Shown: one piece after another, positions 1-64,000 of the stretch
How positions within the stretch are numbered: the stretch's first letter is position 1
Layout: the number at the start of each line of letters is the position of its first letter
From: Gemmatimonadales bacterium
GTDB lineage: Bacteria; Gemmatimonadota; Gemmatimonadetes; Gemmatimonadales; GWC2-71-9
Direction: 5' to 3'
NCBI GenBank assembly: GCA_041615815.1
Contig: JBFJCP010000010.1
Coordinates: 2,856 to 66,855, forward strand
Length of the DNA: 64,000 nucleotides
Notes under the pieces: generated by a model
Told to the model about the DNA's origin: nothing
Databases searched by the model: none
The model's input: only the letters and a program-made list of their open reading frames with translations
Position numbers and translations under genes: made by a program

Positions 1-849
1 TCGCATGTCGAAGCGACGAATGCGAAGCTTGCCGACCAGCTGCTCCAGGATCACCTGGGGATCCGTGCCGTCGTCGAGGAACAGCTCGGCCCGCTTTCCG
101 GCGTCGTTCACACGGTGGACGCCGCGAAGTGTTCGGAAGACGGCACCATCGCCGTCATAGTCGATCAGAATACCGCGATCGCCCGTTGCTTTGACCTCGG
201 CGAGCGTTCCATCCAACACCTTTCGGCCTTTGTTGATCAGCAACACGTAGTCGCAAATTTGTTCGGCCTGTTCCATGACGTGGGTGGAGAAGATCACGGT
301 CCGCCCCTCCCGCTTCATGTCGAGGATGACTTCACGAACGGTCTCGACGTTCACTGGATCGAGTCCGGAGAATGGCTCATCGAGAATCACGAGCTCTGGA
401 TCGTGGATGATCGTCGAAAGGATTTGGACTTTTTGCCCCATGCCCTTGGAGAGCGCTTCGCAACGGCGATCCTTCCAGTCGCCGAGCCCAAACTCGTTCA
501 GCAGGTGTGCCGCGCGCCGCTTGGCTTCCTGGCCGGGCATTCCCTTGAGCTTGCCGAAGTAGGCGATGATATCTCGGGCCGTCATCTTCTTGTACAGGCC
601 CTTTTCCTCGGGGAGGTAGCCCAGCCGGTCCTTGACGGATTCCGGGTTCCGGCTACCGAGCACCTCGATGGTCCCCGCGTCCGGATACAAGATGCTCATG
701 ATCATCCGGATCGTCGTGGTCTTGCCGGCGCCGTTGGGTCCAAGGAACCCGTAGATGGTGCCACGCGGCATTCGAAGGGAGACGTCGTCGACGGCAACGA
801 TCTTGCCAAATCGCTTCGAGACGTTCTCGAGCGCCAGCGCATACTCCAT
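1..849 (-). CDS. ABC transporter ATP-binding protein (3' end runs off the window)
   Basis: Absent from the ORF track because no stop lies in the window. My reverse translation from ATG 849 gives MEYALALENVSKRFGKIVAVDDVSLRMPRGTIYGFLGPNGAGKTTTIRMI (Walker A), LSKGMGQKVQI (signature) and LVILDEPFSGL (Walker B). Listed + ORF 115..924 is its antisense shadow. Confidence 0.9.
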   Translation of the reverse strand, partial: MEYALALENVSKRFGKIVAVDDVSLRMPRGTIYGFLGPNGAGKTTTIRMIMSILYPDAGTIEVLGSRNPESVKDRLGYLPEEKGLYKKMTARDIIAYFGKLKGMPGQEAKRRAAHLLNEFGLGDWKDRRCEALSKGMGQKVQILSTIIHDPELVILDEPFSGLDPVNVETVREVILDMKREGRTVIFSTHVMEQAEQICDYVLLINKGRKVLDGTLAEVKATGDRGILIDYDGDGAVFRTLRGVHRVNDAGKRAELFLDDGTDPQVILEQLVGKLRIRRFDMR

Positions 850-1048
850 GGAGAGAAACTCACGGCGCCAGGACTCAGTGGTTTCCTGACGGAAAGTGGG
901 CGAGGCAGGTATGCGATTCCGTGAAACAGGTTCCGGCATCCAATGAGTCCTTGGTGCAAGACTCCGACGGTGCGTCGCTCGCCGCAGGAGGGAACGGCGT
1001 GGCAAAGATACGGAATACCACCTTCGCTCGGGAGTGTAACTTCAGATC

Positions 1049-1525
1049 ATGTCCATTCGCCAACCCACCAAGCTCATCGTGCTCTTCGGTCTCGTCACGG
1101 GCTGTGCGCTGTTCCGCGGTTTCTCGTTCGAGCGACCCACCGTGTCCCTCGACTCCATTCAGGTCGTTGCGCTCGATCTCCGGGGCGGGAGGCTCAATCT
1201 CCTCCTGGACGTGTACAACCCGAACGGGTATGACCTGCGGGGGACGGGGCTCGAGGCGACGCTGGAGCTCGAAGAGACACGATTCGGCGACGTCCAACTC
1301 GAACGGGACTTCCTCTTGCCGGCGAAGGAGCAGACGTTCATCGAGATCCCCATGAGCTTTACGTGGGAAGGGGTCGGCGCCGGCGCTCGCGCTCTGCTCA
1401 CTCGCGGAGAGGTGGCCTACGACCTTGCGACGCTCATCCGAGCACGGACGCCTGGCGGTGACCGGCCGGTTCGGTTCCACCTGAACGGGATGGTGCGGTT
1501 GGCGGACCTGGGCGTGGGACGGTAA
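1049..1525 (+). CDS. LEA_2/WHy (NDR1/HIN1-like) domain lipoprotein
   Basis: N-terminal hydrophobic segment ends in lipobox LVTGC. The body (VSLDSIQVVALDLRGGRLNLLLDVYNPNGYDL...FIEIPMSFTW) resembles the LEA14/WHy beta-sandwich family. Confidence 0.6.
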   Translation: MSIRQPTKLIVLFGLVTGCALFRGFSFERPTVSLDSIQVVALDLRGGRLNLLLDVYNPNGYDLRGTGLEATLELEETRFGDVQLERDFLLPAKEQTFIEIPMSFTWEGVGAGARALLTRGEVAYDLATLIRARTPGGDRPVRFHLNGMVRLADLGVGR

Positions 1526-1589
1526 CAGGAACGGGGGCGAGGCGAGACAACCGGACGGACAACATGCCGTGCTCCTCTCATGGCCCCGC

Positions 1590-3974
1590 TCACCCGGGCC
1601 TGGATCCCTCGATTCTCCACACGAGGGCGGCGACAGCATACCCCGCGGCCGCAACCAGAAACAACGCCGGCGAGCCCGCGTCCAGGGCAACCAACGCTGC
1701 GAGCGGCGCGGCAATCACCGACGAAAAGCCGTTGGCCGCCCACGCCCACGCCAGACGATCCGGCTCGGGTTGGAACCCGCGGAGACCCAACGGAAAGGGG
1801 AATCCCATCAGAAACGCCACGGGGGCGAGCGCCGCGAACGCCACCATGGCCCGGGCCGGGAGGGACGCGCTCTGGAACTGGTGGACGAGCGGAAGGAGGA
1901 AAACGGCGTACACGATGAACAGCCCGGCCAGCGCCAGCGGCGCAGCCCATCCCCGTGCAACCCCCCATCGGTCCGACCACGCGCTTCCCAGTCCACTGGA
2001 GATCAGGACGGCGGACAGCACGACCGCGACGGCGTAGACTGGGTGACCGAGCAGGAGGCCAAGCTGCTGGATGGCGGCGATCTCGGCGGCGAGGTATGCC
2101 AATCCGATGGCACCGAAGTACAGGACAAGAGGGCCAAGCCCTCGCCGCCGTCCGCGCCGCACCGCGACGGGGAGGATGAGAAACAGCGCGGCCAGGACGG
2201 CACTCTGCGCCAGCGTGGCGAGCAAGGTGAGGTACCCCCACTCGGCGAAGGGGAGCCAGCTTCCCGTTTCCAGCCGAAGCAGATCGGCAACCGCCGTCGC
2301 GCGGAGGAAATGATGCGGATAGGGACGGGCATCCGTCGCCGGCGTTACGTCGAAGGGGTACGCGGCGGCGAACTGCTGCGCACTCTCGGCGCCGCGGACC
2401 GCAGCATCGGCGGCCCGATAGAGGATTGGCTCGTCGATGAAGTTGAACTCGCTCTGCGGCGCCTCGAGGCCCGGATACCAGTCGAGATCGAACTGACGTG
2501 ACCGCGCCCAGTGCGCGAGTGTGGCGATCTCTCGGTCGGAGAACCCGGCGGGGCGCGCCATCACGGTCACGGTTCCCCAACTGCGAAGGACGATCAGCTG
2601 GCGCGCCGTGGGCCCGTCGGACACTTGGTGGAGCGCCTGGGCCAGCGTGAGCACTGTGCGGACACTCTCACGCGGCGGCGTTCGCAGCCACCCGGTGATG
2701 GCCAGCACGCCTCGGTCGGTCAGAAGACGGAAGTAGTGGGCGTAGGCCTCTTCGGTGTGGAGGAAGTCCTCGTTCAATGCGTGGACGCCCGCCGCGGCCA
2801 GGCCGTACCCCCCTCCTTGCGCGAGCGTGATGAGATCGTAGCGCGCGGCTGTACGAGCCACGAAGTTGCGGGCGTCTCCGCTCACCCACGTAACCCGGCT
2901 TCTGGCCCACGCGGGTGGTACGGTGGCGAGGTCGCGGCTGAGCGTGAGGAGGGATGGTTGGAGCTCGACCGCTGTCACGTCGTCGGCTCCATGCGCCACC
3001 GCGTTCCAGACTTCCGTGCCGCCGCCCGACCCGATCACCAGGACCCGCTCAGGTGGCACCACGCTGTACGGCGCGCTCGACGGCAGCCAGTCCAGGACCG
3101 CATCGGAAGCGGTATCCGCGGCCCAGCGGGCCGCCGCTCCCGCGATCTGGCCGTCCACGAACAAGGCTCTTTGCGGCGGAAACGCGCCACGGTAGGCCAG
3201 ACTGAGTCCGGGAGCGTAGCGGAAGGCCGGAGCCTCGACGGCCACCACCCATCCCACGGGACTGTTCCGTTCGGCCGTCCGCTTCGCGTCCGGGTAGGCT
3301 TCCACCTGTGGGAGTTCCTTATACGGGGTGATCGTGAACTCCCACGGAGGCCACCGGAAGGCGGCAAGGCTCCCGATCGTCAGCAGGGTGGCCAACACCA
3401 CCTGCTGCCGACGCTGCGCAGTCAGGGATGCGGCGAACGCGCCGCCGCCAGCGAGGACGGCGGGCAGCGCGAGGGCGGGCTCCGGAGCTGCCAGCCACAG
3501 GATCCCGATGGCGGCAGCAGCGCCGAGCCCCGAGCCGATGAGGCTCGCCCCGTAGAGGCGGCCCACATGCCGGGTGGATGCGGTCAGACCCAAGAGCACG
3601 GCGGCCGCTCCGACGGCGAACGGGAGTGCCGCGAGCACGTACACGGTGGCCAGCTTGGGGATTTCCGCTACTGAGACGGGTAGCTGCGTGGGATCGAGTG
3701 GAATTCGGTGAATGAGGATGGGGCTCATCAGGAGCGCCACCGGCGTGAGCAGACTCGCAGCGATGAACCATGTGGCCGCCCGGCTGGGCGAAAGGTCGCG
3801 AACCGTGGCGATGACGGTCCCGCTCACCCCGAAGCCGAGCATGGCCACACCGATGGCCATGAACGCGAAGTGATGGAAATGCTCGATCGCGAAGGCGCGC
3901 ACGAGCAGCAGCTCGTACGCGAGGGTCCCGGCCGAGAGGAATCCCACAGCCAGGATGCGCGCCAAGGCCGTCAC
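1590..3974 (-). CDS. polytopic membrane protein with central spermidine/spermine-synthase-like methyltransferase domain
   Basis: ORF 1590..4208 trimmed to GTG 3974, 5 nt after the pcm stop; the upstream part overlaps pcm and is Arg-rich. Many TM segments at both ends. VLVIGSGGGTEVWNAVAHGADDVTAVELQP is a SAM-binding GxGxG motif typical of spermidine-synthase-like proteins. Confidence 0.65.
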   Translation of the reverse strand: MTALARILAVGFLSAGTLAYELLLVRAFAIEHFHHFAFMAIGVAMLGFGVSGTVIATVRDLSPSRAATWFIAASLLTPVALLMSPILIHRIPLDPTQLPVSVAEIPKLATVYVLAALPFAVGAAAVLLGLTASTRHVGRLYGASLIGSGLGAAAAIGILWLAAPEPALALPAVLAGGGAFAASLTAQRRQQVVLATLLTIGSLAAFRWPPWEFTITPYKELPQVEAYPDAKRTAERNSPVGWVVAVEAPAFRYAPGLSLAYRGAFPPQRALFVDGQIAGAAARWAADTASDAVLDWLPSSAPYSVVPPERVLVIGSGGGTEVWNAVAHGADDVTAVELQPSLLTLSRDLATVPPAWARSRVTWVSGDARNFVARTAARYDLITLAQGGGYGLAAAGVHALNEDFLHTEEAYAHYFRLLTDRGVLAITGWLRTPPRESVRTVLTLAQALHQVSDGPTARQLIVLRSWGTVTVMARPAGFSDREIATLAHWARSRQFDLDWYPGLEAPQSEFNFIDEPILYRAADAAVRGAESAQQFAAAYPFDVTPATDARPYPHHFLRATAVADLLRLETGSWLPFAEWGYLTLLATLAQSAVLAALFLILPVAVRRGRRRGLGPLVLYFGAIGLAYLAAEIAAIQQLGLLLGHPVYAVAVVLSAVLISSGLGSAWSDRWGVARGWAAPLALAGLFIVYAVFLLPLVHQFQSASLPARAMVAFAALAPVAFLMGFPFPLGLRGFQPEPDRLAWAWAANGFSSVIAAPLAALVALDAGSPALFLVAAAGYAVAALVWRIEGSRPG

Positions 3975-3979
3975 GGTGC

Positions 3980-4693
3980 CTAGCGGATCCCGCTCAACAT
4001 GGGGACGAACCGAACTGGCAGGAGGTTCCGCGTCCGGAGGTCTCCGTCTCCGCGCTTTTCCACGAGGATGAGGTTCTGCACGCCGTACACGCTTCCCACG
4101 GGGATGATCATGCGTCCTCCAGTCCGAAGCTGCTCCACGAGGGCCGGAGGGATGTAGCCCGCGGCGGCCGTGACGATGATCGCATCGAAGGATCCTCCCT
4201 CGGGCCATCCGTGATGACCGTCGGCGTGACGCACTTCCGCCGTGTATCCGAGCCGATCCAGACGGTCGCGGGCCGACGTCGCGAGGGCGCCGATGAGCTC
4301 AATGGAGAATACCTCGCAACCGATGTGGGCCAGCACGGCCGCCTGGTATCCCGATCCGGTCCCCACCTCGAGCACACGCATCCCGGGTTTCGGCCGCAGC
4401 ACTTCGGTCATGAAGGCCACGATGTAGGGTTGGGAGATCGTCTGTCCGTAGCCGATGGGGAGCGGGTGGTCGCCATACGCCCGTGTCAGGGTTTCCGGCG
4501 CCACGAACTCATGGCGAGGAACCTTGCGCATGGCGTCGAGCGTGGCGGAATCGCGCACCCCATGTGCGGTAATCAAGTCGACCATGGCCATCCGTTGGCG
4601 CGTGAATCTGGCGGCCTCTTGGCCCCAGCCCGGGGTGCAGACGACGAAAGCCGAGACGAGGAGCAGGAAGCGTGGGGTGGCTCGCTGTTTCAT
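3980..4693 (-). CDS. pcm: protein-L-isoaspartate O-methyltransferase with N-terminal signal/lipoprotein-like peptide
   Basis: GQTISQPYIVAFMTE and VLEVGTGSGYQAAVLA are PIMT hallmarks. The N-terminus MKQRATPRFLLLVSAFVVCTPG looks like an export signal. Its start shares 1 nt with the upstream permease stop. Confidence 0.85.
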   Translation of the reverse strand: MKQRATPRFLLLVSAFVVCTPGWGQEAARFTRQRMAMVDLITAHGVRDSATLDAMRKVPRHEFVAPETLTRAYGDHPLPIGYGQTISQPYIVAFMTEVLRPKPGMRVLEVGTGSGYQAAVLAHIGCEVFSIELIGALATSARDRLDRLGYTAEVRHADGHHGWPEGGSFDAIIVTAAAGYIPPALVEQLRTGGRMIIPVGSVYGVQNLILVEKRGDGDLRTRNLLPVRFVPMLSGIR

Positions 4694-5469
4694 CAGTAAT
4701 GTCCCAGGAGCCCTCGATTTCGCGCTTGCCGCTCGAAGACTCTGAAAATCGAGAACCCGGCTAGGAAGTAGAACGTCCCGTTCGCCGCCAGCAGCCCGAG
4801 GTCACCGAGCGGCATGTCGAAGATAGATATTCCGTCGATCATCGAGCTCGCTATCAAATTGGTGCCCCATGAAAGCGGCAGAAAGCGGAGAAACGGAAAC
4901 TGTTCTACCGGGGCGGCGATGAGGGCCACGAACCCAAACTGAAGAATGCCGAGAGCGGCCTGGATCTGCTTGAAGACGATTGCGAGTCCGCCCATGACGA
5001 ATCCTATTCCGAGGACACTCGCTACGGTGAAGGCAAAGAGTGGACCGAGGGTCACGATATCGAGACGCAGCCAGCGGCCCGAAGTCGCCATCATGAGGAC
5101 GAGAAATCCCAGCATGATCACGATCCGGAAGACCATGGCGGATGCGACGCGAGCCACGAGTACCCGTCCCAGTCCCAGCGGAGACATCGAGAGTTGTTCT
5201 AACGTGCCTTGTTGCGCTTCTCCCATCAACACCCATGACAACTCGGCGTACGCGTACATGGACAGATAGAAGATGCCGAATCCCACCACGATTCCGGCCA
5301 GCGTACCGCCGAAGTTGGTCTGGTCTCCGGCAAAACTCCGCGCGCCAAAGAACACCAGGACAAAGATCAAGTAGAACGACGCCAACATCGAGAGCGTGTT
5401 GAAGTAGTAGCGCTTCATCTCGATGGCGTAGCGCTTGAACATCGCGCTCACCAGTGCCAGCGTCGCCAT
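4693..5469 (-). CDS. ABC-2 type exporter permease
   Basis: Six or so hydrophobic segments, 258 aa, immediately downstream (1-nt gap) of an ABC ATPase. Confidence 0.75.
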   Translation of the reverse strand: MATLALVSAMFKRYAIEMKRYYFNTLSMLASFYLIFVLVFFGARSFAGDQTNFGGTLAGIVVGFGIFYLSMYAYAELSWVLMGEAQQGTLEQLSMSPLGLGRVLVARVASAMVFRIVIMLGFLVLMMATSGRWLRLDIVTLGPLFAFTVASVLGIGFVMGGLAIVFKQIQAALGILQFGFVALIAAPVEQFPFLRFLPLSWGTNLIASSMIDGISIFDMPLGDLGLLAANGTFYFLAGFSIFRVFERQARNRGLLGHY

Positions 5470-5470
5470 A

Positions 5471-6427
5471 TCAGCTCTTTCGTCGCAAAATCGACAGGAA
5501 AATCTCTTCGAGGTTCGGGTCGCGCCGGTCGATGGCCTCGATGACGGCGCCTGCGTCCCGAAGCAGGTCCATCAACTCGTAGAGCTGCTCGCCGCGGAGG
5601 AGCTCCACCTCGATCTCCGTCGTGTGATCGGTGTGGTGAAACTCAATCATTTGAAAATGGGATTCCACCCTCCGTTGCTGTTCCGGCGTGAGCCGACCTG
5701 CCAACTGGAAGTGATACGCGCGGGCTCGAAAGAGGGCGAGAAGATTGGAAACCTCGTCGTCCGTGATCACGTGGCCATCTTGGATGATGATGACGCGGTC
5801 GCAAATGTCTTGCACGACGTTCATGTCGTGGCTCGACAACAGGATGGTCCGATCCCCCTGGCGCGCCATCTGTTTCAAGGCGGTGCGCAGTTCGTACGAT
5901 GTTTCCACGTCTAATCCGAGCGTCGGCTCGTCCAGGAGCAGCAGCTCCGTTTGCTTTACCAGCGCACACGCCACTGCCAGCTTCTGCTGCATGCCGCGCG
6001 AGAGTTTACGAGCGGCGGCCTTTGCCTTGGACTCGAGATCGAACATCTCGAGAAGCTCGGAAATGTGACGGCGAACCCGGCGGGCGGGGATCCCTTGTAG
6101 ACCAGCAAAGAACTCGAGGTTCTCTCTGGCGCTGAGGCGCCAGTACACGTTGCGATTCCCCTCGAGCACCGCCGCAATTCTACGCAAGGCTTTGTTGGGC
6201 CTGGCGAGGACGTCGATGCCATCGATGACAATCCGTCCCGCGGTAGGTTGGATGAGGGTGCACAAACATTTGATCGTCGTGGTCTTGCCGGCTCCGTTGG
6301 GACCTAGGAGTCCCACCACCTCTCCCCGACCGACCGAGAAACTGACGTGGTTCACCGCCCGGACGGTGCCCTCACGGCTGCGATAGACCTTCGAGAGGTC
6401 GTCGATCTGCACGATGGGTTCGGACAT
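5471..6427 (-). CDS. ABC transporter ATP-binding protein
   Basis: GPNGAGKTTTIKCL (Walker A), LSRGMQQKLAVACAL (signature), LLLLDEPTLGLD (Walker B). Start trimmed to ATG 6427 (MSEPIVQIDDLSKVY), because the longer ORF to 6502 overlaps the amidase stop. Confidence 0.9.
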   Translation of the reverse strand: MSEPIVQIDDLSKVYRSREGTVRAVNHVSFSVGRGEVVGLLGPNGAGKTTTIKCLCTLIQPTAGRIVIDGIDVLARPNKALRRIAAVLEGNRNVYWRLSARENLEFFAGLQGIPARRVRRHISELLEMFDLESKAKAAARKLSRGMQQKLAVACALVKQTELLLLDEPTLGLDVETSYELRTALKQMARQGDRTILLSSHDMNVVQDICDRVIIIQDGHVITDDEVSNLLALFRARAYHFQLAGRLTPEQQRRVESHFQMIEFHHTDHTTEIEVELLRGEQLYELMDLLRDAGAVIEAIDRRDPNLEEIFLSILRRKS

Positions 6428-6498
6428 CAGGCTCCGTGATGCGGTGTTCGGCAGAAGATAGCGCGCTCCGCGATCACGTAGCTGGCGGAGCTTCTGGC

Positions 6499-8211
6499 TC
6501 ACGCGAACTCGGGCGGATGATGGAGATGGAACCCCGTGGCGTCCTGATACGCCTTGGCCGCGGCCAGCAGGATCCCCTCTTCATACAGATTGCCCACGAA
6601 GGAGAGGCTCACCGGCGTGCCATCGTCACGGAATCCGTTGGGGAGGGTGACCGCCGGGTGTCCCGTGAGGTTCGTCAGGAGCAACACGCCACCGCCAAAC
6701 GACGGCGTCACGAAGAGGTCGATCCCATCCATGGCCGCCCGCATGCTTCCCATCAGCATGGTGCGGACACGGTTGGCCTGGAGGTACTCGACGGCAGGGA
6801 TCAGACGCGACTGACGGAACACGTTGGGCCACGCGCGCCGGATTTGCCGAACGAGCAGATCGTCCCGGCCGGACCGCGTGAGGTCATCGAACGCCGCGGC
6901 CGCTTCCACGTTCAGGATGATGCGTAGCGCATCCAGCGGGAACGCGTCAGTGGGGAGGTCGACAGGGATGAGGTTGGCGCCCAGTGATCGAAGCGTCTCC
7001 AGCGCGGCGTCATCGAACGGCTTCCAGTCATGGTCCGCTTCGAACGCAGCGCGGAAATAGCCGACCCGTAGATCGGCGAGCCGGGTTCCCGGGTCCCACG
7101 TGAACGGGAGGTCCCGCGCTGTGGGGTCCTTACCATCTGCTCCGTGGATGGCGTCGAACACGAGGGCGCAGTCCTCCACGGTCCGACAGATGGGTCCCAG
7201 CTTGTCCATGCTCCAGGAGAGTGCCATCGCCCCATGGCGGCTCACGCGTCCAAACGTGGGGCGCAAGCCCGTGGCACCACACCGTGTCGAGGGTGAAACG
7301 ATGGACCCGAGGGTTTCGCTTCCGATACTGAACCCGACGAGTCCTGCCACCGTCGCTGATGCCGAGCCGGCCGACGATCCGCTGGATCCCTGCTCGAGGT
7401 TCCACGGATTGCGCGTTTGCCCACCGTACCACACATCGCCCCACGCGAGGGCGCCGAGGGTGAGCTTGGCGACCAAGATCGCCCCAGCTTCCTCGAGGCG
7501 TCGCACCACCGTGGCATCGTACGGGATCACTTGATCCTCGAATGGTTTCGCGCCCCACGTGGTCCGATAACTATCCTCGGCCAACAGATCCTTGGCTCCC
7601 CACGGGATCCCGTGGAGTGGGCCGCGGTACCCGCCCCGGGCCAACTCGGCGTCGGCCCGACGCGCCTGGGTCATGGCCAGCTCCTCGGTGAGCGTGATCA
7701 CGCATTCCAGCTTCTGGCCGTACGCACGCAGGCGATCGAGGTACATCCCGGTGAGCTCCTCCGAGGAGATCTTACGCGTGCGAAGAAGCTCCGCCTGCTC
7801 GGACAGGGATAGAAAGACCAGGTCCTGCGATTTCGAGGGTCGTTGCACCGCCGGAGCGCGGCTCCTCCGCGAGGGTTGCCGCGCGGCTGGTATGCTCGTT
7901 CCGGGTGTGGCGGGATCGAACAGGAGCGCGGGATGGACTTCGTTGGGTATCGCGACGGTGCGGAGCTTTTCGAAGGCCTCGAGATTCTCGTTGACGTCTT
8001 CCAGCATCAGCTCCCGCTCCGCCTCAGTGAACTCGAGTCCCGCGAGTTTCTCGGCCTCGGCGATCATGCGTGCGGTGATCCGAGCCTTCTCTTGCGCCAG
8101 CCCCCACAGGACGGTGGGAAATGCCGTGCTGCCGAGCCCGACGGCCGAGAAGTAGGCCATGAAACGCCGGCGAGTGAGCGAGTGGCGGATGACGGAGTCG
8201 CTGGTTGGCAT
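6499..8211 (-). CDS. amidase-signature family amidase with Tat-type signal
   Basis: N-terminus has the twin-arginine motif LTRRRFMAYFSAVGLGSTAF. Amidase signature GSSGSSAGSASATVAGLVGFSIGSETLGSIVSPSTRCGATGLRPTFGRVSRHG. Confidence 0.85.
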   Translation of the reverse strand: MPTSDSVIRHSLTRRRFMAYFSAVGLGSTAFPTVLWGLAQEKARITARMIAEAEKLAGLEFTEAERELMLEDVNENLEAFEKLRTVAIPNEVHPALLFDPATPGTSIPAARQPSRRSRAPAVQRPSKSQDLVFLSLSEQAELLRTRKISSEELTGMYLDRLRAYGQKLECVITLTEELAMTQARRADAELARGGYRGPLHGIPWGAKDLLAEDSYRTTWGAKPFEDQVIPYDATVVRRLEEAGAILVAKLTLGALAWGDVWYGGQTRNPWNLEQGSSGSSAGSASATVAGLVGFSIGSETLGSIVSPSTRCGATGLRPTFGRVSRHGAMALSWSMDKLGPICRTVEDCALVFDAIHGADGKDPTARDLPFTWDPGTRLADLRVGYFRAAFEADHDWKPFDDAALETLRSLGANLIPVDLPTDAFPLDALRIILNVEAAAAFDDLTRSGRDDLLVRQIRRAWPNVFRQSRLIPAVEYLQANRVRTMLMGSMRAAMDGIDLFVTPSFGGGVLLLTNLTGHPAVTLPNGFRDDGTPVSLSFVGNLYEEGILLAAAKAYQDATGFHLHHPPEFA

Positions 8212-8254
8212 GGTTCGGTTCGGGTGGAGGGTCTGGGGGGTGTGCGCGGACTAT

Positions 8255-9262
8255 TCAACTTCTCGCGGCCAACTCCCGCAAGGCTTGCAGTTGCGTCTGC
8301 GTACCGACGGCGATCATGACGTCACCCGGCTCGAGCCGAGTGTCCACCGGCGGATTGGTCAGCACCTCATCGTCCCCCCGCCGGTGGACGGCCAGCACAT
8401 TGGCCCCGGTTGGTTGTCGAACCTGAGCCTCGGCAACGGTCTTGTTGTGGAGACCGCCGTCCGGCTCGACAAGGCACTCCTCCAACCAGAGTTCCAGTTT
8501 GCCTGAGTGAATGGCGAGATCGAGAAACGCCGTCACGGATGGGTGGAGGAGTTGGGTGGCGATGCGGTGCCCGGTGATGGTGTACGGGGAGATCACGTGA
8601 TCTGCGCCGGCCCGAAGGAACCTGGGCTCCGCCGTGGGTTGGTTGGCTCGGGCGATGATCGTGACGGACGGGTTCAAGGCACGGGCCGTTACCGTAATGA
8701 ACAAATTGTCTGCGTCATCTCCCGTGGTAGCGACCAAGCCCCGCGCTCGCTCGATGCCTGCCCGTTGGAGGGTTTCGTCATCTTTCGCGTCGCCGGCGAC
8801 ATAAAGGATGTCGGTGGCGATCTCGTCGATCACCTGGCCGGCCGATTCTACTGCTACCGTGGGGAGATCGCGCCGTTCGAGATCAGCGGCCACCTGATGT
8901 CCCACACGCCCCAGCCCACAGACGATGTAGTGATCGTGTAGGGCGTCGATACGTTGCTGCATGCGTTTGCTCCGCCAGGATCCCGAGATCTCGCCACTCA
9001 CGATGGCGCGGCCCACCGCGCTGAACAAGTAGGCGACCGATCCGACCCCGGCCATGATCAGGCCCGTCGTGAAGAGTCGACCCGCCTCCGAGAGGGGGCG
9101 CACCTCTCCGTAGCCCACCGTGGAGAGAGTGATCACCGTCATGTACGACGCGTCGGCCACGCGCCAGCCTTCGATGAGCACGAATCCAGCAGTCCCCAGG
9201 GCGGTAATGCCGACGAGGACGAGGACGAACCGAACGAGACGGGTTCGAACCTCGGAAATCAT
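8255..9262 (-). CDS. potassium channel with RCK (TrkA-N/TrkA-C) domains
   Basis: Two TM segments flank the selectivity filter TLSTVGYGEV. A Rossmann-like segment HYIVCGLGRVGHQVA and a C-terminal TrkA-C-like segment follow. Confidence 0.85.
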   Translation of the reverse strand: MISEVRTRLVRFVLVLVGITALGTAGFVLIEGWRVADASYMTVITLSTVGYGEVRPLSEAGRLFTTGLIMAGVGSVAYLFSAVGRAIVSGEISGSWRSKRMQQRIDALHDHYIVCGLGRVGHQVAADLERRDLPTVAVESAGQVIDEIATDILYVAGDAKDDETLQRAGIERARGLVATTGDDADNLFITVTARALNPSVTIIARANQPTAEPRFLRAGADHVISPYTITGHRIATQLLHPSVTAFLDLAIHSGKLELWLEECLVEPDGGLHNKTVAEAQVRQPTGANVLAVHRRGDDEVLTNPPVDTRLEPGDVMIAVGTQTQLQALRELAARS

Positions 9263-9320
9263 GCCTTGCTAGCGCTGCGCGCCTAGAAGGTCGCTGGGAC
9301 CCATGGCATGGCGCCTCGTG

Positions 9321-9734
9321 TCAGGCCGACGCGACGGTCGAAAGAACGCGCTCGATCCGCGCACGCACCTCGCGGGCCACCTCCCCGAGCTCGGGATTCC
9401 CGCTGATCTTGAGTTGCTCGACCGGATCGAGGGCGGCGACCACGCTCTCGTCGCGCCGCTCGCCCTGGTACACGATCAGGTTACACGGCAACAGCAGGCC
9501 GATCTCGAGCTCGCTCGAGAGAGCCTGGTGGGCCAGTGGGGGATTACAGGCCCCGAGGATCACGTAGGGTCTGAACTCCACATCCAGCTTCTTCTTGAGC
9601 GTTTCCCGCACGTCGATCTCGGTGAGGACGCCGAACCCCTCCGTCGCGAGGGCCGCACGGGTCCGGGCGAGCGCCTCTTCATAGGGCAGAGCCACTTGGG
9701 TGCTGAGCCCATACGCGGTCCTGGATCTCGTCAT
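9321..9734 (-). CDS. DUF302 domain protein
   Basis: 137 aa. GFGVLTEIDVRETLKKKLDVEFRPYVILGACNP is the family-typical core. Confidence 0.7.
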   Translation of the reverse strand: MTRSRTAYGLSTQVALPYEEALARTRAALATEGFGVLTEIDVRETLKKKLDVEFRPYVILGACNPPLAHQALSSELEIGLLLPCNLIVYQGERRDESVVAALDPVEQLKISGNPELGEVAREVRARIERVLSTVASA

Positions 9735-9947
9735 GGTTTCTCCTTCTGCTCACGGGGCGCGCAACGGTGGGATGTCCCCGCCCTCCATTCTATCGATTTG
9801 CACGATTGGGGGCCATCTCTCTAAGCCGTTCTACATACTCCCTTTAGCTTCGTTCGTCGGGAAGTTCGTCGCGAAGGTTGTGCAAGTTGACCGCGAGGCG
9901 TCTCATGGCTACCATACGCCGGGCGAGAAGGGCCTTTCAGTCGGTAG

Positions 9948-9969
9948 ATTCGCGATCTCAACCGCGAAT
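9948..9969. promoter_or_regulatory. perfect 7-bp inverted repeat ATTCGCG-N8-CGCGAAT 16 nt upstream of the coxB start
   Basis: Read directly: attcgcg atctcaac cgcgaat. No obvious Shine-Dalgarno lies between it and ATG 9985. Could be an operator or a 5'-UTR hairpin. Confidence 0.3.
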
Positions 9970-9984
9970 ACGATTCGGACGCTC

Positions 9985-11031
9985 ATGACCATCGATGGTA
10001 CCAGTCAGCGTCGCTCTTCAGTGGTGAGGGTGGCGGCACTCGCAGTCTTTCTTCCGCTGGCGTTCGTGGCTTGCAGCGGGCCGTTTCCGCAATCCACGCT
10101 CCACCCGACCTCCGACTTCGCTGTCGCCATCGACGATCTGTATCGGATCATTTTTTGGTTTGCCGTGGCTGTGTTCGTGTTCGTCGAAGGGCTTCTCGTT
10201 TTCGTGGTGGTGCGCTATCGGGCGAAGCCGGGTGGGGAGGCCAAACACGTTCACGGGAGCACCGCTCTAGAGATTGCGTGGACGCTGGCGCCAGCGGTGG
10301 TGCTGGTGTTCATCGCCGTCCCCACGATGCAGACGATCTTCCAGACCGAGGGGGCGGTCCCAGATGGGGCGCTCGAGGTGGAGGTGATCGGACATCAGTG
10401 GTGGTGGGAGTTCAAGTACCCGGAGCTCGGCATCACGACCGCGAACGAACTCCACCTCCCCCAGGGTCGGGCGGTGGTGCTGGCCATGAGCTCGGCGGAC
10501 GTGATTCATAGTTTCTGGGTCCCCAAGCTGGCTGGCAAACGCGATGTGATGCCGGGTCGGACGAGCCGCCTGATGTTTACACCGGATTCGACCGGCCCAT
10601 ATCTGGGACAATGCGCGGAGTTCTGTGGTGAGTCCCACGCGAACATGCGTTTCCGCGTCATGGTGGATCCCTCGGAGACCTTCGAGCAATGGACAGCGGC
10701 GCAGCTGACCGCGCCGACGCCGGTGGATTCGCTCACCGGACGCGTGCGGCAGGGCGCTGAGGCCTTCCAACGGGTCCGCACACCGGCCAACCATTCCTGT
10801 GTGGCCTGTCATGCCATCGAGGGCGTATCGTTTGGGGTGCTGGGACCCAATCTCTCGCACGTGGCGAGTCGGACGACGATTGCGTCGGGGATCTTGCCCA
10901 ACACGACCGAAGGCCTGACTCGATGGCTGAGGGACCCCGTGGGCGAGAAACCCGGGAGCTTGATGCCCAACATCGAACTCACCGAAGACGAGATCGCGGC
11001 ATTGGTCGCGTATCTCCAGAGTCTGAATTGA
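9985..11031 (+). CDS. ctaC: cytochrome c oxidase subunit II with fused C-terminal cytochrome c domain (caa3-type)
   Basis: ORF 9700..11031 trimmed to ATG 9985 (MTIDGTSQRR..., lipobox-like FVACSG). CuA site HSFWVP...CAEFCGESHANM. C-terminal haem motif CVACH. Confidence 0.9.
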   Translation: MTIDGTSQRRSSVVRVAALAVFLPLAFVACSGPFPQSTLHPTSDFAVAIDDLYRIIFWFAVAVFVFVEGLLVFVVVRYRAKPGGEAKHVHGSTALEIAWTLAPAVVLVFIAVPTMQTIFQTEGAVPDGALEVEVIGHQWWWEFKYPELGITTANELHLPQGRAVVLAMSSADVIHSFWVPKLAGKRDVMPGRTSRLMFTPDSTGPYLGQCAEFCGESHANMRFRVMVDPSETFEQWTAAQLTAPTPVDSLTGRVRQGAEAFQRVRTPANHSCVACHAIEGVSFGVLGPNLSHVASRTTIASGILPNTTEGLTRWLRDPVGEKPGSLMPNIELTEDEIAALVAYLQSLN

Positions 11032-11068
11032 CCAGCGCTTCGCGGGAAGCGATTCGATAGGCTTCGTC

Positions 11069-12880
11069 ATGGCCACTTCCGTAGCTGCCCATCCAGCTCC
11101 AGCCGCCTCGGCGTATCCGAGGGGGCTGTGGAGCTGGATCACGACCACCGATCACAAGAGGATCGGCATCCTGTATGGTGTCACGGCGTTCGTCTTCTTT
11201 CTGGTTGGTGGGCTCGAGGCGCTGCTGATCCGACTCCAGCTAGCGGGGCCCAACGGCACACTGGTGAGTGCGGAAACGTACAATCAGCTCTTCACGATGC
11301 ACGGCACCACCATGGTCTTCCTGGCCATCATGCCGTTGTCTGCGGCCTTCTTCAACTACATCATCCCTTTGCAGATTGGGGCGCGGGACGTGGCCTTCCC
11401 GCGACTCAACGCATTCAGCTACTGGGTCTTCCTCCTGGGCGGGATCTTTCTCAACGTCAGTTTCTTGGTTGGGGCCGCGCCCGACGGTGGCTGGTTCGGG
11501 TATGCCAACCTCACCGCGAAGCAATACTCTCCGGGCTTGAATATCGATTTCTGGGTGCTCGGTCTTCAGATTCTGGGCGTCGCGTCCATCGCGGCGTCCG
11601 TCAACTTCATCATCACCATCGTGAACCTCCGCGCCCCGGGTATGCGGCTCATGCGGTTGCCCGTGTTCACGTGGATGACGCTCGTAACGCAGTTCATCAT
11701 TCTCACCGCCTTTCCCGTGATTACCGTTGCGCTCGTGTTTCTGATGTTCGATCGGTATTTCGGAACCAATTTCTATTCGGTCGCGGCGGGCGGTGACGTC
11801 ATCTTGTGGCAGCACCTCTTTTGGCTGTTCGGGCATCCGGAGGTCTACATCCTGATCCTTCCGGCCATGGGGATTATCTCCGAGGTCGTCCCGACATTCT
11901 CGCGAAAACCCCTGTTTGGCTACGCCATCATCGTCTACTCGGGGCTGCTGATCGCGATCATGGGGTGGGGTGTCTGGGCGCACCACATGTTCCAGACGGG
12001 GTTGGGGCCCATTGCGGATTCAGTGTTCTCCGCCACCACGATGCTCATCGCGATTCCGACGGGCGTGAAGATCTTCAACTGGATTGCCACGATGTGGGGT
12101 GGGCAAATCCAGTTCAAGACCCCCATGCTGTTTGCGCTCGGATTCATCGCCATGTTCGTCATCGGAGGGTTGTCTGGCGTAATGCACTCCTCGCCCCCGG
12201 CCGACCTCCAGCAGACCGATACGTATTTCGTCGTGGCACACATTCACTACGTGCTCTTTGGTGGTGCGATCTTCGGGTTGTTTGCCGGAGCGTACTACTG
12301 GTGGCCCAAGGTCACGGGTCGGCTCCTGAGTGAGCGCATGGGGAAATGGCATTTCTGGCTGATGCTCATCGGGATGAACATCGCGTTCTTCCCGATGCAC
12401 TTCATCGGTTTATTGGGCATGCCGCGCCGGATCTACACCTACGACACCGAACTCGGTCTAGATGCGCTCAACCTCCTGTCCACCGCGGGTGTTGTGGTCA
12501 TCGTGATCTCCACCCTGATCTTCATGTACAACATGTGGTGGACGAGGCAAAACGGCGCCGTGGCTGGAAAGGACCCTTGGGGCGGCGCGGGGCTGGAATG
12601 GGCGATTTCGTCACCGCCGCCGCCATACAACTTCAGCGTCCTGCCGCAAGTCGTCAGCCGGGTTCCTCTGTGGTCGACGAGAGACATGGAGGCCATACCC
12701 GACGTACCGCCTGAACCGGTCCACATGCCAGGTGGTTCGTTCTGGCCGGTAATTGCGGCCGTTGGGATCGTGGCGATGGCGACAGGCGCACTGATCCAGA
12801 CATTATGGGTGGTGTTGGCCGGCGCGGCAGTCTTGGTGGTCAGCATCTACGCCTGGTCCTTCGAACCGTTTGAGATGTAA
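11069..12880 (+). CDS. ctaD: cytochrome c oxidase subunit I (A-type haem-copper oxidase)
   Basis: WFFGHPEVYILILP-type motif (LFWLFGHPEVYILILPAMG), HHMF and VAHIHYVLFGG. 603 aa with extra C-terminal TM segments. Confidence 0.95.
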   Translation: MATSVAAHPAPAASAYPRGLWSWITTTDHKRIGILYGVTAFVFFLVGGLEALLIRLQLAGPNGTLVSAETYNQLFTMHGTTMVFLAIMPLSAAFFNYIIPLQIGARDVAFPRLNAFSYWVFLLGGIFLNVSFLVGAAPDGGWFGYANLTAKQYSPGLNIDFWVLGLQILGVASIAASVNFIITIVNLRAPGMRLMRLPVFTWMTLVTQFIILTAFPVITVALVFLMFDRYFGTNFYSVAAGGDVILWQHLFWLFGHPEVYILILPAMGIISEVVPTFSRKPLFGYAIIVYSGLLIAIMGWGVWAHHMFQTGLGPIADSVFSATTMLIAIPTGVKIFNWIATMWGGQIQFKTPMLFALGFIAMFVIGGLSGVMHSSPPADLQQTDTYFVVAHIHYVLFGGAIFGLFAGAYYWWPKVTGRLLSERMGKWHFWLMLIGMNIAFFPMHFIGLLGMPRRIYTYDTELGLDALNLLSTAGVVVIVISTLIFMYNMWWTRQNGAVAGKDPWGGAGLEWAISSPPPPYNFSVLPQVVSRVPLWSTRDMEAIPDVPPEPVHMPGGSFWPVIAAVGIVAMATGALIQTLWVVLAGAAVLVVSIYAWSFEPFEM

Positions 12881-12882
12881 CG

Positions 12883-13464
12883 ATGAGCCACGCCGTAGCG
12901 CACCATACGAGTACCGGGCTCGACAGCCGCAAGATGGCGTTCTGGGCCTTCATCGGCTCGGAGTGCCTGCTCTTCGGGACACTCATCTCGACCTATCTCG
13001 TGTACAAGGGCCGGAGCGTGGTCGGACCCATGCCGCACGAGATCCTCAATATCCCGCTCACTTCCGTGAGCACCTTCGACCTGTTGATGTCGAGTTTGGC
13101 GATGGTGCTGGCGTTGGCAGCGGTAGAGCGAGGGGACAAGGTCTGGGCCCGGGTGTGGTTAGCGACCACGGCGCTCTTGGGGATTGCGTTCGTTGGGTTT
13201 CAGGTGTTCGAGTTCGCCACATTCGTGCACGAGGGTCTCACACTCCGCACCAACCTCTTCGGATCCACCTTCTTTACCCTCACGGGATTTCACGGCGGAC
13301 ACGTCGTGATCGGGGTGATCTGGCTCCTGACGTTGCTCGTACGGTCGTTCATGGGAAAGCTGGGACCTGACAAAGCGCTGAACGTGGAGATCGCCGGCCT
13401 CTATTGGCACTTCGTGGACGTGGTCTGGATCGTGATCTTCACCGTCGTCTACCTCATCCAGTAG
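12883..13464 (+). CDS. ctaE: cytochrome c oxidase subunit III
   Basis: FFTLTGFHGGHVVIGVIWL and YWHFVDVVWIVIF motifs. 2-nt gap after ctaD. Confidence 0.9.
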   Translation: MSHAVAHHTSTGLDSRKMAFWAFIGSECLLFGTLISTYLVYKGRSVVGPMPHEILNIPLTSVSTFDLLMSSLAMVLALAAVERGDKVWARVWLATTALLGIAFVGFQVFEFATFVHEGLTLRTNLFGSTFFTLTGFHGGHVVIGVIWLLTLLVRSFMGKLGPDKALNVEIAGLYWHFVDVVWIVIFTVVYLIQ

Positions 13465-13471
13465 CGAGCGA

Positions 13472-13786
13472 GTGATGGCTGAAGCAGAGAAATCGGGTCG
13501 GAAACATCCCAGCGTCGATGCCTACCTGGCGGTTGCGGGTGTCCTCACGATCATCACCCTGGTCGAGGTCGGGGTGTTCTACGTCCCGGCGTTTCAGGCT
13601 ATGTTGGCGCCGGTCTTGATCGTTCTGTCTGCGGGAAAGTTCGCGCTCGTCGTGATGTTCTACATGCACCTCAAGGCCGATCACAAGTTGTTTACGCTGA
13701 TCTTCAGCGTCCCGCTGCTCCTGGCGTTGGGAGTGGCTGTGGCCTTGTTGTTCCTGTTTGGGGTATTCGCGACGCAACCCGGTTAG
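13472..13786 (+). CDS. cytochrome c oxidase subunit IV (small bacterial type)
   Basis: About 100 aa with three hydrophobic segments, in the subunit IV position. KFALVVMFYMHLK motif is shared with the paralog at 28881. The start may be ATG 13475. Confidence 0.75.
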   Translation: MMAEAEKSGRKHPSVDAYLAVAGVLTIITLVEVGVFYVPAFQAMLAPVLIVLSAGKFALVVMFYMHLKADHKLFTLIFSVPLLLALGVAVALLFLFGVFATQPG

Positions 13787-13807
13787 CCCGGCTTCCGACA
13801 GGAAACG

Positions 13808-13840
13808 AAGGGGCGCCCAGTTTTGTCCTGGGCGCCCCTT
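13808..13840. terminator. bidirectional intrinsic-terminator-like hairpin between convergent genes
   Basis: Perfect 13-bp stem AAGGGGCGCCCAG / CTGGGCGCCCCTT with loop TTTTGTC, lying between the + stop at 13786 and the - stop at 13865. Confidence 0.6.
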
Positions 13841-13864
13841 CGCGTTCTCGGTTACACGACCGCC

Positions 13865-14425
13865 CTACGGCGCCGGCCTTTTGGGGCCGTCGGCGTGCTC
13901 CCCAGCGGGTTCGTCGATCGGCTCGCCGAGGGGGTGACGCGTGAGCTCCTCCCGCAGCTTGGGGTGCTTTTGCCAGAGGAAGTATCCCATTCCGAGGGCG
14001 GCGATCGCGTTTCCAATGGCGACGTTCCACCAGGCCAGGGCTCCGAGTAACGGTTGGGCCATGACCGCCACCACGACGTAGAATCCGAATTCGAAAATGG
14101 CGAAGAACACGACCACGATGAACAGGGTCGACGGAAAGAGCTCGACTTCGTAGGCCAGCGCGGCGGCGATCACGCCGACGATGAGGAAGGCCACGACGTG
14201 CACCATGGTGTACCCGACCACGGCCGCGAAAATCCGCTCCGGGTCCGTGGCGAAGAGGCTTTGGACTTGTGCCGGGTCGAGTTCACCCCAGAACACCGCC
14301 GATCCGAGCATGGCCGGCGTGAAGAAGGGCTGCCCGTTGATGGCGTCAACGACCAGAAACCAGAGTGCGACGGCGCCCGCTCCGATCAGACCGGCAACGA
14401 ACCCTTCGCGGACGATGCGCTGCAT
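13865..14425 (-). CDS. hypothetical integral membrane protein (186 aa)
   Basis: ORF 13865..15289 trimmed to ATG 14425 (MQRIVREGFVAGLIGAGAVALWFLV...). About four TM segments. The upstream 288 codons are Arg/Pro/His-rich and overlap + strand genes. Confidence 0.6.
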   Translation of the reverse strand: MQRIVREGFVAGLIGAGAVALWFLVVDAINGQPFFTPAMLGSAVFWGELDPAQVQSLFATDPERIFAAVVGYTMVHVVAFLIVGVIAAALAYEVELFPSTLFIVVVFFAIFEFGFYVVVAVMAQPLLGALAWWNVAIGNAIAALGMGYFLWQKHPKLREELTRHPLGEPIDEPAGEHADGPKRPAP

Positions 14426-14545
14426 CTGTCCTCCTCTTGTCGGCAGGCGGGATGCTCGATCAGAGGTTTTCAATATAGGAGTTCTGGACGGGACCGCGAG
14501 GGCAGCATTGCGAGGTCGCCACCGTCCCCTGCATCTTCCCCTCTC

Positions 14546-14908
14546 ATGCGTGCACAAAAGTTTCGGCAGGCAGCCCTTGCGTACCTCCACGTAGGGATTC
14601 TGTACGAAGGTGCGGCCTTCGCGATGTGGAGACGTGGGCTGCTCCCGGCCGATCGCGGTCCAGTCTGGCTCTGGATGTTGTTGGGGGCGGGCATCGTGGC
14701 CGCGGTGGTCTGGGGGCTCTGGAAATGGCAAAACGTTTGGTTCGCACGCATCGTGTGGTTCATCCATGCCGCTCGGGTGCCGACGCTCATTGCCAGCGCC
14801 TTCTTCCCCGCGGTAGACCAGCGTCTGCCGCCCACGTTTTACGGAACCGCATTGCTTGTGGTGGTCATCAACCTCTGGATGTTGGCGCGGGCGGGATGGG
14901 ACGTGTAA
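14546..14908 (+). CDS. hypothetical small membrane protein (120 aa)
   Basis: ORF 14054..14908 trimmed to ATG 14546 (MRAQKFRQAALAYLHVGILYEG...). Three hydrophobic segments. A pyrimidine-rich leader cttcccctctc precedes the ATG. Confidence 0.5.
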   Translation: MRAQKFRQAALAYLHVGILYEGAAFAMWRRGLLPADRGPVWLWMLLGAGIVAAVVWGLWKWQNVWFARIVWFIHAARVPTLIASAFFPAVDQRLPPTFYGTALLVVVINLWMLARAGWDV

Positions 14909-14950
14909 AGGGCACAGGGTGGGAAGCAGAATGATGATTGCAGACTGCAC

Positions 14951-14964
14951 ATTGACGATTGACG
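14951..14964 (+). promoter_or_regulatory. tandem ATTGACG ATTGACG (two overlapping -35-like TTGACG boxes) upstream of the mrp-led cluster
   Basis: Read directly at cacATTGACGATTGACGcgcc, 26 nt before GTG 14990. No convincing -10 identified. Confidence 0.25.
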
Positions 14965-14989
14965 CGCCTTCTGCGCTCGGACGGGTCCA

Positions 14990-15850
14990 GTGACGCGACT
15001 CAGGAGCTACAGGGACGTCGCCGGAGACGATCGTTCGGCGATGCTCGCGCAAGTGCAAGCGCAGCGGGCGCGGGTGAGGTCCCGCCTTGCAGCGGTGTCT
15101 CGCGTGGTGGGTGTGATGAGCGGCAAGGGTGGGGTGGGGAAGAGCTACGTGACGTCGGGTCTCGCCATTGCGGCGCAGCAGACGCGGGGCTGGACGGTTG
15201 GCGTGCTCGACGCGGATCTCCATGGACCCACCGTGGCACGACTTCTCGATGCCACAGGCCCCGTGAGGGTGAAGGGCGACGTGGTGCACCCAGCGGTGGG
15301 GCGCTCGGGGATCGCGGTTTTTTCGATGGATCTGTTATTGGCGGACGAGGCTCCGCTGCGCTGGCGGGACACCAGCGCGGAGCACGCCGTCTCCCGGGGC
15401 TTGCTGGAAGCCGGAGCCTTGCGAGAGTTCCTCGGTGATGTTGCCTGGGGGGAGTTGGATCTGCTCCTCGTGGATCTCCCTCCGGGGACGGCGTCGCTCA
15501 CCGACCTTGCGGGTTTGACGTCCCACCTGACTGGGGTTCTCGCCATCACGATCCCCAGCGAAGAGTCTCGACGCGCAGTAGCGCGGGCTCTCACGGCCGC
15601 CGCATCCTCCGGCGTCCGCGTTTTGGGGATCGTCGAGAACATGAGCGAGTACGTCTGCGGCGAGTGTGGCGCGCGCCAGGAGCTCTTTTCGGGTCAGGCT
15701 GGATCGCGGCTCGCGGAATCCACGGGCGCTCCGCTCATCGGGCGGATTCCCTTTTTCCCGGGCCTGCCGGATCAACGTGCCGAATCTCGACCCGTCCCAC
15801 CGCTTCCTGAGGATGTGGTCGCGCGGTTCTTCGAGGTGATCGAACGATGA
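14990..15850 (+). CDS. apbC: Mrp/NBP35 (ApbC) family Fe-S cluster carrier ATPase
   Basis: Deviant Walker A VMSGKGGVGKSYVTSGLA. LLLVDLPPGT. C-terminal CGECG cysteine pair typical of Mrp/ApbC. GTG start; ATG at codon 18 is an alternative. Confidence 0.85.
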   Translation: MTRLRSYRDVAGDDRSAMLAQVQAQRARVRSRLAAVSRVVGVMSGKGGVGKSYVTSGLAIAAQQTRGWTVGVLDADLHGPTVARLLDATGPVRVKGDVVHPAVGRSGIAVFSMDLLLADEAPLRWRDTSAEHAVSRGLLEAGALREFLGDVAWGELDLLLVDLPPGTASLTDLAGLTSHLTGVLAITIPSEESRRAVARALTAAASSGVRVLGIVENMSEYVCGECGARQELFSGQAGSRLAESTGAPLIGRIPFFPGLPDQRAESRPVPPLPEDVVARFFEVIER

Positions 15851-16302
15851 AGTTTCTATGTTTGGACTGCGACACGCAGATGGCGTTCGATGAGCGGAAT
15901 GTCCCGGGTGATGGCACATTTGCGGCAGCGTTCTCCTGCCCCACGTGCGGTCGGAAGATTGCCATGCTCGCCAACCCCATGGAGACGCAATTGGTGGACG
16001 CACTGGGTGTGCAGATCGGCGGCCGCACGTTGCGCGACCAGCCGTTGGAGCTCGTCCGCGGCAAGTTGGAGGGGCGGGACGATGCGTTCGTGGAGGACGG
16101 CGCCGAGCGGGCGGATGGACCCCCGGACGGGCGTCCCCTCTGGAGCGCGGAAGCCGACGAGCGGCTCGGACGTGTGCCCAGTTTCGTTCGGGGCATGGTG
16201 AAAAAGATCTACACCGAGTATGCGCTGGAACGCGGCATTGGGGAGATCACGCCGGCCGTCATGGACCGTGCACGCGTGGAGCTCGGGCTGGAGGGTATGT
16301 AG
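15847..16302 (+). CDS. Zn-ribbon (CxxC...CxxC) protein with C-terminal PCP_red-like domain
   Basis: ATGA overlap with mrp. N-terminus MKFLCLDCDTQ...FSCPTCGRK has two CxxC pairs. The C-terminus PLWSAEADERLGRVPSFVRGMVKKIYTEYALERGIGEITPAVMDRARVEL matches the fold motif of the BchB/ChlB C-terminal (PCP_red) family. Confidence 0.7.
   Translation: MKFLCLDCDTQMAFDERNVPGDGTFAAAFSCPTCGRKIAMLANPMETQLVDALGVQIGGRTLRDQPLELVRGKLEGRDDAFVEDGAERADGPPDGRPLWSAEADERLGRVPSFVRGMVKKIYTEYALERGIGEITPAVMDRARVELGLEGM
16135..16284 (+). other. PCP_red-like motif copy 1
   Basis: PLWSAEADERLGRVPSFVRGMVKKIYTEYALERGIGEITPAVMDRARVEL. Confidence 0.65.
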
Positions 16303-16545
16303 GTGAGCGACGGGGAAGAGCGACGCGTGTGGGATCTCCGGATCCGGATCGATCGGACGTTGTGTGTGGGCTTCGGCGACTGTCTGGAGGATGCCCCAGA
16401 GGCATTCTGCCTCGACGCGGAGGGGATCGCCATTTTCGCGACCCCAGAGGCGGTGGAGCGCGCGCGACTGTTGCGGGCCTGTGAGGCCTGCCCCGTGGAC
16501 GCTCTCACCGTGTGGGATGCCGCGGGCACGCAGCTGGTCCCTTGA
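16303..16545 (+). CDS. single-cluster ferredoxin (3Fe-4S/4Fe-4S type)
   Basis: GTG start directly abuts the upstream TAG. CVGFGDC...ACEACPVDAL matches the CxxxxxC...CP pattern of small Fer4_13/15-type ferredoxins. Confidence 0.75.
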   Translation: MSDGEERRVWDLRIRIDRTLCVGFGDCLEDAPEAFCLDAEGIAIFATPEAVERARLLRACEACPVDALTVWDAAGTQLVP

Positions 16546-16570
16546 CACGGGTAGCGGCAAGTCTCATACT
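16542..16570 (+). promoter_or_regulatory. sigma70-like internal promoter candidate (TTGACA-17-CATACT)
   Basis: Perfect -35 TTGACA (16542-16547) overlaps the ferredoxin stop. A 17-nt spacer and -10 CATACT (16565-16570) follow. This would give a ~140-nt leader before the USP gene. Confidence 0.3.
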
Positions 16571-16718
16571 CGCCACCGAGGTCGGCGTTGCGCGTACATT
16601 GCACTCGGCGCAGTGGTGCGCGGGATCACGCGGGGCCCTCCAGCGCCGTCGTCCAGTGATACAGCTGTACAAATCCTAGTTGGCCACCCGAACGACCAGC
16701 CTGGCCGGAGGCGGAGCC

Positions 16719-18707
16719 GTGCATCCTCTGTATAGGGAAGTGTTCGTCCCCGTGGACAATTCCCAGCATTCGGATTGGGCTGTCGAGCGTGCCATCGAGC
16801 TGTGCCGCCAGTCGGGCGGTCGGATCACCGGCAACCACGTATACGCCGCCCGCCTGCACGACGTTCGATTTCGCCAGCTCGAGACGGGATTGCCCGCGCA
16901 GTTTCAGACCCCAGAAGAAATCAAGCGCCAACGCAAAGTGCATGACAAGCTGATCGAGAAGGGGTTGCAGCTCATCTCCGATTCGTTCCTCGATCAAGTG
17001 GAAAAGCGGTGTCAGGGTGCCGGCGTCTCCCTCCGCCGTCAGCTCTTGGAGGGCATCAACTACGAAGAGATCGTCAACGAAGTGAACAGTGGTGAGGGGA
17101 CCTTGCCGAGTCTCATCGGCTTCGATCCCAACATCGCGGCAAATTATGACGGTGGGGACAAGGTGCGGAGTGACGTGCGGCTCGGTGCAGACGGACGCAT
17201 CGTGGCGGAGGACGAGGAGTTGGATGAGAAACTCGCCGGGTCTTCGGGTCGTCGTTATGACCTCGTGGTGATCGGCGCTCATGGGATCGGTCGCCAACCG
17301 TATTCCCAATTGGGTGGTGTGGTGGCGCGCGCCATCCGGGGTATCGAAAAAGACGTGCTGCTGGTTCGGGACGATGCATCTCTCAGGGGGGGACGGTTCA
17401 TGGTGTGTGTAGACGGATCGTCCTACAGTTATAAGGCCATGCGAAGCGCGTTGGAGTTGGCGCAGGAGTTCGGGGCGTCGCTGTACGTGTGCAGCGCGTT
17501 CGACGTCGAGTACCATCACGCCGTTTTTCACAATATCAAAGACGTGCTGTCGGTCCGCGCGTCGAAAGTGTTCAAGTTCGAAGAGCAGGAAGAACTGCAC
17601 AACAACATCATCGACAAGGGGCTGCTGAAACTCAGTCAGGCGAACATCAAACGCGCAGAGGTCATGGCGCAGGAGTTTCCCGATGTTCCACTGAAGAGTC
17701 AGATTCTGATCGGCAAGCCGTTTCAGGTGATCTTGCAGTGGGCCGAGGAGATTCAGCCCACGTTGCTGATCTACGCTCGTCATGGGGCCCATCGCATCGA
17801 GGGCACCGATCTGGGATCGCAGGCGGACAACCTCGTGCGCTTGGCGTCGTGTAACACGCTCGTGGTGGGCACGGTGGGCGTCCGCCCGGAGGAGATTCCC
17901 TGGATCGAAGAGGACGGGGAGGCATCACTCCCGTGGGCGCCGGAAGCCGAGGTCCGCATCCAACGGGTGCCGCCGTTTGCGCAGGGGATCGCGCGCAAGG
18001 CCGTCGAGGAGTTCGTCATGGAGCACGGGAGCGACTTCGTGACGAACCAATGGCTCGATCAAGCCATCGCGAAGCTCCTGCCGACACACATGCAGCTCAT
18101 CATGGGGATTGGCACGGCGGAGGAGATGGCTCGGGCCGAGCTCAAGGCGCAAGAGCAGATGGCCAAGACGGAGGTCCGGGGGAGCGAGGCGGATACCGAG
18201 GCGGCGGGTGACACGGTCCAAGTGAAGTGTCCCGTGACAGGGCACATGACGGTCCGAGCGCGGACGGCGGCGGATCCCATGGTATGGACCGTCGAGGCGT
18301 TCGACCGGTTGAAAGCGGTTCCGCTCATCGCGCGCCCACTAGCCCGAAACACGGTGGAACGGTTTGGACGAGACCATGGCTTCTGGCGGATCACGACGTT
18401 GGTCATGGATGAGAACAAGCAGGCGATGATCGAGGCTGACGAGTTCGATGCCGAAACGATGATGGGAATGTTTCGCGAGCTTCGGGCCAAGCAGATCCGT
18501 GCAGAAGCCGAGGGCGGCGATGCCCTCTCGCCCGAGATGCGGCGGTTCATCGAGGAGGCGAAGGCGGCCGGCGTCACTCGGTGTCCCATCCGGGATATCG
18601 AGGAGAAGATGTCGGATTGCCCGGTGGATTTTCGCGTCGCAACACCGGAAGAGGCTCGCGCAGCGGTGGAGCGGTTCATGGTTGAAGGAGAGACGGAGAC
18701 CGACTGA
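16719..18707 (+). CDS. tandem universal stress protein (USP) domains fused to two PCP_red-like domains
   Basis: Longest ORF starts at TTG 16680. GTG 16719 is preferred because GGAGGCGGAG lies just upstream and VHPLYREVFVPVDNSQHS is a typical USP N-terminus. Second USP: RFMVCVDGSSYSYKAMRSALELA...ARHGAHRIEGTDLGSQADNLVRLASCNTLVV. Two PCP_red-like motifs and a Cys-containing tail follow. Confidence 0.75.
   Translation: MHPLYREVFVPVDNSQHSDWAVERAIELCRQSGGRITGNHVYAARLHDVRFRQLETGLPAQFQTPEEIKRQRKVHDKLIEKGLQLISDSFLDQVEKRCQGAGVSLRRQLLEGINYEEIVNEVNSGEGTLPSLIGFDPNIAANYDGGDKVRSDVRLGADGRIVAEDEELDEKLAGSSGRRYDLVVIGAHGIGRQPYSQLGGVVARAIRGIEKDVLLVRDDASLRGGRFMVCVDGSSYSYKAMRSALELAQEFGASLYVCSAFDVEYHHAVFHNIKDVLSVRASKVFKFEEQEELHNNIIDKGLLKLSQANIKRAEVMAQEFPDVPLKSQILIGKPFQVILQWAEEIQPTLLIYARHGAHRIEGTDLGSQADNLVRLASCNTLVVGTVGVRPEEIPWIEEDGEASLPWAPEAEVRIQRVPPFAQGIARKAVEEFVMEHGSDFVTNQWLDQAIAKLLPTHMQLIMGIGTAEEMARAELKAQEQMAKTEVRGSEADTEAAGDTVQVKCPVTGHMTVRARTAADPMVWTVEAFDRLKAVPLIARPLARNTVERFGRDHGFWRITTLVMDENKQAMIEADEFDAETMMGMFRELRAKQIRAEAEGGDALSPEMRRFIEEAKAAGVTRCPIRDIEEKMSDCPVDFRVATPEEARAAVERFMVEGETETD
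17928..18077 (+). other. PCP_red-like motif copy 2
   Basis: LPWAPEAEVRIQRVPPFAQGIARKAVEEFVMEHGSDFVTNQWLDQAIAKL. Confidence 0.6.
18279..18428 (+). other. PCP_red-like motif copy 3
   Basis: MVWTVEAFDRLKAVPLIARPLARNTVERFGRDHGFWRITTLVMDENKQAM. Confidence 0.6.
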
Positions 18708-18709
18708 CC

Positions 18710-20044
18710 GTGGCCACCTCGCTCGCCTTCCTCGGCGAAGCGCCGGCCTCGACCGATTCTCAGGCGACGTATGTGCCTCATGTCGTTGCCTGGAATCTCA
18801 CGCGACGGTGCAACCTGCAGTGCGCACACTGTTACATCGCTGCGGGACCCAGCGAGGTCGCTGCGGACGAATTGCGGACCGGCGAGTGCCTCCGGATTAC
18901 CGAAGAGATACTCGCCCTCAATCCCTCACCGATGTTCATTCTCTCCGGCGGCGAGCCGCTCCTGCGCGACGATCTCACGACGATTGCCGCGTTTGCTGCA
19001 GACCGTGGCGCCACCGTAGTGGTTGGGACCAACGGCACCCTGCTTACCAACCAGCGGATCGACGCGCTTCGACGAGCGGGTGTCCAAGGGGTTGCGGTGA
19101 GCGTAGAGTCCTTGGATTCCACATACCACGATCGATTCCGGCGCGGGCATGGGTCCCTCGAGGCGACACTCGCCGCCGTCGAGCGGCTGGGACAGTGTCG
19201 GCTCGACTTCGTGGTGCAAACGACCGTGACACGGGGGAACCGAGCTGAGCTGGCCCGGCTCGTCGAGTGGGCAGCCAATGTTGGTGCGGTATCGTTCAAC
19301 GCGTACTTCCTCGTCTCGACGGGGCGCGGAGCACGGATGAGCGATTTGAGCCCCGAGGAATACGAAACCTGTCTCGGCGAGCTGGTGGACTTACACGTGC
19401 GGTTCTTGGGGCAGATGATGGTGCGGGCCAAGTGCGCACCGCATTTCATGCGTCTCGTGCACCAACGAGTGCCGACCTCGCCCATCCTCCACTACGGGAC
19501 CCGCTGCCCCTGCGGTGCGCAGTACTGTCGGGTCACTCCGGACGGCAAGCTCACGGCCTGCCCGTACTTGCCGCTGCCCGTTGGCGATCTGCGGCAATCG
19601 TCGTTCGCCGCCGTTTGGCACCACGCCCCCTTGCTTCAGGCGTTACGATCACAGCCGCCGGGTGGCAAGTGCGGAGCGTGCGAGTACCGGGTGCTGTGTG
19701 GGGGCTGCCGGGCGCGCGCGTTCGCCACCACCGACGACTACCTGGCGGCCGATCCGTCGTGTGCGTACGAACCTTCTGGCGAGATCGCAGTCATCGAGCG
19801 CGCCCAACCCGTGACGTACGGCATGTTGGTGGACCGCGAACTGGTGTGGACCGCCGAGGCGCTCGACCGCATCCGCCGAGTCCCCTCGTTTGTTCGCGGT
19901 GTCGTGACAAAGCGCGTCGAGGACTACGCACGGCGGCGCGGGCTGGAGAAGGTCACCGGCGCGCTGCTCCAGGATGTCCGACGGGAAATGCCCGTAGACT
20001 TTTCGAAGCGCAAACCGTTCTTCCTACAGCGCGATGACGACTGA
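18710..20044 (+). CDS. radical SAM/SPASM enzyme (NirJ/AhbD-like) with C-terminal PCP_red-like domain
   Basis: WNLTRRCNLQCAHCY is the CxxxCxxC radical SAM cluster. LSGGEPLLRDD. SPASM cysteines CPCGAQYCRVTPDGKLTACPY and GKCGACEYRVLCGGCRARA, the latter being the tail motif I associate with tetrapyrrole-modifying NirJ/AhbC/AhbD enzymes. GTG start 2 nt after the upstream stop. Confidence 0.85.
   Translation: MATSLAFLGEAPASTDSQATYVPHVVAWNLTRRCNLQCAHCYIAAGPSEVAADELRTGECLRITEEILALNPSPMFILSGGEPLLRDDLTTIAAFAADRGATVVVGTNGTLLTNQRIDALRRAGVQGVAVSVESLDSTYHDRFRRGHGSLEATLAAVERLGQCRLDFVVQTTVTRGNRAELARLVEWAANVGAVSFNAYFLVSTGRGARMSDLSPEEYETCLGELVDLHVRFLGQMMVRAKCAPHFMRLVHQRVPTSPILHYGTRCPCGAQYCRVTPDGKLTACPYLPLPVGDLRQSSFAAVWHHAPLLQALRSQPPGGKCGACEYRVLCGGCRARAFATTDDYLAADPSCAYEPSGEIAVIERAQPVTYGMLVDRELVWTAEALDRIRRVPSFVRGVVTKRVEDYARRRGLEKVTGALLQDVRREMPVDFSKRKPFFLQRDDD
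19841..19990 (+). other. PCP_red-like motif copy 4
   Basis: LVWTAEALDRIRRVPSFVRGVVTKRVEDYARRRGLEKVTGALLQDVRREM. Confidence 0.65.
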
Positions 20045-21752
20045 ACTCCTAGCACTGCTCCAGGCTGCAGCCGACACGAGCGGGGCGTACGGCGAGTTTC
20101 CACTGATCGGGGCTCGGGCGGCCGTTTGGATCGCCGCTGAGGTGCATCTCATGTTCGCGGCCTTCGTTCTCGGTGTCCCGATGTTCGCCGTGATCACCGA
20201 ACTGATCGGCATCGTGGGCAAGGACCCGAAGTACGACAAGCTCTCGAAGGAATTTACGCGGCTGCTGGTGTTCGCCTACAGTGCGACGGCGTTGTGGGGA
20301 GCGGTCCTGGTGTTCTTTCTCACCACGCTCTACCCGGCGTTCTGGCGGCACATGGCTGAGATCTTTGGCTTGTCGATGTGGATCTACGTGGGACTGTTCT
20401 TCGTCGAGTCGTTCACGCTCTACCTCTACTATTATGGTTGGGACCGTTGGAAGGCGGGCCGGGCGAAGTGGGGACATTGGGGACTCGGTCTCCTCCTCAA
20501 TGTCTGGGGCACCACCGTCATGTTCATCGCGAACGGATGGTTGACCTACATGATGTCTCCACCGGAGGGGGTCACCGTGGCCGGGCTCCCCCCGGAGGTT
20601 TCCCTGTGGAATGCGATCGCCAATGCTACCTGGATGCCGATCAACATTCATCGGCTGATTGCGAACGCCGTCTTCGGGGGCACCATCGTGGCTGCCTACG
20701 CCGGCTATCGGTTCCTCGTGGCGAAGACGGACGAAGAACGTGCGCATTACGATTGGATGGGATACGTCGGCAACTTCATCGCGATCGCGACGTTCATCGT
20801 GCTTCCCTTTGCCGGGTACTGGTTGGGGCGGGAGATCTACGAATACAACCAGCAGATGGGAATCACGATGATGGGCGGCTTCATGAGTTGGCTGTGGATC
20901 GTGCAAGCGGTTCTGATCGGGGTGCTGTTCCTTGCCGCCAACTACTACCTCTGGTTGGGCATGCAACGGATTCCCGGTGCCGAGCGGTTCGTGCCGTACA
21001 CCAAGTGGATGCTGTTGGTTTTGGTTGTGTGTTGGTTGGTGTGGGCCACGCCGCACACCATGATTGCCAACCGCCAGGAACTGGCGGCCATGGGGGGATC
21101 GCATCACCCCTTCCTGAGCGTGCTGGGTGTGATGAGCGCCAAGAACACAGCCGTCAACCTCATGATCCTCACGACGTTCCTCTCGTTCTTGATGTACCGC
21201 CGGGCCAACAAGCTCCCCACCGTGTCGTGGGCGAAGACGGGAACGCTCATCGAGGCGGCCATGTTCGTGCTCGCCGCGGGTGTGGTGATATTCTACGGCA
21301 TCCTCGGATACTTCGTGGAGGCCATCGTGCGGATCGGATTCAGCGTGTACCAGGTGGGGGCCGTGCTCGCCTGCATCATCGGTGTGACGGCCATCGACAT
21401 AGCGCTCCTCCGAAGGGCTGGGTCCCGCGGCGAGATTCGATGGGGGCAGATGCCGGAGCGGGCTCAATACGCATTGTTCACCCTTGCGGTCACTTTTACC
21501 TGGCTCATGGCCCTCATGGGGTTCGCGCGAAGCGGCATTCGGCAGCACTGGCACGTGTGGGAGGTGATGCGAGATACGAGCGCCGCCGCGGCCACACCCG
21601 CGCTCGGGTATGCGGCCAACATGATCAGCGTATGCGTCCTCGTGTTCCTCAGTCTCGTGGCGTTCATCTTCTGGCTCGGTGGCTTGGCGGAACGCGCTAC
21701 CACGCGGACCCCCGAGCCCCAGCCGGTCCTGCGTCCAGCGGGGGCGGAGTGA
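20034..21752 (+). CDS. cytochrome bd subunit I (CydA)-like membrane haem protein, no CydB partner
   Basis: 11-nt overlap with the radical SAM gene. CydA-like landmarks: TM1 His (AAEVHLMFAAF), FFVESFTLYLYYYGWDRW (compare FLESTFVGLFFFGWDR), FIANGWLTYM (compare ANGWMQ), INIHRLIANAVFGG (position of the haem b558 His). Divergent C-terminal half, about 12 TM segments. No cydB-like gene anywhere in the window. Confidence 0.8.
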   Translation: MTTELLALLQAAADTSGAYGEFPLIGARAAVWIAAEVHLMFAAFVLGVPMFAVITELIGIVGKDPKYDKLSKEFTRLLVFAYSATALWGAVLVFFLTTLYPAFWRHMAEIFGLSMWIYVGLFFVESFTLYLYYYGWDRWKAGRAKWGHWGLGLLLNVWGTTVMFIANGWLTYMMSPPEGVTVAGLPPEVSLWNAIANATWMPINIHRLIANAVFGGTIVAAYAGYRFLVAKTDEERAHYDWMGYVGNFIAIATFIVLPFAGYWLGREIYEYNQQMGITMMGGFMSWLWIVQAVLIGVLFLAANYYLWLGMQRIPGAERFVPYTKWMLLVLVVCWLVWATPHTMIANRQELAAMGGSHHPFLSVLGVMSAKNTAVNLMILTTFLSFLMYRRANKLPTVSWAKTGTLIEAAMFVLAAGVVIFYGILGYFVEAIVRIGFSVYQVGAVLACIIGVTAIDIALLRRAGSRGEIRWGQMPERAQYALFTLAVTFTWLMALMGFARSGIRQHWHVWEVMRDTSAAAATPALGYAANMISVCVLVFLSLVAFIFWLGGLAERATTRTPEPQPVLRPAGAE

Positions 21753-21759
21753 GGCGATC

Positions 21760-22551
21760 ATGCTGATGACCAATCTGAAAGTCGTGGTCGTGGCGGTGGC
21801 AGTGATCGGCTTCTACACCATGGTGGCGCATATCATCCCACAGCTCGAGTCCGAGGTCCCCGAACAGTTGGATCTCGGCGCTGATGTGACCACCGAGGAG
21901 CTGGTGGCGGCGGGAGAACGCATCTATAACGGTGCGGGGGGATGCACCGCCTGCCACGGCCTCGGTACCAGAGCGCCCAATCTGCTGACCGATCACGCCG
22001 GTCAAGGCCAAATTGGGGCGCGGTGCGGTGGCCGGGAGTCTGGGAAGGACTGTAAGGCATACTTGCACGAATCGATGGTGGAACCGGGTACCTATGTCGT
22101 CGAAGGGTTCGGCAACATCATGCCGGACATGCGTCGCCAGCTCACCGACGATCAGATCTGGACGGTGGTGGCCTACCTCCAGTCGCTTGGCGGCGAAGTG
22201 ACTGTCACCGGCGCGGATGTCCAGGCAGCATCGAGCGGTAGTGAGGCAGGCGGACCGGCGACGGCGGCTGCGCCACGGTCGACCACGAGCGATCCCCGAC
22301 AGCTGCTCACCGAGCATGCGTGCCTCGGATGTCATGCCATCGACGGTCAGGGCCCACCCATCGGCCCCTCCTTCGATGGTATGGGATCGCGCATCTCGGC
22401 CGACCGGATCCGGCGGGGCATCCTCGATCCAAATGTCGAGGTGGCGGCGGGGTTCGACCAGTTCGCCGGGATGATGCCGGCGACCTTCGGCGATCAGCTA
22501 TCTGCGGGCCAGCTCGAAGCAATCGTCCAATTCCTGGTGGCTCGGAAATGA
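21760..22551 (+). CDS. membrane-anchored dihaem cytochrome c
   Basis: ORF trimmed to ATG 21760 (MLMTNLKVVVVAVAVIGFYTMV is the TM anchor), with GAGG 7 nt upstream. Two CxxCH motifs: CTACH and CLGCH. Confidence 0.85.
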   Translation: MLMTNLKVVVVAVAVIGFYTMVAHIIPQLESEVPEQLDLGADVTTEELVAAGERIYNGAGGCTACHGLGTRAPNLLTDHAGQGQIGARCGGRESGKDCKAYLHESMVEPGTYVVEGFGNIMPDMRRQLTDDQIWTVVAYLQSLGGEVTVTGADVQAASSGSEAGGPATAAAPRSTTSDPRQLLTEHACLGCHAIDGQGPPIGPSFDGMGSRISADRIRRGILDPNVEVAAGFDQFAGMMPATFGDQLSAGQLEAIVQFLVARK

Positions 22552-23363
22552 GTGGGAAGATCGGTACCGTCCTGCGCCACCCGTTTTGGCAGGCCATCCT
22601 GCTGCTGGTTCTGGCATATGTCGTCTTCAAATACGGTATCGCGTATCTACCGCCGTTGTTCGGGATCGCCAGCGCGCCCGTGCCCAACAGTGTGCTCATC
22701 CAATTCATGCTGACGGCGCTCGTCGGGATCCTGATCTACGTCAGTGACAACGATGAGAAGTGGCGGAAGTTCAAGGAGCCCATCGTCGCGACGATGATCG
22801 ACACCGACAAGCGATGGCTTCGGGGCGGCCTATTGGTTCTGATCCCCGTCCTCGTGGGCTTCGTGACGTACGATCAGGCGCGGCCCAAGGTGTCGGCACC
22901 GGTCCAACTCCGTTCCATCCACCCGGCGCCGCCAAGCCAGATCACCTTCCGCGGTCAGCCGATGCAGCTCGCGGGATTGGAAAACCCGCTGCGCCGTTCG
23001 GGCCCGCTGGAGGAACACGCCCTCGAGGGACGGCGGGTCTACTATCAGAACTGTCTCGCGTGCCACGGCGATCTCCTGGATGGGGAGGGACACTACGCGC
23101 ATGGATTCAACCCCTTGCCGCTGGCGTTCGACGATCCCGGAACCATCGCGCAGCTCACCGAGAGCTTTGTGTTCTGGCGCATCGCCAAAGGCGGTCCCGG
23201 GCTCCCCCGCGAGGGAACCCCGTGGAATTCAGCCATGCCGGCCTGGGAGGACTTTCTGACAGAAGAGGAGATCTGGGCCGTCATCATCTTCCTGTACGAG
23301 CAGTCCGGATGGGAGCCCCGTACGTGGGAGGAAGCTGGGGAGGAAGGAGGCGCCCATGACTAG
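22548..23363 (+). CDS. polytopic membrane monohaem cytochrome c
   Basis: ATGA overlap with the upstream gene (MSGKIGTVLRHPFW...). Three TM segments precede a periplasmic domain with CLACH. Confidence 0.8.
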   Translation: MSGKIGTVLRHPFWQAILLLVLAYVVFKYGIAYLPPLFGIASAPVPNSVLIQFMLTALVGILIYVSDNDEKWRKFKEPIVATMIDTDKRWLRGGLLVLIPVLVGFVTYDQARPKVSAPVQLRSIHPAPPSQITFRGQPMQLAGLENPLRRSGPLEEHALEGRRVYYQNCLACHGDLLDGEGHYAHGFNPLPLAFDDPGTIAQLTESFVFWRIAKGGPGLPREGTPWNSAMPAWEDFLTEEEIWAVIIFLYEQSGWEPRTWEEAGEEGGAHD

Positions 23364-24936
23364 GGGGAATGGGAACGGCGGACGGTTGGAAGGGCTCCTG
23401 CTCGTCGTCGCTTTCTCCGGCTCATGGCTCTTTTATCCGGGCCCCCTGGTGGCTCAGGACCTGGAGCGCGGCAAAGTCGTGTACGACAAGTGGTGTGCGG
23501 GTTGCCATGGGGACGACGGCGCCGGACTGGGCGAGGCCGCGGCCTTCATGCTTCCCCGGCCGCGGGATTTCACTCGGGGTGACTACCAGATTCGCACGAC
23601 GGCCAGCGGGGAGCTTCCCACCGATGCCGACATCCGCCGAATGGTGGACGAAGGGATGCCCGGCAGCGCGATGCCGGGTTGGGAGCGGCGCTTGAGTGAG
23701 CAGGATCGCAACAACGTGGTGGCCTATATCAAGTCGTTTTCACGGTTCTTCGACGGAGCCGCACCGGAACCGGTCGATTTCGGGCGGGCGCCCCGGAGGA
23801 CGGATGAAGGGCTGGCAGAGGGCGAGCAAGTCTTCCGGGAGCTGGAGTGTTTCAAATGTCATGGAGATGCGGGACGTGGCGATGGACAATCTGCGCCTAC
23901 CCTCACCGATGACTGGGACTTCCCCATTCGCGCTGCGGACCTCACCAAGCCCTGGAACTTCAACGGTGGTGGCACGGCCGAACAGATCTTCCGCCGCTTC
24001 CGTACGGGGTTGAATGGGACCCCGATGCCGTCCTACAACGATGTTTTGGATGCCGGCATCGTGACCGAGGAGCAGTTGTGGCACCTCGCCCAATACGTTC
24101 GTTCGTTGGGGCCGGACGAGCCGACCCCGCGGATTCGGGACGTCGTGCGGGCGCAGCTGGCGGATGGAGCGCTCCCGTCGGGACCGGGAGACACGGCCTG
24201 GGCCGGTGTGGAGCAGTTTTACATTCCGCTCGTTGGGCAGATCATTGTGAAGCCGCGCTGGTTTGCACCCACGGTGGACGGACTCTGGGTGCAAGCCCTG
24301 CACGACGGCGATCAGCTAGCCATTCGCCTCACGTGGAGTGACCCGTCGGAGAGCCCCGACCCCGCGTGGCAAGAGTGGCTGGGGCGAGTCACGAGCACGA
24401 TGTCCGATGGGGACGGTGTGATGGCCGCCGAGCAGGGTGCCGATCGCGTGGTCGTGCAATTCCCGACCCGCCTGTCGGACGGGATGGAGCGGCCCTATTT
24501 TCTTGGGGGCTCGAACCGCAGCCCGGTCTACGTATGGCGCTGGACCAGCGATCCGGACCGGCTGGAGGAAGGTACGACCACCGGGCTTGGTGCCTTCGCG
24601 CCGCTGGCCGGCGGGACCGTTACCCATGCCGCGCGGCACGGTCAGGGGCAGTGGCAGATCCAACTGACGCGATCGCTCGTTCCGGCAGACTCGACGGTCC
24701 TGCGGTTCGACCGGGGCCAGCCCATCCCCGTGGCCTTCTTTGCCGCGGATGGCTCGAACGGGGAAGATTGGGTGCGTGGCTCCGTGAGTGCCTGGTATCA
24801 GATCTATCTCGATGTTCCCACCCCGGTTGCAGCGTATGTGGCGCCGATTGTGGCGATGCTCCTGACGGCTGCCTTGGGGATGGTCGTGATTGCGCGAGCT
24901 CAACAGCGCGGCCGACAGGCCGCCCAATCATCGTAG
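23356..24936 (+). CDS. dihaem cytochrome c fused to EB_dh (ethylbenzene-dehydrogenase gamma-like haem b) domain, C-terminal TM anchor
   Basis: 8-nt overlap with the upstream gene. CAGCH and CFKCH motifs. EB_dh-like region: LWVQALHDGDQLAIRLTWSD...VVVQFPTRLSDGMERPYFLGG...VYVWRW...PVAFFAADGSNGEDWVRGSVSAWYQIYL. C-terminal TM VAPIVAMLLTAALGMVVIA. Confidence 0.8.
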   Translation: MTRGNGNGGRLEGLLLVVAFSGSWLFYPGPLVAQDLERGKVVYDKWCAGCHGDDGAGLGEAAAFMLPRPRDFTRGDYQIRTTASGELPTDADIRRMVDEGMPGSAMPGWERRLSEQDRNNVVAYIKSFSRFFDGAAPEPVDFGRAPRRTDEGLAEGEQVFRELECFKCHGDAGRGDGQSAPTLTDDWDFPIRAADLTKPWNFNGGGTAEQIFRRFRTGLNGTPMPSYNDVLDAGIVTEEQLWHLAQYVRSLGPDEPTPRIRDVVRAQLADGALPSGPGDTAWAGVEQFYIPLVGQIIVKPRWFAPTVDGLWVQALHDGDQLAIRLTWSDPSESPDPAWQEWLGRVTSTMSDGDGVMAAEQGADRVVVQFPTRLSDGMERPYFLGGSNRSPVYVWRWTSDPDRLEEGTTTGLGAFAPLAGGTVTHAARHGQGQWQIQLTRSLVPADSTVLRFDRGQPIPVAFFAADGSNGEDWVRGSVSAWYQIYLDVPTPVAAYVAPIVAMLLTAALGMVVIARAQQRGRQAAQSS

Positions 24937-24945
24937 GGAGGAAGA

Positions 24946-25707
24946 ATGCGACGAGTACTCTTGTCGACGGTTTGTGTCCTGGTTGCGTGTGGTGGCGGTG
25001 AGCAGGCCGCCGATGGCGGTGGAGACGCGGCGGCGACTGCCATGGCCAGCGGACCGCGTGGTGATGGGGCCATTGCGGGGATGGTCATGTTCACTGGGAC
25101 GCCACCGGCGAACCCGACCATTGATATGTCCGAGGAGCCCGAGTGCGTGGCCAAGTACACTGGTTCACCAACCGATCCACGCGTGGTGGTCAGTAACGGC
25201 CATCTTGGCGGCGTGTTCGTCTATGTGAAGAGCGGGCTTCCGGCGGGAGCGAATTATACAGCGCCATCCTCACCGGTGATGCTGGATCAGGACGGCTGTC
25301 TGTACCACCCCCGTGTCTTTGGCGTCATGGCTGGCCAGCCCATCGAAATCAGCAACAGCGATCCCATGCTTCACAACATCAAGGCAGTCCCGGAGCAGAA
25401 CCGGGGGTTCAACATCAGCCAGCCTCGCGAGGGCATGACGACCACGCGGACGTTCAACACGCCCGAGGTCATGGTACCGTTTGAATGCAACGTTCACGGG
25501 TGGATGAACGCTTATGCGGGCGTCATGAGTCACCCCTTTTACGCAACGTCTGCGGAGAACGGATCCTTTTCGATTCAGGGGTTGCCTGCGGGGACCTACG
25601 AGCTCGAAGCGTGGCACGAGACGCTCGGGACCCAGACGCAGTCGGTCACGGTGCCCGAGACGGGGACCGTGAACGTCGAGTTCTCGTTCAGCGCATCGAC
25701 CTCGTAA
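24946..25707 (+). CDS. cupredoxin-like lipoprotein (putative type-1 Cu site) with carboxypeptidase-regulatory-like beta-sandwich
   Basis: Lipobox VLVACGG and RBS GGGAGGAAG. Candidate Cu ligands His143 (MLHNIK) plus C181-x2-H184-x2-M187 (FECNVHGWMNAY). C-terminal GSFSIQGLPAGTYELEAWHETLG. Confidence 0.65.
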   Translation: MRRVLLSTVCVLVACGGGEQAADGGGDAAATAMASGPRGDGAIAGMVMFTGTPPANPTIDMSEEPECVAKYTGSPTDPRVVVSNGHLGGVFVYVKSGLPAGANYTAPSSPVMLDQDGCLYHPRVFGVMAGQPIEISNSDPMLHNIKAVPEQNRGFNISQPREGMTTTRTFNTPEVMVPFECNVHGWMNAYAGVMSHPFYATSAENGSFSIQGLPAGTYELEAWHETLGTQTQSVTVPETGTVNVEFSFSASTS

Positions 25708-25722
25708 GGAGGCAAGGCCGTC

Positions 25723-26409
25723 ATGCCATATGACTGGGGACTCCCCATCGCGGCGTCGACCTTCGCGGCGGACATCGACCGACTCTACTACATGATCTTG
25801 GTGATTACGGGCATCGCCTTCGTCATCGTGGAGGTGGCGATCGTCTGGTTTCTCATCAAGTACCGAGCACGCCCTGGTCGCAAGGCCTATTATACCCACG
25901 GTAGCGCCAAGGCAGAGGTCATTTGGACGGCCGTGCCCGCGGTAGTCGTCGTCGGATTGGGTATTCTCAGCGCGTCCGTATGGAGTCACATTCGTGGGCG
26001 GGACAGCGTTCCCCCCAATGCGTTGCCGATTGCGCTCGAGGCCAAGCAATTCGAGTGGAACGCGACGTATCCTGGTGCCGACGGGGAGCTAGGCACCGGC
26101 GACGATTTCACGATGCGGAATCTGCTGCAGATTCCGGTCAATCAGCCCGTCGTGGTTCACCTCACCTCGGAGGACGTGATTCATTCCTTCTTCGTACCCG
26201 AGTTCCGTGTCAAGCACGATGCGGTGCCGGGTATGGAGGCCCGAGTGTGGTTCGAGGCCACGATGACCGGGGAGTTTTCCATCGCTTGCGCCGAACTGTG
26301 CGGCTTGGGGCACTACCGGATGGCTGCTCGGGTCGTGGTACAAGACCAGGCCGAGTACGATCAATGGTTGGCCGAACAGGCCGCGAACCAAACCGTAGCT
26401 TCGCGTTAG
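25723..26409 (+). CDS. coxB: cytochrome c oxidase subunit II (no fused cytochrome c domain)
   Basis: RBS AAGGAGG. Two N-terminal TM segments. CuA site HSFFVPEF...CAELCGLGHYRM. Confidence 0.9.
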   Translation: MPYDWGLPIAASTFAADIDRLYYMILVITGIAFVIVEVAIVWFLIKYRARPGRKAYYTHGSAKAEVIWTAVPAVVVVGLGILSASVWSHIRGRDSVPPNALPIALEAKQFEWNATYPGADGELGTGDDFTMRNLLQIPVNQPVVVHLTSEDVIHSFFVPEFRVKHDAVPGMEARVWFEATMTGEFSIACAELCGLGHYRMAARVVVQDQAEYDQWLAEQAANQTVASR

Positions 26410-26416
26410 AGGACTC

Positions 26417-28171
26417 ATGGCGACGACAGCAGCTGCCTTCGACCACGTAGCCCACGCGCACGCCGACACGCGGTCGTTCATTCGTCGATACATTTTCTCG
26501 ACGGATCACAAGATTATCGGGATCCAGTTCCTCATTATGAGTCTGTTCTTCCTCCTCGTGGGGGGAACGCTGGCGATCATGATGCGCTGGCAGCTGGGTT
26601 TCCCCGGCGAGGCGTTTCCGGGTGGCGGTGTGCTCCCGGAGACGATGGCACCGGACGGTGTGCTCTTGCCGGAGTTTTACAACTCACTGGTGACGATGCA
26701 CGGCACGTTCATGGTCTTTTTCGCGATCATGCCGCTGCTCGTGGGTGTGTACGCGAACTTCCTGATCCCGCTCAAGATCGGCGCACCAGACATGGCGTTC
26801 CCGCGCCTCAACATGGTTTCGTTTTGGGTCGCCATGCCGGCCGGATTGATCATGATGGCGGGGTTCCTGGTGGAGGGAGGTGCCGCCGGGGCCGGATGGA
26901 CCATGTACGCGCCGTTGAGTGCCAATCCGGAATACTCAGGGGTCAGCGGAGGGCAGATTCTCTGGTGTGTGAGTATCGCGGTGCTGGGCCTCTCATCGAT
27001 CCTCGGATCGACCAACTATATCACGACCATCATCAACATGCGGGCGCCGGGCATGACCTGGTTCCGCATGCCACTCAGTATCTGGTCGCTCTTCATCACG
27101 GCGATTCTGACCATTCTGGCCATCCCCATTCTCTCCGGGGCGGCCATCATGCTGTTGTTCGATCAGCTCATCGGTACCCATTTCTTTCTGCCGCCGGATG
27201 GGGGCCAGCCGCTCCTGTGGCAGCACCTGTTCTGGTTCTTCGGCCATCCGGAGGTCTACATCCTGATCCTACCGGCCATGGGGATGGTGTCTGATATCAT
27301 CGCGAACGGCTCGAGGAAGCCGATCTTCGGATATCACTCGATGGTCTATGCCATGATCGGTATCGGCTTCCTCGGATGGATCGTTTGGGGACATCACATG
27401 TTCCAGAGTGGGATGAACCCGACGCTGGGCATGTCCTTCATGATCTCGACGATGCTGATTGCCGTGCCCTCTGCCATCAAGACGTTCAACTGGTTGGGCA
27501 CAATGTGGAGGGGGAGTATCCGTTTCCACGTCCCGATGCTCAACGCGGTCGCGTTTGTCGCGATGTTCGTGATCGGCGGGCTGAGTGGGGTGTTCATGGC
27601 CTCCACGCCCGTGGACATCCAGATTCACGATACGTACTTCATCGTGGCGCACCTCCACTATGTGTTGTTCGGGGGGAGCCTGTTCGCACTGTTTGGCGCC
27701 ATCACGTTCTGGTATCCCAAGATGTTCGGGCGGATGATGAGCGAGTTTTGGGGGAAGGTGCATTTCGTGCTGACGTTCATCTTCTACAACCTCACGTTCT
27801 TTCCGATGCACCAGATTGGCTTGGGTGGCCACATGCGGCGGATCTACGATCCGACCGAATACGAGTTCTTGCTGCCGCTGCAGGGGCTCAACCGATTCAT
27901 CACGATCAGCGCGATCCTCCTGTTCGCCACACAAACCATCTTTGCGTTGAACTTCATCATTAGTTGGTTCAGGGGGAAGAAAGCACCTGACAATCCGTGG
28001 GAGGATACCGGCGTCGAGTGGAGTACTCCTTCGCCGGCACCCCATGGCAACTTCCCGACGACGCCAACGGTCCATCACGGACCGTACGAGTTCAGCTCAC
28101 CGCTCGTGGAGGAAGACTACTTGATGCAGGATCGTAGGGTCAGCAAACCCGCGACTCCGGCCGCCAGCTGA
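26417..28171 (+). CDS. coxA: cytochrome c oxidase subunit I (A-type), second copy
   Basis: LFWFFGHPEVYILILPAMG, GHHMFQSG and VAHLHYVLFGG. 584 aa. Confidence 0.95.
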   Translation: MATTAAAFDHVAHAHADTRSFIRRYIFSTDHKIIGIQFLIMSLFFLLVGGTLAIMMRWQLGFPGEAFPGGGVLPETMAPDGVLLPEFYNSLVTMHGTFMVFFAIMPLLVGVYANFLIPLKIGAPDMAFPRLNMVSFWVAMPAGLIMMAGFLVEGGAAGAGWTMYAPLSANPEYSGVSGGQILWCVSIAVLGLSSILGSTNYITTIINMRAPGMTWFRMPLSIWSLFITAILTILAIPILSGAAIMLLFDQLIGTHFFLPPDGGQPLLWQHLFWFFGHPEVYILILPAMGMVSDIIANGSRKPIFGYHSMVYAMIGIGFLGWIVWGHHMFQSGMNPTLGMSFMISTMLIAVPSAIKTFNWLGTMWRGSIRFHVPMLNAVAFVAMFVIGGLSGVFMASTPVDIQIHDTYFIVAHLHYVLFGGSLFALFGAITFWYPKMFGRMMSEFWGKVHFVLTFIFYNLTFFPMHQIGLGGHMRRIYDPTEYEFLLPLQGLNRFITISAILLFATQTIFALNFIISWFRGKKAPDNPWEDTGVEWSTPSPAPHGNFPTTPTVHHGPYEFSSPLVEEDYLMQDRRVSKPATPAAS

Positions 28172-28181
28172 GGGAGGAGCG

Positions 28182-28862
28182 ATGGCACACGCAGCAGTGA
28201 TGCAGCCTCCGGCCTCGGCGGAGACCGGTGCGGGGGTTTATAACGAGAAGCTGGGGATGTGGGTCTTCTTGGGGTCGGAGGTCATGTTCTTCACGGCCCT
28301 CATCGGGTCGTACATCATCCTGCGCTTCGCGCAGCCGCAGGCGTGGGCAGCCCCCGGCCAGATTCTCAATATTCCGGTGACGGGCGTCAATACGTTTTTG
28401 CTGATCTGTAGCTCGGTCACCATGGTCAAGGCGTTTGCCGCCGCTCAGGACGGCGACCAGCGCATGTTGAAGGCCTGGCTGCTGGCAACGGTGCTCATCG
28501 GGGCGACGTTCGTGAGCATTCAGGTGTACGAGTATCTGGTGTTGGCGCACGAAGGATTCCTCCCGAGTGGCTATGTGGCGGGCAGTCATCTGGCCGAGGT
28601 CGCAGACGGTGGTGCGGCGTACAAGGGCGGTGCGGCCTTGCCCGAATCGGTGGGGTTGTACGGTTCCACGTTCTATACGATGACTTCCTTTCATGGCTTT
28701 CACGTTACCATGGGTGTGCTGTGCATGATCTTCGTGACGGTGAAGGCGTTTCGTGGCGGGTATACAGCGGAAGACCATCGAGGAGTCGAAGTCATTGGTT
28801 TGTATTGGCACTTCGTAGACTTGGTGTGGATCGTACTCTTTACCATCGTCTACCTGATCTGA
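28182..28862 (+). CDS. coxC: cytochrome c oxidase subunit III, second copy
   Basis: RBS GGGAGGAG. FYTMTSFHGFHVTMGVLCM and YWHFVDLVWIVLFT. Carries a ~35-aa insertion relative to the copy at 12883. Confidence 0.9.
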   Translation: MAHAAVMQPPASAETGAGVYNEKLGMWVFLGSEVMFFTALIGSYIILRFAQPQAWAAPGQILNIPVTGVNTFLLICSSVTMVKAFAAAQDGDQRMLKAWLLATVLIGATFVSIQVYEYLVLAHEGFLPSGYVAGSHLAEVADGGAAYKGGAALPESVGLYGSTFYTMTSFHGFHVTMGVLCMIFVTVKAFRGGYTAEDHRGVEVIGLYWHFVDLVWIVLFTIVYLI

Positions 28863-28880
28863 AACGAGCGGGGTCGAAAG

Positions 28881-29162
28881 ATGGAACAGAAGCCACATGC
28901 CAAGCATCCTCCGTACATGGGGATCTGGGCCGCGCTGGCCCTTCTGACCGTTCTGGAGATTGGCGTGGCGTTCTTCCAGAATTGGCCTAAGGAAGTGATC
29001 ATCCTCGTGCTCGTCGGTCTCGCGATCTGGAAGGCAGTGCTGGTGGCCATGTATTTCATGCACCTGCGCTTCGAGGGCAACCAGCTCCGAATCCTCGCCG
29101 TGGCACCGCTACCACTTGCCGTGATCCTCGTGATTGCGGTGATCACCGAGTATTTGTGGTAG
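28881..29162 (+). CDS. cytochrome c oxidase subunit IV (small bacterial type), second copy
   Basis: 93 aa with three TM segments. KAVLVAMYFMHLR parallels the copy at 13472. Confidence 0.75.
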   Translation: MEQKPHAKHPPYMGIWAALALLTVLEIGVAFFQNWPKEVIILVLVGLAIWKAVLVAMYFMHLRFEGNQLRILAVAPLPLAVILVIAVITEYLW

Positions 29163-30031
29163 CGATCGCGCTCTCGCGTTCGCGGGCAGGTGACTTTCTC
29201 GAGTTGACCAAGCCCCGCATCGTTGCCCTCGTCATGGGCACCGTTGCCGCAGGGTTCTATTTGGCGAGTCCCACCGGCCTGGCGGGGCTCGCCTTGTTCC
29301 ATACCCTGCTTGGCACGGCGCTGGTCTCTGGCGGCACGAACGCGCTGAATCAGATCGCTGAACGGGACGTCGATGCTCTGATGCGGCGTACTCGAGACCG
29401 CCCACTCCCGGCGGGCCGGCTCCGACTCCCCGAGGCGTCATTGTTCGCATGGACCACGGGCCTCGGCGGGATCGGCTATCTCGCCGCGTTCGTGAATGGC
29501 CTGGTCGCGATGCTCGCTGCCGCGACACTCGTCAGTTACGTTTTCGTGTATACACCGCTCAAGCGGCACACGTCTTTGGCAACGTTGGTCGGTGCCGTGC
29601 CCGGTGCGCTCCCGATCGCGGGGGGATGGGCCGCGGCCACGGGCGGGCTTCCGCTCGGTGCCTGGGTGCTGTTTGCCATCGTATTCATGTGGCAGCTCCC
29701 ACATTTTCTGGCGTTAGCGTGGCTGTTTCGTGAAGATTACGCGCGGGCAGGGCTCAAGATGTTGAGCGTCGTTCAAGGAGCGGATTCGACCTTTCGTCAG
29801 TCCGTTCTCTACTCGGTTGCGATGGTACCAACGAGCCTGACGCCTACCGTGATCGGCCTGGCGGGACCGTTCTATTTCTTCAGTGCGATGGGATTGTCCC
29901 TGTGGCTGATCTGGGTGGCCTGGATGGCAGCCCGCCACCAGACGGCCGCTGCGGCCAGACGCCTCTTCATGACGACGATCGTTTATCTTCCCGCGATCCT
30001 CCTCGTTCTGACGCTGGACAAGATCGGATGA
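29156..30031 (+). CDS. ctaB: protohaem IX farnesyltransferase (haem O synthase)
   Basis: GTG start overlaps the upstream gene by 7 nt. LTKPRIVALV and GTNALNQIAERDVDALMRRTRDRPLPAGRL are UbiA-family CyoE/CtaB motifs. Confidence 0.9.
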   Translation: MVAIALSRSRAGDFLELTKPRIVALVMGTVAAGFYLASPTGLAGLALFHTLLGTALVSGGTNALNQIAERDVDALMRRTRDRPLPAGRLRLPEASLFAWTTGLGGIGYLAAFVNGLVAMLAAATLVSYVFVYTPLKRHTSLATLVGAVPGALPIAGGWAAATGGLPLGAWVLFAIVFMWQLPHFLALAWLFREDYARAGLKMLSVVQGADSTFRQSVLYSVAMVPTSLTPTVIGLAGPFYFFSAMGLSLWLIWVAWMAARHQTAAAARRLFMTTIVYLPAILLVLTLDKIG

Positions 30032-30216
30032 TCCTCTTTCATCGTTTTCTCATTGGAACGGCCATTCTCTTTTCCGCGGGGTTCGCGGCCTGGTCCTTCG
30101 TTGGGTTTCGCCAACAGGGAAGTGCGCTGTTGCTCGGGCTCGGTGTGTTCTTCGCGGTCGCCACGTTGGCGCTGGCCTACTATCTCAAGAACCTGAAACG
30201 CTTCCTGGGCCGGTGA
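30028..30216 (+). CDS. small two-TM membrane protein (62 aa) coupled to ctaB
   Basis: ATGA overlap with the ctaB stop. MILFHRFLIGTAILFSAGFAAWSFVGF...LGLGVFFAVATLALAYYLKNL. The longer listed ORF 29902..30216 overlaps ctaB. Confidence 0.55.
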   Translation: MILFHRFLIGTAILFSAGFAAWSFVGFRQQGSALLLGLGVFFAVATLALAYYLKNLKRFLGR

Positions 30217-30239
30217 ACGGCGACGCAGTTTCCGGTGCC

Positions 30240-30350
30240 ATGATGTGGGTGGGGGCCATGATGGTGTTTACGCCGTTGGTGGCCGTGATGTCCGTGATTG
30301 GTGTCTTGTGGTGGCAGAGGAAGAAAGGGCAGCGGGAGCAGGGGAACTAG
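30240..30350 (+). CDS. candidate 36-aa single-TM peptide (below ORF-track cutoff)
   Basis: My translation: MMWVGAMMVFTPLVAVMSVIGVLWWQRKKGQREQGN, then TAG at 30348. A hydrophobic helix is followed by a basic tail. It is the last + strand ORF before the convergent htrA terminator. Confidence 0.4.
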   Translation: MMWVGAMMVFTPLVAVMSVIGVLWWQRKKGQREQGN

Positions 30351-30378
30351 CGGAGTGAAGTAGCTGCAAGGACGGACG

Positions 30379-30423
30379 AGAAAAAGCGGAACGGGCGCGC
30401 CCACTCAGCAGGCACGCCCGTTC
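30379..30423 (-). terminator. intrinsic terminator of htrA
   Basis: Minus strand: GAACGGGCGUGCC-UGCUGAGUG-GGCGCGCCCGUUC, a 13-bp stem with one G.U pair, followed by CGCUUUUUCUC. Confidence 0.7.
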
Positions 30424-30440
30424 ATCTATGTATACGCCGG
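30381..30440. repeat. copy D of a 21-nt AT-rich repeat, interrupted by the 35-nt terminator hairpin
   Basis: + strand GAAAAAGCG[35 nt, 30389-30423]ATCTATGTATAC gCCGG. Compare copy U at 32134. Confidence 0.8.
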
Positions 30441-30472
30441 GCCCCGCAGGGGCGCCGACGGCTAACAAATCT

Positions 30473-32119
30473 TCAGCTCGCGTCTCCCGCTCGGAGTCGC
30501 ACGACACCCTCGTTCACTCGCGATTGGCCCGTTCCGTCCCACAGCACGAGGATGTACCGCACCGACACGATGGCATTGGCGCGGACGTCCTTCATGACCG
30601 CTTCAAACTCGGCCGGTGACCGCACCCGTTCGCCGTTTACGTGGGTGATGACCGTGAGCCGTCCTGCCCGTGGGTTCGAAGCCGCCAGCGGCTTGTCGCG
30701 AGCCGGGCCGTCCGGATCCACTGCGGTAACGACGACACCCGAGAGATCTGACGGGACGCCGGGGTAGCGTACCAACTGCTCCCGGTCGAGACGCTCGACT
30801 TCGAGTCCGAGCTTGGCTTCGTACGAGGTCGTGTTTGAATCGTCCCTGGTGTCGCTGGCCGCAACCACAGTGCGTTCATCCATAGCCGCCTCACCGAGCC
30901 GCACCGTGAGATTGTGCCGCTGCCCGCCTTCGCGCAGCACGGTCACCTGGACCCGTTCACCGGGCCGCTTGAAGCCAACCAGCTGCTGGAGCTGCGCCAC
31001 ATATTGGACTGCTTGGCCGTCCAGCTCGACGATGACGTCTCCCGGGCGGATCCCCGCCTGCCGCGCTGGGCTCTCGTTGCTCGAGTAATCCTGGACGACG
31101 ACGCCTCTAATCTGCTTGAGACCCACATACTCGGCATCTTCCGGATCGACATTGCGAATCGAAACACCCAAAACCGCGCGGGTGACTCGTCCATTGTCGA
31201 TTAGTTGCTCCGCAACGCTGCGGGCGAGGTTGATGGGAATAGCGAAGCTGTAGCCCGAATAGTAGCCGGTGCGGCTCGCGATGGCCGAGTTCACACCGAT
31301 GACCTGGCCGCGGATATTGACTAGCGGACCGCCGGAGTTCCCGGGGTTGATGGCGGCATCCGTCTGAATGAAGTCCTGAATGCTGTACTCGGAGTTGATG
31401 AGGCCTGCGAGGGCCCTGCCCCGACCGCTCACGATACCGGCCGTAACCGTGAACGAGAATTCTTCTCCCAAGGGATTCCCGATGGCCAGCACCCACTCGC
31501 CGATCCGAAGAGAATCCGAGTTACCGAAGGAGACCGTGGGCAAATCGCGCGCATCGATCTTGATGACTGCGAGATCCGTGTTCGGGTCACGACCAACCAC
31601 TCGCGCCGTGAATCGCCGTCGATCGATCAGCGTCACCTCGAGCCGATCGAAATCTTCCACCACATGATTGTTGGTGAGGATATACCCGTCCGGGGATACG
31701 ATGAAGCCGCTCCCCTGGCCTCGACGGGGTCGTTGATCCGAATCCTCAGGCAGTCGGAAGAAGCGGTCAAACGGTTCGGGAAGCGCCCGCTCCCGTTGCC
31801 GATCCCCGCTCCCAGCTTGTCGGCGGGTCTCGGCGTTGATGAAGACGACGGTGGGGCGGACAGCCAGGGCCACGGAGCTGAACGCTTCACCGAGAGCATC
31901 GACCGTCGCATTGGCGGCGACAGGGGCCGGCTGCTGCTCGGCCGCGAGCCCCGGCGACGAGACGTTGCTCGTCTGACCAGCCACCTCACTCAACGGCGTG
32001 GGCTGTTGTGCCTCAGAGCTCTGAGGGAAATCGATCACGGAGACGAAGGCACCCATCAGCACCACACCCAGGGTCACCAATGCTCCGAATTTGAGCCAAT
32101 CCCGCCTACGTCGTTCCAT
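30473..32119 (-). CDS. htrA: HtrA/DegP-family periplasmic serine protease with two PDZ domains
   Basis: Catalytic triad contexts ILTNNHVV, DLAVIKI and GNSGGPLVN. N-terminal TM/signal, two PDZ-like C-terminal regions. Confidence 0.9.
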   Translation of the reverse strand: MERRRRDWLKFGALVTLGVVLMGAFVSVIDFPQSSEAQQPTPLSEVAGQTSNVSSPGLAAEQQPAPVAANATVDALGEAFSSVALAVRPTVVFINAETRRQAGSGDRQRERALPEPFDRFFRLPEDSDQRPRRGQGSGFIVSPDGYILTNNHVVEDFDRLEVTLIDRRRFTARVVGRDPNTDLAVIKIDARDLPTVSFGNSDSLRIGEWVLAIGNPLGEEFSFTVTAGIVSGRGRALAGLINSEYSIQDFIQTDAAINPGNSGGPLVNIRGQVIGVNSAIASRTGYYSGYSFAIPINLARSVAEQLIDNGRVTRAVLGVSIRNVDPEDAEYVGLKQIRGVVVQDYSSNESPARQAGIRPGDVIVELDGQAVQYVAQLQQLVGFKRPGERVQVTVLREGGQRHNLTVRLGEAAMDERTVVAASDTRDDSNTTSYEAKLGLEVERLDREQLVRYPGVPSDLSGVVVTAVDPDGPARDKPLAASNPRAGRLTVITHVNGERVRSPAEFEAVMKDVRANAIVSVRYILVLWDGTGQSRVNEGVVRLRAGDAS

Positions 32120-32133
32120 AAACTCCGTCCAGT

Positions 32134-32157
32134 GAAAAAGCGATCTATGTATACCGG
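32134..32157. repeat. copy U of the 21-nt AT-rich repeat (uninterrupted), 15-35 nt upstream of the htrA start
   Basis: + strand GAAAAAGCGATCTATGTATAC CGG. Identical 21-mer to the split copy D. Confidence 0.8.
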
Positions 32158-32185
32158 TATGTGATACCGTTAAAGTAACCCGAAA

Positions 32186-32212
32186 CCGGGGTCGGGGTTT
32201 CCCCCGCCCCGG
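32186..32212 (-). terminator. intrinsic terminator of dnaK
   Basis: Minus strand CCGGGGCGGGGG-AAA-CCCCGACCCCGG (GC stem with one bulge), followed by UUUCGGGUU. Starts 10 nt after the dnaK stop. Confidence 0.6.
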
Positions 32213-32221
32213 TCCGCGAGC

Positions 32222-34138
32222 CTACTTCGAGTCGTCCACGATCTCGTAATCAGCCTCGACCACGTCTTCCTTTTGCTCGCCGGCGGTGGCGCCAGCCTCC
32301 GCTCCGGCGGGCTCTTCGGCCGGGCCGGGCTCGGCCTGGGTCGCCTGATACAGCGAGGCACCCGCGGCCGAAAAGGCCTGGGAGAGCTCCTCGAGCGCGG
32401 CCTTGATCTCGCCGGAGTCGCCCGAACGGAGAGCCTTCTTGCTCCCCTCCAGGGCGGCGTCCAAGCGATCCCGGTGCGCGGACTCGAGCCGATCTGCCCA
32501 GTCCTTCATGTCCTTCTCGACCTGGTACACGAGCGAGTCGAGCCGATTCCGAGCCTCGATCTCCTCCCGACGAGCCTTGTCTTCCGACGAGTGTTGTTCC
32601 GCCTCCGTGACCATTCGCTCGATCTCTCCCTCGGACAGTCCGCTGGAGGCCTCGATCCGGATCTTCTGCTCCTTACCCGTCGCCTTGTCTTTGGCGGACA
32701 CGTGCAGAATGCCGTTGGCGTCAATATCGAACGTGACCTCAACTTGCGGCATGCCCCGCGGCGCCGGCGGAATTCCGGTCAACTGAAATCGGCCGATCGT
32801 CCGATTGTCCACGGCCATCTGCCGCTCGCCCTGGAGCACGTGGATCTCCACGGTGGTCTGGTTGTCCTCGGCCGTGGAAAAGACCTCCGACTTTTTGGTC
32901 GGAATTGTCGTATTCCGGGAAATGAGCACGGTAGTGACGCCGCCCAGGGTTTCGATACCCAGGGACAGGGGCGTCACGTCGAGGAGCAACACATCCTTCA
33001 CCTCGCCGGCGAGGACGCCACCCTGGATGGCCGCGCCGATGCCAACGACCTCGTCCGGGTTGACACCCTTGTGCGGTTCCTTCCCAAAGAAACTCTTCAC
33101 GATCTCTTGGACCTTCGGGATTCTAGTGGATCCACCAACCAGAATGACTTCGTCGATTTCCGACGGCGCAAGCCCGGCGTCCTTGAGCGCCTGCTCCATG
33201 GGAGCCTTCGTACGCTCGATCAGGTCGTCCACCAGCTGCTCGAACTTGGCCCGCGTCAGGGTCACGTTGAGATGCTTGGGACCCGATTGATCCGCCGTGA
33301 TGAACGGCAGATTGATCTCCGTCTGCGTCGTAGACGAAAGTTCCATCTTGGCCTTTTCCGCCGCCTCTTTGAGGCGCTGGAGGGCCATCGCGTCCTTGGA
33401 AAGGTCGATCCCCTGGTCCTTCTTGAACTCGGCTACGAGCCACTGAATGACCCGCTCGTCGAAATCGTCCCCGCCGAGGTGCGTGTCGCCGTTCGTGGCC
33501 TTGACCTCGAAAACGCCCTCGGCCAACTCCAAGACCGAAATGTCGTACGTCCCACCGCCGAGGTCGAAGACTGCGATCTTTTCCTCTTTCTTTTTGTCGA
33601 GCCCGTAGGCGAGCGCGGCAGCCGTGGGCTCATTGATGATGCGCAGGACTTCGAGCCCAGCGATGCGGCCGGCGTCTTTTGTCGCCTGGCGCTGGGAGTC
33701 GTTGAAGTACGCAGGCACGGTCACGACGGCCTTCTCGACCTTGTGACCCAGATAGTCCTCAGCGGTCTGTCGCATCTTCTGGAGAATCATTGCCGAGATC
33801 TCCGGCGGCGTGTACTGCTTGCCCTGGACCTCGACGGAGGCAAGACTGTTTTGGCCGGGCGCAACTTTGTACGGGACACGGGCGGTCTCCTGCGGGACCT
33901 CGTCCATCCGACGTCCCATGAACCGCTTGATGGAAAACACCGTATTCTTGGGATTCGTCACAGCCTGACGCTTGGCGACCTGTCCCACCAGCCGCTCCCC
34001 GTCCTTGGTAAACCCCACGACCGACGGGGTCGTCCGACCGCCCTCGGAATTGGGAATCACAACCGGGTCGCCGCCTTCCATGACGGCCACCACAGAGTTG
34101 GTGGTTCCGAGGTCGATGCCTATGACCTTCTCAGCCAT
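32222..34138 (-). CDS. dnaK: molecular chaperone DnaK (Hsp70)
   Basis: Trimmed to ATG 34138 ([23 protein letters not shown]). [28 protein letters not shown]. Listed + ORF 32273..34285 is an antisense shadow. Confidence 0.98.
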
Positions 34139-34276
34139 CCCAGTCTCCCTTCGATGAGAATCGATGCGCAATGCTCCGCAGAAGTCGCAGACGCAAGCCA
34201 CATACCCGAAAATCGCGCCAAATTGGCATATAGCGCAGGATGTGGCAGCGCCACGGCAGGGAAGGTATTTGCCTCT

Positions 34277-34305
34277 TTGACTTGAACTTACGCCAGTCGT
34301 AGCTT
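34277..34305 (+). promoter_or_regulatory. sigma70-like promoter candidate (TTGACT-17-TAGCTT) implying a leaderless rhomboid mRNA
   Basis: -35 TTGACT (34277-82), 17-nt spacer, -10 TAGCTT (34300-05). ATG 34312 lies 7 nt after the -10 and has no SD. Confidence 0.35.
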
Positions 34306-34311
34306 TTTGGG

Positions 34312-35091
34312 ATGTTCCCGTACCGGGACGATAACCCCAGCCTGCATAAACCCATCGTCACCTATGTCATCATTGGCGTGACGGCGGCGGTCTGGTTCCT
34401 GGTACAGGGGGCCGGGAGCCAGCCAGCGCTCGCGGAGTCCGTATGTCAACTGGGCGCCATTCCCGGGGAAATCCTCGGCCGGCTCGAGGGCGAGCGCGTA
34501 ATCCCGCTGGGGCGGGGGCTGGGATGCCGTGTGGGGTTGCAGTCCGGCACCTGGCACACCGTGGTGACCTCCATGTTCCTGCACGGGAGCTGGTTCCACA
34601 TCATTGGGAATCTGTGGTTCTTGTGGGTGTTCGGGGACAACGTCGAGGATTCCATGGGTCACGCGCGGTTCGGCGTGTTCTACGTGGTGTGCGGCGTCAT
34701 CGCTGCGATGGCCCAGATCCTCGTGCAACCGAGTTCGCCGATCCCGATGGTCGGCGCCTCAGGGGCGATCAGTGGAGTGATGGGAGCCTACCTGGTGCTG
34801 TATCCGAAAGTGCGCGTCCACATGATCGTGTTCCTCGGCTTTTTCATTACGACGGTGGCGGTGCCGGCGTATTTGATGCTTCTCTATTGGGCATTCCTGC
34901 AGGTGTTGGGCGGTCTGCCCACGGTCGCCGGTGCTGGTGAGCGCGGCGGCGTGGCCTTCATGGCCCATTTAGGCGGGTTCGTGGCAGGCGTGGCGCTCAT
35001 CAAGCTCTTTGCCAAGCGCGCATTGGTGGAAGCGCACCGACGCCACGTGGCGGTCGAGACGCACCGACGGCGTCGCCTCCCCTGGGAGTAA
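34312..35091 (+). CDS. rhomboid-family intramembrane serine protease
   Basis: Six TM segments. [18 protein letters not shown] and the catalytic [13 protein letters not shown] and AHLGGFVAG motifs. Confidence 0.85.
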
Positions 35092-35092
35092 C

Positions 35093-35362
35093 ATGTTTCT
35101 GGCACGAGTAGTGGGCAGAGTGGTAGCCACGGTGAAGCAGGACACGCTCAAGGGTCAGACGCTCCAGTGGATTCAGCCAGTCGACGCCAAAGGACACGAC
35201 CGAGGGAGTCCCATCGTGGCGGTCGATCCGATCGGGCTCGGGTCCGGCGAGCTCTGCTACTACATCACGGCGCGCGAGGCCTCGCTGACCCTGTGGGAAA
35301 CCTTTGCCGCCGTGGACGCCGGGATCGTCGGAAAGGTCGACAAGATCAATCTGGCGGACTAG
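35093..35362 (+). CDS. BMC-P (EutN/CcmL family) microcompartment vertex protein, copy 1
   Basis: Starts 1 nt after the rhomboid stop. MFLARVVGRVVATVKQDTLKGQTL...AVDPIGLGSGE...AGIVGKVDKI follows the EutN/CcmL pattern (compare MKIARVCGTVTSTQK...). 89 aa. Confidence 0.8.
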   Translation: MFLARVVGRVVATVKQDTLKGQTLQWIQPVDAKGHDRGSPIVAVDPIGLGSGELCYYITAREASLTLWETFAAVDAGIVGKVDKINLAD

Positions 35363-35525
35363 AAGCAGAGGGCGGATGGCGCATGGGATTGAGAGAAGAG
35401 TTACGGGCGCGAAGGGGAGAGTGGAGCGTATGCTCACCGGGAGGGGCGGCTGGAGGGCGGTAACCAGCTCCGGACCGCCCGCCGATCCGCCCATCGATGA
35501 ACAGCATCGGGGAGAAGCCAGGCCT

Positions 35526-35801
35526 ATGTATCTAGCGCGCGTCGTGGGCAATGTCGTGTCCACCCACAAGAACGACCGGCTGGACGGCAAGAAGCTTTTG
35601 CTGGTGCGACGGCTGGATCTGGGTGACCGATACGATGGATCGGTGGAGGTCATCGCGCTCGACGTGGTGGACGCTGGGGTAGGCGATAAGGTGTTGGTAG
35701 TCCAAGAGGGCAGTTCGGCTCGCAAGATCTTCAACGATGCCAAGATCCCCGTGCAGGCCGTGGTGGTGGGAATCGTGGAGAGTGTTACGGTGGACAAGTG
35801 A
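35526..35801 (+). CDS. BMC-P (EutN/CcmL family) microcompartment vertex protein, copy 2
   Basis: MYLARVVGNVVSTHKNDRLDGKKLLLV...ALDVVDAGVGDKVLVVQEGSSARKIF...AVVVGIVESV. 91 aa. An in-frame ATG at 35376 with a GAGGG SD would add 50 aa, but those codons are AGA/AGG-rich and un-EutN-like. Confidence 0.8.
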   Translation: MYLARVVGNVVSTHKNDRLDGKKLLLVRRLDLGDRYDGSVEVIALDVVDAGVGDKVLVVQEGSSARKIFNDAKIPVQAVVVGIVESVTVDK

Positions 35802-35845
35802 GAGAGAGCAGCGGGCAGATCGCCGCGCGGTGAAAGGACGAGGCA

Positions 35846-36835
35846 ATGCAACGTCATGAGCTCGAGGAGCTGGCGGACCTGGTAGTGCAGCAGCTGAGCG
35901 GAGGCCGGGTGTCATCCACACCTTCGTCCGTTCCCCCGTCCCACACGGCGGGTTCTTCAGTCGGGCGGTGGGAAGTGCCGGACGTGGGATGGAGGATGCC
36001 GATGGTTGGGAAGCCGGGGGCGCGGGGAACGTTGCCCGAGGTGAAAGCAACGCCCACGACGGCACCGGCAGCGCGTCAATCCATCGGCCCGTCCGCTCAA
36101 CTCCAGCGCATGGCCGACTACGTGGACCACACGTTGCTCAAGGCAGAGGCGAGGCGGGTGGAGATTGAACGGCTGTGTGACGAGGCGGCGGAACATCGGT
36201 TTGCGGCCGTGTGCGTCAATGGTGCGTGGGTCTCGTTATGTCGCAAACGGCTGGCTGGATCGGGTGTGAACGTTGCCACGGTTGTGGGATTTCCGCTCGG
36301 GGCCACAACCACGGCTACGAAAGCGGCCGAGGCCCGGGATCTCGTCGATGCGGGTGCCGACGAGCTGGATATGGTAGCTGCGGTGGGACAGATCCTCGAC
36401 GAGGAGTGGGACTATGTGGATGATGATATTCGGGCGGTAGTGGATGCGGCAAAAGCTCGAACCGTCAAGGTGATTCTGGAAACCGCGACCCTGGAGCCGC
36501 TACAAATCGTCAAAGCGTCGGCCATCGCCATGGAGGCCGGTGCCCATTTCGTCAAGACTTCCACGGGGTTCCATCCCGCGGGCGGTGCCACGGTGGATGC
36601 CGTGGCGCTGATGCGACTCACCGTTGGCGACGCGCTTGGGGTCAAGGCCGCAGGTGGGGTGCGTGACTGTGCCACGGCGGTTCGTATGATCGCGGCGGGG
36701 GCGAACCGGATCGGTACGTCGAGCGGCGTCAAGTTCGTCGACTGCATGGGGGCAGGCCCCCAAGCGCTTCACGATCTGTTGGCCGCGCCGGAGAGGCACG
36801 AGAGCGTGTGTAAGACGGGGGGATGCGGGTACTAG
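35846..36835 (+). CDS. deoC: deoxyribose-phosphate aldolase with ~88-aa N-terminal extension
   Basis: Core from MADYVDHTLLKAEA...VCVNG...VATVVGFPLG...DELDMV...KVILET...FVKTSTGF (Schiff-base Lys context)...VKAAGGVR. The extension is MQRHELEELADLVVQQLSGG followed by a Pro/Ser/Thr/Ala/Gly-rich linker. Confidence 0.85.
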   Translation: MQRHELEELADLVVQQLSGGRVSSTPSSVPPSHTAGSSVGRWEVPDVGWRMPMVGKPGARGTLPEVKATPTTAPAARQSIGPSAQLQRMADYVDHTLLKAEARRVEIERLCDEAAEHRFAAVCVNGAWVSLCRKRLAGSGVNVATVVGFPLGATTTATKAAEARDLVDAGADELDMVAAVGQILDEEWDYVDDDIRAVVDAAKARTVKVILETATLEPLQIVKASAIAMEAGAHFVKTSTGFHPAGGATVDAVALMRLTVGDALGVKAAGGVRDCATAVRMIAAGANRIGTSSGVKFVDCMGAGPQALHDLLAAPERHESVCKTGGCGY

Positions 36836-36966
36836 GGGTGGCAGAAGGTAGAAAACGAACGTGGAGGGGAAGGGGCAGCGGTGAGCGAATTGGGAGTGTG
36901 GGTTTGACGACGATGCGTCCACCGCCACTTACCCCCTCACACCGCTTCCGGCTCTCTCTCCGGTCG

Positions 36967-37656
36967 CTACACCGGCCTTTCGGCCTTGTCTTCGGCGTGA
37001 TGTTTGATGGTGGTTCCCTCCACGAGGAACACGACATCCTCAGCGATGTTCGTCGCGAGATCCCCAACGCGCTCGAGATTTCGGCTCACCAGCGAGAGCT
37101 CCATGGATGGACCGATCATCCGGTGATCTTGCGCCATGTGGGTGAGCAGGATGCGGAACATCGATTCGTGCAGTCGGTCTACCTGGTCGTCTCGGAGACA
37201 GACATCCCGAGCGGCGCGAGTGTCTCCCTTGATGAAGGCGGAAAGCACATCGGACAGCATGTCACGGGCCAAGCGCGTCATCTGCACCAGCTCGGGTGGC
37301 GGGGTGATTGGCATGGCATCGATGAGTCTGACGGCGCATTCGGCGATGTTGACTGCATGATCGCCCATCCGCTCGAGGTCGTTGGAGATCTTGAGACACG
37401 CCAACAGCAGCCGCAAATCCTTCGCCATGGGTTGCTGGAGTGCGAGTAATTGGGTAACCCGGTTCTCGATGTCGATCTCGAGATCGTCGATCTCTTGGTC
37501 CGCTGCGATCACTCGTGCGGCGAGTTCGGGGTCACGATCCAACAACGACGCTACGGCCTGTTCCAAGACTTCGACGACCTGGCTAGACATATGGAGTACG
37601 CGGTCTTTCAACAGGGCGAGCTCGTCGTGAAAATGGCGATGCGGCGGACCGGTCAT
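36967..37656 (-). CDS. phoU: phosphate signalling/transport regulator PhoU
   Basis: 229 aa, two PhoU repeats ([11 protein letters not shown]...; [14 protein letters not shown]). ATGA overlap with pstB. Confidence 0.9.
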
Positions 37657-38471
37657 CCGAATCTCCCGGTGACATAGGCTTCGGTTCGCTCTTCCCGCGG
37701 TCTCGTGAAGAGCTCCTCCGAACGGTTGTACTCCACCAACTCTCCAAGATAAAAGAAGGCCGTGTAGTCGGCGATGCGCGCAGCTTCCTGAAGGTTGTGG
37801 GTGACGATCACGATGGTGTATTCCGATTTGAGCTGAACGAGCAGCTCCTCGATCCGTTGTGTGGCGATGGGGTCGAGCGCGGACGCCGGCTCGTCCAGCA
37901 GTAAGACTTCCGATTCATTTGCGAGTGCGCGAGCAATGCAGAGTCGCTGTTGCTGGCCGCCCGACAACTCGGTACCCGGGTCATCGAGCCGATCCGCCAC
38001 CTCGTCCCACAGGGCAGCCCGCTTGAGGGCGGTCTCGACGCGGCCGGGCAGTTCGACCCTCGTACAGAGGCCATTGCGTATGGGGCCGTAGGCGACGTTA
38101 TCGAAGATGGATTTCGGGAATGGGTTTGGGTGTTGAAACACCATGCCGATCCGCCGTCGGAGTTCCACCACGTCTGTGTCGGGAGAGTAGATGGATTGGC
38201 CGTCGTACGTGATGTTGCCCTGGTAACGCGTCTTCGGAATCAATTCGTTCAGGCGATTGATGGACCGAAGCAGGGTGCTTTTTCCACAGCCCGATGGTCC
38301 GATGAACGCCGTGATCTTTCTGGGCGGGATCTTGAGTTGGATGTTGCTGAGCGCCTGGGTTCTACCGTACCAGAAACTGAAATCCCCGATGTCGAGAAGC
38401 GGCTCGATGACCTCGACGGGCGGCAAGTGTTCCCCGGGATCGCCGAGCTCGGGACGCGGAGCCGCGCTCAT
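37653..38471 (-). CDS. pstB: phosphate ABC transporter ATP-binding protein PstB (copy 1)
   Basis: [49 protein letters not shown]. Confidence 0.92.
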
Positions 38472-39241
38472 CCAAACCGCCCGGTGATGTATGCTTCGGT
38501 TCGTTCTTCTGCCGGACGAGTAAACAACTTCTCCGTGAGGCCCGTCTCGACCAGCTCACCCATGTAGAAAAAGGCCGTGTAGTCGGACACACGAGCCGCC
38601 TGCTGCATGTTGTGGGTGACGATCACCACGGTATAGTGCTCTTTGAGATCCTGCACCAGCTCCTCAATGCGCTGCGTACTGATCGGATCGAGGGCAGATG
38701 TTGGCTCGTCCAACAGGATCACATCGGGACTCGGCGCGATGGCCCGAGCGATGCACAAGCGCTGTTGCTGGCCGCCAGAAAGAGCGAGCGCACTCTTATC
38801 GAGACGGTCGTTCACTTCCTCCCAAAGGGCTGCACCACGGAGCGCCCGTTCCACGATGGTGGATACCTCGGTCCTCTTGACATTGCCATTGACACGGAGC
38901 CCCGCCGCTACGTTCTCTGCCACGGACATGGTGGGAAATGGAGCAGGCCGCTGGAACACCATGCCGACCCGTTTGCGCAGCTGAATTGGATTCACATCCG
39001 GCGCATAGATATCGTGACCGTCCAGAAAGACCTGCCCAGTGACTGATGCGCCCGGTGTCATTTCGTGCATGCGGTTGAGGCACCTGAGGAAGGTGCTTTT
39101 CCCACATCCGGAAGGCCCGATGATGGCCGTCACGGTATTGCGCGGGAACACCAGGGTCGCCTCCCGTACGGCGGCCTTGCCGTGGAAGTAGGCGGATACA
39201 CGCTCCGTTCGCAGCTGAATCTCTGCGGGATCAACGACCAT
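38468..39241 (-). CDS. pstB: phosphate ABC transporter ATP-binding protein PstB (copy 2)
   Basis: Trimmed to ATG 39241 ([10 protein letters not shown]...). [53 protein letters not shown] overlap with copy 1. Confidence 0.9.
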
Positions 39242-40073
39242 AGCGGGCGCGTGTCGCGTAGCGGGCGGTGATGCCGAAGATGAGCACGAGGGCCATGAGC
39301 ACGAGTGCTGAGCCCCAGGCCAGCCGGTGCCATTCGGGGAATGGCCCGATGGCGTAGAAGTAGATCTGGAGCGACAGCGTCTGCATGGGTTGCAAGACGT
39401 TCGTCTTGAAATTGAGGTTCCCCAGGGCCGTAAACAGCAGCGGTGCGGTCTCACCCGTGATCCGTGCCACCGCCACCAGGGCTCCGGTCATGATCCCCGG
39501 CCACGCCGTTCGGATGATGATCGTGACCGAAGTGCGCCACCGTGTATAGCCAAGGGCGAGTGCAGCCTCGCGGAGCGAGTTGGGAACCAGACGGACCATT
39601 TCCTCGGTGGTACGTGTGACCATCGGGATCGTCAATACGGCAAGCGAAACGGCGCCGGCCAACGCCGAGAAGGTGCCCAGCGGGCGAACGAGCCACGTCC
39701 ACACGAAGATCCCGACCACGATGGATGGCGTCCCGTTCAACACGTCGGCGATGAAGCGGACGGTATTGCCGAAGCGGCTGGAGCCGTATTCGGCGAGGTA
39801 CACACCTGCGCCGATCCCGATGGGGAGGCCAATGAGAGCGCCCAGGCCCACGATGATCATTGTTCCCACGATCGCGTTGGCCACGCCGCCACCCGGCACG
39901 CCAGGGGGCGCCGGGTTCTTGACTAGGAAGTCCAGGTTGACGCTGGAGACCCCCTTGATGACCAGATCGGCGAAGATGACGAAGAGTGGCAGCACCGCGA
40001 GAATCGCAGCCAGCACGGTGGCGCCCGTCATGATCCGGCTCACCAATCGTCGTCGCCCACGCCGGCGCGTCAT
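39231..40073 (-). CDS. pstA: phosphate ABC transporter permease PstA
   Basis: Trimmed to ATG 40073 (ATGA overlap with the pstC stop). EAA loop [14 protein letters not shown]. Confidence 0.9.
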
Positions 40074-41035
40074 ACAGCGCGGCTCCCGGCGGAACTCCCA
40101 CGGGCCACGCGCCATACTAGCAGCCGGGCGCCGGCGTTCACGACGATGGTCACGACAAACAACACGAGTCCAATCTCAAAGAGTGCGGAGCGGTGGAGCG
40201 CGCCGCTCATTTCCTGGAACTCGTTGGCCAGGGTAGCTGCCATGGTGTAGCCGGGCTCCAGGATCGAGAAACTCAGGTCGTGCCGATTCCCGATCACCAT
40301 CGTGACGGCCATCGTTTCGCCGAGCGCCCGTCCCAGGCCCAGCACCACGGCGCCGACGATCCCCGCGCGACCGTACGGCAGTACCGCCGTCCAGACCGCT
40401 TCCCACCGGGTGGCGCCAAGGGCGAGAGCGGCCTCTCGCTGGGAGTTCGGCACCGCCAGCAGCACTTCTCGGGAGACCGAGCTGATGTATGGCAGGATCA
40501 TGATGGCGAGGATGATGGCAGCTGCCATCATGGAGTTGCCCTGGAACGTGCCGCTGAAAAAGGGCGTCCAACCCAATGCGGCGCTCAGTGGGGGAACAAC
40601 GACGGTTCGAAGCAGGGGGATCAGCACGAAGATCCCCCACAGTCCATAGACCACGCTCGGAATGGCCGCCAGCAGCTCCACCAGGGTACTCACCGGAGTT
40701 CGCAACCACTGGGGTGAGAATTCGGTGAGGTAGATTGCCGCGCCGAGGGCCAGGGGCACCGCTAGCAGGAGCGCCAGCAGGGATGAGAACACCGTGCCGA
40801 AGATCATGGGAGCGGCGCCGTACACGTCGGCCACCGGATCCCAGGTGGTAGAGACCAGGAACCGAAGTCCGAACCGCTCGATCGTGGGCCACGCACTTAC
40901 CGTCAGCTGGATCAGGAGACCCAGCAGGAGCAAGGGCACGACGGCCGCGAAGGCCGTCAAAATTCCTTGAAAGACGACGTCTCCCGCGCCATCGGTGACG
41001 CGGGAGACGATTGCAGTGCGCGACCGCTTGGCCAT
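40070..41035 (-). CDS. pstC: phosphate ABC transporter permease PstC
   Basis: EAA loop [16 protein letters not shown]. Six TM segments. Confidence 0.9.
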   Translation of the reverse strand: MAKRSRTAIVSRVTDGAGDVVFQGILTAFAAVVPLLLLGLLIQLTVSAWPTIERFGLRFLVSTTWDPVADVYGAAPMIFGTVFSSLLALLLAVPLALGAAIYLTEFSPQWLRTPVSTLVELLAAIPSVVYGLWGIFVLIPLLRTVVVPPLSAALGWTPFFSGTFQGNSMMAAAIILAIMILPYISSVSREVLLAVPNSQREAALALGATRWEAVWTAVLPYGRAGIVGAVVLGLGRALGETMAVTMVIGNRHDLSFSILEPGYTMAATLANEFQEMSGALHRSALFEIGLVLFVVTIVVNAGARLLVWRVARGSSAGSRAV

Positions 41036-41054
41036 CGACTGCCGTAGGTTGTAG

Positions 41055-42125
41055 TTACTCGGCGAGGCCAGCCGGGCGTTGCCAGACTGTTGCTCCCTCG
41101 GCCGTCAGTGCCTCGAATCTGTCCGCGATCCAGGGGGTGAGCGCCCGTGGGATAGGAGCGTATCCCAATGCCGGGGCGTCCGCCGCGCCCTCGGTGACCG
41201 CCCACCAGACGAAGTCCAGTAATGCCTTAGCCTTGGCGGCGTCGCCGTCCTCTCGGCGGATCAACAGCCACGTGAACGACGCGATGGGGTACGCATTGGC
41301 ACCCGGTGAGTTCGTCAAGGACACGCGGAAATCCGTGTCCGGGCCCATGCTGTTCATGGCTCCCGAAGCGGCGGCCGTCACGGATTCGATGGTGGGCTCG
41401 ATGAAGTTCCCGGCCTGGTTCTGCACGTGTCCAGGGGGCAGGTTGTTGAGGAGCGCGTAGCCGAGCTCGACGTATCCCAACGCTCCGGGCGTCTGCCGGA
41501 CGGTGGCGGTGACGCCTTCATTCCCCCGGCCGCCAAGGCCCACGGGCCAATTGACAGACTTCCCGGTGCCAACCTGGCCCTGCCATGCCGTACTCACCTT
41601 GGACAGGTACTCCGTCCAGATGAACGTGGTCCCGGAACCGTCAGATCGGTGCACGACGACGATGTCTTGGGCCGGAAGGGTGAGCCCAGGGTTCACGCTG
41701 GCAATACGCGGATCGTCCCACTTCGTGATTTTCCCGAGAAAGATGTCGGCCAGCACGGCGGGCGTGAACCGTATCGGTTCCGTGACCCCGGGGAGATTGT
41801 ACGTTGGCACGACTGCTCCGAGCACCGTGGGGACGTGCAGCACGTTGCCATTCACCGCGCTCATCTCTTCGTCGCTCATTGGGGCGTCAGAGGCGCCGAA
41901 GTCGACCGTGCCGTCAGTAAACTGCCGGATACCGCCGCCGGAACCGATGGACTGGTAGTTGAGCTCGACACCGTCGACTTGTTGGTTGTATTCGATGATC
42001 CATTGCTGATAGATCAGATTAGGAAACGTCGCGCCGGCACCGTTCAGAAAGACGGTGGGTTCGCCACCGCCGCAGGCGGCGAAACTCACGGACGCGAGTA
42101 TCGGGAGGAACTTGCGAAGCGTCAT
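41055..42125 (-). CDS. pstS: phosphate-binding lipoprotein PstS
   Basis: Lipobox SFAACGG. NGAGATFP, SIGSGGGI, GASDAPMS. Confidence 0.9.
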   Translation of the reverse strand: MTLRKFLPILASVSFAACGGGEPTVFLNGAGATFPNLIYQQWIIEYNQQVDGVELNYQSIGSGGGIRQFTDGTVDFGASDAPMSDEEMSAVNGNVLHVPTVLGAVVPTYNLPGVTEPIRFTPAVLADIFLGKITKWDDPRIASVNPGLTLPAQDIVVVHRSDGSGTTFIWTEYLSKVSTAWQGQVGTGKSVNWPVGLGGRGNEGVTATVRQTPGALGYVELGYALLNNLPPGHVQNQAGNFIEPTIESVTAAASGAMNSMGPDTDFRVSLTNSPGANAYPIASFTWLLIRREDGDAAKAKALLDFVWWAVTEGAADAPALGYAPIPRALTPWIADRFEALTAEGATVWQRPAGLAE

Positions 42126-42223
42126 GTGTTCAGTACCTCGTCTATGCCGAACGTTGGATAGTCGGTGCGGGACGGCGCCGGAAACTTACTAGCGTACCGG
42201 ACGGACGCCAGCCCGCATTCTCG

Positions 42224-42245
42224 CTTTGTAACAGCTGTGTAACGG
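42224..42245 (-). promoter_or_regulatory. Pho-box candidate (two 11-bp direct-repeat units) upstream of pstS
   Basis: Minus strand CCGTTACACAG CTGTTACAAAG. The second unit matches the E. coli unit CTGTCATAAAA at 8/11 and the first at 6/11. It lies ~100 nt upstream of pstS ATG 42125. Confidence 0.45.
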
Positions 42246-42270
42246 AGCGTTCCACACAGGTCTCCCCCGC

Positions 42271-42453
42271 CTAGTGCATGACGATGCCGATGATCTTGAA
42301 TCGTCCGTCCACCTCCACGGCGGAGCCGAACCACTTCGCCTCGAAGCGTGCGTCGTGTTGCCGGAGCGGGAGCCAGCAGTCTCCGTGAACCCGAAAGCTT
42401 GGTACTTGCGAACGCCGTTGCGGCAACTGATTTGTGTGATGGTAGCGTGTCGA
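42271..42453 (-). pseudogene. possible gene remnant or small ORF in the pstS-phoR spacer
   Basis: 60 stop-free codons ending ...DARFEAKWFGSAVEVDGRFKIIGIVMH then TAG. The last ~28 codons are almost all G/C-ending (coding-like) while the first ~25 are not. No ATG; one TTG would give 51 aa. Confidence 0.2.
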
Positions 42454-42628
42454 TCACGGAAGTGCGGGGCGAGGGTTGCGGCGTTTATTCCGTTTGAGGA
42501 TGGCGCGGAGGCGGTACTGTTGCGGGTCGCCACAACTGGATAGCTACAATTGGCGGGGCTAACCCATGGAGCCGAGTGGTTAGGCGACGCTCAAGATGTA
42601 GCGAGCTGGCGGTTTGGAAAGTCGGGTG

Positions 42629-44344
42629 TCATGGTCTTTCGGTTTGAACGGGGAGGTTGATCCGTACGGTGGTGCCGATCCCTATCGCACTCTCCAGCTC
42701 CACGCGGCCGCCCTGCGCTTCGACAAGGTGTTTCACGATGGCGAGCCCGAGTCCGGTTCCGCCTTCTGCGCGGGACCGTCCCGGATCCACGCGATAGAAG
42801 CGCTCGAAGACGCGGGGCAGGTGGGTATCCGGAATACCAGAGCCAGTGTCACGGACGACCAGGTGCATTTCCCCGTTCTGCCTCTCGGCTCCGACGGTGA
42901 TGGTTCCACCTTCGGGTGTGTGGCGGAGCGCGTTGTCCAAGAGGTTGTCGAGGATCTGACGTAACGCGTTGGGGTCGGCGTTTACGGTGATTTCCTCGGG
43001 CATGTCGATGCCGAAATCGACCCCCTTCTTCTGCGCAGCATCCGTGAATGAGCTCCAGGCGTTCAGCGCCAGGTGACGCAAATCGATGGACTCACGAACG
43101 GGCGTCCATCCCCCGGACTCGAGCTTGGCGAGATCCAGCAGATCGTCCACCAGACGTTGCATTCGGCGGGCGTTGTCGCGGATCGTCGCCGAGAACCGCT
43201 GGCGCGTCGAAACGTCGACGTCCTCGGTGGCGAGGGTTTCGGCATAGCCGAGGATGCTTGTGAGCGGCGTCTTGAGCTCGTGCGAGACGTTGGCGACGAA
43301 GTCGCGGCGCACAACCTCGAGGCGCTTGAGCGCCGTAACGTCCAGTAGTCCGAGGACAGCTCCCCCGGTAGGGAGCGGTCGGGCAGTTAGGAGGAGGGCA
43401 CGGCCCTCTCGCTCGATTTCTTCGCCGACGGTGGTCTTGCCGGCCAACACGCGGTCGACGGTGGCGCGCGCCTCCCGGCGATGAAAGAGCACCCGCAGGT
43501 TGGGGAGACTGTCGTCCTCCTCGTAGCCCAAGAGCCGGCGGGCGGCCGGGTTACACACGATGACATCTCCGCGTGCGTCGGCAGCAATGACACCTTCCTC
43601 CATGGTCTCGATGATGGCGACGGTCTCTTCGCGCTCACCGCGCAGTTCGCCAATGCGAGCGTCGAGCTGCTCTTGCATGGACCGAACCGATCGGACCACC
43701 TCGGTGACTTCAGAAATGTTCGACACGGGATAGACGGGGCTGCCTCCTGCCGCGGCGGCGTGGGCGCCTTGGGCCAAGCGCCGGATGGGTTGGGCCACGC
43801 CTCTCGCCACCAGCGCGGCGAGGGCGGCGCCCACGAGAATGGCGGCCAACGTGGCGAAGAGGATTGCTCGCTCCACCCGACGCACCAGGCCGTTCAGTTG
43901 TACCAGTGGGGCAGAGATGCGCACCGCGCCGGGCCATGCTGGGATCGCCACCTTCAGCTCCTCGCGGTTGGTGGAGGCGCTGACGCGGCGCGCGATGCCG
44001 ACGCGACCGTCGAGGGCGGCGGCGATCTCTGGCCTGGTCCGGTGGTTGTCCAGCAGGGCGAGACTGGCATCGTCGAAATCCGAATCCCCCAGCACCTCAC
44101 CGTCGGGTGCGATGAACGTGACGCGGCGGCCGAGAAGCGCGCCAAAGTGGTGCGCCGTCAGATTGAGGTCCGTGGGCCGGCTCGAGAGTGCGGCGGCGGT
44201 GATGCGGGCCTGGCGTCCGAGCTCCTCGGCGAAGCTGTCTTCAAGGCTGTTCCTGAGCCAGCGGTCGCTGGCATAGAGGAGCACGACGGCGGCGAGGGTG
44301 AGGATACCGAGGATGCCGAGAAAGAGGCGGGGGAAGATGCTCAC
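42629..44344 (-). CDS. phoR: PhoR-like sensor histidine kinase (TM-sensor-TM-HAMP-PAS-HisKA-HATPase)
   Basis: Trimmed to GTG 44344 (GTGA overlap with the response-regulator stop; VSIFPRLFLGILG is TM1). H-box SHELKTPLTSILGYAE. G-boxes DTGSGIP and GGTGLGLAIVKHLVE. The PhoR name rests on context. Confidence 0.8.
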   Translation of the reverse strand: MSIFPRLFLGILGILTLAAVVLLYASDRWLRNSLEDSFAEELGRQARITAAALSSRPTDLNLTAHHFGALLGRRVTFIAPDGEVLGDSDFDDASLALLDNHRTRPEIAAALDGRVGIARRVSASTNREELKVAIPAWPGAVRISAPLVQLNGLVRRVERAILFATLAAILVGAALAALVARGVAQPIRRLAQGAHAAAAGGSPVYPVSNISEVTEVVRSVRSMQEQLDARIGELRGEREETVAIIETMEEGVIAADARGDVIVCNPAARRLLGYEEDDSLPNLRVLFHRREARATVDRVLAGKTTVGEEIEREGRALLLTARPLPTGGAVLGLLDVTALKRLEVVRRDFVANVSHELKTPLTSILGYAETLATEDVDVSTRQRFSATIRDNARRMQRLVDDLLDLAKLESGGWTPVRESIDLRHLALNAWSSFTDAAQKKGVDFGIDMPEEITVNADPNALRQILDNLLDNALRHTPEGGTITVGAERQNGEMHLVVRDTGSGIPDTHLPRVFERFYRVDPGRSRAEGGTGLGLAIVKHLVEAQGGRVELESAIGIGTTVRINLPVQTERP

Positions 44345-45048
44345 GGCGATCGTCCGGCTGAGGCCTCCGCACGGAAGCGATACCCGAACCCGCGAACTGT
44401 CTCGAGCAGATCGGCCGCGGGGCCGAGCTTCGTACGCAAGCGCTGAACGTGCATGTCCACGGTGCGTGTCTGGATATCCGGGTTGGCTTCCCAAACCGTT
44501 TCGAGCAGCTGGGCGCGCGACTGAATCCGACCGCGGCGTTCAGCGAATGTCACGAGCAACTTGTATTCAGTTGCGGTGAGTTGAAGCTCCTCCTCTCCCA
44601 CGCGCACCCGTTGGGCCCCGCGGTCGATCGTCAATGGTCCGGCAACGAGCATCGAGCCGGATGTTACCGGTGGCGCTTCGAGGCGCCGAAGCACGGCACC
44701 CACGCGGAGGACCAGTTCTTGGGGTGAGAACGGTTTGACGAGGTAGTCGTCGGCGCCCAGGCTCAGTCCTTTGATCCTGTCTCCCTCCTCGCGTCGAGCG
44801 GTCAACACGATCACACCGAGTTGAGCCGTCTCGGGCTTGCGGCGTAGCTCTTGGAGCACGTCGAATCCCGAGACTTCGGGGAGCATCAAGTCCAAGACCA
44901 CGAGATCGGGTCGCTCGTTGGCAATGGCTTTGAGGGCGTCTGCCCCGCTGCTCGCCGTCGAGACGCGGTATCCGTCCTTTGCCAGATGATAGGCGACGAG
45001 GGCCGTGATATCGGGCTCGTCGTCCACTACCAATACGCGATGTGGCAT
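44341..45048 (-). CDS. phoB: OmpR/PhoB-family response regulator
   Basis: Trimmed to ATG 45048 (MPHRVLVVDDEPDI). DLVVLDLMLPEVSG. Winged helix LTATEYKLLVTFAE...RTVDMHVQRLRTKL. Confidence 0.85.
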   Translation of the reverse strand: MPHRVLVVDDEPDITALVAYHLAKDGYRVSTASSGADALKAIANERPDLVVLDLMLPEVSGFDVLQELRRKPETAQLGVIVLTARREEGDRIKGLSLGADDYLVKPFSPQELVLRVGAVLRRLEAPPVTSGSMLVAGPLTIDRGAQRVRVGEEELQLTATEYKLLVTFAERRGRIQSRAQLLETVWEANPDIQTRTVDMHVQRLRTKLGPAADLLETVRGFGYRFRAEASAGRSP

Positions 45049-45158
45049 GTTGGTGAAGTCGCTGAATAGCGAGAATATACAAGCCATGGGGTGCTGAGCC
45101 AGGCAAGTTTCGTCACAGAATTGCATCGAAACCCGTCCCCTACCAGATTGCGGCTCTC

Positions 45159-47498
45159 ATGATCGGGCTTCTTTCCATCGCTCTGCTCGCCGGCCAGTTG
45201 GCCAGCGAGGACACGCTCCACCTCGTTGTCGTGGCCACCACGGACGTGCATGGCCGCGCGTATCACTGGGACTACGCCGAGGACCGGGAGGCCCCGTGGG
45301 GGATCACGCGTGCTGCGACGGCGATCGATTCCCTTCGGGAGGCTTATCCGGGTCGGGTCCTGGTGGTGGATGCGGGGGACTTGATTCAAGGCGATGCCTT
45401 CGCGGCCTATTTCGCGGAGCAACGGGTGGTCGTGCCGCACCCCGTGGTGGAGGCGTTGAACACCGCCGGTTTCGATGCCGCGACGCCGGGAAATCACGAG
45501 TTCAATTGGGGTCTCGACCTCTTTGCGCGGGCGATGGCGTCGGCCGCGTTCCCCGTGGTCTCGGGTAACCTCTATCGTCTGCCCCGTGACACCCTGGCGT
45601 TCCCGCCGTTCAGCGTCCTGGTGCGTCAGGGAGCCCGCGTGGGCGTCACGGGCTTTACGACACCGGGCGCCATGGTGTGGGACCGGGCCAATCTCAGGGG
45701 ACGATTGCTTGTGCGTCCCATCCTGCCGGAGGCTCGGCGCGTGCTCCAGGAGCTGGCGGCGGCCGGCGCCGATCTGCGGATTGCGGTCATTCACAGTGGT
45801 ATGGACGGACCGTCGAGCTACGACACTCGTGGGGTGGGTGAGGAAAACGTGGCGATGGGATTGGCCCGGTTGCCCGTTCCGCCCCATCTCGTGGTTGTGG
45901 GACATACCCACCGCGTGATGCGTGATTCCGTCGTGAATGGAGTGCACTTCATCCAGCCCCCGCCGCACGCTCGAGGTCTGGCGGTGGCACACGTGTGGAT
46001 GGTGAAAACGAACAGAACGGATGTTGGACGATCGGGTGGGTTCGAGGTCGCGCGGATTCAGGGGGAGACCATCTCCCTCGACGAGGTTCCGCCGCATCCG
46101 GTAGTGACGGCTCGGTTGGCGAGTGCGCACGAGGCCATCCGCGTGTGGGTGAATCAACCCATCGCCGAGGTCGTCGAGGGTGACTGGAGCGCGTGGTACG
46201 GACGAGCTGAAGACACGCCCATTATCGATTTTCTCAACGAAGTCCAGCGGATGGCTGGGGGGGCGGAGCTCTCCGCCACTGCGGCATTCAATCCCAGGGC
46301 GCGCTTTGGACCCGGCGAGGTGCAGCTGCGTGACGTTGCCGCGCTCTATCCGTACGAGAACACGCTCAGAGTGATCGTGATCGACGGTCGCACGCTCAAG
46401 GCGTATCTGGAGCAGTCGGCGGCGTATTTCCGCACGTATGTCCCGGGCGCGCCAATCATCAACGACAGCATGCCGGGGTACAACTTCGACATCGTGAGTG
46501 GTGTCGATTATGTGCTCGATCTCACGCAGCCCGTTGGGTCGCGTGTGCGGCAGATTACGTACGGCGGGCGTTTGGTGCAGCCCACGGACACGTTTACGAT
46601 GGCGCTGAACAGTTATCGCCAGGGCGGTGGTGGAGGTTTTACGATGTTACGGGACGCTCCCGTGATCTTCGACGGCCAGGACATTCGGGATCTGGTGGTC
46701 GAACACCTTCGAGTCGTGCGCTACTTGCGCGCGCGCGATTACTTCACCCCGTCGTGGCGAATCGTGCCCGAAGCTGCGGCGACTGCCGTCCGGGATGCCT
46801 TGGGTCCGGCGCCAGTGGCGCTTGCACGGGTACCCGAGCCACGGGGCCGAACGGACACATTGCGCCCCACGGATCCCAATGCGCATTTGCCATACGAAGT
46901 GCAGGGGCGGTTCACGCGGCCCCTGGCAGAGATCAAGGTTCCGCTGATTCCCACGGGCTCAGAGCACGGCTTGGGGCGATTGGTCGCCGACGCCTACCGC
47001 GGCGCCGCGCGGGCGCACGTGGCCGTCGTACCGAACGCCCGCCTGACCGTGACCTTGCCGAGCGGTCCGATCACGGAAGGCCACATCGATTCCGTTCTGC
47101 CGGTGCCGGACGAGCTCGTCACGCTGGAGTTGACCGGTCGGCAGCTCACTGCGCTCTTCGAGTTGGCGGTGCAGCCGGGCGAACCGACGATTCACGTGTC
47201 CGGGGTACAAGTGGTATTCGATCCAGGGCGCCGGGTCGGTCGCCGAATTCGTGAGGTACGATTCCCAGACGGTGAGAAGGTGAAGGACAACGACACCTAT
47301 CGACTGGCGGTACCGGCAACGCTCGTCTCTCAAGAGGGACTCCTGATCCCCGTGGGCGGAGGAGCCTCCTCCGCACTGGACCGGTTTGCCGTCGAGCGCA
47401 CGGGCGTGAGGGAGAACGAGGCACTCTTGGCCCACCTACAAGCCCTGCGACAACCCGTGGCGCCGCCCCCAACCCCCCGATTCCGCATGAGGCGTTGA
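45159..47498 (+). CDS. secreted bifunctional metallophosphoesterase/5'-nucleotidase (UshA/CpdB-like)
   Basis: Signal-like MIGLLSIALLAGQLA. Calcineurin-like motifs TTDVHG, DAGDLIQG, GNHEFN, GHTH. A 5'-nucleotidase C-terminal-like region follows. Confidence 0.85.
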   Translation: MIGLLSIALLAGQLASEDTLHLVVVATTDVHGRAYHWDYAEDREAPWGITRAATAIDSLREAYPGRVLVVDAGDLIQGDAFAAYFAEQRVVVPHPVVEALNTAGFDAATPGNHEFNWGLDLFARAMASAAFPVVSGNLYRLPRDTLAFPPFSVLVRQGARVGVTGFTTPGAMVWDRANLRGRLLVRPILPEARRVLQELAAAGADLRIAVIHSGMDGPSSYDTRGVGEENVAMGLARLPVPPHLVVVGHTHRVMRDSVVNGVHFIQPPPHARGLAVAHVWMVKTNRTDVGRSGGFEVARIQGETISLDEVPPHPVVTARLASAHEAIRVWVNQPIAEVVEGDWSAWYGRAEDTPIIDFLNEVQRMAGGAELSATAAFNPRARFGPGEVQLRDVAALYPYENTLRVIVIDGRTLKAYLEQSAAYFRTYVPGAPIINDSMPGYNFDIVSGVDYVLDLTQPVGSRVRQITYGGRLVQPTDTFTMALNSYRQGGGGGFTMLRDAPVIFDGQDIRDLVVEHLRVVRYLRARDYFTPSWRIVPEAAATAVRDALGPAPVALARVPEPRGRTDTLRPTDPNAHLPYEVQGRFTRPLAEIKVPLIPTGSEHGLGRLVADAYRGAARAHVAVVPNARLTVTLPSGPITEGHIDSVLPVPDELVTLELTGRQLTALFELAVQPGEPTIHVSGVQVVFDPGRRVGRRIREVRFPDGEKVKDNDTYRLAVPATLVSQEGLLIPVGGGASSALDRFAVERTGVRENEALLAHLQALRQPVAPPPTPRFRMRR

Positions 47499-47737
47499 CT
47501 CGCCGTATCGGCGTCTATGTCAATGAACGCCCGGTCCAGGTAGCGCCGGGCTCGACCGTCGTACAGGTGGTCGAGCAGGTGGATGCAGTCTGGGGCAACG
47601 CCGTTCGGTCCGGGCTCGCGTACGTGACCGACGGAGTGGGACGTCGCATCTCCCCCTCGACGAACGTCGTTCCCGGGTCCATCTTGCGCGTCGTCCATTC
47701 AGCTCGAAGAGCGAAGCCCGATCGCGATCTCGCATGA
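47495..47737 (+). CDS. small ThiS/MoaD-like beta-grasp protein lacking a C-terminal Gly-Gly
   Basis: Bracketed by 4-nt overlaps (TTGA at 47495, ATGA at 47734). IGVYVNERPVQVAPGSTVVQVVEQVD...AYVTDGVGRRISPSTNVVPGSILRVV parallels the ThiS pattern. Ends HSARRAKPDRDLA. Confidence 0.5.
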   Translation: MTRRIGVYVNERPVQVAPGSTVVQVVEQVDAVWGNAVRSGLAYVTDGVGRRISPSTNVVPGSILRVVHSARRAKPDRDLA

Positions 47738-48759
47738 CGATGAATAAGGAGTTGATCCAGCGCCTTCCGAAGGCGGAGCTCCACGTACATCTGGATGGGT
47801 GCATTCGCCCCACCACGATGGTTGCCCTGGCCAAGGAACAGAGTGTGCGGCTACCGGCGGCGGAGCCCGAGGCATTAGCGCAGGCGATGTACGTGCGCGA
47901 TGCCCACAGTCTCGAGGAGTATCTCGCGAAGTACGAATACACGTTGGCTGTCATGCAGACACCGCGTGCCATGGAGCGCATCGCGTACGAATTCGTCATC
48001 GACTCCGCGGCAGACGGCGTGCGTTACACTGAGGTGCGGTATTGCCCGGCCCTGCACACGCCCGCCCTGAGTCTCACCGAGGCCGTGGAGGCTCCGCTCG
48101 AAGGGATCCGGCGTGCGGAAAAGACGTCAGGCACGCAGGCGCGGCTCATCATCTGTGGTCTGCGAACGTTGTCTCCGCGGGTTTCGGAGGATTTGGCTCG
48201 ACTAGCGGCGGACTATCGCGGCGATGGAGTGGTCGCGTTCGACCTCGCGGGTTCGGAGAAAGGACACCCGGCGCGGGACCACGTGAAGGCGTTCGAGCAC
48301 GCCCTCGGACACGGACTAGCGTGCACCTGTCATGCCGGAGAGGGCGATGGTCCAGAGTCGATTCGGCAGGCGCTGCATGTTTGCGGTGCGCAGCGAATCG
48401 GCCATGGCACCCACCTGTTCGAGGATCCAGCACTCGAAGAGGAAATCCGCGACAAGCGGATCCCGCTAGAAGTGTGCCTCACATCCAATCTCCACACGCG
48501 GAGCGTCGATGCGGTCGAGCAGCATCCCATGCGTCGGTATCTGGACGAGGGGTGCGTGGTAACCCTCAATACGGATAGCAGATTGATGGATGGCATCACG
48601 CTCAGCGACGAATACCTGCTAGCACACACGGCGTTGGGTTGTGATCGCCGGGAAATCGATCAGCTCATTCTCAATGGATTCGAGAGCTCATTTCTCCCCG
48701 AGGACGAAAAGGCCAAGCTCGTGCAACAGGTGCGGGCGGAGCTCGATGAGATCGCATGA
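47734..48759 (+). CDS. add: adenosine deaminase
   Basis: LPKAELHVHLDG, CHAGE, RIGHG, TLNTDS. Confidence 0.92.
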   Translation: MTMNKELIQRLPKAELHVHLDGCIRPTTMVALAKEQSVRLPAAEPEALAQAMYVRDAHSLEEYLAKYEYTLAVMQTPRAMERIAYEFVIDSAADGVRYTEVRYCPALHTPALSLTEAVEAPLEGIRRAEKTSGTQARLIICGLRTLSPRVSEDLARLAADYRGDGVVAFDLAGSEKGHPARDHVKAFEHALGHGLACTCHAGEGDGPESIRQALHVCGAQRIGHGTHLFEDPALEEEIRDKRIPLEVCLTSNLHTRSVDAVEQHPMRRYLDEGCVVTLNTDSRLMDGITLSDEYLLAHTALGCDRREIDQLILNGFESSFLPEDEKAKLVQQVRAELDEIA

Positions 48760-50135
48760 CGGCGCTGATGCTACTCCAGGAAGCCGGGCAGCTGGCGGCC
48801 ACGCGGGAAGGCCTCGATACCCCGCTCCTCGCGCGGCTGATGGGACTCGTCGGTATGGCGTCGATGATCGCCATCGCCTGGGTGATCTCGGTCGATCGCC
48901 GCAAGGTCAACTGGCGCTTGGTTGGAGTGGGCGTGGCGCTGCAAGCGACGTTCGGGTTCATCGTGCTCAAAACCACGGTGGGGCGAGCCCTCTTCCGCGG
49001 CGCCAATGCCGTCTTTACGAGACTCTTGGGATTCACCGAGGAGGGAGCACGGTTCATCTTCGGGAATCTGGTCACCAACAACGTGCCGGTGGGGCCTGTC
49101 ACCGGACCCCCCGCCCAGTCGGCACCGATCGCATCGGTGGAGATGTGGGCTAACACCGGGGCGTTCTTTGCGTTCACGGTCTTGCCGACCATCATCTTCT
49201 TCTCGTCCCTCATGTCCGTGCTGTACTATCTCGGCATCATGCAGCGGGTGGTGAAGGGCATCGCGTGGCTCATGCAACGAGTGATGGGGACCTCGGGGGC
49301 CGAGACGCTTTCCGTGGCGGGGAACATCTTCGTCGGGCAGACGGAATCGCCACTCTTGATCAAGCCGTTCGTTGGTAGGATGACGTACTCGGAGCTCAAC
49401 ACCGTGATGGTGGGTGGGTTCGCCACGATCGCCGGTGGTGTCCTGGCCGCATACGTGGCGATGCTCACACCGTTCTTCGAGGATATCGCCGGTCATCTCC
49501 TGACGGCGAGCGTGATGAACGCTCCGGCGGCGCTCCTCATTTCCAAGGTGCTCGTTCCGGAGGTTGGCGAGCCGGTAACGAAGGGCTCACTCAAACTGAC
49601 CATAAGTAAGGAAGAGGCGAACGTCATCGACTCGGCGGCCGCCGGAGCATCGCAAGGAATGCAACTGGCGTTCAATGTAGGCGGGATGCTGATCGCGTTC
49701 GTGGCGTTCATCGCCCTGCTCAACTATCTCGTGGCCGCGCTGGGTGGCGTCGTGGGACTGGATGGGCTCACCCTCGAGCGGATCTTTGGCTGGGTGTTGG
49801 CACCACTGGCCTGGTTGATGGGGGTGCCGTGGGCCGACGCCGGGCAGGTGGGAGCGCTCATCGGGGTCAAGACCGTGCTCACGGAGTTCATTGCCTACCT
49901 GCAACTGGCGGGGACGCTGGCGGTCGACGGCTCGCTCTCCCCCCGTGGCGCCGTGATTGCCACGTACGCGCTGCTGGGATTCGCCAATCTGCCGTCGATC
50001 GCGATCCAAATTGGCGGAATCGGTGGAATCGCGCCGGAGCGACGAGGCGATCTTTCCCGCCTCGGTGTGCGGGCGATGGTGGGCGGCAACCTGGCCGCCT
50101 TCATGAGCGCGAGTCTGGCGGGAATGCTGCTATGA
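48756..50135 (+). CDS. nupC: NupC/CNT-family nucleoside transporter
   Basis: ATGA overlap with add. GNIFVGQTESPLLIKPF and polytopic CNT-family architecture. Confidence 0.88.
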   Translation: MTALMLLQEAGQLAATREGLDTPLLARLMGLVGMASMIAIAWVISVDRRKVNWRLVGVGVALQATFGFIVLKTTVGRALFRGANAVFTRLLGFTEEGARFIFGNLVTNNVPVGPVTGPPAQSAPIASVEMWANTGAFFAFTVLPTIIFFSSLMSVLYYLGIMQRVVKGIAWLMQRVMGTSGAETLSVAGNIFVGQTESPLLIKPFVGRMTYSELNTVMVGGFATIAGGVLAAYVAMLTPFFEDIAGHLLTASVMNAPAALLISKVLVPEVGEPVTKGSLKLTISKEEANVIDSAAAGASQGMQLAFNVGGMLIAFVAFIALLNYLVAALGGVVGLDGLTLERIFGWVLAPLAWLMGVPWADAGQVGALIGVKTVLTEFIAYLQLAGTLAVDGSLSPRGAVIATYALLGFANLPSIAIQIGGIGGIAPERRGDLSRLGVRAMVGGNLAAFMSASLAGMLL

Positions 50136-50271
50136 CGGCAGACGGCAGAGGGTCAATGTCGATTGGTGGCGTGCATCCTCAGTCCATGCAGTGCAACGCA
50201 CGAGCGGCAAGCGCGAATGCTGAGTCCGGTTCTCTGCCCTCTACCCTCTGGCCTCTGCCTTCTCCTCTCTC

Positions 50272-51150
50272 ATGACCATCAAGGGTGCGCGCAAACGTTC
50301 CCGTCCCGCAGCCCCCTCGATTCGTGAGCGGGCTGCCACCGGAGCCTTGCTCCGTGACGCCGTCGCAGCGATCCGACAACGGGTGGGGTCGCAAAGACCG
50401 TCCGTGGCCATCGTGTTGGGCTCTGGGTTGGGGGGTCTCTCGGGCGCTGTGGACGATGCGCGGATCATCCCGTATGGAGAGATCCCCGGCTTCCCGGTCC
50501 CCAAGGTCGTCGGTCACAGCGGCGAACTCGTCGTGGGAACGCTGGAGGGGGTGCCGGTGATCCTCCAAAGCGGCCGGTTTCACATGTATGAGGGGCACGC
50601 CCCGGAGGTGGTCGTTCTTCCCGTCCGTGTGTTCGCCGAGCTTGGCGTCGGGACGCTCATCGTCACGAACGCCGCCGGCGGGATTCGACACACGTTCCGG
50701 CCTCCCACGCTCATGCTGATCGCTGATCACATCAACCTGATGTGGCGCTCGCCGCTTCGGGGGCCGGTCCAAGCACCCGAGGGCCGGTTTCCCGATATGT
50801 CGGAGCCCTACAGCCGACGCTTGCAGCGCCTTGCACAAGAAGTGGCGGCGGCCGAAGGAATTGGGCTCGAAACAGGCGTCTACGTGGCGGTGCTCGGCCC
50901 GAGCTTCGAGACGCCAGCGGAAGTGCGTATGCTCGGGTCGCTGGGGGCAGACGCCGTCGGCATGTCCACGGTTCCCGAAGTGACGGTGGGCCGTGCTCGG
51001 GGTATGGACGTGCTGGGGATCTCCACGATCTCCAACTTCGGGGCCGGCCTCTCCCCCAATCCCCTCTCGCACGAGGAGGTTTTGGAAGCCGGGAAGGCGG
51101 TGGCGCAGGACCTGGAGCGATTGGTCCGCGGAGTGGTGAAGATGTTGTAG
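50272..51150 (+). CDS. purine nucleoside phosphorylase (trimeric PNP/inosine-guanosine family)
   Basis: GRFHMYEGH, VTNAAGGI, LGPSFETPAE, GMSTVPEV. Confidence 0.9.
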   Translation: MTIKGARKRSRPAAPSIRERAATGALLRDAVAAIRQRVGSQRPSVAIVLGSGLGGLSGAVDDARIIPYGEIPGFPVPKVVGHSGELVVGTLEGVPVILQSGRFHMYEGHAPEVVVLPVRVFAELGVGTLIVTNAAGGIRHTFRPPTLMLIADHINLMWRSPLRGPVQAPEGRFPDMSEPYSRRLQRLAQEVAAAEGIGLETGVYVAVLGPSFETPAEVRMLGSLGADAVGMSTVPEVTVGRARGMDVLGISTISNFGAGLSPNPLSHEEVLEAGKAVAQDLERLVRGVVKML

Positions 51151-51363
51151 GGTGGAAGGTTAGAAGGCTGGAAAGTCGGGATGGCAAAAGGTTGGAAGCG
51201 AGAGATCTTCCGTCTTTTTCGTCCGTTCGTCCAGCTTTCTTGCGTTCCGGCATTCTCACCGTATCGTGTCTCTTCCCCGCTTCTCTTTCCCGCGCAACCC
51301 TTTTTTCCGACCTTGTGTCCTACAGAGCAGAAAACGGTTGATCCGAGAGCCCCCGGGGGGTTG

Positions 51364-51909
51364 GTGGACGAGACGCAACTGCTTGCTCGGCTTCGCGCCG
51401 GAGAGCCCGAGGCCCAACGCAGCTTCTACGATCAGCACGTGGATCGGATCTTCCGTTTGGCGTATCGAATGACGGGGGATGACGAATTGGCGCGGGACTT
51501 CACCCAGGAGGCCTTTATCCGCGCTTTCGATCGGATCGGTCAGTTTCGCGGGGATGCGGCTCTGGGGACGTGGCTCTTCTCCGTTGCGTCGCGCGTGGTC
51601 CTGAACGGCCTACGCAAGGTCAAGCGGTTCCGCCAACGGGAAGTGGCGCTGGACGAAGTAGGGGCGGTATCTGCGGCACCGCGTCGTGAAGCCGAGCCGG
51701 ATCTGAAGGATCGACTGCGTCATGCAATTGATGCACTGCCCAACAAGTATCGCATGGTGTTTGTGATGCACGATATCGAGGGATACACACATGAAGAAAT
51801 CGGCGCTGCGCTAGGCGTGCAGACCGGCACCTCCAAGGCACAGCTTTCGCGGGCCCGCGCCCGCTTGCGGGAATCGCTAGCAGATTTCGCTCCGGAGTGG
51901 GCATCATGA
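51364..51909 (+). CDS. ECF-type RNA polymerase sigma-70 factor
   Basis: Longest ORF (51181) runs through a pyrimidine-rich, structured spacer. Likely start is TTG 51361 or GTG 51364. Region 2: RIFRLAYRMTGDDELARDFTQEAFIRAF. Region 4: YRMVFVMHDIEGYTHEEIGAALGVQTGTSKAQLSRAR. Confidence 0.85.
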   Translation: MDETQLLARLRAGEPEAQRSFYDQHVDRIFRLAYRMTGDDELARDFTQEAFIRAFDRIGQFRGDAALGTWLFSVASRVVLNGLRKVKRFRQREVALDEVGAVSAAPRREAEPDLKDRLRHAIDALPNKYRMVFVMHDIEGYTHEEIGAALGVQTGTSKAQLSRARARLRESLADFAPEWAS

Positions 51910-52535
51910 CCAATGAGCGTTTCAACGAGCGCATCCGCCGGGCCGTGCAGGACTATCACCGGCCTCCGCCCACCCCCCGGGAGGAGATGTGGCTCGCCAT
52001 CGAACAGGGGCGCGAGCGAGACGCGGGGCACCGGGCCGGCGACCCGGGGCGGGTGACACGTGGCGTGTGGTGGATGATGGGTCTCGCCGCGGCCTTGCTG
52101 CTAGGCATTGCCATTGGGCGCTTCGCTCTCGAGGGCCCGACCGTGTCACGATCCGTCGCGTCGGTTGGCGAAGGTATGCCGGCCTCCACGGAGGCATATC
52201 GCGTGGCCGCCGGCGAGCACCTGACCCAGGTCGAGACATTTCTCACGGTGTTTCGCGTGGAGGCTCGTGCGGGGCGTGCCGACGAAGCAGCGGTCAGCCC
52301 CGCGCGTGATCTCCTCGTAACGACCCAACTCATGCTGGACTCCCCAGCGGGGGACGACGTCCAGCTCAGAACATTGCTCGAGGACATCGAGCTCGTGCTC
52401 ATGCAGATCGCGCTGTTCTCGAACCAGCGGGGATCGGGCGAACTCGAGCTCATCGATCAAGGAATCGAACAACGAGGCGTTCTGCTGAAGCTACAGACAC
52501 TGTCGACAGCCGGTGGAATGCAAGGAGCGCTGTGA
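51906..52535 (+). CDS. putative single-pass anti-sigma factor
   Basis: ATGA overlap with the sigma gene. Cytoplasmic N-terminus, one TM (VWWMMGLAAALLLGIAIG), helical periplasmic domain. No zf-HC2 motif; assigned by position. Confidence 0.55.
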   Translation: MTNERFNERIRRAVQDYHRPPPTPREEMWLAIEQGRERDAGHRAGDPGRVTRGVWWMMGLAAALLLGIAIGRFALEGPTVSRSVASVGEGMPASTEAYRVAAGEHLTQVETFLTVFRVEARAGRADEAAVSPARDLLVTTQLMLDSPAGDDVQLRTLLEDIELVLMQIALFSNQRGSGELELIDQGIEQRGVLLKLQTLSTAGGMQGAL

Positions 52536-54091
52536 TCATGCGGAAGACCCGAATGCAGGTGGTGGGTGTCATGGTGGGTGGACTGGTTGCCGCCAGCGGC
52601 GCTCACGGTCAGGACCCGGCGCCGCTGGGGCCCGTCCGGGCGTCGCTCGCGGTGGCCGAGGCCCGTGTGGCGCTGGTGGGACATACGCTGGAGGCGGCGG
52701 CACCGCAGCTCGCGGCGGTCGAAGCATCGCTCGGTGGCTGGGGGGTGATTGCTCCGATGGTGGAGCAAATCGAAGCGCGAGCCCCCGAGGCTTGGCTACG
52801 GCAAGATCCGGCGGATTCCCTGTACCGAGAGGCCCGAGAGGCCCTGAACCGGGGCAACTACGACCGCGCCGCAATCTTGTTCCGCGATCTCCGGCGTCGG
52901 TTTCCGCGATCAGGCTATGTGGCGGATTCGTATTACTGGGAGGCGTTTGCTCGGTATCGAGATGGTGGCGAAGAGCAGGACCGCGCGGCGTTGGATCTCC
53001 TCCGCCGTCAGGGCGAGACCCATCCGGATGCGGAGACCCGGGCATCGGCCGAAGTCTTGGCTACCCGGATCCGAGGGCGGTTGGCCGCGGCGGGAGACGC
53101 GCCTGCCGCCGAGCGCGTGGCGGTCATTGCCGCGCCACCGGCTCCCCCGGCCCCTGCCATTGCGCCGCCGGGGGCCCCTGCCATTGCGCCGCGTCCTGCG
53201 GCAGCCCCGCAATTCAGCGATCAGGACGACGACATTCGGATTGCTGCGCTCAACGCGCTCCTGCAAATGGATGCGGAGCAGGCCATCCCGATTCTCAAAC
53301 AGATTCTGGAGCGCCGCGACGCAGGGTCGACCCGCCTGCGACGCAAGGCGGTATTCCTGGTATCGCAGAAACGATCGCCCGAGACGGAGACGATCCTGCT
53401 CAACGTGATCCGCAACGATCCCGACTCGGACGTGCGGGCGCAGGGCGTGTTCTGGCTTTCGCAGGTGCCGACCGAAAACGCGGTGGCGGCGTTGGATTCC
53501 ATTCTCATGGCGTCCGACGATCGGCAAGTGCAGAAGAAAGCCATCTTCGCGCTGTCGCAACACAACAGCGAGCGCGCAGGACGGGCGCTGCGAGCCTACG
53601 CGCAGCGGCGGGATGCCCCTGAGGAATTGCGCCGGGATGCGATCTTCTGGCTGGGACAGCACTCGGCGGAAGCGAATCAGGCGTTCTTGCGTCAACTCTA
53701 CCCGAGCCTGCAGAGCTCCCGTTTGAAGGAGCGGGTCATATTCGCAATCTCGCAACGCGCAACCGCCGAGAACCAACGCTGGCTCCTGGATCTCGCACGC
53801 AATAGCAACGAGTCCATCGAGATGCGGAAGAAGGCGCTGTTCTGGGCAGGACAAAGTGGGGTCGCGATCTCGGAGCTCGTATCGCTCTACAGTGCCATCC
53901 CGGATCGAGAAATGCGCGAGCAGCTCATCTTCGTGTACTCGCAACGGTCCGATGGCGAAGCGGTGGACAAGCTCATGGATATCGCGCGCAACGACCCGAG
54001 TCCGGAGTTGCAGAAGAAGGCGGTGTTCTGGCTCGGGCAATCCAAGGATCCGCGCGTCGCCCAGTTCCTGCTGGAGATCATCAACCGATGA
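52532..54091 (+). CDS. exported HEAT-repeat protein (8 repeats)
   Basis: GTGA overlap. Signal MRKTRMQVVGVMVGGLVAASGAHG. Repeating xxxA(V/I)F(W/A)L(S/G)Q units: RRKAVFLVSQ, RAQGVFWLSQ, QKKAIFALSQ, RRDAIFWLGQ, KERVIFAISQ, RKKALFWAGQ, REQLIFVYSQ, QKKAVFWLGQ. Confidence 0.75.
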   Translation: MIMRKTRMQVVGVMVGGLVAASGAHGQDPAPLGPVRASLAVAEARVALVGHTLEAAAPQLAAVEASLGGWGVIAPMVEQIEARAPEAWLRQDPADSLYREAREALNRGNYDRAAILFRDLRRRFPRSGYVADSYYWEAFARYRDGGEEQDRAALDLLRRQGETHPDAETRASAEVLATRIRGRLAAAGDAPAAERVAVIAAPPAPPAPAIAPPGAPAIAPRPAAAPQFSDQDDDIRIAALNALLQMDAEQAIPILKQILERRDAGSTRLRRKAVFLVSQKRSPETETILLNVIRNDPDSDVRAQGVFWLSQVPTENAVAALDSILMASDDRQVQKKAIFALSQHNSERAGRALRAYAQRRDAPEELRRDAIFWLGQHSAEANQAFLRQLYPSLQSSRLKERVIFAISQRATAENQRWLLDLARNSNESIEMRKKALFWAGQSGVAISELVSLYSAIPDREMREQLIFVYSQRSDGEAVDKLMDIARNDPSPELQKKAVFWLGQSKDPRVAQFLLEIINR

Positions 54092-54888
54092 AGAACAAGA
54101 CGGAACGTGTCGCGGACCGTCGTTGGGTCGTGACCTCGTGGCAGCTGGTCGTTGCGTTCACGGCCGTGTTGGCGGCGCTTCCGAGGATGGGTCGAACGCA
54201 ATCGATTGCCGAACGTGTGGCCGGGGTGCGGGACGGCAAAGTGCGCATGAGCTTTGCCGCCAAGGAGGGTGTCTGTGGGGATGGGCGGTCCATCACGACG
54301 CACCGGAGCACCGAGGACTGGGAGGGTTGGTGTGAGGGGGGCCCGGTCCGAGTGGTGCTGCGACTCCGGCGTGGTGACGTCGTGGATCTCGATACGTTCG
54401 TTGGTGGGCGGTGGCGCGCGGCGGGTGAGGGGGTGGATCTTGGCCCGGTCTCCGCCCCGGCGGCTGCGGAGTTTCTGTTGTCGATCGCTCGCCGTTCCGG
54501 CGCTCAGGTGGGGAAGGCAGCAATCGTAGGGGCCGTGCTGGCAGACAGCGCCGTGGTGTGGCCGACCCTGCTGGCGATGGCCAAAGACCACGCGCGTCCA
54601 GGCGAGATTCGGCGCGCCGCCGTGTTCTGGTTGAGCCAGGCGGCGAGCGATCGTGCGACTGAGGGACTGGAAGAGATCGTCGACGACGATGCCACCGATC
54701 TCAAGGTCCGTGAGCACGCGGTGTTTGCCCTCTCGCAACGACCCCAGAATGAAGGCGTGCCGGCGCTCATCCGGGTGGCACGGAGTCACAACAGTCCCAG
54801 GATCAGAAAAAAGGCACTTTTCTGGCTGGGGCAAAGCGCCGATCCCCGAGCTATCCAGTTGTTCGAGGAAATTCTGCTACAGCCGTAA
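54088..54888 (+). CDS. exported HEAT-repeat protein (3 repeats)
   Basis: ATGA overlap. Signal-like N-terminus. RRAAVFWLSQ, REHAVFALSQ, RKKALFWLGQ. Confidence 0.7.
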   Translation: MKNKTERVADRRWVVTSWQLVVAFTAVLAALPRMGRTQSIAERVAGVRDGKVRMSFAAKEGVCGDGRSITTHRSTEDWEGWCEGGPVRVVLRLRRGDVVDLDTFVGGRWRAAGEGVDLGPVSAPAAAEFLLSIARRSGAQVGKAAIVGAVLADSAVVWPTLLAMAKDHARPGEIRRAAVFWLSQAASDRATEGLEEIVDDDATDLKVREHAVFALSQRPQNEGVPALIRVARSHNSPRIRKKALFWLGQSADPRAIQLFEEILLQP

Positions 54889-55011
54889 GCGTTCCCCTGG
54901 TCGAGAACCCACGGGACCAGCTTCCCCCAGCCAGTTGCCCAAACCCCTCCGCCTGATCATTAGTGTATTGACCAGTCGCACGCGCCTGTCTCAACCCCAG
55001 GAGCCTGTCGA

Positions 55012-56466
55012 ATGATTGCTAGTGCTGCCCGAGTGAGAACCATCCTCCTCATCGTTGTTGCAAGCACCGTTGCGGCCTGCGCCACCAATCCCGCCACCGG
55101 TCGGCGGCAATTGATGCTCGTCAGCGAGGGGCAGGAGATTGCGATGGGCCAGGAGGCCGATCCGCAGATCGTGGCGCAGTTCGGACTCTACCCGGACGAG
55201 TCCCTCCAACAGTACCTCGACGGAATCGGCCAGCGGTTGGCCTCGCTCTCTGAGCGTCCCGATCTGCCGTGGACCTTCCGGCTACTGGACGATCCGGTGG
55301 TCAATGCGTTCGCTCTACCCGGCGGTTTCAACTACATCACGCGCGGGATCATGGTGCACTTCAATTCGGAAGCCGAGCTGGCGGGCGTGATGGGTCACGA
55401 GCTCGGCCATGTCACCGCACGGCATTCAGCGGCCCAGATGACGCAGCAGACGCTCGCCGGTGTGGGGCTTGTGGCGGGGATGATTCTCGTGCCGGATCTC
55501 CAGGACTACGCCGGGCTCGCCGGTGCCGGGCTCCAACTCATGTTCCTCCGCTTCAGCCGGGATGACGAACGAGAGGCGGACGATCTGGGTCTGCGCTACA
55601 TCTACCGCGCCGGATATGATCCCCGGGAAATGCCCAACGTCTTTGCCATGCTCGAGCGCGTGAGCCGCGCGAGTGGGGCGGGTCGAGTGCCCGGGTGGCT
55701 CTCGACCCATCCCGACCCCGCCGATCGGCAGGAGCGGATTCGGGAGAAGATCGCGGCGCTGCCGGTTCAGGACTTTTCCGCCCTGGTGGTGGCGCGTGAT
55801 GAGTACCTTCGGCGTCTCGACGGCATGGTCTACGGGCCCAACCCTCGCGAGGGCTACTTTCGTGGGCAGAATTTCTTGCACCCTGATCTCGAATTCCAGC
55901 TGACGTTTCCGCCCAACTGGCGGACGATGAACCAGAAACGGGCGGTCCTGGCACAACCGCCCGATCGGGACGGCCTGTTCGAACTGACGCTTGCCCAGGT
56001 GGCGTCACCCATGGAGGGTGCACAGGGGTTTCTGGCCGAGGAGGGTGTCAGCGGTGGGCCTGCGCGTTCCGGCAACATCAATGGACACTCGGCTGCGACC
56101 GCAGGCTTTCGCGCACAAACGAATCAGGGGGTGCTAGAGGGCATCGTCACATTCATTGCCTATCGAGGCAACGTCTATCGGCTCATGGGCTACGCTCCGA
56201 GAGAACGGTGGCGCGTCTACAATCAAGACATGCGCGCCATCACGGGAACGTTCGATCGCCTGACCGACCAGGAAGCGCTGAACGCGCAGCCGTTACGCAT
56301 TCGTGTTGACCAAGTGAGCGGCGCCATGACGTTATCTGAGTTCGTGGCGCGGGAACCCTCGCCCGTCGCAGTCGAGACGGTGGCTCTCCTGAATCAGATG
56401 GAGCCCACCACGATGCTTACACGGGGGCAGCTGGTGAAACGGGTGGTAGGCCAGACGCCTCCGTAA
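55012..56466 (+). CDS. M48-family zinc metalloprotease lipoprotein
   Basis: Lipobox VAACAT. Zinc motif MGHELGHVTARH plus a downstream E (EREADDLG). Confidence 0.85.
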   Translation: MIASAARVRTILLIVVASTVAACATNPATGRRQLMLVSEGQEIAMGQEADPQIVAQFGLYPDESLQQYLDGIGQRLASLSERPDLPWTFRLLDDPVVNAFALPGGFNYITRGIMVHFNSEAELAGVMGHELGHVTARHSAAQMTQQTLAGVGLVAGMILVPDLQDYAGLAGAGLQLMFLRFSRDDEREADDLGLRYIYRAGYDPREMPNVFAMLERVSRASGAGRVPGWLSTHPDPADRQERIREKIAALPVQDFSALVVARDEYLRRLDGMVYGPNPREGYFRGQNFLHPDLEFQLTFPPNWRTMNQKRAVLAQPPDRDGLFELTLAQVASPMEGAQGFLAEEGVSGGPARSGNINGHSAATAGFRAQTNQGVLEGIVTFIAYRGNVYRLMGYAPRERWRVYNQDMRAITGTFDRLTDQEALNAQPLRIRVDQVSGAMTLSEFVAREPSPVAVETVALLNQMEPTTMLTRGQLVKRVVGQTPP

Positions 56467-56580
56467 GCGTAGCAAAGCGGCACGCGCAGCTGCTGCTGCA
56501 CTAGAACCGGCAGGAATGGATGCAGGGGAAGAAGTGGCGGGGGTGGATGGAAACAAAGAGCCGATGGCCGTCGGGAGCTG

Positions 56581-57276
56581 CTACACGGCTTTTGGTGGAT
56601 ACACACGGACCTCGGAGCCCACGGCGAAGATCGTGGACACCGGGGTCCGCTCGTTCAGGAAACCCCAGCGATTGCCATACAGGGCGCGAAAGTCGATGTC
56701 GTAGTCGACATCCCGGAGTTCACGGATGGCCCACTCGGGGTGCTCGACGCGGTACCGGAGCAGCCTTCCGCTTCGCGTCGTCCCGAATCCCCACGTGTGT
56801 TCCTTGAAGTGGTGCTCGACGGACGAATCGGGTGGCACGCTGCTGGTGATGGAACCCACGGCCCGCAGGCGATACGCTCCGAATCGGTGTGTCACGGTAA
56901 CCAGGCCGTCACCGCTCCGCGTGCTGCTCCGCATGGCCAATACTTGATAGGGTTCGTTGTACCGCCATCGTGCGACCGTTGCCACCAACCGCGATGGGAC
57001 CAGTTCGCGCAGGAAGATCACGCCCCGATCGTCCTGGTGCCGGGCATAGGTGCGCAGGTTGATCTCCGGGAAGTTCTCGAGTCCCGGCACTAGGCAGCCC
57101 ATAACGCGCGTGTCGCGAAAATCGAACGCCACCAAGCTCACATGCGTGCAGCCGCTCCACCGATCCGGCTCCAGCTCGCGATGGAGTGCTGCGCGGACGA
57201 GCTTGGCCGGTGCTTCGAAGGTCAGCAGCACCAGGTTGGCCCAGCGCGCCGTGAGAAATGGTCGGGGCTCGCTCAC
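56581..57276 (-). CDS. DUF2071 (YqjF-like) family protein
   Basis: GTG start. PFLTARWANLVLLTFEAP is the family-typical N-terminus. Confidence 0.6.
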   Translation of the reverse strand: MSEPRPFLTARWANLVLLTFEAPAKLVRAALHRELEPDRWSGCTHVSLVAFDFRDTRVMGCLVPGLENFPEINLRTYARHQDDRGVIFLRELVPSRLVATVARWRYNEPYQVLAMRSSTRSGDGLVTVTHRFGAYRLRAVGSITSSVPPDSSVEHHFKEHTWGFGTTRSGRLLRYRVEHPEWAIRELRDVDYDIDFRALYGNRWGFLNERTPVSTIFAVGSEVRVYPPKAV

Positions 57277-57365
57277 GGCGAGCGCCCCATCGAGCCGCCC
57301 GTGCGCGGAACTGGCCCCGAAACTATCGTTGCATATGGAGCGGTGATGCTTTCAGGAGGAACCGA

Positions 57366-57794
57366 TTGAACGTCGATCCTGCTCAGCCAGTGGTGCTTGC
57401 GTCCCCCCGATTGCTGCATGCCATGCTCGTTGCTGGGGTGGTCATCATCATGGTTGTGTTGGGGGTGGTACGCGCGGCGTCGGCTTTGGATCCTCTGACG
57501 TCGCTCATCCCTTACTTCCGGTTGGCAGCCATGGGAGTGTTGATCGCATCGTATGTCGTCATGTGGATCCTCCGACTTCGGATCGAGCCTCGCCGCGCCA
57601 CCGAAGACCGCCGCCACTGGTGGCAACGTCATTTGACCACCGCACTGGCGGTGTGGGCTCTTGCCGAGGGGGCCGCAATGGTTGGCGCCGTGTTCTGGTT
57701 TCTCACGGGGGATACGATCATCCTCGTTGGTGTCGCCGGTCTCGCGCTGACACTCTTGGTGATGAATCGACCGGGGCGTCTCGAAGAGGGCTAG
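57366..57794 (+). CDS. hypothetical membrane protein (4 TM)
   Basis: TTG 57366 is preceded by AGGAGG 8 nt upstream; the longer ORF from 57258 overlaps the divergent gene. Four hydrophobic segments. Confidence 0.55.
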   Translation: MNVDPAQPVVLASPRLLHAMLVAGVVIIMVVLGVVRAASALDPLTSLIPYFRLAAMGVLIASYVVMWILRLRIEPRRATEDRRHWWQRHLTTALAVWALAEGAAMVGAVFWFLTGDTIILVGVAGLALTLLVMNRPGRLEEG

Positions 57795-59275
57795 GCCTGC
57801 TCCTCCTCAACCGCGCCGGCCCCGGGCTCGGGATCGTGGGGCAGGCTGCCGCGGGGTGATCGGAGGTAGCCGAACGGTGTTTGGAAAAGAAAGTTCGAGA
57901 CGCGTGACATGTAGATGTCCGCGTGTCGCTCCACCTGACGTGCCAGATGGCTCTTGTCATTGCCCGCCCGCATCAGGGGTCCCCAATTGGAATTGTTCAG
58001 CGCGCTGGCGGCACTCGCCAACGGTGAAATCTCCGCATCCAGCGCCATGATCTCTTCCCGGGTCGACGCGAGTCGTCGTTCGAGAACCCCGATTGACGTG
58101 CGTGGCGAGGGCCCATAGGCCTCCCGCTTCCGCTGCAGCTGGAGCCGCAGCTGATACATCTCGTACTCCAGACGTTCCTTTTGCTTCATGAGCGTTGTAA
58201 GACGGTGCTGCTGCGGTTCGAAGTCCACCGAGGCCGCGAAATCAGCCTCCAACTCGCGCAGCACGAGAGCCGTACGCCATCGGGATACACTCTTCGATAC
58301 CTGGACGTCGGTATACAGGTGGTCCCCCACATAAAGAATCTCGTCGCCGGACATGCCAAGGTACCGCTCCACTGCCGGGGCATTGCCACCGAGATAGATC
58401 CCTCCGTGCCGGATTCCCCAAGGCGAGGGTCGCAATAGCCCGTCATCGTTCACGACTTCGAATACCGGATTTGGGGACGAGAAAAAACTGGGTTTGCGGG
58501 CGGACACAATGATGACGTCGAAGAGATCACGCCACGTCATGTCATCGGGCAAGTACGCGTCAAACGCGTACGTCATCATGGCACGGGTGTAGTCCCACTC
58601 CGAATTGGTAATTGCGAGGAGCTTCTTCCCCGCATGCCGCTGGTCCAAAATGGCGAGCGGTAGGTCCGGATCCAGTTCGACGAACCGATCTGGATCGGCG
58701 ATGATCTCCGCCTTGAGCTCCCCCTCCATATGCGCTTCGTCTATCGACGTCCGAACCGCCCGGTACAGGTCCGTGTATCCGAGCACGCCTTCGATCTTTC
58801 CGGCGTCCAAGAGATCGACGAGCTGGGCGTACATACAGGCCTCGGACAGGGAGAACAGGGTGTTGAGGAACTGAAACCGCGGTTCGTTGAGGTCCACGAG
58901 AATACGAGCGTAGGTCTCACGTTGCTCATCGAAGCTCGTCCGACTCGTTCCGTGAAAGGCACGTTTGACATAGCCGAAGCGATTGGCCTTGACCAAGTTC
59001 CCTCGCTCGATGTCGAGGATGAGGCCGCGGACGATCAGTTGCGGATCGAACTCGAGATCCTGAACCGGCCAGCCAAACGCCAAGAGCTTTTGGCGCAGAT
59101 GCTCGTACGCGCGTCGCTCCCACTCTTCGATCCGATAGTGGATGAGCGTGTAATCCATGTCGTACCCGATGGCCTTGATGGCGCGGAGGTTGAGCGTTCG
59201 GTTGCAGAAGATCTGACGCTCCCGCCCCGGGGTCGGTGAGTCGTGGGGCTGGGGGAGCGGTTGGGCGGTGCTCAC
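57791..59275 (-). CDS. HAD-superfamily cytosolic 5'-nucleotidase (cN-II/5_nucleotid family)-like protein
   Basis: Trimmed to GTG 59275 (GTGA overlap with the thiD stop). IFCNRTLNLRAIKAIGYDMDYTLIHY (DxDxT nucleophile motif), ITNSEWDYT, LYVGDHLYTDV. Helical C-terminal extension. Confidence 0.75.
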   Translation of the reverse strand: MSTAQPLPQPHDSPTPGRERQIFCNRTLNLRAIKAIGYDMDYTLIHYRIEEWERRAYEHLRQKLLAFGWPVQDLEFDPQLIVRGLILDIERGNLVKANRFGYVKRAFHGTSRTSFDEQRETYARILVDLNEPRFQFLNTLFSLSEACMYAQLVDLLDAGKIEGVLGYTDLYRAVRTSIDEAHMEGELKAEIIADPDRFVELDPDLPLAILDQRHAGKKLLAITNSEWDYTRAMMTYAFDAYLPDDMTWRDLFDVIIVSARKPSFFSSPNPVFEVVNDDGLLRPSPWGIRHGGIYLGGNAPAVERYLGMSGDEILYVGDHLYTDVQVSKSVSRWRTALVLRELEADFAASVDFEPQQHRLTTLMKQKERLEYEMYQLRLQLQRKREAYGPSPRTSIGVLERRLASTREEIMALDAEISPLASAASALNNSNWGPLMRAGNDKSHLARQVERHADIYMSRVSNFLFQTPFGYLRSPRGSLPHDPEPGAGAVEEEQA

Positions 59276-60078
59276 GACGGCATCACCTCCAAACCCGGCA
59301 CAGGAGCAAAGTGGTTGAGGGGACCGTGGCCTTGGCCAATCCCAGGCGCGGTGGCGATGCCCTCGTGCACGAACGCCAGCGCCTCGCGGACGGCACGGTC
59401 CAGATCCCATTCCAAGGCGAGGCCGGCGGCGACCGCGGCGGAAAGCGTGCAACCCGTTCCGTGCGTCGATGTCGTCTGGATTCGCGGCTGTGAGACATGG
59501 TGCACCGTATCGCCATACACGAGCACATCCACGACCTCGTCTCCCTCCAGGTGTCCGCCTTTGACCACTGCGGCGGTGGCCCCCATGGCCACCAGGGCGC
59601 GGCCGGCACGCTCCAGATCGGTGATCGAATCGATGCGTTCGCCCGCGAGAATCTGAGCCTCGTCCCGATTGGGCGTGACCACGGTGGCGAGCGGAACGAG
59701 TTGGCGTCCCACGAGCTGCTCAGCAGCCGGCTCGAGCAGCCGGTCACCCGAGGTCGCGACCATCACGGGATCCAGCACGTAATTGGGGAATCCGTGCCGC
59801 GCCATCGCGTGGGCCACGACCTCCACGAGCTCGCCCGTAGCGAGCATCCCGCTCTTCACGGCGTTGGGGGGGAGGTCCGCTGCCACGGCGTCGAGCTGAG
59901 CTGCTACGATCTCTGGCGGAACCGGGTGAATGGCGGCAACCCCCTTGGTGTTCTGGGCGGTGATGGCTACAACGGCTGAGGTGCCAAAGACCCGATACTG
60001 GTGAAAAGTCTTCAGATCCGCTTGGATCCCGGCCCCGCCACCGGAGTCCGAGCCTGCGATCGTCAACGCAATTCTCAT
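59272..60078 (-). CDS. thiD: hydroxymethylpyrimidine/phosphomethylpyrimidine kinase
   Basis: [48 protein letters not shown]. Confidence 0.92.
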
Positions 60079-60149
60079 CTTCGCCTATCTCGCGCGAATC
60101 CAGTCACTTGGCGGACGGGGGCAGTGGGGTAAATTCGTGGCCAGCACTC

Positions 60150-60920
60150 ATGAACTCCAATCTCATCACGCTGATCCGAAATCTGCAACATCGGAAAGGG
60201 CGCCGGCGCCGCGGCCTCGCCGTGGCTGAAGGCGTGCGACTGGTAGACGAGGCGCTCAAAGCGAGCGTGCCGTTCCGTGGTGCCGTGGTGAGTCCGGTGG
60301 GGAAGAGCACACCACTCGGTCGGAACCTCCTCGGTGCACTCGCCGCCCACGCCGTCCCCATCGAGGAGATCGGCGAGCGGGAGTTGGCGACGTTGGCGGA
60401 CACGGACACCCCCCAGGGGATCCTGGCCGTGATCGAGCCGCCACGATTTACCCTCTCAGACATCAAGCCCCACGATCGATTCCCGATCCTCGTGTTGGAT
60501 GGCGTCCAAGACCCGGGCAACGTCGGAGCCCTGCTCCGCACCGCCTTCGCCCTCGGGGCGCCCGGCGCCATCCTGCTGAAAGGCACAGCCGACGCCACGA
60601 ATCCCAAGGTTCTGCGTGCCGGCATGGGGGCGTCGTTTCGGCTTCCGGCAGCCACCGCTGATGAGACCACGTTCGCAGAGTGGGTGCGGGAGCACGACGC
60701 GAGCGTATGGGCGGCTGACGCGCAGGGGGTCCGGCTGGAGCGTCTGGATCCGCCGCCGCGGCTTGCCATCGCCGTGGGGAACGAAGGAGCCGGCCTACGG
60801 CCGGCGGTCGCAAGTCTCGCCAAGCAACGGGTTGCCATCGGGCTTGCTCGCGGGGCGGAATCCCTCAACGTCACGGTGGCAGCAGGCATCCTGCTCTACG
60901 AGGTGCAGCGTGATCGGTGA
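60150..60920 (+). CDS. TrmH/SpoU-family RNA 2'-O-methyltransferase
   Basis: Start ATG 60150 preferred over 60108. [44 protein letters not shown]. Confidence 0.85.
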
Positions 60921-61683
60921 TCCTTTGGTCTTGATGGTCGCGGGTGTGTTCGGTGCGATGCTCGGCAGCTTCCTGAACGTGTGCATCGTCCGACTTCCCA
61001 AAGACGAATCGATCGTCAGTCCCCGCTCGCGATGTCCCCGCTGCCACACCCCCGTGGCCTGGTTCGACAACGTGCCGGTGCTGTCGTGGATCCTGCTCCG
61101 CGGGAAGTGTCGACACTGCGGCGAGACCATCTCAGTGCAGTACCCGGCCATCGAGCTGCTCACGGCGACGATCTGGATAGGCGCGGTCTGGTACTACGGC
61201 ATCACCCTCACGGCTCTTGCGGCGGGCATGCTGGGGACCATCCTGCTGGGCATCGCCGTGACGGACGCGCGACACTACCTGATTCCAGACGAGTACACGT
61301 TCGGAGGGCTCGCCGTGGGCCTGGTGCTCTCGCTGCGCGGTGGCCTCGATGGTCTGGTCGCGGCTCTGGTGGGAGCGCTGGTAGGATTCGGGGTGCTCTA
61401 TGCGGTGGCCTTCATCGGGGAGAAAGCCCTCGGTAAGGAAGCGATGGGTGGCGGAGACATCAAGATGATGGCCATGGTCGGGGCATTTGTGGGGTGGCGG
61501 GGCGTGCTCCTCACCATCTTTGGGGGCGCCTTGCTGGGGACCCTGATCTTCGTCCCGATCTCACTCTTGTCGAAAGACAAGCCGCTCGTTCCATTCGGCG
61601 TGTTCCTGGCCGGCGCCGCCGCCCTGGTGTTCGTGTTTGGCGACGCGGTGTGGCAATGGTACATGGGGTTCGTCGGCGGGTAG
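60910..61683 (+). CDS. pilD: prepilin peptidase (A24 family, PilD-like)
   Basis: ORF 60616 trimmed to GTG 60910 (or ATG 60934). Zinc-binding CPRC...CRHC, catalytic Asp contexts AVTDARHYLIPDE and GGGDIKMMAMVG. Confidence 0.85.
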   Translation: MIGDPLVLMVAGVFGAMLGSFLNVCIVRLPKDESIVSPRSRCPRCHTPVAWFDNVPVLSWILLRGKCRHCGETISVQYPAIELLTATIWIGAVWYYGITLTALAAGMLGTILLGIAVTDARHYLIPDEYTFGGLAVGLVLSLRGGLDGLVAALVGALVGFGVLYAVAFIGEKALGKEAMGGGDIKMMAMVGAFVGWRGVLLTIFGGALLGTLIFVPISLLSKDKPLVPFGVFLAGAAALVFVFGDAVWQWYMGFVGG

Positions 61684-61809
61684 GGCGGACGGGTGGTGGG
61701 TCAGAACGAACCAAAGCGGGAGGTGGTGGGGGGTCTGCAAGCCGCGCTTTCCCCTCTGGCCGGCCCGCGCTCCCCGTAAACCTTTCGACGTATTCAACTA
61801 TCCAAACGA

Positions 61810-62382
61810 GTGCATGCAGCTGATAGGCCTCGAGGGGTGCAGGCCCTGAAAAATCGGCAGGATACGCTCCAAGCGGATCCTGACGCGGTCGATGCCACGC
61901 TGGCCGCGAGTGGGGACGTGCATGCCTTCGAGCGCCTGTACCACGGTCATGTGGCTCGAATTCACAGCCTCGCGCGGAGGATGATGGGGCCTGAGGACGC
62001 GGACGAGGCGACGCAGGACGCGTTCGTGCGAGCCTGGGAAAAGCTCAGCACGTTTCGCGGGGAGTCAGCGTTCGGAACGTGGCTGCACCGCTTGGCGATC
62101 AACGTGATGTTGGCAGAGCGGACCCGCCGCGGCCGGCGCTGGCATCGGGAACTCGCGGTGGAGATAGAGGGGGAGGCGACCACGAGTAGTCCGGAACTTC
62201 GGATGGACTTCGAGCGGGCGATGAGCCACCTGCCGGCGGGGGCTCGGGAGGTATTCGTGCTTCACGACATCGAGGGTTTCAAGCATCACGAGATCGGGGA
62301 GATGTTGGGAATCGCAGCGGGAACCTCCAAGGCACAGCTTCATCGCGCGCGCATGGCGCTGCGACAGCACCTGGATCGATGA
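61810..62382 (+). CDS. ECF-type RNA polymerase sigma-70 factor
   Basis: HSLARRMMGPEDADEATQDAFVRAW (region 2), VFVLHDIEGFKHHEIGEMLGIAAGTSKAQLHRAR (region 4). Start is GTG 61810 or 61837. Confidence 0.88.
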   Translation: MHAADRPRGVQALKNRQDTLQADPDAVDATLAASGDVHAFERLYHGHVARIHSLARRMMGPEDADEATQDAFVRAWEKLSTFRGESAFGTWLHRLAINVMLAERTRRGRRWHRELAVEIEGEATTSSPELRMDFERAMSHLPAGAREVFVLHDIEGFKHHEIGEMLGIAAGTSKAQLHRARMALRQHLDR

Positions 62383-62395
62383 TAGGAGCAGCAAG

Positions 62396-63073
62396 ATGAC
62401 GGATATATGGATCAATCGGCTGTCCGAGTACGTGGATCGAGAGCTCGACCCAGCAGACGAGGGTGCTCTCGAGGCCCATCTCGCGGAGTGTCAGCGCTGC
62501 CGGGCCACGGTGGAAGAGCTGCGGGGGGTCGTGGCCAGGGCTCGAGGCCTCGAGGACCGACCGCCGCTCAACGACCTGTGGTCGGGGATCGCGGGCCGGA
62601 TTGCTGGAAAACGCGTTCCCGCCGCCGTGGTGGATCTGGGGACGGCGCGCCGGCGGCGCATCGCGTTTTCCGTGCCGCAGCTCCTGGCAGCGGGCATTGC
62701 GTTGATGGCGGTATCGGGCGGTGCGGTATGGCTGGCCATCCGCGCACCGGTGGCCACGCAGACTCCGGTGGCGGTCGAGGGGGTGGCTCCCAATGCGATG
62801 ACCGCGCGGCCGGTCCTCGCCGCCGACGAATACGATTCGGCCATTGCGGAACTGGAACACGTCCTGCGCGAACATCGCGATCAATTGGATCCCGAGACGG
62901 TGGCGACGCTGACCGAGAGCGTCGCGGCGATCGACCGCGCGATCGAGGAGGCCCAAGCCGCCCTCGTATCGGATCCGGCCAACGCCTATCTCAACAACCA
63001 TCTTGCGGACACGATGCGTCGCAAGATTCACGTACTGAGCCGGGCGGCGGCGCTCGTCCGGACCGCGAGCTGA
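62396..63073 (+). CDS. zf-HC2 anti-sigma factor (single-pass)
   Basis: LSEYVDRELDPADEGALEAHLAECQRCRATVEEL (H-x3-C-x2-C), TM LLAAGIALMAVSGGAVWLAI. Confidence 0.8.
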   Translation: MTDIWINRLSEYVDRELDPADEGALEAHLAECQRCRATVEELRGVVARARGLEDRPPLNDLWSGIAGRIAGKRVPAAVVDLGTARRRRIAFSVPQLLAAGIALMAVSGGAVWLAIRAPVATQTPVAVEGVAPNAMTARPVLAADEYDSAIAELEHVLREHRDQLDPETVATLTESVAAIDRAIEEAQAALVSDPANAYLNNHLADTMRRKIHVLSRAAALVRTAS

Positions 63074-63114
63074 TGGTGAGGAGTGAAACCGATGCTGGCG
63101 GAGGAGAGTAGGGT

Positions 63115-63978
63115 ATGCTAACGGCGGTAGTGGGCGGTTTCGTCCTGAGCCTCGCGCTGGTCCAACAGACCGACACCGTGGTGACGGTCCGTCCAGATGC
63201 TCGTCTCGAGGTGGGTGGGTTGGGGGGTGAGGTGGTGGTGCGGACGTGGGATCGAACCAACCAAATGCGGGTGGTGGCGTATCACTCGAGTCAGTCGACC
63301 GTCGAGATTCGGTCCGGTGTATCGAGCGTACGGCTCGAAGCCAAGTCTCGCCGGGGCGTTCCTCGATCCGTCGAATACCAAGTCACCGTGCCGAGGACGA
63401 TGGACGTCGAGGTGAACGGCACGTTCATGGATGCGGACATTCGAGGTGTGCAGGGGAGTGTGGCTGTCGAGACCGTGCAAGGCGATGTGCGGGTGGAAGG
63501 TGGGGCTCGATACGTCCGCGCCGTGTCGGTCCAGGGCGATGTCGAGGTCCAGGGAGCACGGGGCCGGGTGTTCGTGGAAACGGTCAACGGGACTCTGCGG
63601 GTGCGGAACGTCGTCGGGGAGGTCCGGGCCGAGACGGTCAACGGGGGGCTCTTTTTGGAAGGAATCGACGCCCGGTCGGTCGAGGCCGCAACGGTGAATG
63701 GTGAGATCGTCTACGACGGCACGATATCCGACGGAGGCCGGTACTCGTTCAATACACACAACGGCGATCTCACAGTATCGGTGCCGGAGCGAGCCAACGT
63801 GACGATCTCGGTATCGACGTTCAACGGAGACTTCGAATCGGACTTCCCTGTCACCATCACGGGGACGAGGGGAAAGCGCTTCAACTTCACGCTGGGCTCC
63901 GGCAGCGCGCGTTTGGAGCTGGAGTCGTTCGGCGGGAGCATTCGTTTGCGCCGTCCCGGGACTGGCCGGCGGCGTTGA
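63115..63978 (+). CDS. DUF4097-family beta-helical putative adhesin
   Basis: N-terminal TM/signal. Repeated V(E/Q)TV(N/Q)G(D/T/E)(V/L/I) strands: VETVQGDVRV, VSVQGDVEV, VETVNGTLRV, AETVNGGLFL, AATVNGEIVY, VSTFNGDFES, ESFGGSIRL. Confidence 0.7.
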   Translation: MLTAVVGGFVLSLALVQQTDTVVTVRPDARLEVGGLGGEVVVRTWDRTNQMRVVAYHSSQSTVEIRSGVSSVRLEAKSRRGVPRSVEYQVTVPRTMDVEVNGTFMDADIRGVQGSVAVETVQGDVRVEGGARYVRAVSVQGDVEVQGARGRVFVETVNGTLRVRNVVGEVRAETVNGGLFLEGIDARSVEAATVNGEIVYDGTISDGGRYSFNTHNGDLTVSVPERANVTISVSTFNGDFESDFPVTITGTRGKRFNFTLGSGSARLELESFGGSIRLRRPGTGRRR

Positions 63979-64000
63979 TGCGGTTGCGTATCTTCGATCA

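Follow-up and report, generated by a model that had tools for sequence, protein, structure and literature searches.

PCP_red (PF08369) is the domain family found at the C-terminus of BchB/ChlB in DPOR and in the separately solved domains 2KRU and Asr4154 (2L09). Radical SAM enzymes of the AhbD type, including the Firmicute form NirJ2, modify tetrapyrroles, and the membrane subunit NarI receives its haem from HemW, a chaperone of the radical SAM type (PMC10114771). On the respiratory side, in operons of the OR-N2 type within the cytochrome bd-like family, an EbdC homologue accompanies several cytochromes c (Murali, Gennis and Hemp 2021, supplement).

The window, i.e., the whole 64-kb stretch of Gemmatimonadales DNA that was analysed, likewise encodes a CydA-like subunit, several cytochromes c and an EbdC homologue. 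Its operon also carries radical SAM (rSAM), USP and ferredoxin genes, which are unmentioned in the text and supplement of Murali et al., so that the accessory cassette is a new element; we found no published description of it. On balance, we think it probable that the cassette serves the cytoplasmic maturation and delivery of a haem cofactor for OR-N oxidases, with PCP_red as a three-helix adaptor. This gene set around a haem-type radical SAM enzyme is widely conserved in many environmental bacteria, often beside an unusual bd-like oxidase.

Layout of the operon

The features of the locus are as follows.

14990..15850, + strand: Mrp/NBP35 (NUBPL/ApbC-type) Fe-S cluster carrier ATPase (Pfam ParA/NUBPL, 185 bits)
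15847..16302, + strand: Zn-ribbon and PCP_red protein, 151 aa (PCP_red copy 1 at 16135-16284)
16303..16545, + strand: small single-cluster ferredoxin, 80 aa (Pfam Fer4_13, Fer4_15, Fer4_19)
16719..18707, + strand: tandem-USP protein with two PCP_red domains, 662 aa (copy 2 at 17928-18077, copy 3 at 18279-18428)
18710..20044, + strand: AhbD-like radical SAM/SPASM protein with C-terminal PCP_red, 444 aa (copy 4 at 19841-19990)
20034..21752, + strand: CydA-like membrane protein of the OR-N2-type cytochrome bd-like family (Cyt_bd_oxida_I, 78.7 bits)
21757..22551, + strand: dihaem c-type cytochrome (Cytochrom_C twice, two CxxCH, N-terminal TM segment)
22545..23363, + strand: membrane-anchored monohaem c-type cytochrome (Cytochrome_CBB3 / Cytochrom_C, one CxxCH)
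23356..24936, + strand: dihaem cytochrome c fused to an EbdC-like haem b domain (Cytochrom_C twice, EB_dh 45 bits)
24946..25707, + strand: CarboxypepD_reg-like beta-sandwich protein (Pfam CarboxypepD_reg, 35.7 bits)
25723..30031, + strand: context, a second, A-family haem-copper oxidase operon (CoxII, CoxI, CoxIII, CoxIV) with CtaB haem O synthase

The genes from Mrp to the CydA-like gene are translationally coupled, with stops and starts that overlap or abut at 15847/15850, 16302/16303, 18707/18710 and 20034/20044, the last being the overlap of the CydA-like start with the rSAM stop. The start of the USP protein is given as in public gene calls (16719, 662 aa); its ORF opens at 16680 (675 aa). 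The Mrp protein combines a P-loop NUBPL/ParA domain with a C-terminal CxxC cluster-bridging motif, read as VCGECG, and matches the NCBIfam models MrpORP/ApbC below their equivalog cutoffs. None of the three PCP_red proteins has a TM-like segment, in agreement with the cytoplasmic location assigned to them in the earlier note.

In the CydA-like protein, which is 46-59% identical to proteobacterial and SAR324 homologues, Cyt_bd_oxida_I covers only the N-terminal part; a crude hydropathy scan gave at least 10 TM-like segments, some of them merged, and a His lies in helix 1 (AAEVHLMF); members of the OR-N2 family have 14 transmembrane helices, conserved His ligands and no Q-loop for quinol binding. 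The EbdC-like (ethylbenzene dehydrogenase gamma) protein reaches 83.5 bits on NCBIfam DMSO_red_II_gam, which is below the cutoff. The haem-copper oxidase genes further downstream match COX2, COX1 (502 bits), COX3, COX4_pro and UbiA in Pfam, and their arrangement is kept in metagenome loci. We lean towards a reading of the operon as two halves, in which the PCP_red proteins would form the cofactor-maturation half and the OR-N2-type bd-like / cytochrome c / EbdC-like complex the membrane half.

PCP_red domains and their partners

The earlier note had proposed that a PCP_red-like motif of about 50 aa occurs four times in three consecutive proteins. The domain and the count were borne out by hmmscan, as all three proteins exceed the PF08369 gathering score of 32.5 bits: the 151-aa protein (15847-16302) with 53.1 bits at aa 99-143, the 675-aa ORF (16680-18707) with 65.6 bits in two stretches and the 444-aa protein (18710-20044) with 47.7 bits at aa 380-423. 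The length was overstated, the Pfam domain being about 45 aa. The translations of the four segments are identical to those quoted at the time, and the copies align pairwise without gaps at 28-46% identity. An HMM built from the four copies found no fifth one in the six-frame translation of the 64-kb window (next best match E = 0.29).

In the AlphaFold model of the 151-aa protein, three strands stand ahead of the PCP_red domain, which consists of three helices with a pLDDT of about 90. The suggested structural likeness was found for copy 1, the model of which superposes on 2KRU with an rmsd of 1.5 A over 53 columns (43% identity), on the ChlB C-terminus (2YNM_D) with an rmsd of 1.4 A, and also on 2L09; copies 2 and 3 are predicted to be helical with a pLDDT of 65-88. 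The motif residues W, P, F, R and G are invariant in Gemmatimonadota alignments, and over 576 PCP_red copies from many phyla W is conserved in 99%, P14 in 94%, A6 in 93% and R18 in 91%. All four copies are genuine members of the PCP_red family. The notion that the repeats reflect chance similarity or low-complexity helical linkers retains next to no probability: nothing favours linkers, and it is ruled out by the Pfam scores, all above the gathering threshold, by the agreement of the predicted fold with a solved PCP_red domain and by the retention of the signature residues in 576 copies across phyla.

The window copies have the PF08369 family, the three-helix fold (as modelled for copy 1) and the signature W...P.F.R...E..A...G...IT in common with the C-terminus of BchB/ChlB, 2KRU and 2L09, and in BchB/ChlB, too, PCP_red is attached to a tetrapyrrole-working enzyme. 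Unlike in BchB/ChlB, the domain stands here without the BchN/BchB core, on a Zn ribbon, a tandem USP and a radical SAM enzyme, it forms arrays of up to six copies in this family, and the locus is respiratory, not photosynthetic. Pfam detected no nitrogenase-like (Oxidored_nitro) core in any of the three proteins, and only the last ~55-90 positions of the NCBIfam BchB models are matched, with 18-53 bits against cutoffs of 490-912.

The placement of PCP_red beside the tetrapyrrole in DPOR is not supported in the form given in the earlier note, because the trans-acting helix of BchB that contacts the pigment comprises residues 398-420 (PMC12022308) and thus lies upstream of residues 472-520, to which PF08369 aligns. 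The same offset speaks against PCP_red as a direct pigment carrier, the first option of the earlier note and an unlikely reading in which each domain would bind one haem or porphyrin and USP-(PCP_red)n proteins would act as a multi-site haem buffer or chaperone. Such a role would suit the PCP_red copy number, which varies from 1 to 6 among relatives, the partners, which are tetrapyrrole-related or plausible haem binders (AhbD-like rSAM, BchB, PNPOx-like domain), and the conserved Arg and Lys positions, which could pair with propionates; moreover, the C-terminal region of BchB reportedly forms a cover over the pigment cavity (PMC4071322). However, no His, Cys, Met or Tyr is conserved across the 576 copies, i.e., there is no conserved axial-ligand residue, a 45-residue three-helix bundle would offer little space for a porphyrin pocket, and the PDB titles of the stand-alone domains 2KRU and 2L09 mention no ligand.

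The partner domains had been recognized correctly. In the Zn-ribbon protein the cysteines of the CxxC...CxxC pattern (C5, C8, C31 and C34) show no variation among 38 homologues, and homologues of this protein are named 'PCP reductase family protein' at NCBI; in the USP protein Pfam Usp scores 111 bits in two stretches; and the third protein matches Radical_SAM, SPASM and PCP_red in Pfam. Among relatives, the Zn-ribbon-PCP unit occurs as rubredoxin-like inserts between PCP copies within the USP protein, and a PNPOx-like-PCP unit is a separate gene in some lineages and fused to the USP protein in others.

The USP-PCP protein is about 80% identical across Gemmatimonadota, and its homologues (E<=1e-30) fall into 252 clusters at 50% identity. 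The modelled N-terminal 400 aa fold like the tandem USPs Rv2623 and TTHA0350 (Foldseek 3CIS, 3AB8, 5CB0, E about 1e-12), a fold also common to UspE, and the nucleotide motif of these proteins is largely preserved in the consensus of the family, the ATP motif G-x2-G-x9-G-(S/T) being retained across phyla for both USP domains. Unlike these tandem USPs, the window protein has a long insertion in USP1, a C-terminal PCP_red array and its own set of strongly conserved motifs rich in His and Arg. Its ATP motif is degraded, reading G-x2-G-x9-G-G in USP1 and A-x2-G-x9-G-S, with the first Gly gone, in USP2. Three invariant Cys-Pro pairs flank PCP_red copy 3. The full-length model, with a pTM of only 0.53 and low-confidence linkers, gives no basis for domain packing.

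The AhbD-like radical SAM enzyme

On NCBIfam models the window enzyme scores 289.6 bits for AhbD (TIGR04545) and 285 for NirJ2, against 153 for AhbC and 99 for PqqE, and falls short of the equivalog cutoffs of AhbD and NirJ2, both 500 bits. Its homologues from other phyla reach 309-320 bits on AhbD/NirJ2 (gamma-proteobacterial and Nitrospira ones 309-311 on AhbD), and the family scores 150-176 bits on AhbC/NirJ and about 100-140 bits or less on peptide maturases. The CX3CX2C motif reads CNLQCAHC at aa 34, and CX2CX5CX2CX17C, the reported auxiliary-cluster motif of AhbD (PMC10114771), reads CGACEYRVLCGGC-x17-C at aa 321 and is retained in all 59 of 59 family members. A gene for a HemY-family porphyrinogen oxidase lies directly 3' of the rSAM gene in 17 proteobacterial loci; at locus L007 the HemY-family gene (TIGR00562, 252.6 bits against a cutoff of 97.85) begins at the rSAM stop.

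The tetrapyrrole connection drawn in the earlier note is upheld by the AhbD/NirJ2 scores, the fully retained AhbD motif and the HemY neighbour. Judged by its sequence, the enzyme is a member of the tetrapyrrole-modifying AhbD/NirJ clade with the AhbD cluster motifs; AhbD and NirJ2 are its best-scoring families, and both cysteine motifs are identical to theirs. Unlike AhbD/NirJ2, this family carries one to three extra C-terminal PCP_red domains, has no AhbA/B/C neighbours and occurs in Nitrospirota, Gemmatimonadota and proteobacteria beside oxidase or HemY genes, and neither AhbA/B/C nor a coproporphyrin-pathway set was found within the 64-kb window. Because the family scores about 290-320 bits (the window enzyme 290) against the cutoff of 500, the reaction may differ from that of AhbD.

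In SPASM enzymes the substrate is often a peptide, and this frequent peptide modification would agree with a regulatory module, in which adenine nucleotides would be sensed by the tandem USP, the oxidase or its assembly would be turned on and off through PCP_red docking and the rSAM enzyme would act on a protein subunit instead of a tetrapyrrole. The resemblance of the tandem-USP fold to the ATP-binding Rv2623 and TTHA0350, the G-x2-G-x9-G-S motifs retained in the family consensus and the sensor kinase and sigma-54 regulator genes downstream in proteobacterial loci point the same way. We nevertheless regard this reading as very improbable, given that the rSAM enzyme is much nearer to AhbD/NirJ2 than to any peptide maturase, that a HemY-family gene is its neighbour in proteobacterial loci, that no precursor-peptide gene was noticed and that the ATP motif of the window protein is degraded in both USP domains.

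Conservation of the cassette and its proposed role

The pair of USP-(PCP_red)n and rSAM-(PCP_red)n proteins gave at least 586 matches from about ten phyla in one-genome-per-species contigs. Of 77 assessable loci from many phyla, 66 have the two genes side by side, including 43/43 loci in Nitrospirota and 23/24 other assessable loci. A CydA-like gene is present in 26 of 80 cassette loci, namely in 10/10 loci of the Dormibacterota/Chloroflexota/Binatus type and in 16/27 of proteobacteria, SAR324, Myxococcota and Fibrobacteria; within 10 kb of the pair it was found in 0/43 Nitrospirota loci. In the reciprocal search from the oxidase (loci with >=71% identity), an automated criterion placed rSAM-PCP directly upstream in 38/42 loci, and of the four remaining ones L115 reflects an ORF-boundary effect; USP-PCP was present in 29/29 loci with sufficient upstream sequence. 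Some OR-N2 homologues at about 60% identity have no cassette nearby (L159). Together with the Nitrospirota loci, this makes the oxidase link frequent, not obligatory in gene order. Nine of the 11 phyla with the cassette are OR-N-positive in the table of Murali et al.

The earlier note had tentatively joined the three PCP_red proteins with Mrp and ferredoxin into one machine. That the three proteins act together is supported by the coupled genes, the adjacency of the pair and the fused Zn-ribbon-PCP and PNPOx-like-PCP units; Mrp and ferredoxin do not belong to the core. The Mrp gene lies upstream in 23/24 Gemmatimonadota-type metagenome loci and in L023, and is absent from the loci of other phyla, and ferredoxin lies upstream in 24/24 Gemmatimonadota-type loci. 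The two are part of the set in Gemmatimonadota-type loci and L023 only, and are thus lineage-specific helpers.

A rather unlikely alternative, which has several points in its favour, is that rSAM-PCP is a housekeeping coprohaem decarboxylase of the AhbD type, working at low oxygen in the coproporphyrin-dependent pathway. The proximity of the oxidase would then stem from co-regulated haem demand and low-oxygen respiration, PCP_red would be a substrate lid and the USP protein a regulator. The AhbD-like scores and motif, the HemY/CgoX-family neighbour, the position of the Nitrospirota pair away from oxidase genes, the MetK and AhcY neighbours in some Nitrospirales and the occurrence of AhbD in coproporphyrin-pathway organisms without other Ahb enzymes (PMC13564367) would all be expected. 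On the other hand, the scores are far under the AhbD equivalog cutoff, PCP_red arrays and fusions are not among the features of AhbD enzymes described in the reviews consulted, and the cassette is present in proteobacteria, which are reported to be without AhbD/HemQ because of their protoporphyrin route (PMC5095920). Moreover, the rSAM stop overlaps the oxidase start in the window, and ten loci keep USP-PCP beside OR-N1/N5-type oxidase genes with no adjacent rSAM gene. In Dormibacterota-type loci, this lack of a neighbouring rSAM gene where USP-PCP adjoins the oxidase genes also weighs against the maturation and delivery role preferred here.

For maturation and delivery of an oxidase cofactor, the rSAM enzyme would use SAM, without O2, to modify side chains of an iron tetrapyrrole. 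Its most likely reaction would be that of AhbD, in which the propionates of coprohaem are oxidatively decarboxylated to vinyls; the product would be haem b or a near relative of it. In the Gemmatimonadota version the adjacent ferredoxin could handle the electrons and Mrp could load the [4Fe-4S] clusters. In BchB/ChlB, PCP_red appears as the extreme C-terminal module after an arm that reaches into the other half of the enzyme. By analogy, the domain may tether the rSAM enzyme, the putative nucleotide-binding tandem-USP scaffold and the small Zn-ribbon or PNPOx-like proteins to each other or to a common receptor, and a reactive haem intermediate could then be handed between the proteins and, on the cytoplasmic side of the membrane, reach the subunits of the oxidase. 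The variable number of copies would fit a multivalent docking or hand-off array. HemW, which is descended from radical SAM enzymes, is a cytoplasmic Fe-S protein that passes haem to a membrane respiratory subunit, the role proposed here for the cassette. In contrast to the cassette enzyme, it is related to CgdH/HemN, not to SPASM enzymes, and has no PCP_red or USP partners; the likeness is one of functional role alone, and no homology is claimed.

The homologue of the CarboxypepD_reg-like protein moves with the cluster, lying downstream of the cytochromes in Gemmatimonadota-type loci and, in 12 proteobacterial and other loci, immediately ahead of USP-PCP.

PCP_red domains and their gene string in the window

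The four PCP_red-like motifs that the earlier note had reported from three consecutive proteins stand in the translations as written, and a Pfam profile search recognised PCP_red (PF08369) in all three ORFs on the + strand, with 53.1 bits at 15847-16302, 65.6 bits over two stretches at 16680-18707 and 47.7 bits at 18710-20044, each exceeding the Pfam gathering threshold of 32.5 bits. The four segments align without gaps at 28-46% pairwise identity, and a profile built from them found no fifth copy in the six-frame translation of the window (next match E = 0.29). In the model of the first protein the PCP_red part forms three helices (pLDDT ~90), and it superposes on the solved 2KRU (rmsd 1.5 Å, 43% identity), on 2L09 (Asr4154) and, at an rmsd of 1.4 Å, on the C-terminus of ChlB in 2YNM. 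The threshold-passing scores together with these superpositions exclude chance similarity and low-complexity linkers as the origin of the repeats. All three proteins lack a hydrophobic segment.

The partner domains, namely a zinc ribbon, two USP domains and a radical SAM/SPASM enzyme, were also described correctly, as judged by Pfam, conservation and fold match. All four cysteines of the CxxC...CxxC ribbon are invariant (n = 38 homologues), and the model of the protein with two USP domains detected by Pfam fits the tandem USPs Rv2623, TTHA0350 and UspE. The USP core and the PCP domains of this protein are predicted to fold, the linkers being uncertain in the full-length model (pTM 0.53). Such a core would also suit a USP-based regulatory device, an improbable rival to the scaffold function that we propose below. 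The string from Mrp to the CarboxypepD_reg-like gene is tightly packed according to coordinates and domain matches, and two complete A-family haem-copper oxidase operons flank it:

9700-13786: first A-family operon, CoxII with a cytochrome c domain
13865-14425, - strand: small predicted membrane protein
14546-14908, + strand: small predicted membrane protein
14990-15850, + strand: Mrp/NBP35, stop overlapping the start of the Zn-ribbon-PCP gene
15847-16302, + strand: Zn-ribbon-PCP, zinc ribbon and PCP_red
From the base after the Zn-ribbon-PCP stop: small ferredoxin, then a 174-nt gap before USP-PCP
16680-18707, + strand: USP-PCP, tandem USP and two PCP_red copies; the ORF opens at 16680, the start in public gene calls is 16719
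18710-20044, + strand: rSAM-PCP, radical SAM/SPASM enzyme with PCP_red, start 3 nt past the USP-PCP stop
Start overlapping the rSAM-PCP stop: CydA-like membrane protein
Next, in order: dihaem cytochrome c; monohaem cytochrome c; dihaem cytochrome c fused to an EbdC-like haem b domain
Last in the string, past the cytochromes: CarboxypepD_reg-like protein
25723-30031: second A-family operon, CtaB haem O synthase on its 3' side

The whole island, comprising both cox operons and the bd-like oxidase operon, is kept in about 40 metagenome loci. Several cytochromes c and an EbdC homologue are typical of OR-N2-type bd-like oxidase operons, and the gene content of the string agrees with this published arrangement (Murali, Gennis and Hemp supplement, bioRxiv 10.1101/2021.01.16.426971); neither the text nor the supplement of that work mentions the radical SAM, USP or ferredoxin genes. 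The two small membrane proteins between the first cox operon and Mrp have no family match and are called as genes in public assemblies. For the 174-nt gap between ferredoxin and USP-PCP, Rfam gave no RNA element or riboswitch, and promoter and terminator scans of the region performed no better than on shuffled sequence; a sigma-70-like promoter match before the USP-PCP gene (16542-16570, 10/12 positions) was likewise not above shuffled expectation.

Spread of the cassette and its oxidase neighbours

Nitrospira and Nitrospina presumably use OR-N bd-like oxidases as their main terminal oxidases, and the same enzyme group is found in sulfur-oxidising symbionts, Gemmatimonadota and Dormibacterota. 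The core of the cassette is the USP-PCP/rSAM-PCP gene pair, and it is widespread. USP-PCP is ~80% identical across many Gemmatimonadota metagenome bins, and an exhaustive search of 50%-identity representatives returned 252 clusters at E <= 1e-30, among them full-length relatives of 36-46% identity. Scanning one genome per species gave at least 586 matches, of which 80 loci were kept, and on these the window-derived profiles were mapped and all neighbouring genes clustered. They belong to Nitrospirota, Nitrospinia, SAR324, Gallionellales, Nitrosomonadales, Parvularculaceae, Nannocystaceae, Fibrobacteria, Dormibacterota, Chloroflexota, Binatus and Actinomycetes, as well as to sulfur-oxidising Gammaproteobacteria (Thiodiazotropha, Sedimenticola, a tubeworm endosymbiont).

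In Nitrospirota, rSAM-PCP lies directly 3' of USP-PCP in 43/43 loci, and no CydA-like gene was found within 10 kb of the pair. The Dormibacterota/Chloroflexota/Binatus/Actinomycetes type shows a CydA-like gene in 10/10 loci and rSAM adjacent to USP-PCP in 0/10; most of these loci also have an ABC-2 transporter after USP-PCP, a bc-type cytochrome b and a second CydA-like gene, which fits the published OR-N1/N5 gene context (Murali, Gennis and Hemp supplement). Outside these two groups, rSAM-PCP is adjacent in 23 of the 24 assessable loci, and 16 of 27 contain a CydA-like gene. Nine of the 11 cassette-carrying phyla are OR-N-positive in the published table, and the two remaining, SAR324 and Fibrobacterota, have a CydA-like gene within the recovered cassette loci.

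The reciprocal search of metagenomes from the oxidase, which returned mostly close, Gemmatimonadota-like relatives and therefore tested the link within that clade only, placed rSAM-PCP directly upstream in 38/42 loci by an automated criterion, together with USP-PCP (29/29), ferredoxin (24/24), Zn-ribbon-PCP (23/24) and Mrp (23/24). Of the four misses, the one inspected (L115) is visibly an ORF-boundary effect. These data show that the set is conserved and, by gene order, co-transcribed, and that OR-N oxidase genes and HemY are frequently adjacent to the cassette. A small number of oxidase homologues, about 60% identical, have no cassette nearby: L159 (Ga0194128_10000051) contains an OR-N2-type operon (~63% identity) in which the cytochromes and the cox operon downstream are the same, and neither an rSAM nor a USP-PCP gene lies in the 10 kb upstream. 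In L158, rSAM-PCP is located 5 kb upstream of the oxidase on the opposite strand.

A haem-type radical SAM enzyme and the PCP_red unit

The top NCBIfam matches of rSAM-PCP were, at 289.6 bits, the haem b synthase AhbD and, at 285 bits, its Firmicute form NirJ2, followed by AhbC, NirJ and NirJ1 (147-176 bits) and by peptide maturases at about 100 bits or less; homologues of a gammaproteobacterium and a Nitrospira gave the same pattern at 309-320 bits. Since all these scores lie below the 500-bit equivalog cutoffs of AhbD and NirJ2, rSAM-PCP is not assigned as AhbD. All 59 of 59 family members carry CX3CX2C and the exact CX2CX5CX2CX17C, the auxiliary-cluster motif of AhbD in Layer's review (PMC10114771), so that the enzyme shares this motif with AhbD although it stays under the equivalog cutoff. 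Judged by its sequence, rSAM-PCP is a haem-type, AhbD-like radical SAM enzyme; we found no solved structure of an AhbD/NirJ-type enzyme. The common motif would also agree with a rival explanation, a housekeeping AhbD for haem synthesis at low oxygen, which is less likely in view of the sub-cutoff scores and of the overlap of the rSAM-PCP stop with the oxidase start in the window. In 17 proteobacterial loci, neighbour-gene clustering placed a HemY/PgoX/CgoX-family gene directly 3' of rSAM-PCP, and in L007:14199-15635 its start coincides with the rSAM stop (TIGR00562 252.6 bits, cutoff 97.85). This pairing of an AhbD-like enzyme with a HemY-like oxidase stands out, since proteobacteria using the classical pathway are reported to lack AhbD and HemQ for the most part (PMC5095920).

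An iterated profile detected 576 PCP_red copies in 235 proteins, with 2-6 copies per USP-family protein in the kept loci (1-6 among representatives) and one or three in the rSAM family. Relatives of USP-PCP carry rubredoxin-like Zn domains between PCP copies, so that what the window encodes as a separate Zn-ribbon-PCP gene is elsewhere built into the USP protein. Three invariant Cys-Pro pairs (Cys504, Cys622 and Cys634 in 662-aa numbering; window about 18228, 18582 and 18618) flank PCP_red copy 3 of the window USP-PCP at the positions of these rubredoxin-like domains and could together make up a split metal site; around the first pair a small beta-sheet is predicted (pLDDT about 80). A PNPOx-like domain (about 230 aa; Pfam PNPOx_N matches weak and sub-threshold) with PCP_red behind it forms a gene of its own in SAR324 and a myxobacterium and is fused to the USP-PCP N-terminus in a Fibrobacteria locus and five representative proteins (L005:8995-9921, L014:9039-9974, L012:8911-12297; P0267, P0279, P0285, P0321, P0350); it is absent from the window. 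Fusions and operon structure support the PCP_red proteins as one functional unit, and with it this part of the single machine postulated in the earlier note, whereas Mrp and ferredoxin, also counted in it, occur only in Gemmatimonadota-type loci and L023, and would be a lineage-specific support (cluster loading, electron transfer) for a radical SAM enzyme with three clusters. The same distribution of Mrp led us to reject, as a general function of PCP_red, that it docks the Mrp ATPase in the way BchNB docks BchL.

The domain had been placed next to the pigment in dark protochlorophyllide reductase. The publications consulted do not show this: the BchB helix contacting Pchlide in trans comprises residues 398-420 in a 2025 cryo-EM study (PMC12022308), while PF08369 aligns to BchB 472-520 and ChlB 457-509, the last three-helix module past that arm. 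Conserved positions across the 576 copies are W2, A6, R9, P14, F16, R18, K/R22, E26, A29, G33, I/V37 and T/S38, and no conserved His, Cys, Met or Tyr offers a candidate iron ligand, which speaks against the less likely rival explanation of PCP_red as a direct haem carrier. Because the Pchlide-contacting helix is outside PF08369 and such residues are missing, we prefer to read PCP_red not as a pigment pocket but as a module for docking or clasping that is used around tetrapyrrole enzymes.

With PCP_red as such a docking module, the mechanism that we largely infer is that rSAM could perform an oxygen-independent propionate-to-vinyl (or related) change on an iron tetrapyrrole, ferredoxin could serve reductive SAM cleavage and/or take up the electron released in the AhbD mechanism (PMC10114771), and Mrp could load the rSAM clusters. 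The USP-(PCP_red)n scaffold with Zn-ribbon-PCP or PNPOx-PCP adaptors would hold enzyme and product and deliver haem to the oxidase subunits, functionally resembling HemW, which delivers haem to NarI (PMC10114771). We consider it a rather unlikely extension that OR-N oxidases need a dedicated O2-independent haem branch. In such a branch the product of the AhbD-like enzyme, joined in proteobacteria by a HemY-type oxidase, would be haem b or a non-canonical haem, its delivery would fall to a chaperone with a PCP_red array on the nucleotide-binding USP scaffold, and PCP_red would be a general tetrapyrrole hand-off module; if true, this module would be common to chlorophyll and respiratory-haem assembly.

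The domain call is already in public annotation, where the homologues go under the NCBI name 'PCP reductase family protein'; what appears to be new is the system, as a variant within the known field of tetrapyrrole radical SAM maturation and haem chaperoning. Our literature search, thin on subscription journals, found no report of PCP_red arrays on tandem USPs and a PCP_red-bearing AhbD-like enzyme travelling with OR-N oxidases. The cassette gives the orphan PCP_red domain a first context outside chlorophyll synthesis, and it is relevant to the fields of nitrite-oxidiser terminal oxidases and haem biosynthesis. Key nitrite oxidisers appear to respire O2 via OR-N bd-like oxidases, and for the cofactors and assembly of these enzymes the cassette is a concrete handle: it names genes to co-express for heterologous oxidase production and predicts the need for a specific haem-modifying step, and Zn-ribbon-PCP and isolated PCP_red domains are small soluble proteins suited to haem- and partner-binding tests.

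Lineage-specific neighbouring genes

In L017:12504-19851 and other Dormibacterota/Chloroflexota loci, where a radical SAM gene is absent, the genes after USP-PCP (5 copies) are those for an ABC ATPase, in most cases an ABC-2 permease, and then the oxidase genes in the order CydA-like, bc-type cytochrome b, second CydA-like. Beyond the HemY-family gene, the proteobacterial loci continue with a protein of 112 aa, which is conserved, and with genes for a PAS sensor kinase and a sigma-54 regulator. PBS-lyase-type repeats occur in the HEAT-repeat proteins (750-825 aa) that adjoin the cassette in 11 loci of Gammaproteobacteria and SAR324, and the weak CpcE/NblB similarity of L007:6506-8983 and L005:12367-14640 is a hint that, like the weak tetrapyrrole hint from the PNPOx-like domain, we did not count as evidence.

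A small multi-pass DUF4149/CopD-type membrane protein lies 3' of rSAM-PCP in 28 Nitrospira loci (L075:13659-14168) and in L023:13779-14285. The L023 protein matches UPF0093, the HemJ protoporphyrinogen oxidase family, marginally (E = 0.004), and the matches of the Nitrospira protein (DUF4149 25 bits; CopD) are too weak to claim a HemJ-type porphyrinogen oxidase. In L052:6091-8796 and about 10 Nitrospirales loci, genes for MetK (S-adenosylmethionine synthetase) and AhcY (S-adenosylhomocysteine hydrolase), recognised by motifs only and not counted as evidence, adjoin the USP-PCP/rSAM-PCP pair. In L075:6693-9563 and about 27 other Nitrospira loci, a UbiE/COQ5 methyltransferase and a B12-binding radical SAM protein, with a best match to the cyanobacterial slr0320 family at 445 bits, below its cutoff, are located immediately 5' of USP-PCP.

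Follow-up and report, generated by a model that had tools for sequence, protein, structure and literature searches.

Here, we report a cassette of genes for an Mrp protein, a Zn-ribbon-PCP_red protein, a ferredoxin, a USP-PCP_red protein and a radical SAM enzyme, located in a 64,000-nucleotide stretch of Gemmatimonadales DNA (the window), where the cassette, an OR-N2-type bd-like operon and a cox operon with contiguous genes form one same-strand array of about 15 kb (Table 1). The radical SAM enzyme is assigned by its sequence to the AhbD/NirJ2 clade, and the recurrence of its linkage to bd-like genes in several phyla points to an undescribed O2-independent cofactor-maturation module. The reading that we prefer, tentatively and at a little under an even chance, is that the enzyme is an AhbD-type O2-independent tetrapyrrole propionate decarboxylase (haem b synthase-like) with an added PCP_red domain, in a cassette that would serve the co-transcribed respiratory module. 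A radical SAM or PCP_red gene is mentioned neither in the OR-N2 work of Murali et al. nor in later surveys of Nitrospinota and Nitrospirales.

Table 1. Positions of the cassette genes, the bd-like operon and the flanking oxidase operons in the window
Feature	Position	Strand	Evidence and remarks
Second oxidase operon: coxB (cytochrome c fusion), coxA, coxC, coxD	9700..13786	+	Pfam; upstream of the cassette
Mrp/NUBPL-type P-loop Fe-S cluster carrier	14990..15850	+	Pfam ParA/NUBPL 185 bits; CxxC 'CGEC'; first cassette gene
Small Zn-ribbon-PCP_red protein	15847..16302	+	PCP_red aa 99-143, Pfam 53 bits
Single-cluster 4Fe-4S ferredoxin	16303..16545	+	Pfam Fer4_13, Fer4_15, Fer4_19
Tandem USP domains with two PCP_red	16719..18707	+	Pfam Usp 111 bits (2 stretches), PCP_red 65.6 bits (2 stretches)
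AhbD-like radical SAM/SPASM enzyme with C-terminal PCP_red	18710-20044	+	GTG start, 444 aa, TGA stop 20042-20044
CydA-like membrane protein, putative OR-N2 type, no CydB partner	20034..21752	+	572 aa, ~13-14 TM helices (hydropathy)
Membrane-anchored dihaem cytochrome c	21757..22551	+	Two CxxCH, one N-terminal TM helix; Pfam Cytochrom_C (2 stretches)
Membrane-bound monohaem cytochrome c	22554..23363	+	One CxxCH, 3-4 hydrophobic segments; Pfam Cytochrome_CBB3
Dihaem cytochrome c fused to EB_dh (EbdC/NxrC-like haem b), C-terminal TM helix	23356..24936	+	Pfam Cytochrom_C x2, EB_dh 45 bits
Lipoprotein with CarboxypepD_reg-like beta-sandwich	24946..25707	+	Possible type-1 copper motif His143, Cys181-x2-His184-x2-Met187
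aa3-type coxB, coxA, coxC, coxD and UbiA-family (haem O synthase-like) gene	25723..30031	+	Pfam COX2, COX1, COX3, COX4_pro, UbiA

The first-pass annotation of this DNA had described a radical SAM ORF with CNLQCAHC and SPASM cysteines, an 11-nt overlap with the CydA-like gene, and an Mrp carrier and a ferredoxin encoded upstream. Its coordinates, motifs and overlap were reproduced from ORFs 18710-20044 and 20034-21752, and the carrier and the ferredoxin were recovered by Pfam as a NUBPL/Mrp P-loop protein (14990-15850) and a 4Fe-4S ferredoxin (16303-16545). The Mrp protein scored below cut-off against the NCBIfam models MrpORP (179 bits) and ApbC (126 bits), and its gene was syntenic with the radical SAM gene in 25/33 Gemmatimonadota and 12/18 Poribacteria loci. 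The Zn-ribbon-PCP_red gene, which shares 4 nt with the end of the Mrp gene and encodes an N-terminal CxxC...CxxC zinc-ribbon-like motif (cysteines 5, 8, 31 and 34), is a conserved partner in Gemmatimonadota and Poribacteria. The ferredoxin gene was kept across the Gemmatimonadota loci, and its product is probably the reductant of the radical SAM cluster. The USP ORF is open from 16680, and the start at 16719 was taken from the gene call in an identical contig (L001).

The NCBIfam models scoring highest on the radical SAM enzyme were AhbD (289.6 bits), NirJ2 (285 bits) and TIGR04053 (242 bits), followed by TIGR04347 (177 bits), NirJ (176 bits), AhbC (153 bits, cut-off 650) and NirJ1 (147 bits, cut-off 650). 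Every named model among these seven is a tetrapyrrole enzyme, ranked above all peptide maturases. The AhbD model (TIGR04545) was first of 74 families and was matched over profile positions 1-339 of 339, and NirJ2 (TIGR04055) was matched across its full 326-position profile. All scores fell below the curated cut-offs, which are 500 bits for both AhbD and NirJ2, so that the catalytic equivalence of the enzyme to AhbD is uncertain; eight unfused AhbD-like representatives also missed the TIGR04545 cut-off, with 290-420 bits, indicating that this cut-off is narrow.

The CNLQCAHC motif (C34-x3-C38-x2-C41) is of the AhbD type CX3CX2C and was invariant in the family alignment. Further along, GKCGACEYRVLCGGCRARA holds C321, C324, C330 and C333, which together with C351 form CX2CX5CX2CX17C, identical to the auxiliary-cluster motif published for AhbD (PMC10114771). 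Eight cysteines outside the SAM motif were invariant in the alignment, enough for two auxiliary clusters, which is the number reported for AhbD. NirJ and AhbC belong to the same radical SAM/SPASM tetrapyrrole clade and act on iron-tetrapyrrole side chains (PMC10114771), but identity with NirJ was rejected: the NirJ score was obtained in two stretches against a TIGR04051 cut-off of 515 bits, and the NirJ motif is CX2CX5CX20-21C. The exact CX2CX5CX2CX17C motif thus makes the enzyme AhbD-like and not NirJ-like. A profile scan of the ORFs of the 64 kb window found no nir genes.

Peptide-maturase models of the SPASM type were likewise rejected on their scores (cut-offs in brackets), which were 143 bits for GeoRSP (400), 126 bits for MftC (265) and 99 bits for PqqE (381). 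The earlier placement of the enzyme in the tetrapyrrole-modifying clade is borne out by this ranking, with AhbD at the top and peptide maturases at 143 bits or below, but the 'GxCxxCxxxxxCGGCRARA tail' given as the mark of that group does not distinguish it, since the peptide modifier PqqE has the same C..C......GGCRCQA....DP.C tail. That common tail would fit a protein- or peptide-modifying SPASM enzyme (PqqE, MftC, SkfB, anSME or QhpD-like) that cross-links or otherwise modifies residues of a partner protein. Its substrates would be the Zn-ribbon-PCP_red protein, the USP-PCP_red protein or a subunit of the complex, with PCP_red as the substrate-recognition element, and the recurrence of PCP_red on small partners does resemble recognition domains or substrates in RiPP systems. 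The AF2 model of the enzyme (pLDDT 90.1, pTM 0.88) has a SPASM fold, and its closest solved structures, SkfB, PqqE, SuiB and anSME, are all peptide or protein modifiers; this ranking is biased toward such enzymes because the PDB searches returned no AhbD, AhbC or NirJ structure. With the maturase models so far below the AhbD score, and with no precursor-like short ORF noticed beside the gene in an unsystematic look, we regard peptide or protein modification as quite improbable.

The C-terminal PCP_red domain (PF08369; the C-terminal domain of BchB/ChlB) of the radical SAM enzyme had been overlooked previously. Pfam matches in this ORF were Radical_SAM (86 bits), SPASM (32.7 bits) and PCP_red (47.7 bits, aa 380-423). 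PCP_red was also present in both PCP_red partners encoded upstream (ORF 15847-16302, 53.1 bits; the USP protein, two copies, 65.6 bits), and all PCP_red-bearing cassette proteins exceed the Pfam gathering score of 32.5 bits. Comparison of the radical SAM tail with ChlB (2xdq_B) gave a whole-sequence E of 2.7e-6 with no single stretch significant, the matching stretch of ChlB being residues 451-503 of 511. The cassette proteins have PCP_red in common with BchB/ChlB of DPOR but are without the nitrogenase-like core. The trans helix of DPOR that touches protochlorophyllide is BchB 398-420 (R. sphaeroides numbering), and it appears to lie upstream of PCP_red, the BchB and ChlB numberings being from different proteins. 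The role of the domain is not established even in DPOR, and tetrapyrrole binding is not a demonstrated function of it.

A scan of 1.84 billion representatives was used to delimit the family. Near-full-length matches above about 296 bits carried one to four PCP_red domains, with the exceptions of P0243 (446 bits) and P0267 (317 bits); apart from these two, unfused AhbD-like proteins began at about 284 bits. In an NJ tree, the PCP_red-fused members clustered apart from the unfused proteins, and the CydA-adjacent members occupied three separate subclades. Compared with AhbD and NirJ2, the enzyme described here is about 90 residues longer at the C-terminus, PCP_red included, and its gene stands with Mrp, ferredoxin and PCP_red partners in a respiratory operon and not beside ahbABC or hem genes. 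Neither a PCP_red domain nor dedicated partners of the Mrp, ferredoxin and PCP_red kinds were found with the unfused AhbD-like representatives. The radical SAM-PCP_red family was found in at least eight phyla, which would give haem biology a widespread and architecturally distinct AhbD-like branch, and PCP_red gains a context outside chlorophyll synthesis.

We infer that the cassette would supply or hand over a haem cofactor while the co-transcribed respiratory module assembles, with the radical SAM enzyme as its catalytic member. The module served would consist of the OR-N2 CydA and three cytochrome c subunits, and probably the flanking haem-copper oxidases too. Mrp would load the three [4Fe-4S] clusters and the ferredoxin would reduce the SAM cluster, whereupon the 5'-deoxyadenosyl radical would take a propionate hydrogen from an iron tetrapyrrole, most likely coproheme. 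Oxidative decarboxylation would produce vinyl groups, the electron leaving via the two SPASM clusters and the product most likely being ordinary haem b. The PCP_red domains may serve as shared docking sites, joining cassette proteins to each other or to the apo-complex.

At the end of the cassette, the radical SAM stop lies inside the CydA-like ORF, whose first possible start is the ATG at 20034, giving the 11-nt overlap (ATGACGACTGA). The overlap is also 11 nt in loci L004 and L005, and was about 4-14 nt in 9/10 other Gemmatimonadales species loci, as estimated from tblastn-projected starts, with a 3-nt gap at the remaining one (L014); spacers of 40-640 nt separate the two genes in deeper Gemmatimonadota lineages. 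Such an overlap suggests that the two genes may be translationally coupled. The overlap is no peculiarity of this pair, however: between the Mrp gene at 14990 and the haem O synthase-like gene at 30031, neighbouring genes overlap or are separated by no more than about 16 nt at all junctions but ferredoxin/USP.

The CydA-like protein matched Pfam Cyt_bd_oxida_I (78.7 bits) at aa 27-279, in its N-terminal half only. In the alignment, His38 stands opposite His21 of G. thermodenitrificans CydA, so that the His19-equivalent ligand is kept, the Glu99 equivalent is Tyr118, and the Glu107 equivalent, Glu125, is kept; no match to the quinol-binding Q-loop was found in this protein. Tyr in place of Glu99 with Glu107 kept is the OR-N2 row of Table S6 of Murali et al., and the same authors (Murali, Gennis and Hemp 2021) describe OR-N2 operons as carrying an EbdC homologue and multiple cytochromes c. 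In the operon studied here, ORF 23356..24936 additionally matched NCBIfam DMSO_red_II_gam (83.5 bits). Ligand residues, TM count and operon content together assign the protein, on sequence grounds, to the OR-N2 bd-like group. It agrees with the OR-N2 subfamily of the cytochrome bd superfamily (the NIDE0901-like 'bd-like oxidase' of Nitrospira) in ligand pattern, about 14 TM helices, the lack of a Q-loop match, and cytochromes c with an EbdC homologue, and differs in that the operon here is fused to a cox operon.

Anammox bacteria are anaerobes, a lifestyle that fits an O2-independent enzyme, and OR-N bd-like complexes sit in the anammox nxr cluster. These complexes are reportedly also the main cytochrome c-oxidising terminal oxidases of the nitrite oxidisers Nitrospira and Nitrospina. 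To our knowledge, no OR-N bd-like complex has been purified, and we know of no account of its cofactors or even its reaction. This leaves room for the stronger claim of the first-pass annotation, in which haem b or a precursor would be converted to a non-standard haem specific to the OR-N2 complex. In the furthest-reaching version of this idea, the cassette would be a dedicated O2-independent machine that makes such a haem and inserts it, with PCP_red as the docking or hand-over module, and the recipients would include the bd-like module encoded in the nxr cluster of anammox bacteria as well as the putative main terminal oxidase in Nitrospira and Nitrospina. The invariant H238, H358 and H507 of the CydA-like protein, beyond the histidines with a canonical CydA counterpart, are consistent with this claim, as are the replacement of the Glu445-type ligand in OR-N enzymes (Murali et al. 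Table S6), the side-chain tailoring of tetrapyrroles by the clade relatives NirJ and AhbC (PMC10114771), and the position of the family on a separate branch well under the AhbD and NirJ2 cut-offs. There is, however, no direct evidence for an unusual haem, motif and model ranking are nearest to a plain haem b synthase, and the Poribacteria cassette accompanies an ordinary aa3-type oxidase operon, where it follows coxC-coxD-Sco1, much as the cassette described here comes after the second oxidase operon. We consider a non-standard haem unlikely, equally so for the wider set of oxidases.

The CydA-like gene adjoined the radical SAM gene in 31/33 Gemmatimonadota species loci, and in 16/16 of those with at least 5 kb on each side. 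The linkage was also present, in other gene orders, in Vicinamibacterales, where the order is inverted (CydA, cyt c, cyt c, cyt c/EB_dh, radical SAM, USP-PCP_red), and in marine anammox bacteria, the radical SAM gene of Anammoxibacter and Scalindua lying 4-10 kb from the OR-N2 operon. USP+PCP_red closed that operon in each of the three anammox lineages inspected (Kuenenia, Brocadiaceae and Scalindua-like contigs). No CydA-like gene was found within 10 kb of the radical SAM gene at the Poribacteria (0/18), Nitrospinota (0/13), Nitrospirota (0/2) and Brocadia (0/2) loci, or at the single Zetaproteobacteria, Methylomirabilota and Thermoanaerobaculia (L038) loci, so that dedication to the bd-like complex is not general. 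The proposed link between the enzyme and the CydA-like protein therefore stands insofar as synteny outlives changes of gene order in Gemmatimonadota, Vicinamibacterales and marine anammox bacteria, but not as an exclusive one. Synteny does not tell the CydA-like protein apart, as a target, from the three cytochrome c subunits that constantly accompany it, among them the one with an EbdC-like haem b domain. Every phylum with the radical SAM-PCP_red family is OR-N-positive in Table S3 of Murali et al., which lists 27 phyla in all.

Occurrence of the gene alone, without linked oxidase genes, in Nitrospinota, Nitrospirota and Brocadia suits the main rival explanation, a housekeeping O2-independent coproheme decarboxylase (AhbD of a coproporphyrin- or sirohaem-dependent pathway) making haem b for the whole cell. 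The site in a respiratory island would then reflect the heavy use of haem by those complexes, as with the haem O synthase gene that ends the cox operon. AhbD is known from organisms without other Ahb enzymes and is thought to be an anaerobic substitute for ChdC there (PMC13564367; PMC10114771); ferrochelatases are present in Gemmatimonadetes, Nitrospirae and Planctomycetes, so that a coproheme route is possible, and some family members are labelled 'AdoMet-dependent heme synthase' by JGI. Against a housekeeping role, linkage to OR-N2 outlasts rearrangements in at least three phyla, the OR-N2 operon includes the USP-PCP_red partner even in lineages whose radical SAM gene lies at another site, and the extra PCP_red domain and dedicated partners were not found with the unfused representatives. 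Moreover, no hem or ahb gene adjoined the radical SAM gene at any locus scanned: the 64 kb window contains no hem or ahbABC genes, the UbiA-type haem O synthase-like gene being the sole haem-pathway exception, and no haem-biosynthesis genes were found among the scanned neighbours at Poribacteria, Nitrospina, Nitrospirota, Brocadia, Scalindua, Anammoxibacter, Vicinamibacterales and Zetaproteobacteria loci. A housekeeping role is accordingly rated as rather unlikely, though a serious contender.

For the preferred reading, an AhbD-type decarboxylase serving the respiratory module, HemW offers a radical SAM-fold precedent for dedicated haem delivery, since it inserts haem into NarI (PMC10114771). 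The likeness is a functional analogy only: HemW is a member of the HemN/CgdH family that lacks PCP_red and has no sequence relationship to the SPASM enzyme described here. A co-encoded AhbD-like enzyme, Fe-S carrier, reductant and shared docking domain would provide a handle on OR-N2, predicting accessory genes for co-expression of the holo-complex and making the identity of its haem directly testable. Additionally, a homologue of the lipoprotein 24946..25707 precedes the CydA-like gene in all anammox loci examined, and adjoins the radical SAM gene in a Nitrospiraceae locus (L052).

The radical SAM/SPASM gene and the CydA-like gene downstream of it had been described in the first-pass annotation as overlapping by 11 nt, and this was confirmed by the ORF coordinates, motifs and Pfam assignments. 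The G+C content of the window is 63%, and its nearest relatives are Gemmatimonadales MAGs. Pfam identified three domains in the first protein, Radical_SAM, SPASM and, at the C-terminus, PCP_red (PF08369, the BchB/ChlB C-terminal domain; aa 380-423), and Cyt_bd_oxida_I, covering the N-terminal half, in the second. The Mrp/NUBPL protein and the 4Fe-4S ferredoxin reported upstream were likewise verified using Pfam. The 11-nt overlap was kept in loci L004 and L005, while 9 of the 10 other Gemmatimonadales loci overlapped by approximately 4-14 nt (estimates, as the starts were projected by tblastn) and a 3-nt gap was found in L014. In deeper Gemmatimonadota, the two genes were separated by a spacer of 40-640 nt with no overlap. 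As many junctions in the 16-gene same-strand array are tight, the overlap is not peculiar to this pair.

Features of the window (window positions)
Feature	Position	Strand	Remarks
coxBACD	9700-13786	+	upstream aa3-type oxidase operon, complete, before the cassette
Small membrane ORF	13865-14425	-	between coxD and Mrp; hydrophobic, 186 aa
Small membrane ORF	14546-14908	+	between coxD and Mrp; hydrophobic, 120 aa
16-gene array	14990-30031		same-strand
Radical SAM ORF	18710-20044	+	444 aa; CNLQCAHC and GKCGACEYRVLCGGCRARA; TGA stop 20042-20044
CydA-like ORF	20034-21752	+	572 aa; ATG 20034, first start codon past the upstream in-frame stop
Lipoprotein-like protein	24946-25707	+	signal peptide ending ...LVAC; CarboxypepD_reg beta-sandwich
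coxB, coxA, coxC, coxD, UbiA-type haem O synthase-like gene	25723-30031	+	downstream aa3-type operon, complete, after the lipoprotein
Hairpin	30389-30423		16-bp, G+C-rich, with T-run
Phosphate-type ABC transporter and PAS/HAMP histidine kinase	37653-44494		two ATPases, permease, PBP_like_2 binding protein
Nucleoside salvage set	45159-51150		5'-nucleotidase, adenosine deaminase, Na+ nucleoside transporter, purine nucleoside phosphorylase

Against the curated NCBIfam models, the radical SAM enzyme scored highest with AhbD (289.6 bits) and NirJ2 (285), followed by TIGR04053 (242), TIGR04347 (177), NirJ (176), AhbC (153) and NirJ1 (147). The top peptide-maturase models were GeoRSP (143), MftC (126) and PqqE (99 bits), and on this ranking a protein-modifying role for the enzyme is very unlikely. 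All scores lay under the curated cut-offs; the use of these as a membership test was dropped as too strict, since the nearest unfused metagenomic AhbD-like proteins (290-420 bits on AhbD or NirJ2) fail them as well. The CGGCRARA tail, previously taken as typical of the tetrapyrrole-modifying group, was overstated as a mark, PqqE having the same tail. The auxiliary-cluster motif of AhbD is CX2CX5CX2CX17C (PMC10114771), and C321, C324, C330, C333 and C351 of the enzyme reproduce it exactly. Alignment of 20 diverse family members revealed eight invariant cysteines beyond the SAM motif, a number sufficient for two auxiliary clusters. The AF2 model was confident (pLDDT 90.1, pTM 0.88), and this extends to the three helices of the PCP_red tail. 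Its structural neighbours in the PDB, including those found by Foldseek, were generic SPASM enzymes, with no AhbD, AhbC or NirJ structure among the matches. A role of PCP_red as a tetrapyrrole lid was dropped as evidence, because the trans helix contacting the substrate in the DPOR cryo-EM paper (BchB 398-420) apparently lies upstream of the PCP_red region.

The PCP_red fusion marks out a subfamily. When 1.84 billion representatives were scanned, all near-full-length matches above approximately 296 bits carried one to four PCP_red domains, except P0243 and P0267; unfused AhbD-like proteins otherwise appeared from approximately 284 bits downward. The fused and unfused groups were also apart in a rough neighbour-joining tree, which was distance-based with a midpoint root and serves coarse grouping only. 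Among GTDB species genomes, the fused family was found in Gemmatimonadota, Acidobacteriota (Vicinamibacterales, Thermoanaerobaculia), Poribacteria, Nitrospirota, Nitrospinota, anammox Planctomycetota, Methylomirabilota and Zetaproteobacteria. All phyla with the fused family are OR-N-positive in the phylum table of Murali et al., which holds 27 such phyla. Many AhbD-like representatives lacking PCP_red, among them P0283, P0285, P0297, P0301, P0302, P0318, P0339, P0358 and P0387, are approximately 660-765 aa long and thus have another large extension instead. In a Zetaproteobacteria MAG, the radical SAM gene is followed by one (L068, 1397-2353, +) whose 318-aa product is built from three copies of PCP_red (Pfam 144 bits).

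The CydA-like protein is a match to OR-N2, a subfamily of the cytochrome bd superfamily (Murali et al.). Its OR-N2 traits are His38 as the equivalent of His19, Tyr118 in place of Glu99, Glu125 retaining Glu107, approximately 13-14 TM helices, and an operon with several cytochromes c and an EbdC homologue. Six histidines (H38, H148, H206, H238, H358 and H507) are unchanged throughout the four phyla compared, which range from Gemmatimonadota to anammox bacteria; this indicates that the cofactor set is not simply that of CydA. H238, H358 and H507 have no equivalent among the canonical CydA haem ligands and could hold additional haem or copper.

Linkage was surveyed in the forward direction by checking 80 species loci around the radical SAM gene for a CydA-like gene within reach. 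It was present in 31 of 33 Gemmatimonadota loci (16/16 among those with 5 kb or more on each side), both Vicinamibacterales loci, where the order is inverted with the cassette after the operon, two of three from Anammoxibacter and Scalindua, and one of three from unclassified MAGs. None was present in Poribacteria (0/18), Nitrospinota (0/13), Nitrospirota (0/2) or Brocadia (0/2). In the reverse survey, starting from anammox CydA-like proteins, a USP+PCP_red gene closed the OR-N2 operon in Kuenenia, in Brocadiaceae and in a Scalindua-like contig of 2.3 Mb; 9.6 kb upstream, this contig also carries the radical SAM-PCP_red gene. Together, the two surveys show that PCP_red proteins constantly accompany the OR-N2 operon in three phyla, with the radical SAM member adjoining it in a subset of cases. 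No hem or ahb genes were found among the scanned neighbouring genes of the window and of eight other loci.

We tentatively favour, with somewhat less than even confidence, an AhbD-type O2-independent haem enzyme in a PCP_red cassette serving the respiratory module encoded with it: OR-N2, the associated cytochromes and, probably, the adjacent haem-copper oxidases. By homology, the reaction would involve hydrogen abstraction from a propionate followed by oxidative decarboxylation to a vinyl group; Mrp may load the clusters, the ferredoxin may provide reduction, and PCP_red may act in docking or hand-over. The main rival, a housekeeping anaerobic coproheme decarboxylase, appears rather unlikely. 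In its favour, AhbD is known in such a role where other Ahb genes are lacking (PMC13564367), and in several phyla the radical SAM gene occurs with no oxidase-gene linkage. The stronger idea of the first-pass annotation, that a new haem is made to suit the bd-like protein, is considered quite improbable. Synteny cannot tell whether the client is the CydA-like protein or the cytochromes constantly found with it.

Among the loci with no CydA-like link, the Poribacteria cassette comes after coxC-coxD-Sco1; it encodes USP-PCP_red, Mrp and Zn-ribbon-PCP_red proteins, a 4-TM protein resembling CopD, the radical SAM enzyme and a small protein with PCP_red. Two kinds of Poribacteria locus (L040-L059) were observed, 12 with the full cassette after coxCD-Sco1 and six with only the radical SAM gene and the small PCP_red protein, a division suggestive of two paralogues in each genome. 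In L044, the cassette is interrupted by Uma2-family endonuclease genes. The 4-TM protein, with weak CopD/Urate_ox_N similarity (L044 9524-9982, L060 1380-1826), is encoded directly beside the radical SAM gene in 18 Poribacteria loci and one Nitrospirae MAG, and has no detectable homologue in the window. In that MAG (L060 4300-4992, -), an iron-containing redox enzyme of the Haem_oxygenas_2/TENA/PQQC family lies within the PCP_red gene group. The Poribacteria, Nitrospina, Nitrospiraceae and Brocadia neighbourhoods contained no haem-pathway genes and no common target.

In Brocadiaceae (L085 11254-15575, L086 10500-14821), the OR-N2 operon and its terminal USP+PCP_red gene are immediately followed by EB_dh (NxrC-like), 4Fe-4S (NxrB-like) and Nitrate_red_del (NarJ-like) genes, placing the module within the nxr cluster in anammox bacteria. 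The OR-N2 module is unlikely to be an oxygen reductase in these anaerobes.

The OR-N2 operon (Murali et al.) and AhbD are both already known. Among the papers covered by the literature searches, none links AhbD with the OR-N2 operon, or mentions radical SAM or PCP_red genes in connection with bd-like oxidases; searches on cytochrome bd-like with radical SAM (including Nitrospira and heme) and on AhbD with anammox found no paper, a broader one brought up no paper containing AhbD, and those on PF08369/PCP_red gave nothing relevant. What is added here is an AhbD-like branch that combines a novel domain fusion with accessory genes of its own and a setting within a respiratory operon; its chief value is the testable way it opens into the still uncharacterised OR-N enzymes.

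In the window, the small membrane ORFs, which are gene calls in the identical contig L001 and have no Pfam match on record, are followed by genes for Mrp, Zn-ribbon-PCP_red, ferredoxin, a tandem USP with two PCP_red domains, radical SAM-PCP_red and the CydA-like protein, and then for a dihaem cytochrome c, a monohaem cytochrome c, a dihaem cytochrome c with an EB_dh domain, and the lipoprotein. The cox operons lie on either side of the cassette and OR-N2 genes. In the upstream operon, CoxB (443 aa) carries a fused cytochrome c domain; its downstream counterpart (228 aa) is unfused and comes after the OR-N2 cytochromes and the lipoprotein. The arrangement resembles ACIII-cox gene clusters. In the lipoprotein, His143 and Cys181-x2-His184-x2-Met187 form a possible motif like a type-1 (blue) copper site. 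Homologues of the lipoprotein are encoded immediately 5' of the CydA-like gene in the Kuenenia, Brocadiaceae and Scalindua-like contigs, and adjoining the radical SAM gene in Nitrospiraceae L052.

Scanning of positions 13400-30600 gave counts of intrinsic terminators and promoters at or below shuffled expectation. A 10/12 promoter-like site was located in the ferredoxin/USP gap, and the strong hairpin past the last gene of the array, before a convergent HtrA-like protease gene, was the sole convincing terminator-like site in this region. The phosphate-type transporter and nucleoside salvage genes further downstream are unrelated modules.

Follow-up and report, generated by a model that had tools for sequence, protein, structure and literature searches.

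Three c-type cytochromes encoded between a cytochrome bd-like subunit and a cupredoxin, upstream of aa3 oxidase genes in Gemmatimonadota

Which enzyme is served by three consecutive cytochrome genes in a 64 kb stretch of Gemmatimonadales DNA (the window; coordinates refer to it and all genes discussed lie on its + strand), the last of which carries an EB_dh-type domain? A preliminary description had read them as three membrane-anchored c-type cytochromes with five CxxCH motifs in total, one fused to a haem-b domain recruited as a stand-alone relay in an aerobic respiratory chain. We compared the locus with its counterparts in Gemmatimonadota, counting for each gene only loci long enough to show it, and with nine distant loci sampled from Nitrospirota, Rhodospirillales, Nitrospinota, Rhodocyclales and unclassified genomes.

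Open-reading frames and Pfam matches bore out the three cytochromes and their five haem motifs. The first gene (21760..22551) encodes a membrane-anchored, dihaem class I cytochrome c of 263 aa with a single N-terminal TM segment, CTACH at residue 62 and CLGCH at residue 188, matched by PF00034 in two stretches. The second (22548..23363) encodes a monohaem cytochrome c of 271 aa (PF13442), with CLACH at residue 169 after three hydrophobic segments, taken from hydropathy as TM. The third (23356..24936) encodes a 526 aa protein in which a signal peptide, a dihaem cytochrome c module (CAGCH at residue 47, CFKCH at 165), an EB_dh-fold domain and a C-terminal TM anchor (~491–516) follow one another, an ‘alternative NxrC’ architecture assigned from Pfam, NCBIfam and the structures 6H5L_B, 2IVF_C and 7B04_C. 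Their cytochrome c domains scored 65.5, 38.2 and 80.6 bits, respectively, in Pfam. As in class I c-type cytochromes, every domain has a distal Met (M121 and M239; M230; M106 and M224), and all are conserved: the haem motifs and Met121/Met239 of the first protein are kept across 75 orthologues, Met230 of the second is conserved in its orthologues, and C47/C50/H51/M106 and C165/C168/H169/M224 of the third are invariant in all representatives covering those columns. The genes overlap by 4 nt (ATGA) and then 8 nt and are separated from their neighbours by 7 and 9 nt; independent gene calls in other assemblies give the same three cytochromes of 263, 271 and 526 aa. Among Gemmatimonadota loci long enough, the first was found in 62/62 and the second in 71/71; in a Nitrospirota locus (L084) the monohaem cytochrome and the dihaem/EB_dh protein are a single fused protein (a Rosetta-stone fusion).

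The proposed EB_dh similarity of the third protein was upheld by profile and structure searches: PF09459 scored 45.2 bits against a cutoff of 33.3, and the AlphaFold model (pLDDT 72) matched EbdC (2IVF_C) at TM 0.76 and Kuenenia NxrC (7B04_C) at TM 0.62 in Foldseek. TIGR03477 aligned end to end (4–204 of 206) at 83.5 bits, under its cutoff of 169.85, and the EbdC model NF042980 gave 33.4 bits, under a cutoff of 400. The fold stands, but the label ‘haem-b domain’ exceeds the evidence, as both canonical axial ligands are absent. The ligands in EbdC, which we take to be Met108 and Lys201 in numbering after Kloer et al. 2006 that fits the chain index of the alignment, are both conserved in Kuenenia NxrC also, and correspond in an ungapped alignment with 2IVF_C and 7B04_C to Gly384 and Gly475 here; a haem-b relay role is thus unproven. 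Over 86 loci, 42 have Met and 27 Gly at position 384, whereas at position 475 Gly occurs in 50 and Met in 15. His424 may be a substitute haem-b ligand; the 22 closest homologues aligned all have it, and it occurs in 26 of the 86 loci. With the EbdC, NxrC and SerC gamma subunits the protein shares the beta-sandwich and the motifs ALH(D/N)G, G-x4-P-V-x2-W-x-W and G-x3-E; it departs from them in its two Gly residues, in the sub-cutoff TIGR03477 score and in having a dihaem cytochrome c and a TM anchor on the same polypeptide but no alpha/beta partner. Residues 36–253 align with Kustc0457 (6H5L chain B) over its full length (~45–50% identity, E = 5e-57, TM 0.77), with both haem motifs and both Met residues conserved, yet Kustc0457 is a soluble dihaem cytochrome c partner of the octahaem HAO-like Kustc0458, whereas the module here is joined to an EB_dh domain and an anchor.

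The gene that ends 7 nt before the dihaem cytochrome (20034..21752) encodes a membrane protein resembling cytochrome bd subunit I, with ~13–14 TM (13–14 hydrophobic segments by hydropathy) and without a Q-loop or CydB partner. PF01654 matched residues 27–279 only (78.7 bits). In alignment with CydA (5DOQ_A, 9R2G_A) the N-terminal four-helix haem bundle is kept and a C-terminal GRQxW region aligns, the most conserved part, residues 240–500, standing in place of the Q-loop region. We rejected a canonical CydAB quinol oxidase, as the Pfam match ends at residue 279 and a CydB-like gene is absent from the block; the quinol-binding residues of canonical bd are likewise reported to be all absent from the bd-like protein (Lucker 2013, PMC3578206). 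All 65 orthologues compared, those of the distant loci among them, have H38, Y118, E125, Y132, H148, H206, H358, W506 and H507. The protein carries an OR-N2 signature, namely H38 (His19), H206 (His186), Y118 (Glu99 to Tyr), E125 (Glu107), H148 (His126), Y132/Y134 (114/116) and W506 (Trp441), the class being assigned from six signature residues compared with Table S6 of Murali, Gennis and Hemp 2021 (bioRxiv 10.1101/2021.01.16.426971) and from gene context, rather than with those authors’ HMMs. OR-N2 operons, as set out in that preprint, have one cydA-like gene, for a 14-TM protein that lacks the Q-loop, and no CydB, conserve His19 and His186, replace Glu99 by Tyr, keep Glu107 and His126, and typically include multiple cytochromes c and an EbdC homologue, all as here; in our block, neither petABD nor a second cydA accompanies the several cytochromes c and the EbdC homologue. 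The preprint reports the b595 ligand Glu445 as not conserved in OR-N2, so that, with the Q-loop also missing, the active site differs from that of true bd oxidases. The preprint’s phylum-level supplementary table has positive entries for Gemmatimonadota, in a column that may be OR-N or another.

Downstream, separated from the cytochromes by 9 nt, lies a gene (24946..25707) for a lipoprotein (lipobox LVAC) in which a type-1 copper cupredoxin domain is followed by a CarboxypepD_reg beta-sandwich at the C terminus. Its predicted copper ligands H143, C181, H184 and M187, a His...Cys-x2-His-x2-Met set, are invariant in 76 orthologues including distant ones, its AlphaFold model (pLDDT 85) matched amicyanin, plastocyanin and pseudoazurin in Foldseek at TM 0.6–0.73, and orthologues are labelled ‘plastocyanin’ by JGI. 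The gene was found in 69/70 Gemmatimonadota loci long enough, and here lies 15 nt upstream of coxB.

The genes that follow confirm the aerobic respiratory setting. CoxB (25723..26409), a CuA subunit II with the CuA motif CAELCGLGHYRM read from the translation and without a fused cytochrome c domain, scored 171.9 bits with TIGR02866 (cutoff 147.7) and was present in 69/69 loci long enough; CoxA (26417..28171), an A-family haem-copper oxidase subunit I (PF00115, 502 bits), was present in 62/62. CoxC (28182–28862) was found by tblastn in 61/61 loci, and its 41% identical counterpart in locus L088 carries PF00510 COX3; CoxD (28881–29162), assigned from size and position only, was found by tblastn in 54/56. 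A haem O synthase gene (CyoE/CtaB, 29156..30031; PF01040 UbiA, 196.6 bits) closes the block, being adjacent in only 20/53 loci. From the radical SAM gene described below through cyoE, gaps and overlaps are ≤18 nt throughout.

The five genes upstream of the bd-like gene resemble maturation factors, encoding Mrp, a ferredoxin and three PCP_red proteins, one of which is the AhbD/NirJ-like radical SAM enzyme. The conserved block begins with an Mrp/ApbC-type Fe-S cluster carrier ATPase (14990..15850; PF10609, 185 bits; NF041136 MrpORP 178.8 bits, under its cutoff of 450), which is upstream in most Gemmatimonadota loci reaching that far and also near the module in L089. It overlaps by 4 nt a gene for a small Cys-rich (CxxC...CxxC) PCP_red protein (15847..16302; PF08369, 53 bits), a putative tetrapyrrole-binding module whose small counterparts also occur in the Nitrospinota locus L087 and in L089. 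Then come a single-cluster 4Fe-4S ferredoxin (16303..16545; PF13370, PF13459), present in 18/31 Gemmatimonadota loci long enough, and a protein with universal-stress-protein domains fused to two PCP_red domains (16680..18707; PF00582, 111 bits; PF08369 in two stretches), present in 47/47 and in 6/9 distant loci. The radical SAM/SPASM enzyme (18710..20044; PF04055, PF13186 and a C-terminal PCP_red, PF08369), whose gene overlaps the bd-like start by 11 nt, is of AhbD/NirJ2 type (TIGR04545 AhbD 289.6 bits, TIGR04055 NirJ2 285 bits, both under cutoffs of 500) and is a candidate haem-modifying maturase, present in 50/50 Gemmatimonadota loci long enough and in 6/9 distant loci.

The module recurs in >594 Gemmatimonadota species, collinear with the five upstream genes and with coxBACD downstream, and the fusion family of the third cytochrome comprises 1,475 representatives at E ≤ 1e-30. 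A stand-alone EB_dh domain does not fit this arrangement, as the cytochromes trail the bd-like gene by 7 nt and co-occur with it, on the same strand, in 55/55 Gemmatimonadota loci long enough, and it is adjacent in 8/9 distant loci. In the ninth, L092, no bd-like gene lies within 10 kb. The cupredoxin/CarboxypepD_reg gene is adjacent in 8/9 and the radical SAM and Usp PCP_red pair in 6/9 of the distant loci, cox genes in 1/9 and NXR in 1/9. In the unrelated L088 the module again adjoins cox, and a cytochrome b gene also lies beside it. Nor is the context unusual, since the gene set already appears in Murali et al. 2021, Lucker et al. 2013 and Mundinger et al. 2019: the bd-like, dihaem c, monohaem c, ‘alternative NxrC’ and cupredoxin set is a known, uncharacterised kind, of which the Gemmatimonadota locus is a further member. 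Work on Nitrospira, Nitrospina and Kuenenia has interpreted it as a putative membrane complex (Lucker 2013, PMC3578206; Mundinger 2019, PMC6606698). There, as here, alt_NxrC combines an EB_dh domain and TM helices with two haem-c sites, and it is accompanied by a dihaem cytochrome c, a monohaem one and a 14-TM bd-like oxidase; cupredoxin-like and zinc-finger proteins are also among the likenesses, and in the Nitrospinota locus L087 the radical SAM and PCP_red genes are present too. That cluster adjoins NXR and has been read either as anchoring NXR or as serving reverse electron transport, whereas here NXR is absent and the partner is an aa3 oxidase, in organisms that are mostly aerobic according to reports on the phylum. 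In Gemmatimonadota, genes of a putative bd-like complex already familiar from nitrite oxidisers and of an aa3 cytochrome c oxidase form one tightly spaced, operon-like block; this fusion, the cupredoxin and the radical-SAM/PCP_red genes (0 occurrences) go unmentioned in Murali et al. 2021.

On balance, we lean towards the three cytochromes being subunits of one membrane complex with an OR-N2 bd-like core and the blue-copper lipoprotein. What we observe directly is which domains the proteins have, that their ligands are conserved, and that the genes are linked and inherited together across phyla; as no OR-N complex has been purified, we infer physical assembly and activity from gene linkage only. 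In such a complex, five His/Met c-type haems at the periplasmic face, on four to five TM anchors, and one type-1 copper would form an electron wire linking periplasmic high-potential carriers to b-type haems on the invariant His38 and His206 of the bd-like subunit. The EB_dh-fold domain would be a scaffold inherited from molybdoenzyme gamma subunits that has lost the canonical Met/Lys haem-b ligation, and may either bind haem b through His424 or act as a docking module only; the radical-SAM/PCP_red/Mrp/ferredoxin genes would supply dedicated maturation factors, probably for a modified tetrapyrrole. As to the chemistry of the bd-like subunit, O2 reduction with a c-type haem or copper donor is tentatively and slightly favoured, owing to the retained equivalents of His19, Glu107 and His126 of the bd active-site bundle and to the literature view of OR-N enzymes, with menaquinol/menaquinone chemistry nearly as likely. 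OR-N-type enzymes are reported to be the only oxygen reductases of three cultivated aerobic Nitrospirales. Against an oxidase, the co-transcribed, complete aa3 oxidase would make the complex redundant, and conservation of the cluster in strictly anaerobic anammox bacteria (Mundinger 2019, PMC6606698; Lucker 2013, PMC3578206) counts, like the exception L092 and the altered active site, against the explanation put forward here.

Two other explanations tie the cytochromes to different partners. It is most improbable that a type II DMSO-reductase-family enzyme whose genes lie elsewhere in the genome uses the EB_dh protein as its gamma subunit or membrane anchor, even though the module in L087 lies directly downstream of NxrA, NxrB and TorD and alt_NxrC has been proposed as an NXR anchor (Lucker 2013, PMC3578206; Mundinger 2019, PMC6606698). 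In keeping with the preliminary description, the 20 larger open-reading frames screened in the window (most >300 aa) yielded no molybdopterin or Fe-S subunit, and type II alpha/beta subunits are absent beside the module in 8/9 distant loci, L087 alone having them; NarGHI occurs in only 2–10% of Gemmatimonadota genomes (Zheng et al. 2022) against the module in >594 species, and the missing Met/Lys ligands and low TIGR03477 score argue the same way. Improbable too, if less so, is that the cytochromes and cupredoxin are mere donors for the adjacent aa3 oxidase with no functional tie to the bd-like protein, as in the Acidithiobacillus rus operon (cyc2-cyc1-coxBACD-rus), which also encodes a dihaem cytochrome c and a cupredoxin with an aa3 oxidase. 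Gemmatimonadetes COX clusters with c4-like cytochromes and cupredoxins have been regarded as variants of that operon (Degli Esposti et al. 2020), and the cupredoxin gene does lie immediately before coxB; yet outside Gemmatimonadota the cytochromes and cupredoxin stay with the bd-like gene, with cox in only one of the nine loci, and a search of the block's genes recognised no Cyc2-like outer-membrane cytochrome. Unlike the rus operon, the block includes a bd-like subunit and an EB_dh protein, and its cupredoxin is lipid-anchored and encoded upstream of coxB.

Quite possible, if short of probable, is that the bd-like/cytochrome c/cupredoxin module is a menaquinol:cytochrome c (or cupredoxin) oxidoreductase, a complex III substitute that feeds aa3 and that nitrite oxidisers and anammox bacteria would run in reverse. 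Wherever a locus is long enough (61–69 per gene), coxBAC are collinear with the module (coxD in 54/56), with gaps of 9–15 nt in the window; cox is adjacent again in L088, and a CoxB without its own cytochrome c domain needs an external donor. ACIII genes lie beside cox genes in many bacteria, an analogy that may point the same way. A survey of 326 Gemmatimonadota genomes reported caa3 oxidases in 74%, petB in 23% and ACIII in <10%, the petB and ACIII figures being KEGG annotations of incomplete MAGs, which weakens them here, and suggested unknown complex III modules (Zheng et al. 2022); an ACIII-like role for the bd-like protein was proposed by Lucker et al. 2013 (PMC3578206). Retention in anaerobic anammox bacteria and the conserved stretch replacing the Q-loop region also favour this reading. 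It is opposed by the lack of a recognisable quinol site, with every canonical bd quinol-binding residue gone, by the invariance of the His19, Glu107 and His126 equivalents, active-site and proton-channel residues of O2 chemistry, and by the cytochrome b gene in L088, from which a bc complex can coexist with the module. Membership of alternative complex III itself was rejected, as ActB Fe-S/molybdopterin-like and NrfD-like ActC/ActF domains are absent from the 15-gene block; the likeness to ACIII beside caa3/aa3 genes, a c-haem-rich membrane module directly upstream of an A-family oxidase, is a functional analogy only, the membrane subunit here belonging to the bd superfamily. A bolder and rather unlikely form of the idea is that the module is the ‘missing complex III’ of Gemmatimonadota on a bd-superfamily scaffold, in a supercomplex with aa3 and reliant on a modified haem that its own AhbD/NirJ-like radical SAM enzyme and PCP_red carriers would make; if so, the same enzyme in reverse would explain its conservation beside NXR in nitrite oxidisers and in anammox bacteria.

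Translation, Pfam searches and independent gene calls confirmed the three consecutive open-reading frames, with the coordinates and haem motifs that the preliminary description had reported. The first encodes a dihaem cytochrome (cytochrome 1, 21760–22551, + strand, 263 aa) with CTACH (residue 62) and CLGCH (188) motifs and a single N-terminal anchor, the second a monohaem cytochrome (cytochrome 2, 22548–23363, + strand, 271 aa) with CLACH (169) and three membrane segments N-terminal of the haem domain, and the third a dihaem/EB_dh fusion protein (23356–24936, + strand, 526 aa) with CAGCH (47) and CFKCH (165), a signal peptide that looks cleavable (..VAQ/D) and one transmembrane segment at the C terminus. 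Pfam detected cytochrome c domains in all three, the frames overlap by 4 nt and 8 nt, and gene calls on independent assemblies gave identical proteins. Together these membrane-anchored proteins carry five predicted class I (His/Met) c-haem sites, and among 150 diverse representatives of the fusion protein every sequence that covers the columns keeps the c-haem motifs and the two distal Met ligands. The EB_dh domain likewise held up in an HMM search (PF09459, 45.2 bits vs. a cutoff of 33.3), and TIGR03477, the model for type II DMSO-reductase haem-b subunits, aligned end-to-end at 83.5 bits, below its 169.85 cutoff. An invariant Cys pair in the first domain of cytochrome 1, outside the CxxCH motifs (C89/C98), could form a disulfide or a metal site.

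A bd-like gene (20034–21752, 572 aa) ends 7 nt upstream of cytochrome 1, and its product matches the Pfam Cyt_bd_oxida_I model over the N-terminal half only (78.7 bits). Residues were equated by alignment to the Geobacillus and mycobacterial CydA structures, using E. coli numbering: CydA His19 and His186 correspond to His38 and His206, Glu107, His126 and Trp441 to Glu125, His148 and Trp506, Glu99 to Tyr118, and Phe114/Phe116 to Tyr132/Tyr134. This is the pattern listed for OR-N2 in Table S6 of Murali et al. (10.1101/2021.01.16.426971), and by sequence the protein is of the OR-N2 type. All these positions were invariant in 65 orthologues, six of them from other phyla, as were His358 and His507 in the family-specific C-terminal part. 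The subunit keeps the predicted ligands of two b-type haems, together with some of the proton-channel residues, has 13–14 membrane segments by family-averaged hydropathy, lacks a Q-loop and has no CydB gene beside it. Residues conserved at ≥95% number 137 and lie mostly between 240 and 500. His238, His358 and His507, invariant or nearly so and beyond the stretch matched by the Pfam CydA model, might ligate copper or an additional haem.

Starting 9 nt downstream of the EB_dh gene is a gene (24946–25707, + strand) for a protein with a lipobox, whose orthologues JGI names ‘plastocyanin’; the gene itself carries the database annotation ‘carboxypeptidase regulatory-like’. Pfam, and phmmer against the PDB, matched its CarboxypepD_reg part only and did not detect the cupredoxin part, which was recognised because of structure prediction: the AlphaFold model (pLDDT 85) matched amicyanin, plastocyanin and pseudoazurin in Foldseek with TM 0.6–0.73. 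Across 76 orthologues His143, Cys181, His184 and Met187 never vary; the Cys-x2-His-x2-Met loop resembles that of amicyanin, and the pair Cys67/Cys118 and His224 show little or no variation. The product is a predicted lipid-anchored type-1 copper protein. In a Rhodocyclales MAG (L090) a SCO1/SenC-type copper chaperone (11518–12399) directly follows the EB_dh protein, the usual cupredoxin position elsewhere, a hint that the module includes copper delivery.

Upstream of the bd-like gene, five genes (14990–20044, + strand) are collinear in Gemmatimonadota and encode, in order, an Fe-S carrier of the Mrp type, a small PCP_red protein rich in Cys, a ferredoxin, a Usp protein in which PCP_red occurs twice, and a radical SAM/SPASM enzyme that resembles AhbD/NirJ2 and also contains PCP_red. 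PCP_red is the C-terminal domain of protochlorophyllide reductase subunit B, and is carried here by the radical SAM enzyme and two further proteins. The radical SAM enzyme scored 289.6 bits for AhbD and 285 bits for NirJ2 (NCBIfam), both below their cutoffs of 500, so we assign it to a distinct family. The Usp/radical SAM pair also accompanies bd-like genes in Nitrospirota, Nitrospinota, Rhodospirillales, Rhodocyclales and two unclassified loci, and across phyla the bd-like gene is inherited together with the PCP_red proteins, the Mrp carrier and the ferredoxin. We infer a dedicated tetrapyrrole modification or insertion pathway; the five genes may modify haem, and the co-inheritance of the radical SAM/PCP_red genes suggests an unrecognised haem-maturation pathway for the bd-like enzyme family. 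In the literature searched no paper linked ‘bd-like’ with radical SAM, NirJ, AhbD or PCP_red, and only tetrapyrrole-biosynthesis papers were found.

After the cupredoxin, coxB, coxA, coxC, a putative coxD, so named from size and position, and cyoE follow in order, and throughout 14990–30031 all junctions are overlaps or gaps of ≤18 nt, bar one 134-nt gap at 16545–16680. Promoter and terminator sites were no more frequent than chance in a scan of the region; one sigma-70-like match (TTGACA, 17-nt spacer, CATACT, 10/12; 16542–16570, + strand), of a kind whose regional total is not above chance, sits at the start of this sole long gap, overlapping the ferredoxin stop upstream of Usp-PCP_red.

Homologues of the fusion protein numbered 2,822 among the scored candidates, and the top hits with an organism name were all Gemmatimonadota. 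A scan of one genome per GTDB species gave at least 594 stretches with relatives, among 600 matching stretches examined. The 80 loci kept were from Gemmatimonadales, Longimicrobiales or unresolved Gemmatimonadota, except two contigs labelled ‘Gammaproteobacteria bacterium’ (L061 and L076); these carry a full Longimicrobiales-type block with the synteny and ligand states of locus L060, at 49–51% identity to the window protein, and are probably mis-binned Gemmatimonadota contigs. For each gene we counted only the Gemmatimonadota loci that extend far enough to include it; strand and gene order agreed throughout. Usp-PCP_red was present in 47/47, the radical SAM gene in 50/50, bd-like in 55/55, cytochrome 1 in 62/62, cytochrome 2 in 71/71, the cupredoxin in 69/70, coxB in 69/69, coxA in 62/62, coxC in 61/61, coxD in 54/56 and cyoE in 20/53. 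An exhaustive profile search returned 1,475 representative clusters at E ≤ 1e-30, with named members in Nitrospirota, Nitrospinota, Rhodospirillales, Rhodocyclales and Methylomirabilota. Among nine distant loci the bd-like gene was adjacent in eight, a cupredoxin/CarboxypepD_reg protein was nearby in eight and the Usp-PCP_red and rSAM-PCP_red pair was present in six, with cox genes in one and NXR genes, directly upstream, in one (Nitrospinota). The distribution over Gemmatimonadota and these nine loci shows that the evolutionarily stable unit comprises the bd-like, cytochrome, cupredoxin and PCP_red/radical SAM genes, the aa3 partner being lineage-specific. An EB_dh cytochrome so consistently adjoined by a bd-like gene is not the stand-alone relay first proposed. 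In a Nitrospirota MAG (L084, JACPAV010000013.1) cytochrome 2 and the dihaem/EB_dh protein are fused (10001–12298, 765 aa, three CxxCH), a Rosetta-stone arrangement which argues that the monohaem and dihaem/EB_dh proteins of the window would interact. In an unclassified lineage (L091, 5098–14587) the module lies between two bd-like genes (670 and 698 aa), with a second dihaem/EB_dh gene 9 kb downstream and no radical SAM gene found within 10 kb.

We examined the haem-b site by profile alignment of the EB_dh domain to EbdC (2IVF_C) and Kuenenia NxrC (7B04_C), which was ungapped around the anchors G-x4-P-V-x2-W-x-W and G-x3-E-x4. The Met and Lys common to EbdC and NxrC (EbdC Met108 and Lys201), the haem-b ligands as reported by Kloer et al. 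2006, fall on Gly384 and Gly475, so the window protein lacks the Met/Lys axial pair raised in the preliminary description. His316 lies within an ALH(D/N)G motif also found in EbdC. Across the 150 representatives the two positions are highly variable, with M/K, M/R, M/M, M/C, H/H, L/R, F/R and G/G among the pairs found, and in ~40% neither position is Met, Lys, His or Cys. In Gemmatimonadota, Met384 is more frequent than any other state (42 of 86 loci), and His424 or His428, positions on one shared predicted strand, occurs in none of these 42 sequences vs. 35 of the 44 that lack Met. In a tree from which the ligand columns were left out, two independent clade-level events combine Met384 loss with His gain: Met to Gly with His424 in the window's clade, and Met to R/K/Q/H/G with His428 in a nine-member clade; in five lineages there is no compensating His. 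The pattern suggests a ligand swap from Met384 to His424/428, whilst no second axial ligand was evident, and we give haem-b binding by the window protein roughly an even chance. A firm conclusion that the domain is haem-free, first drawn from the 23 closest homologues, did not hold in view of the pattern over the 86 loci. In the Foldseek list, haem-free CBM9 modules come right after EbdC and NxrC, which makes a non-haem scaffold role structurally plausible; by the Foldseek metadata, 6H5L chain B is Kustc0457 of the Kustc0457/0458 complex and not Kustc0563.

The arrangement is of a known, biochemically uncharacterised kind, and the context of the EB_dh domain is not the unusual one first supposed. 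The supplement of Murali et al. (10.1101/2021.01.16.426971) describes OR-N2 cydA operons as typically encoding an EbdC homologue together with several cytochromes c, and gives their electron donor as unknown. In a cluster common to Kuenenia, Nitrospira and Nitrospina, an alternative NxrC that combines an EB_dh domain with two haem-c sites and two TM helices is encoded alongside a monohaem and a dihaem cytochrome c, a zinc-finger protein, cupredoxin-like proteins and a 14-TM bd-like oxidase, for which an alternative complex III-like role was speculated (Lucker et al. 2013, PMC3578206); the window gene set matches this nitrifier/anammox module component for component. The cluster is very highly expressed in N. 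moscoviensis (Mundinger et al. 2019, PMC6606698), and a 2025 Nitrospirales comparison regards OR-N2/OR-N1 enzymes as the likely terminal oxidase, with three cultivated aerobes lacking any other oxygen reductase. Papers citing Lucker et al. 2010 indicate that bd-like (OR-N) complexes have been unresolved in nitrifier and anammox bioenergetics since at least that year; highly expressed and conserved beside NXR, they have been proposed as the Nitrospira terminal oxidase or a reverse-electron-flow route. The literature searched reported no purified OR-N complex, no paper on a ‘bd-like oxidase’ with cryo-EM, and nothing on the module genes in the Gemmatimonas phototrophica transcriptome and Gemmatimonadota ecogenomics papers; nor did any paper join ‘bd-like’ with Gemmatimonadota, so the 15-gene arrangement with aa3 appears undescribed as such.

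The five c-haem sites, the type-1 copper lipoprotein and the bd-superfamily subunit are tightly linked and co-inherited. The cytochromes, cupredoxin and bd-like protein would form a single complex, whose c haems and copper centre would pass electrons between the b haems and carriers in the periplasm. For the bd-like chemistry we tentatively favour O2 reduction, at somewhat short of an even chance, which is consistent with the retained active-site bundle, the absence of quinol-site residues, the Nitrospira argument from cultivated aerobes and the oxidase-rich neighbourhood, with its second caa3-type operon at 9700–13786. Menaquinol:cytochrome c transfer, or the reverse, is only slightly less likely: the module is invariably tightly spaced and operon-like (gaps 9–15 nt) with an aa3 oxidase whose CoxB has no cytochrome c domain, the region of the bd-like protein that takes the place of the Q-loop is its most conserved, anaerobic anammox bacteria also keep the module (PMC3578206, PMC6606698), and bc1/ACIII is in deficit, with caa3 in 74%, petB in 23% and ACIII in <10% of 326 Gemmatimonadota genomes (Zheng et al. 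2022).

Cytochromes serving the aa3 oxidase only, as in the rus operon (Degli Esposti et al. 2020 comparison), seem improbable because cox is not co-inherited outside Gemmatimonadota. The preliminary description was right that the setting is aerobic and that no molybdoenzyme lies nearby, none being present among the 20 larger frames of the window that were screened, but it missed the true partner, the bd-like protein, and the known nature of the arrangement; we think it very improbable that the EB_dh protein is instead the gamma subunit of an unlinked molybdoenzyme.

Cultured aerobic representatives of Gemmatimonadota exist. Throughout this phylum the module accompanies an aa3 oxidase rather than NXR, which suggests a general function, not specific to nitrite. 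This extends the module beyond nitrite oxidisers and bears on the reported bc1/ACIII shortage in Gemmatimonadota genomes that still carry cytochrome c oxidases; the phylum may offer more tractable organisms, including cultured aerobes, for the bd-like and ‘missing complex III’ questions.

Elsewhere in the window, an 872-aa open-reading frame (1590–4208, − strand) with a coding-like GC3 of 0.78 had no Pfam match at E ≤ 1e-4. The second A-family operon just upstream (9700–13786, + strand) encodes a caa3-type CoxB (443 aa, C-terminal cytochrome c domain), followed by CoxA (603 aa), CoxC (193 aa) and a small fourth frame, which places two haem-copper oxidases and the bd-like complex inside 20 kb of the window.
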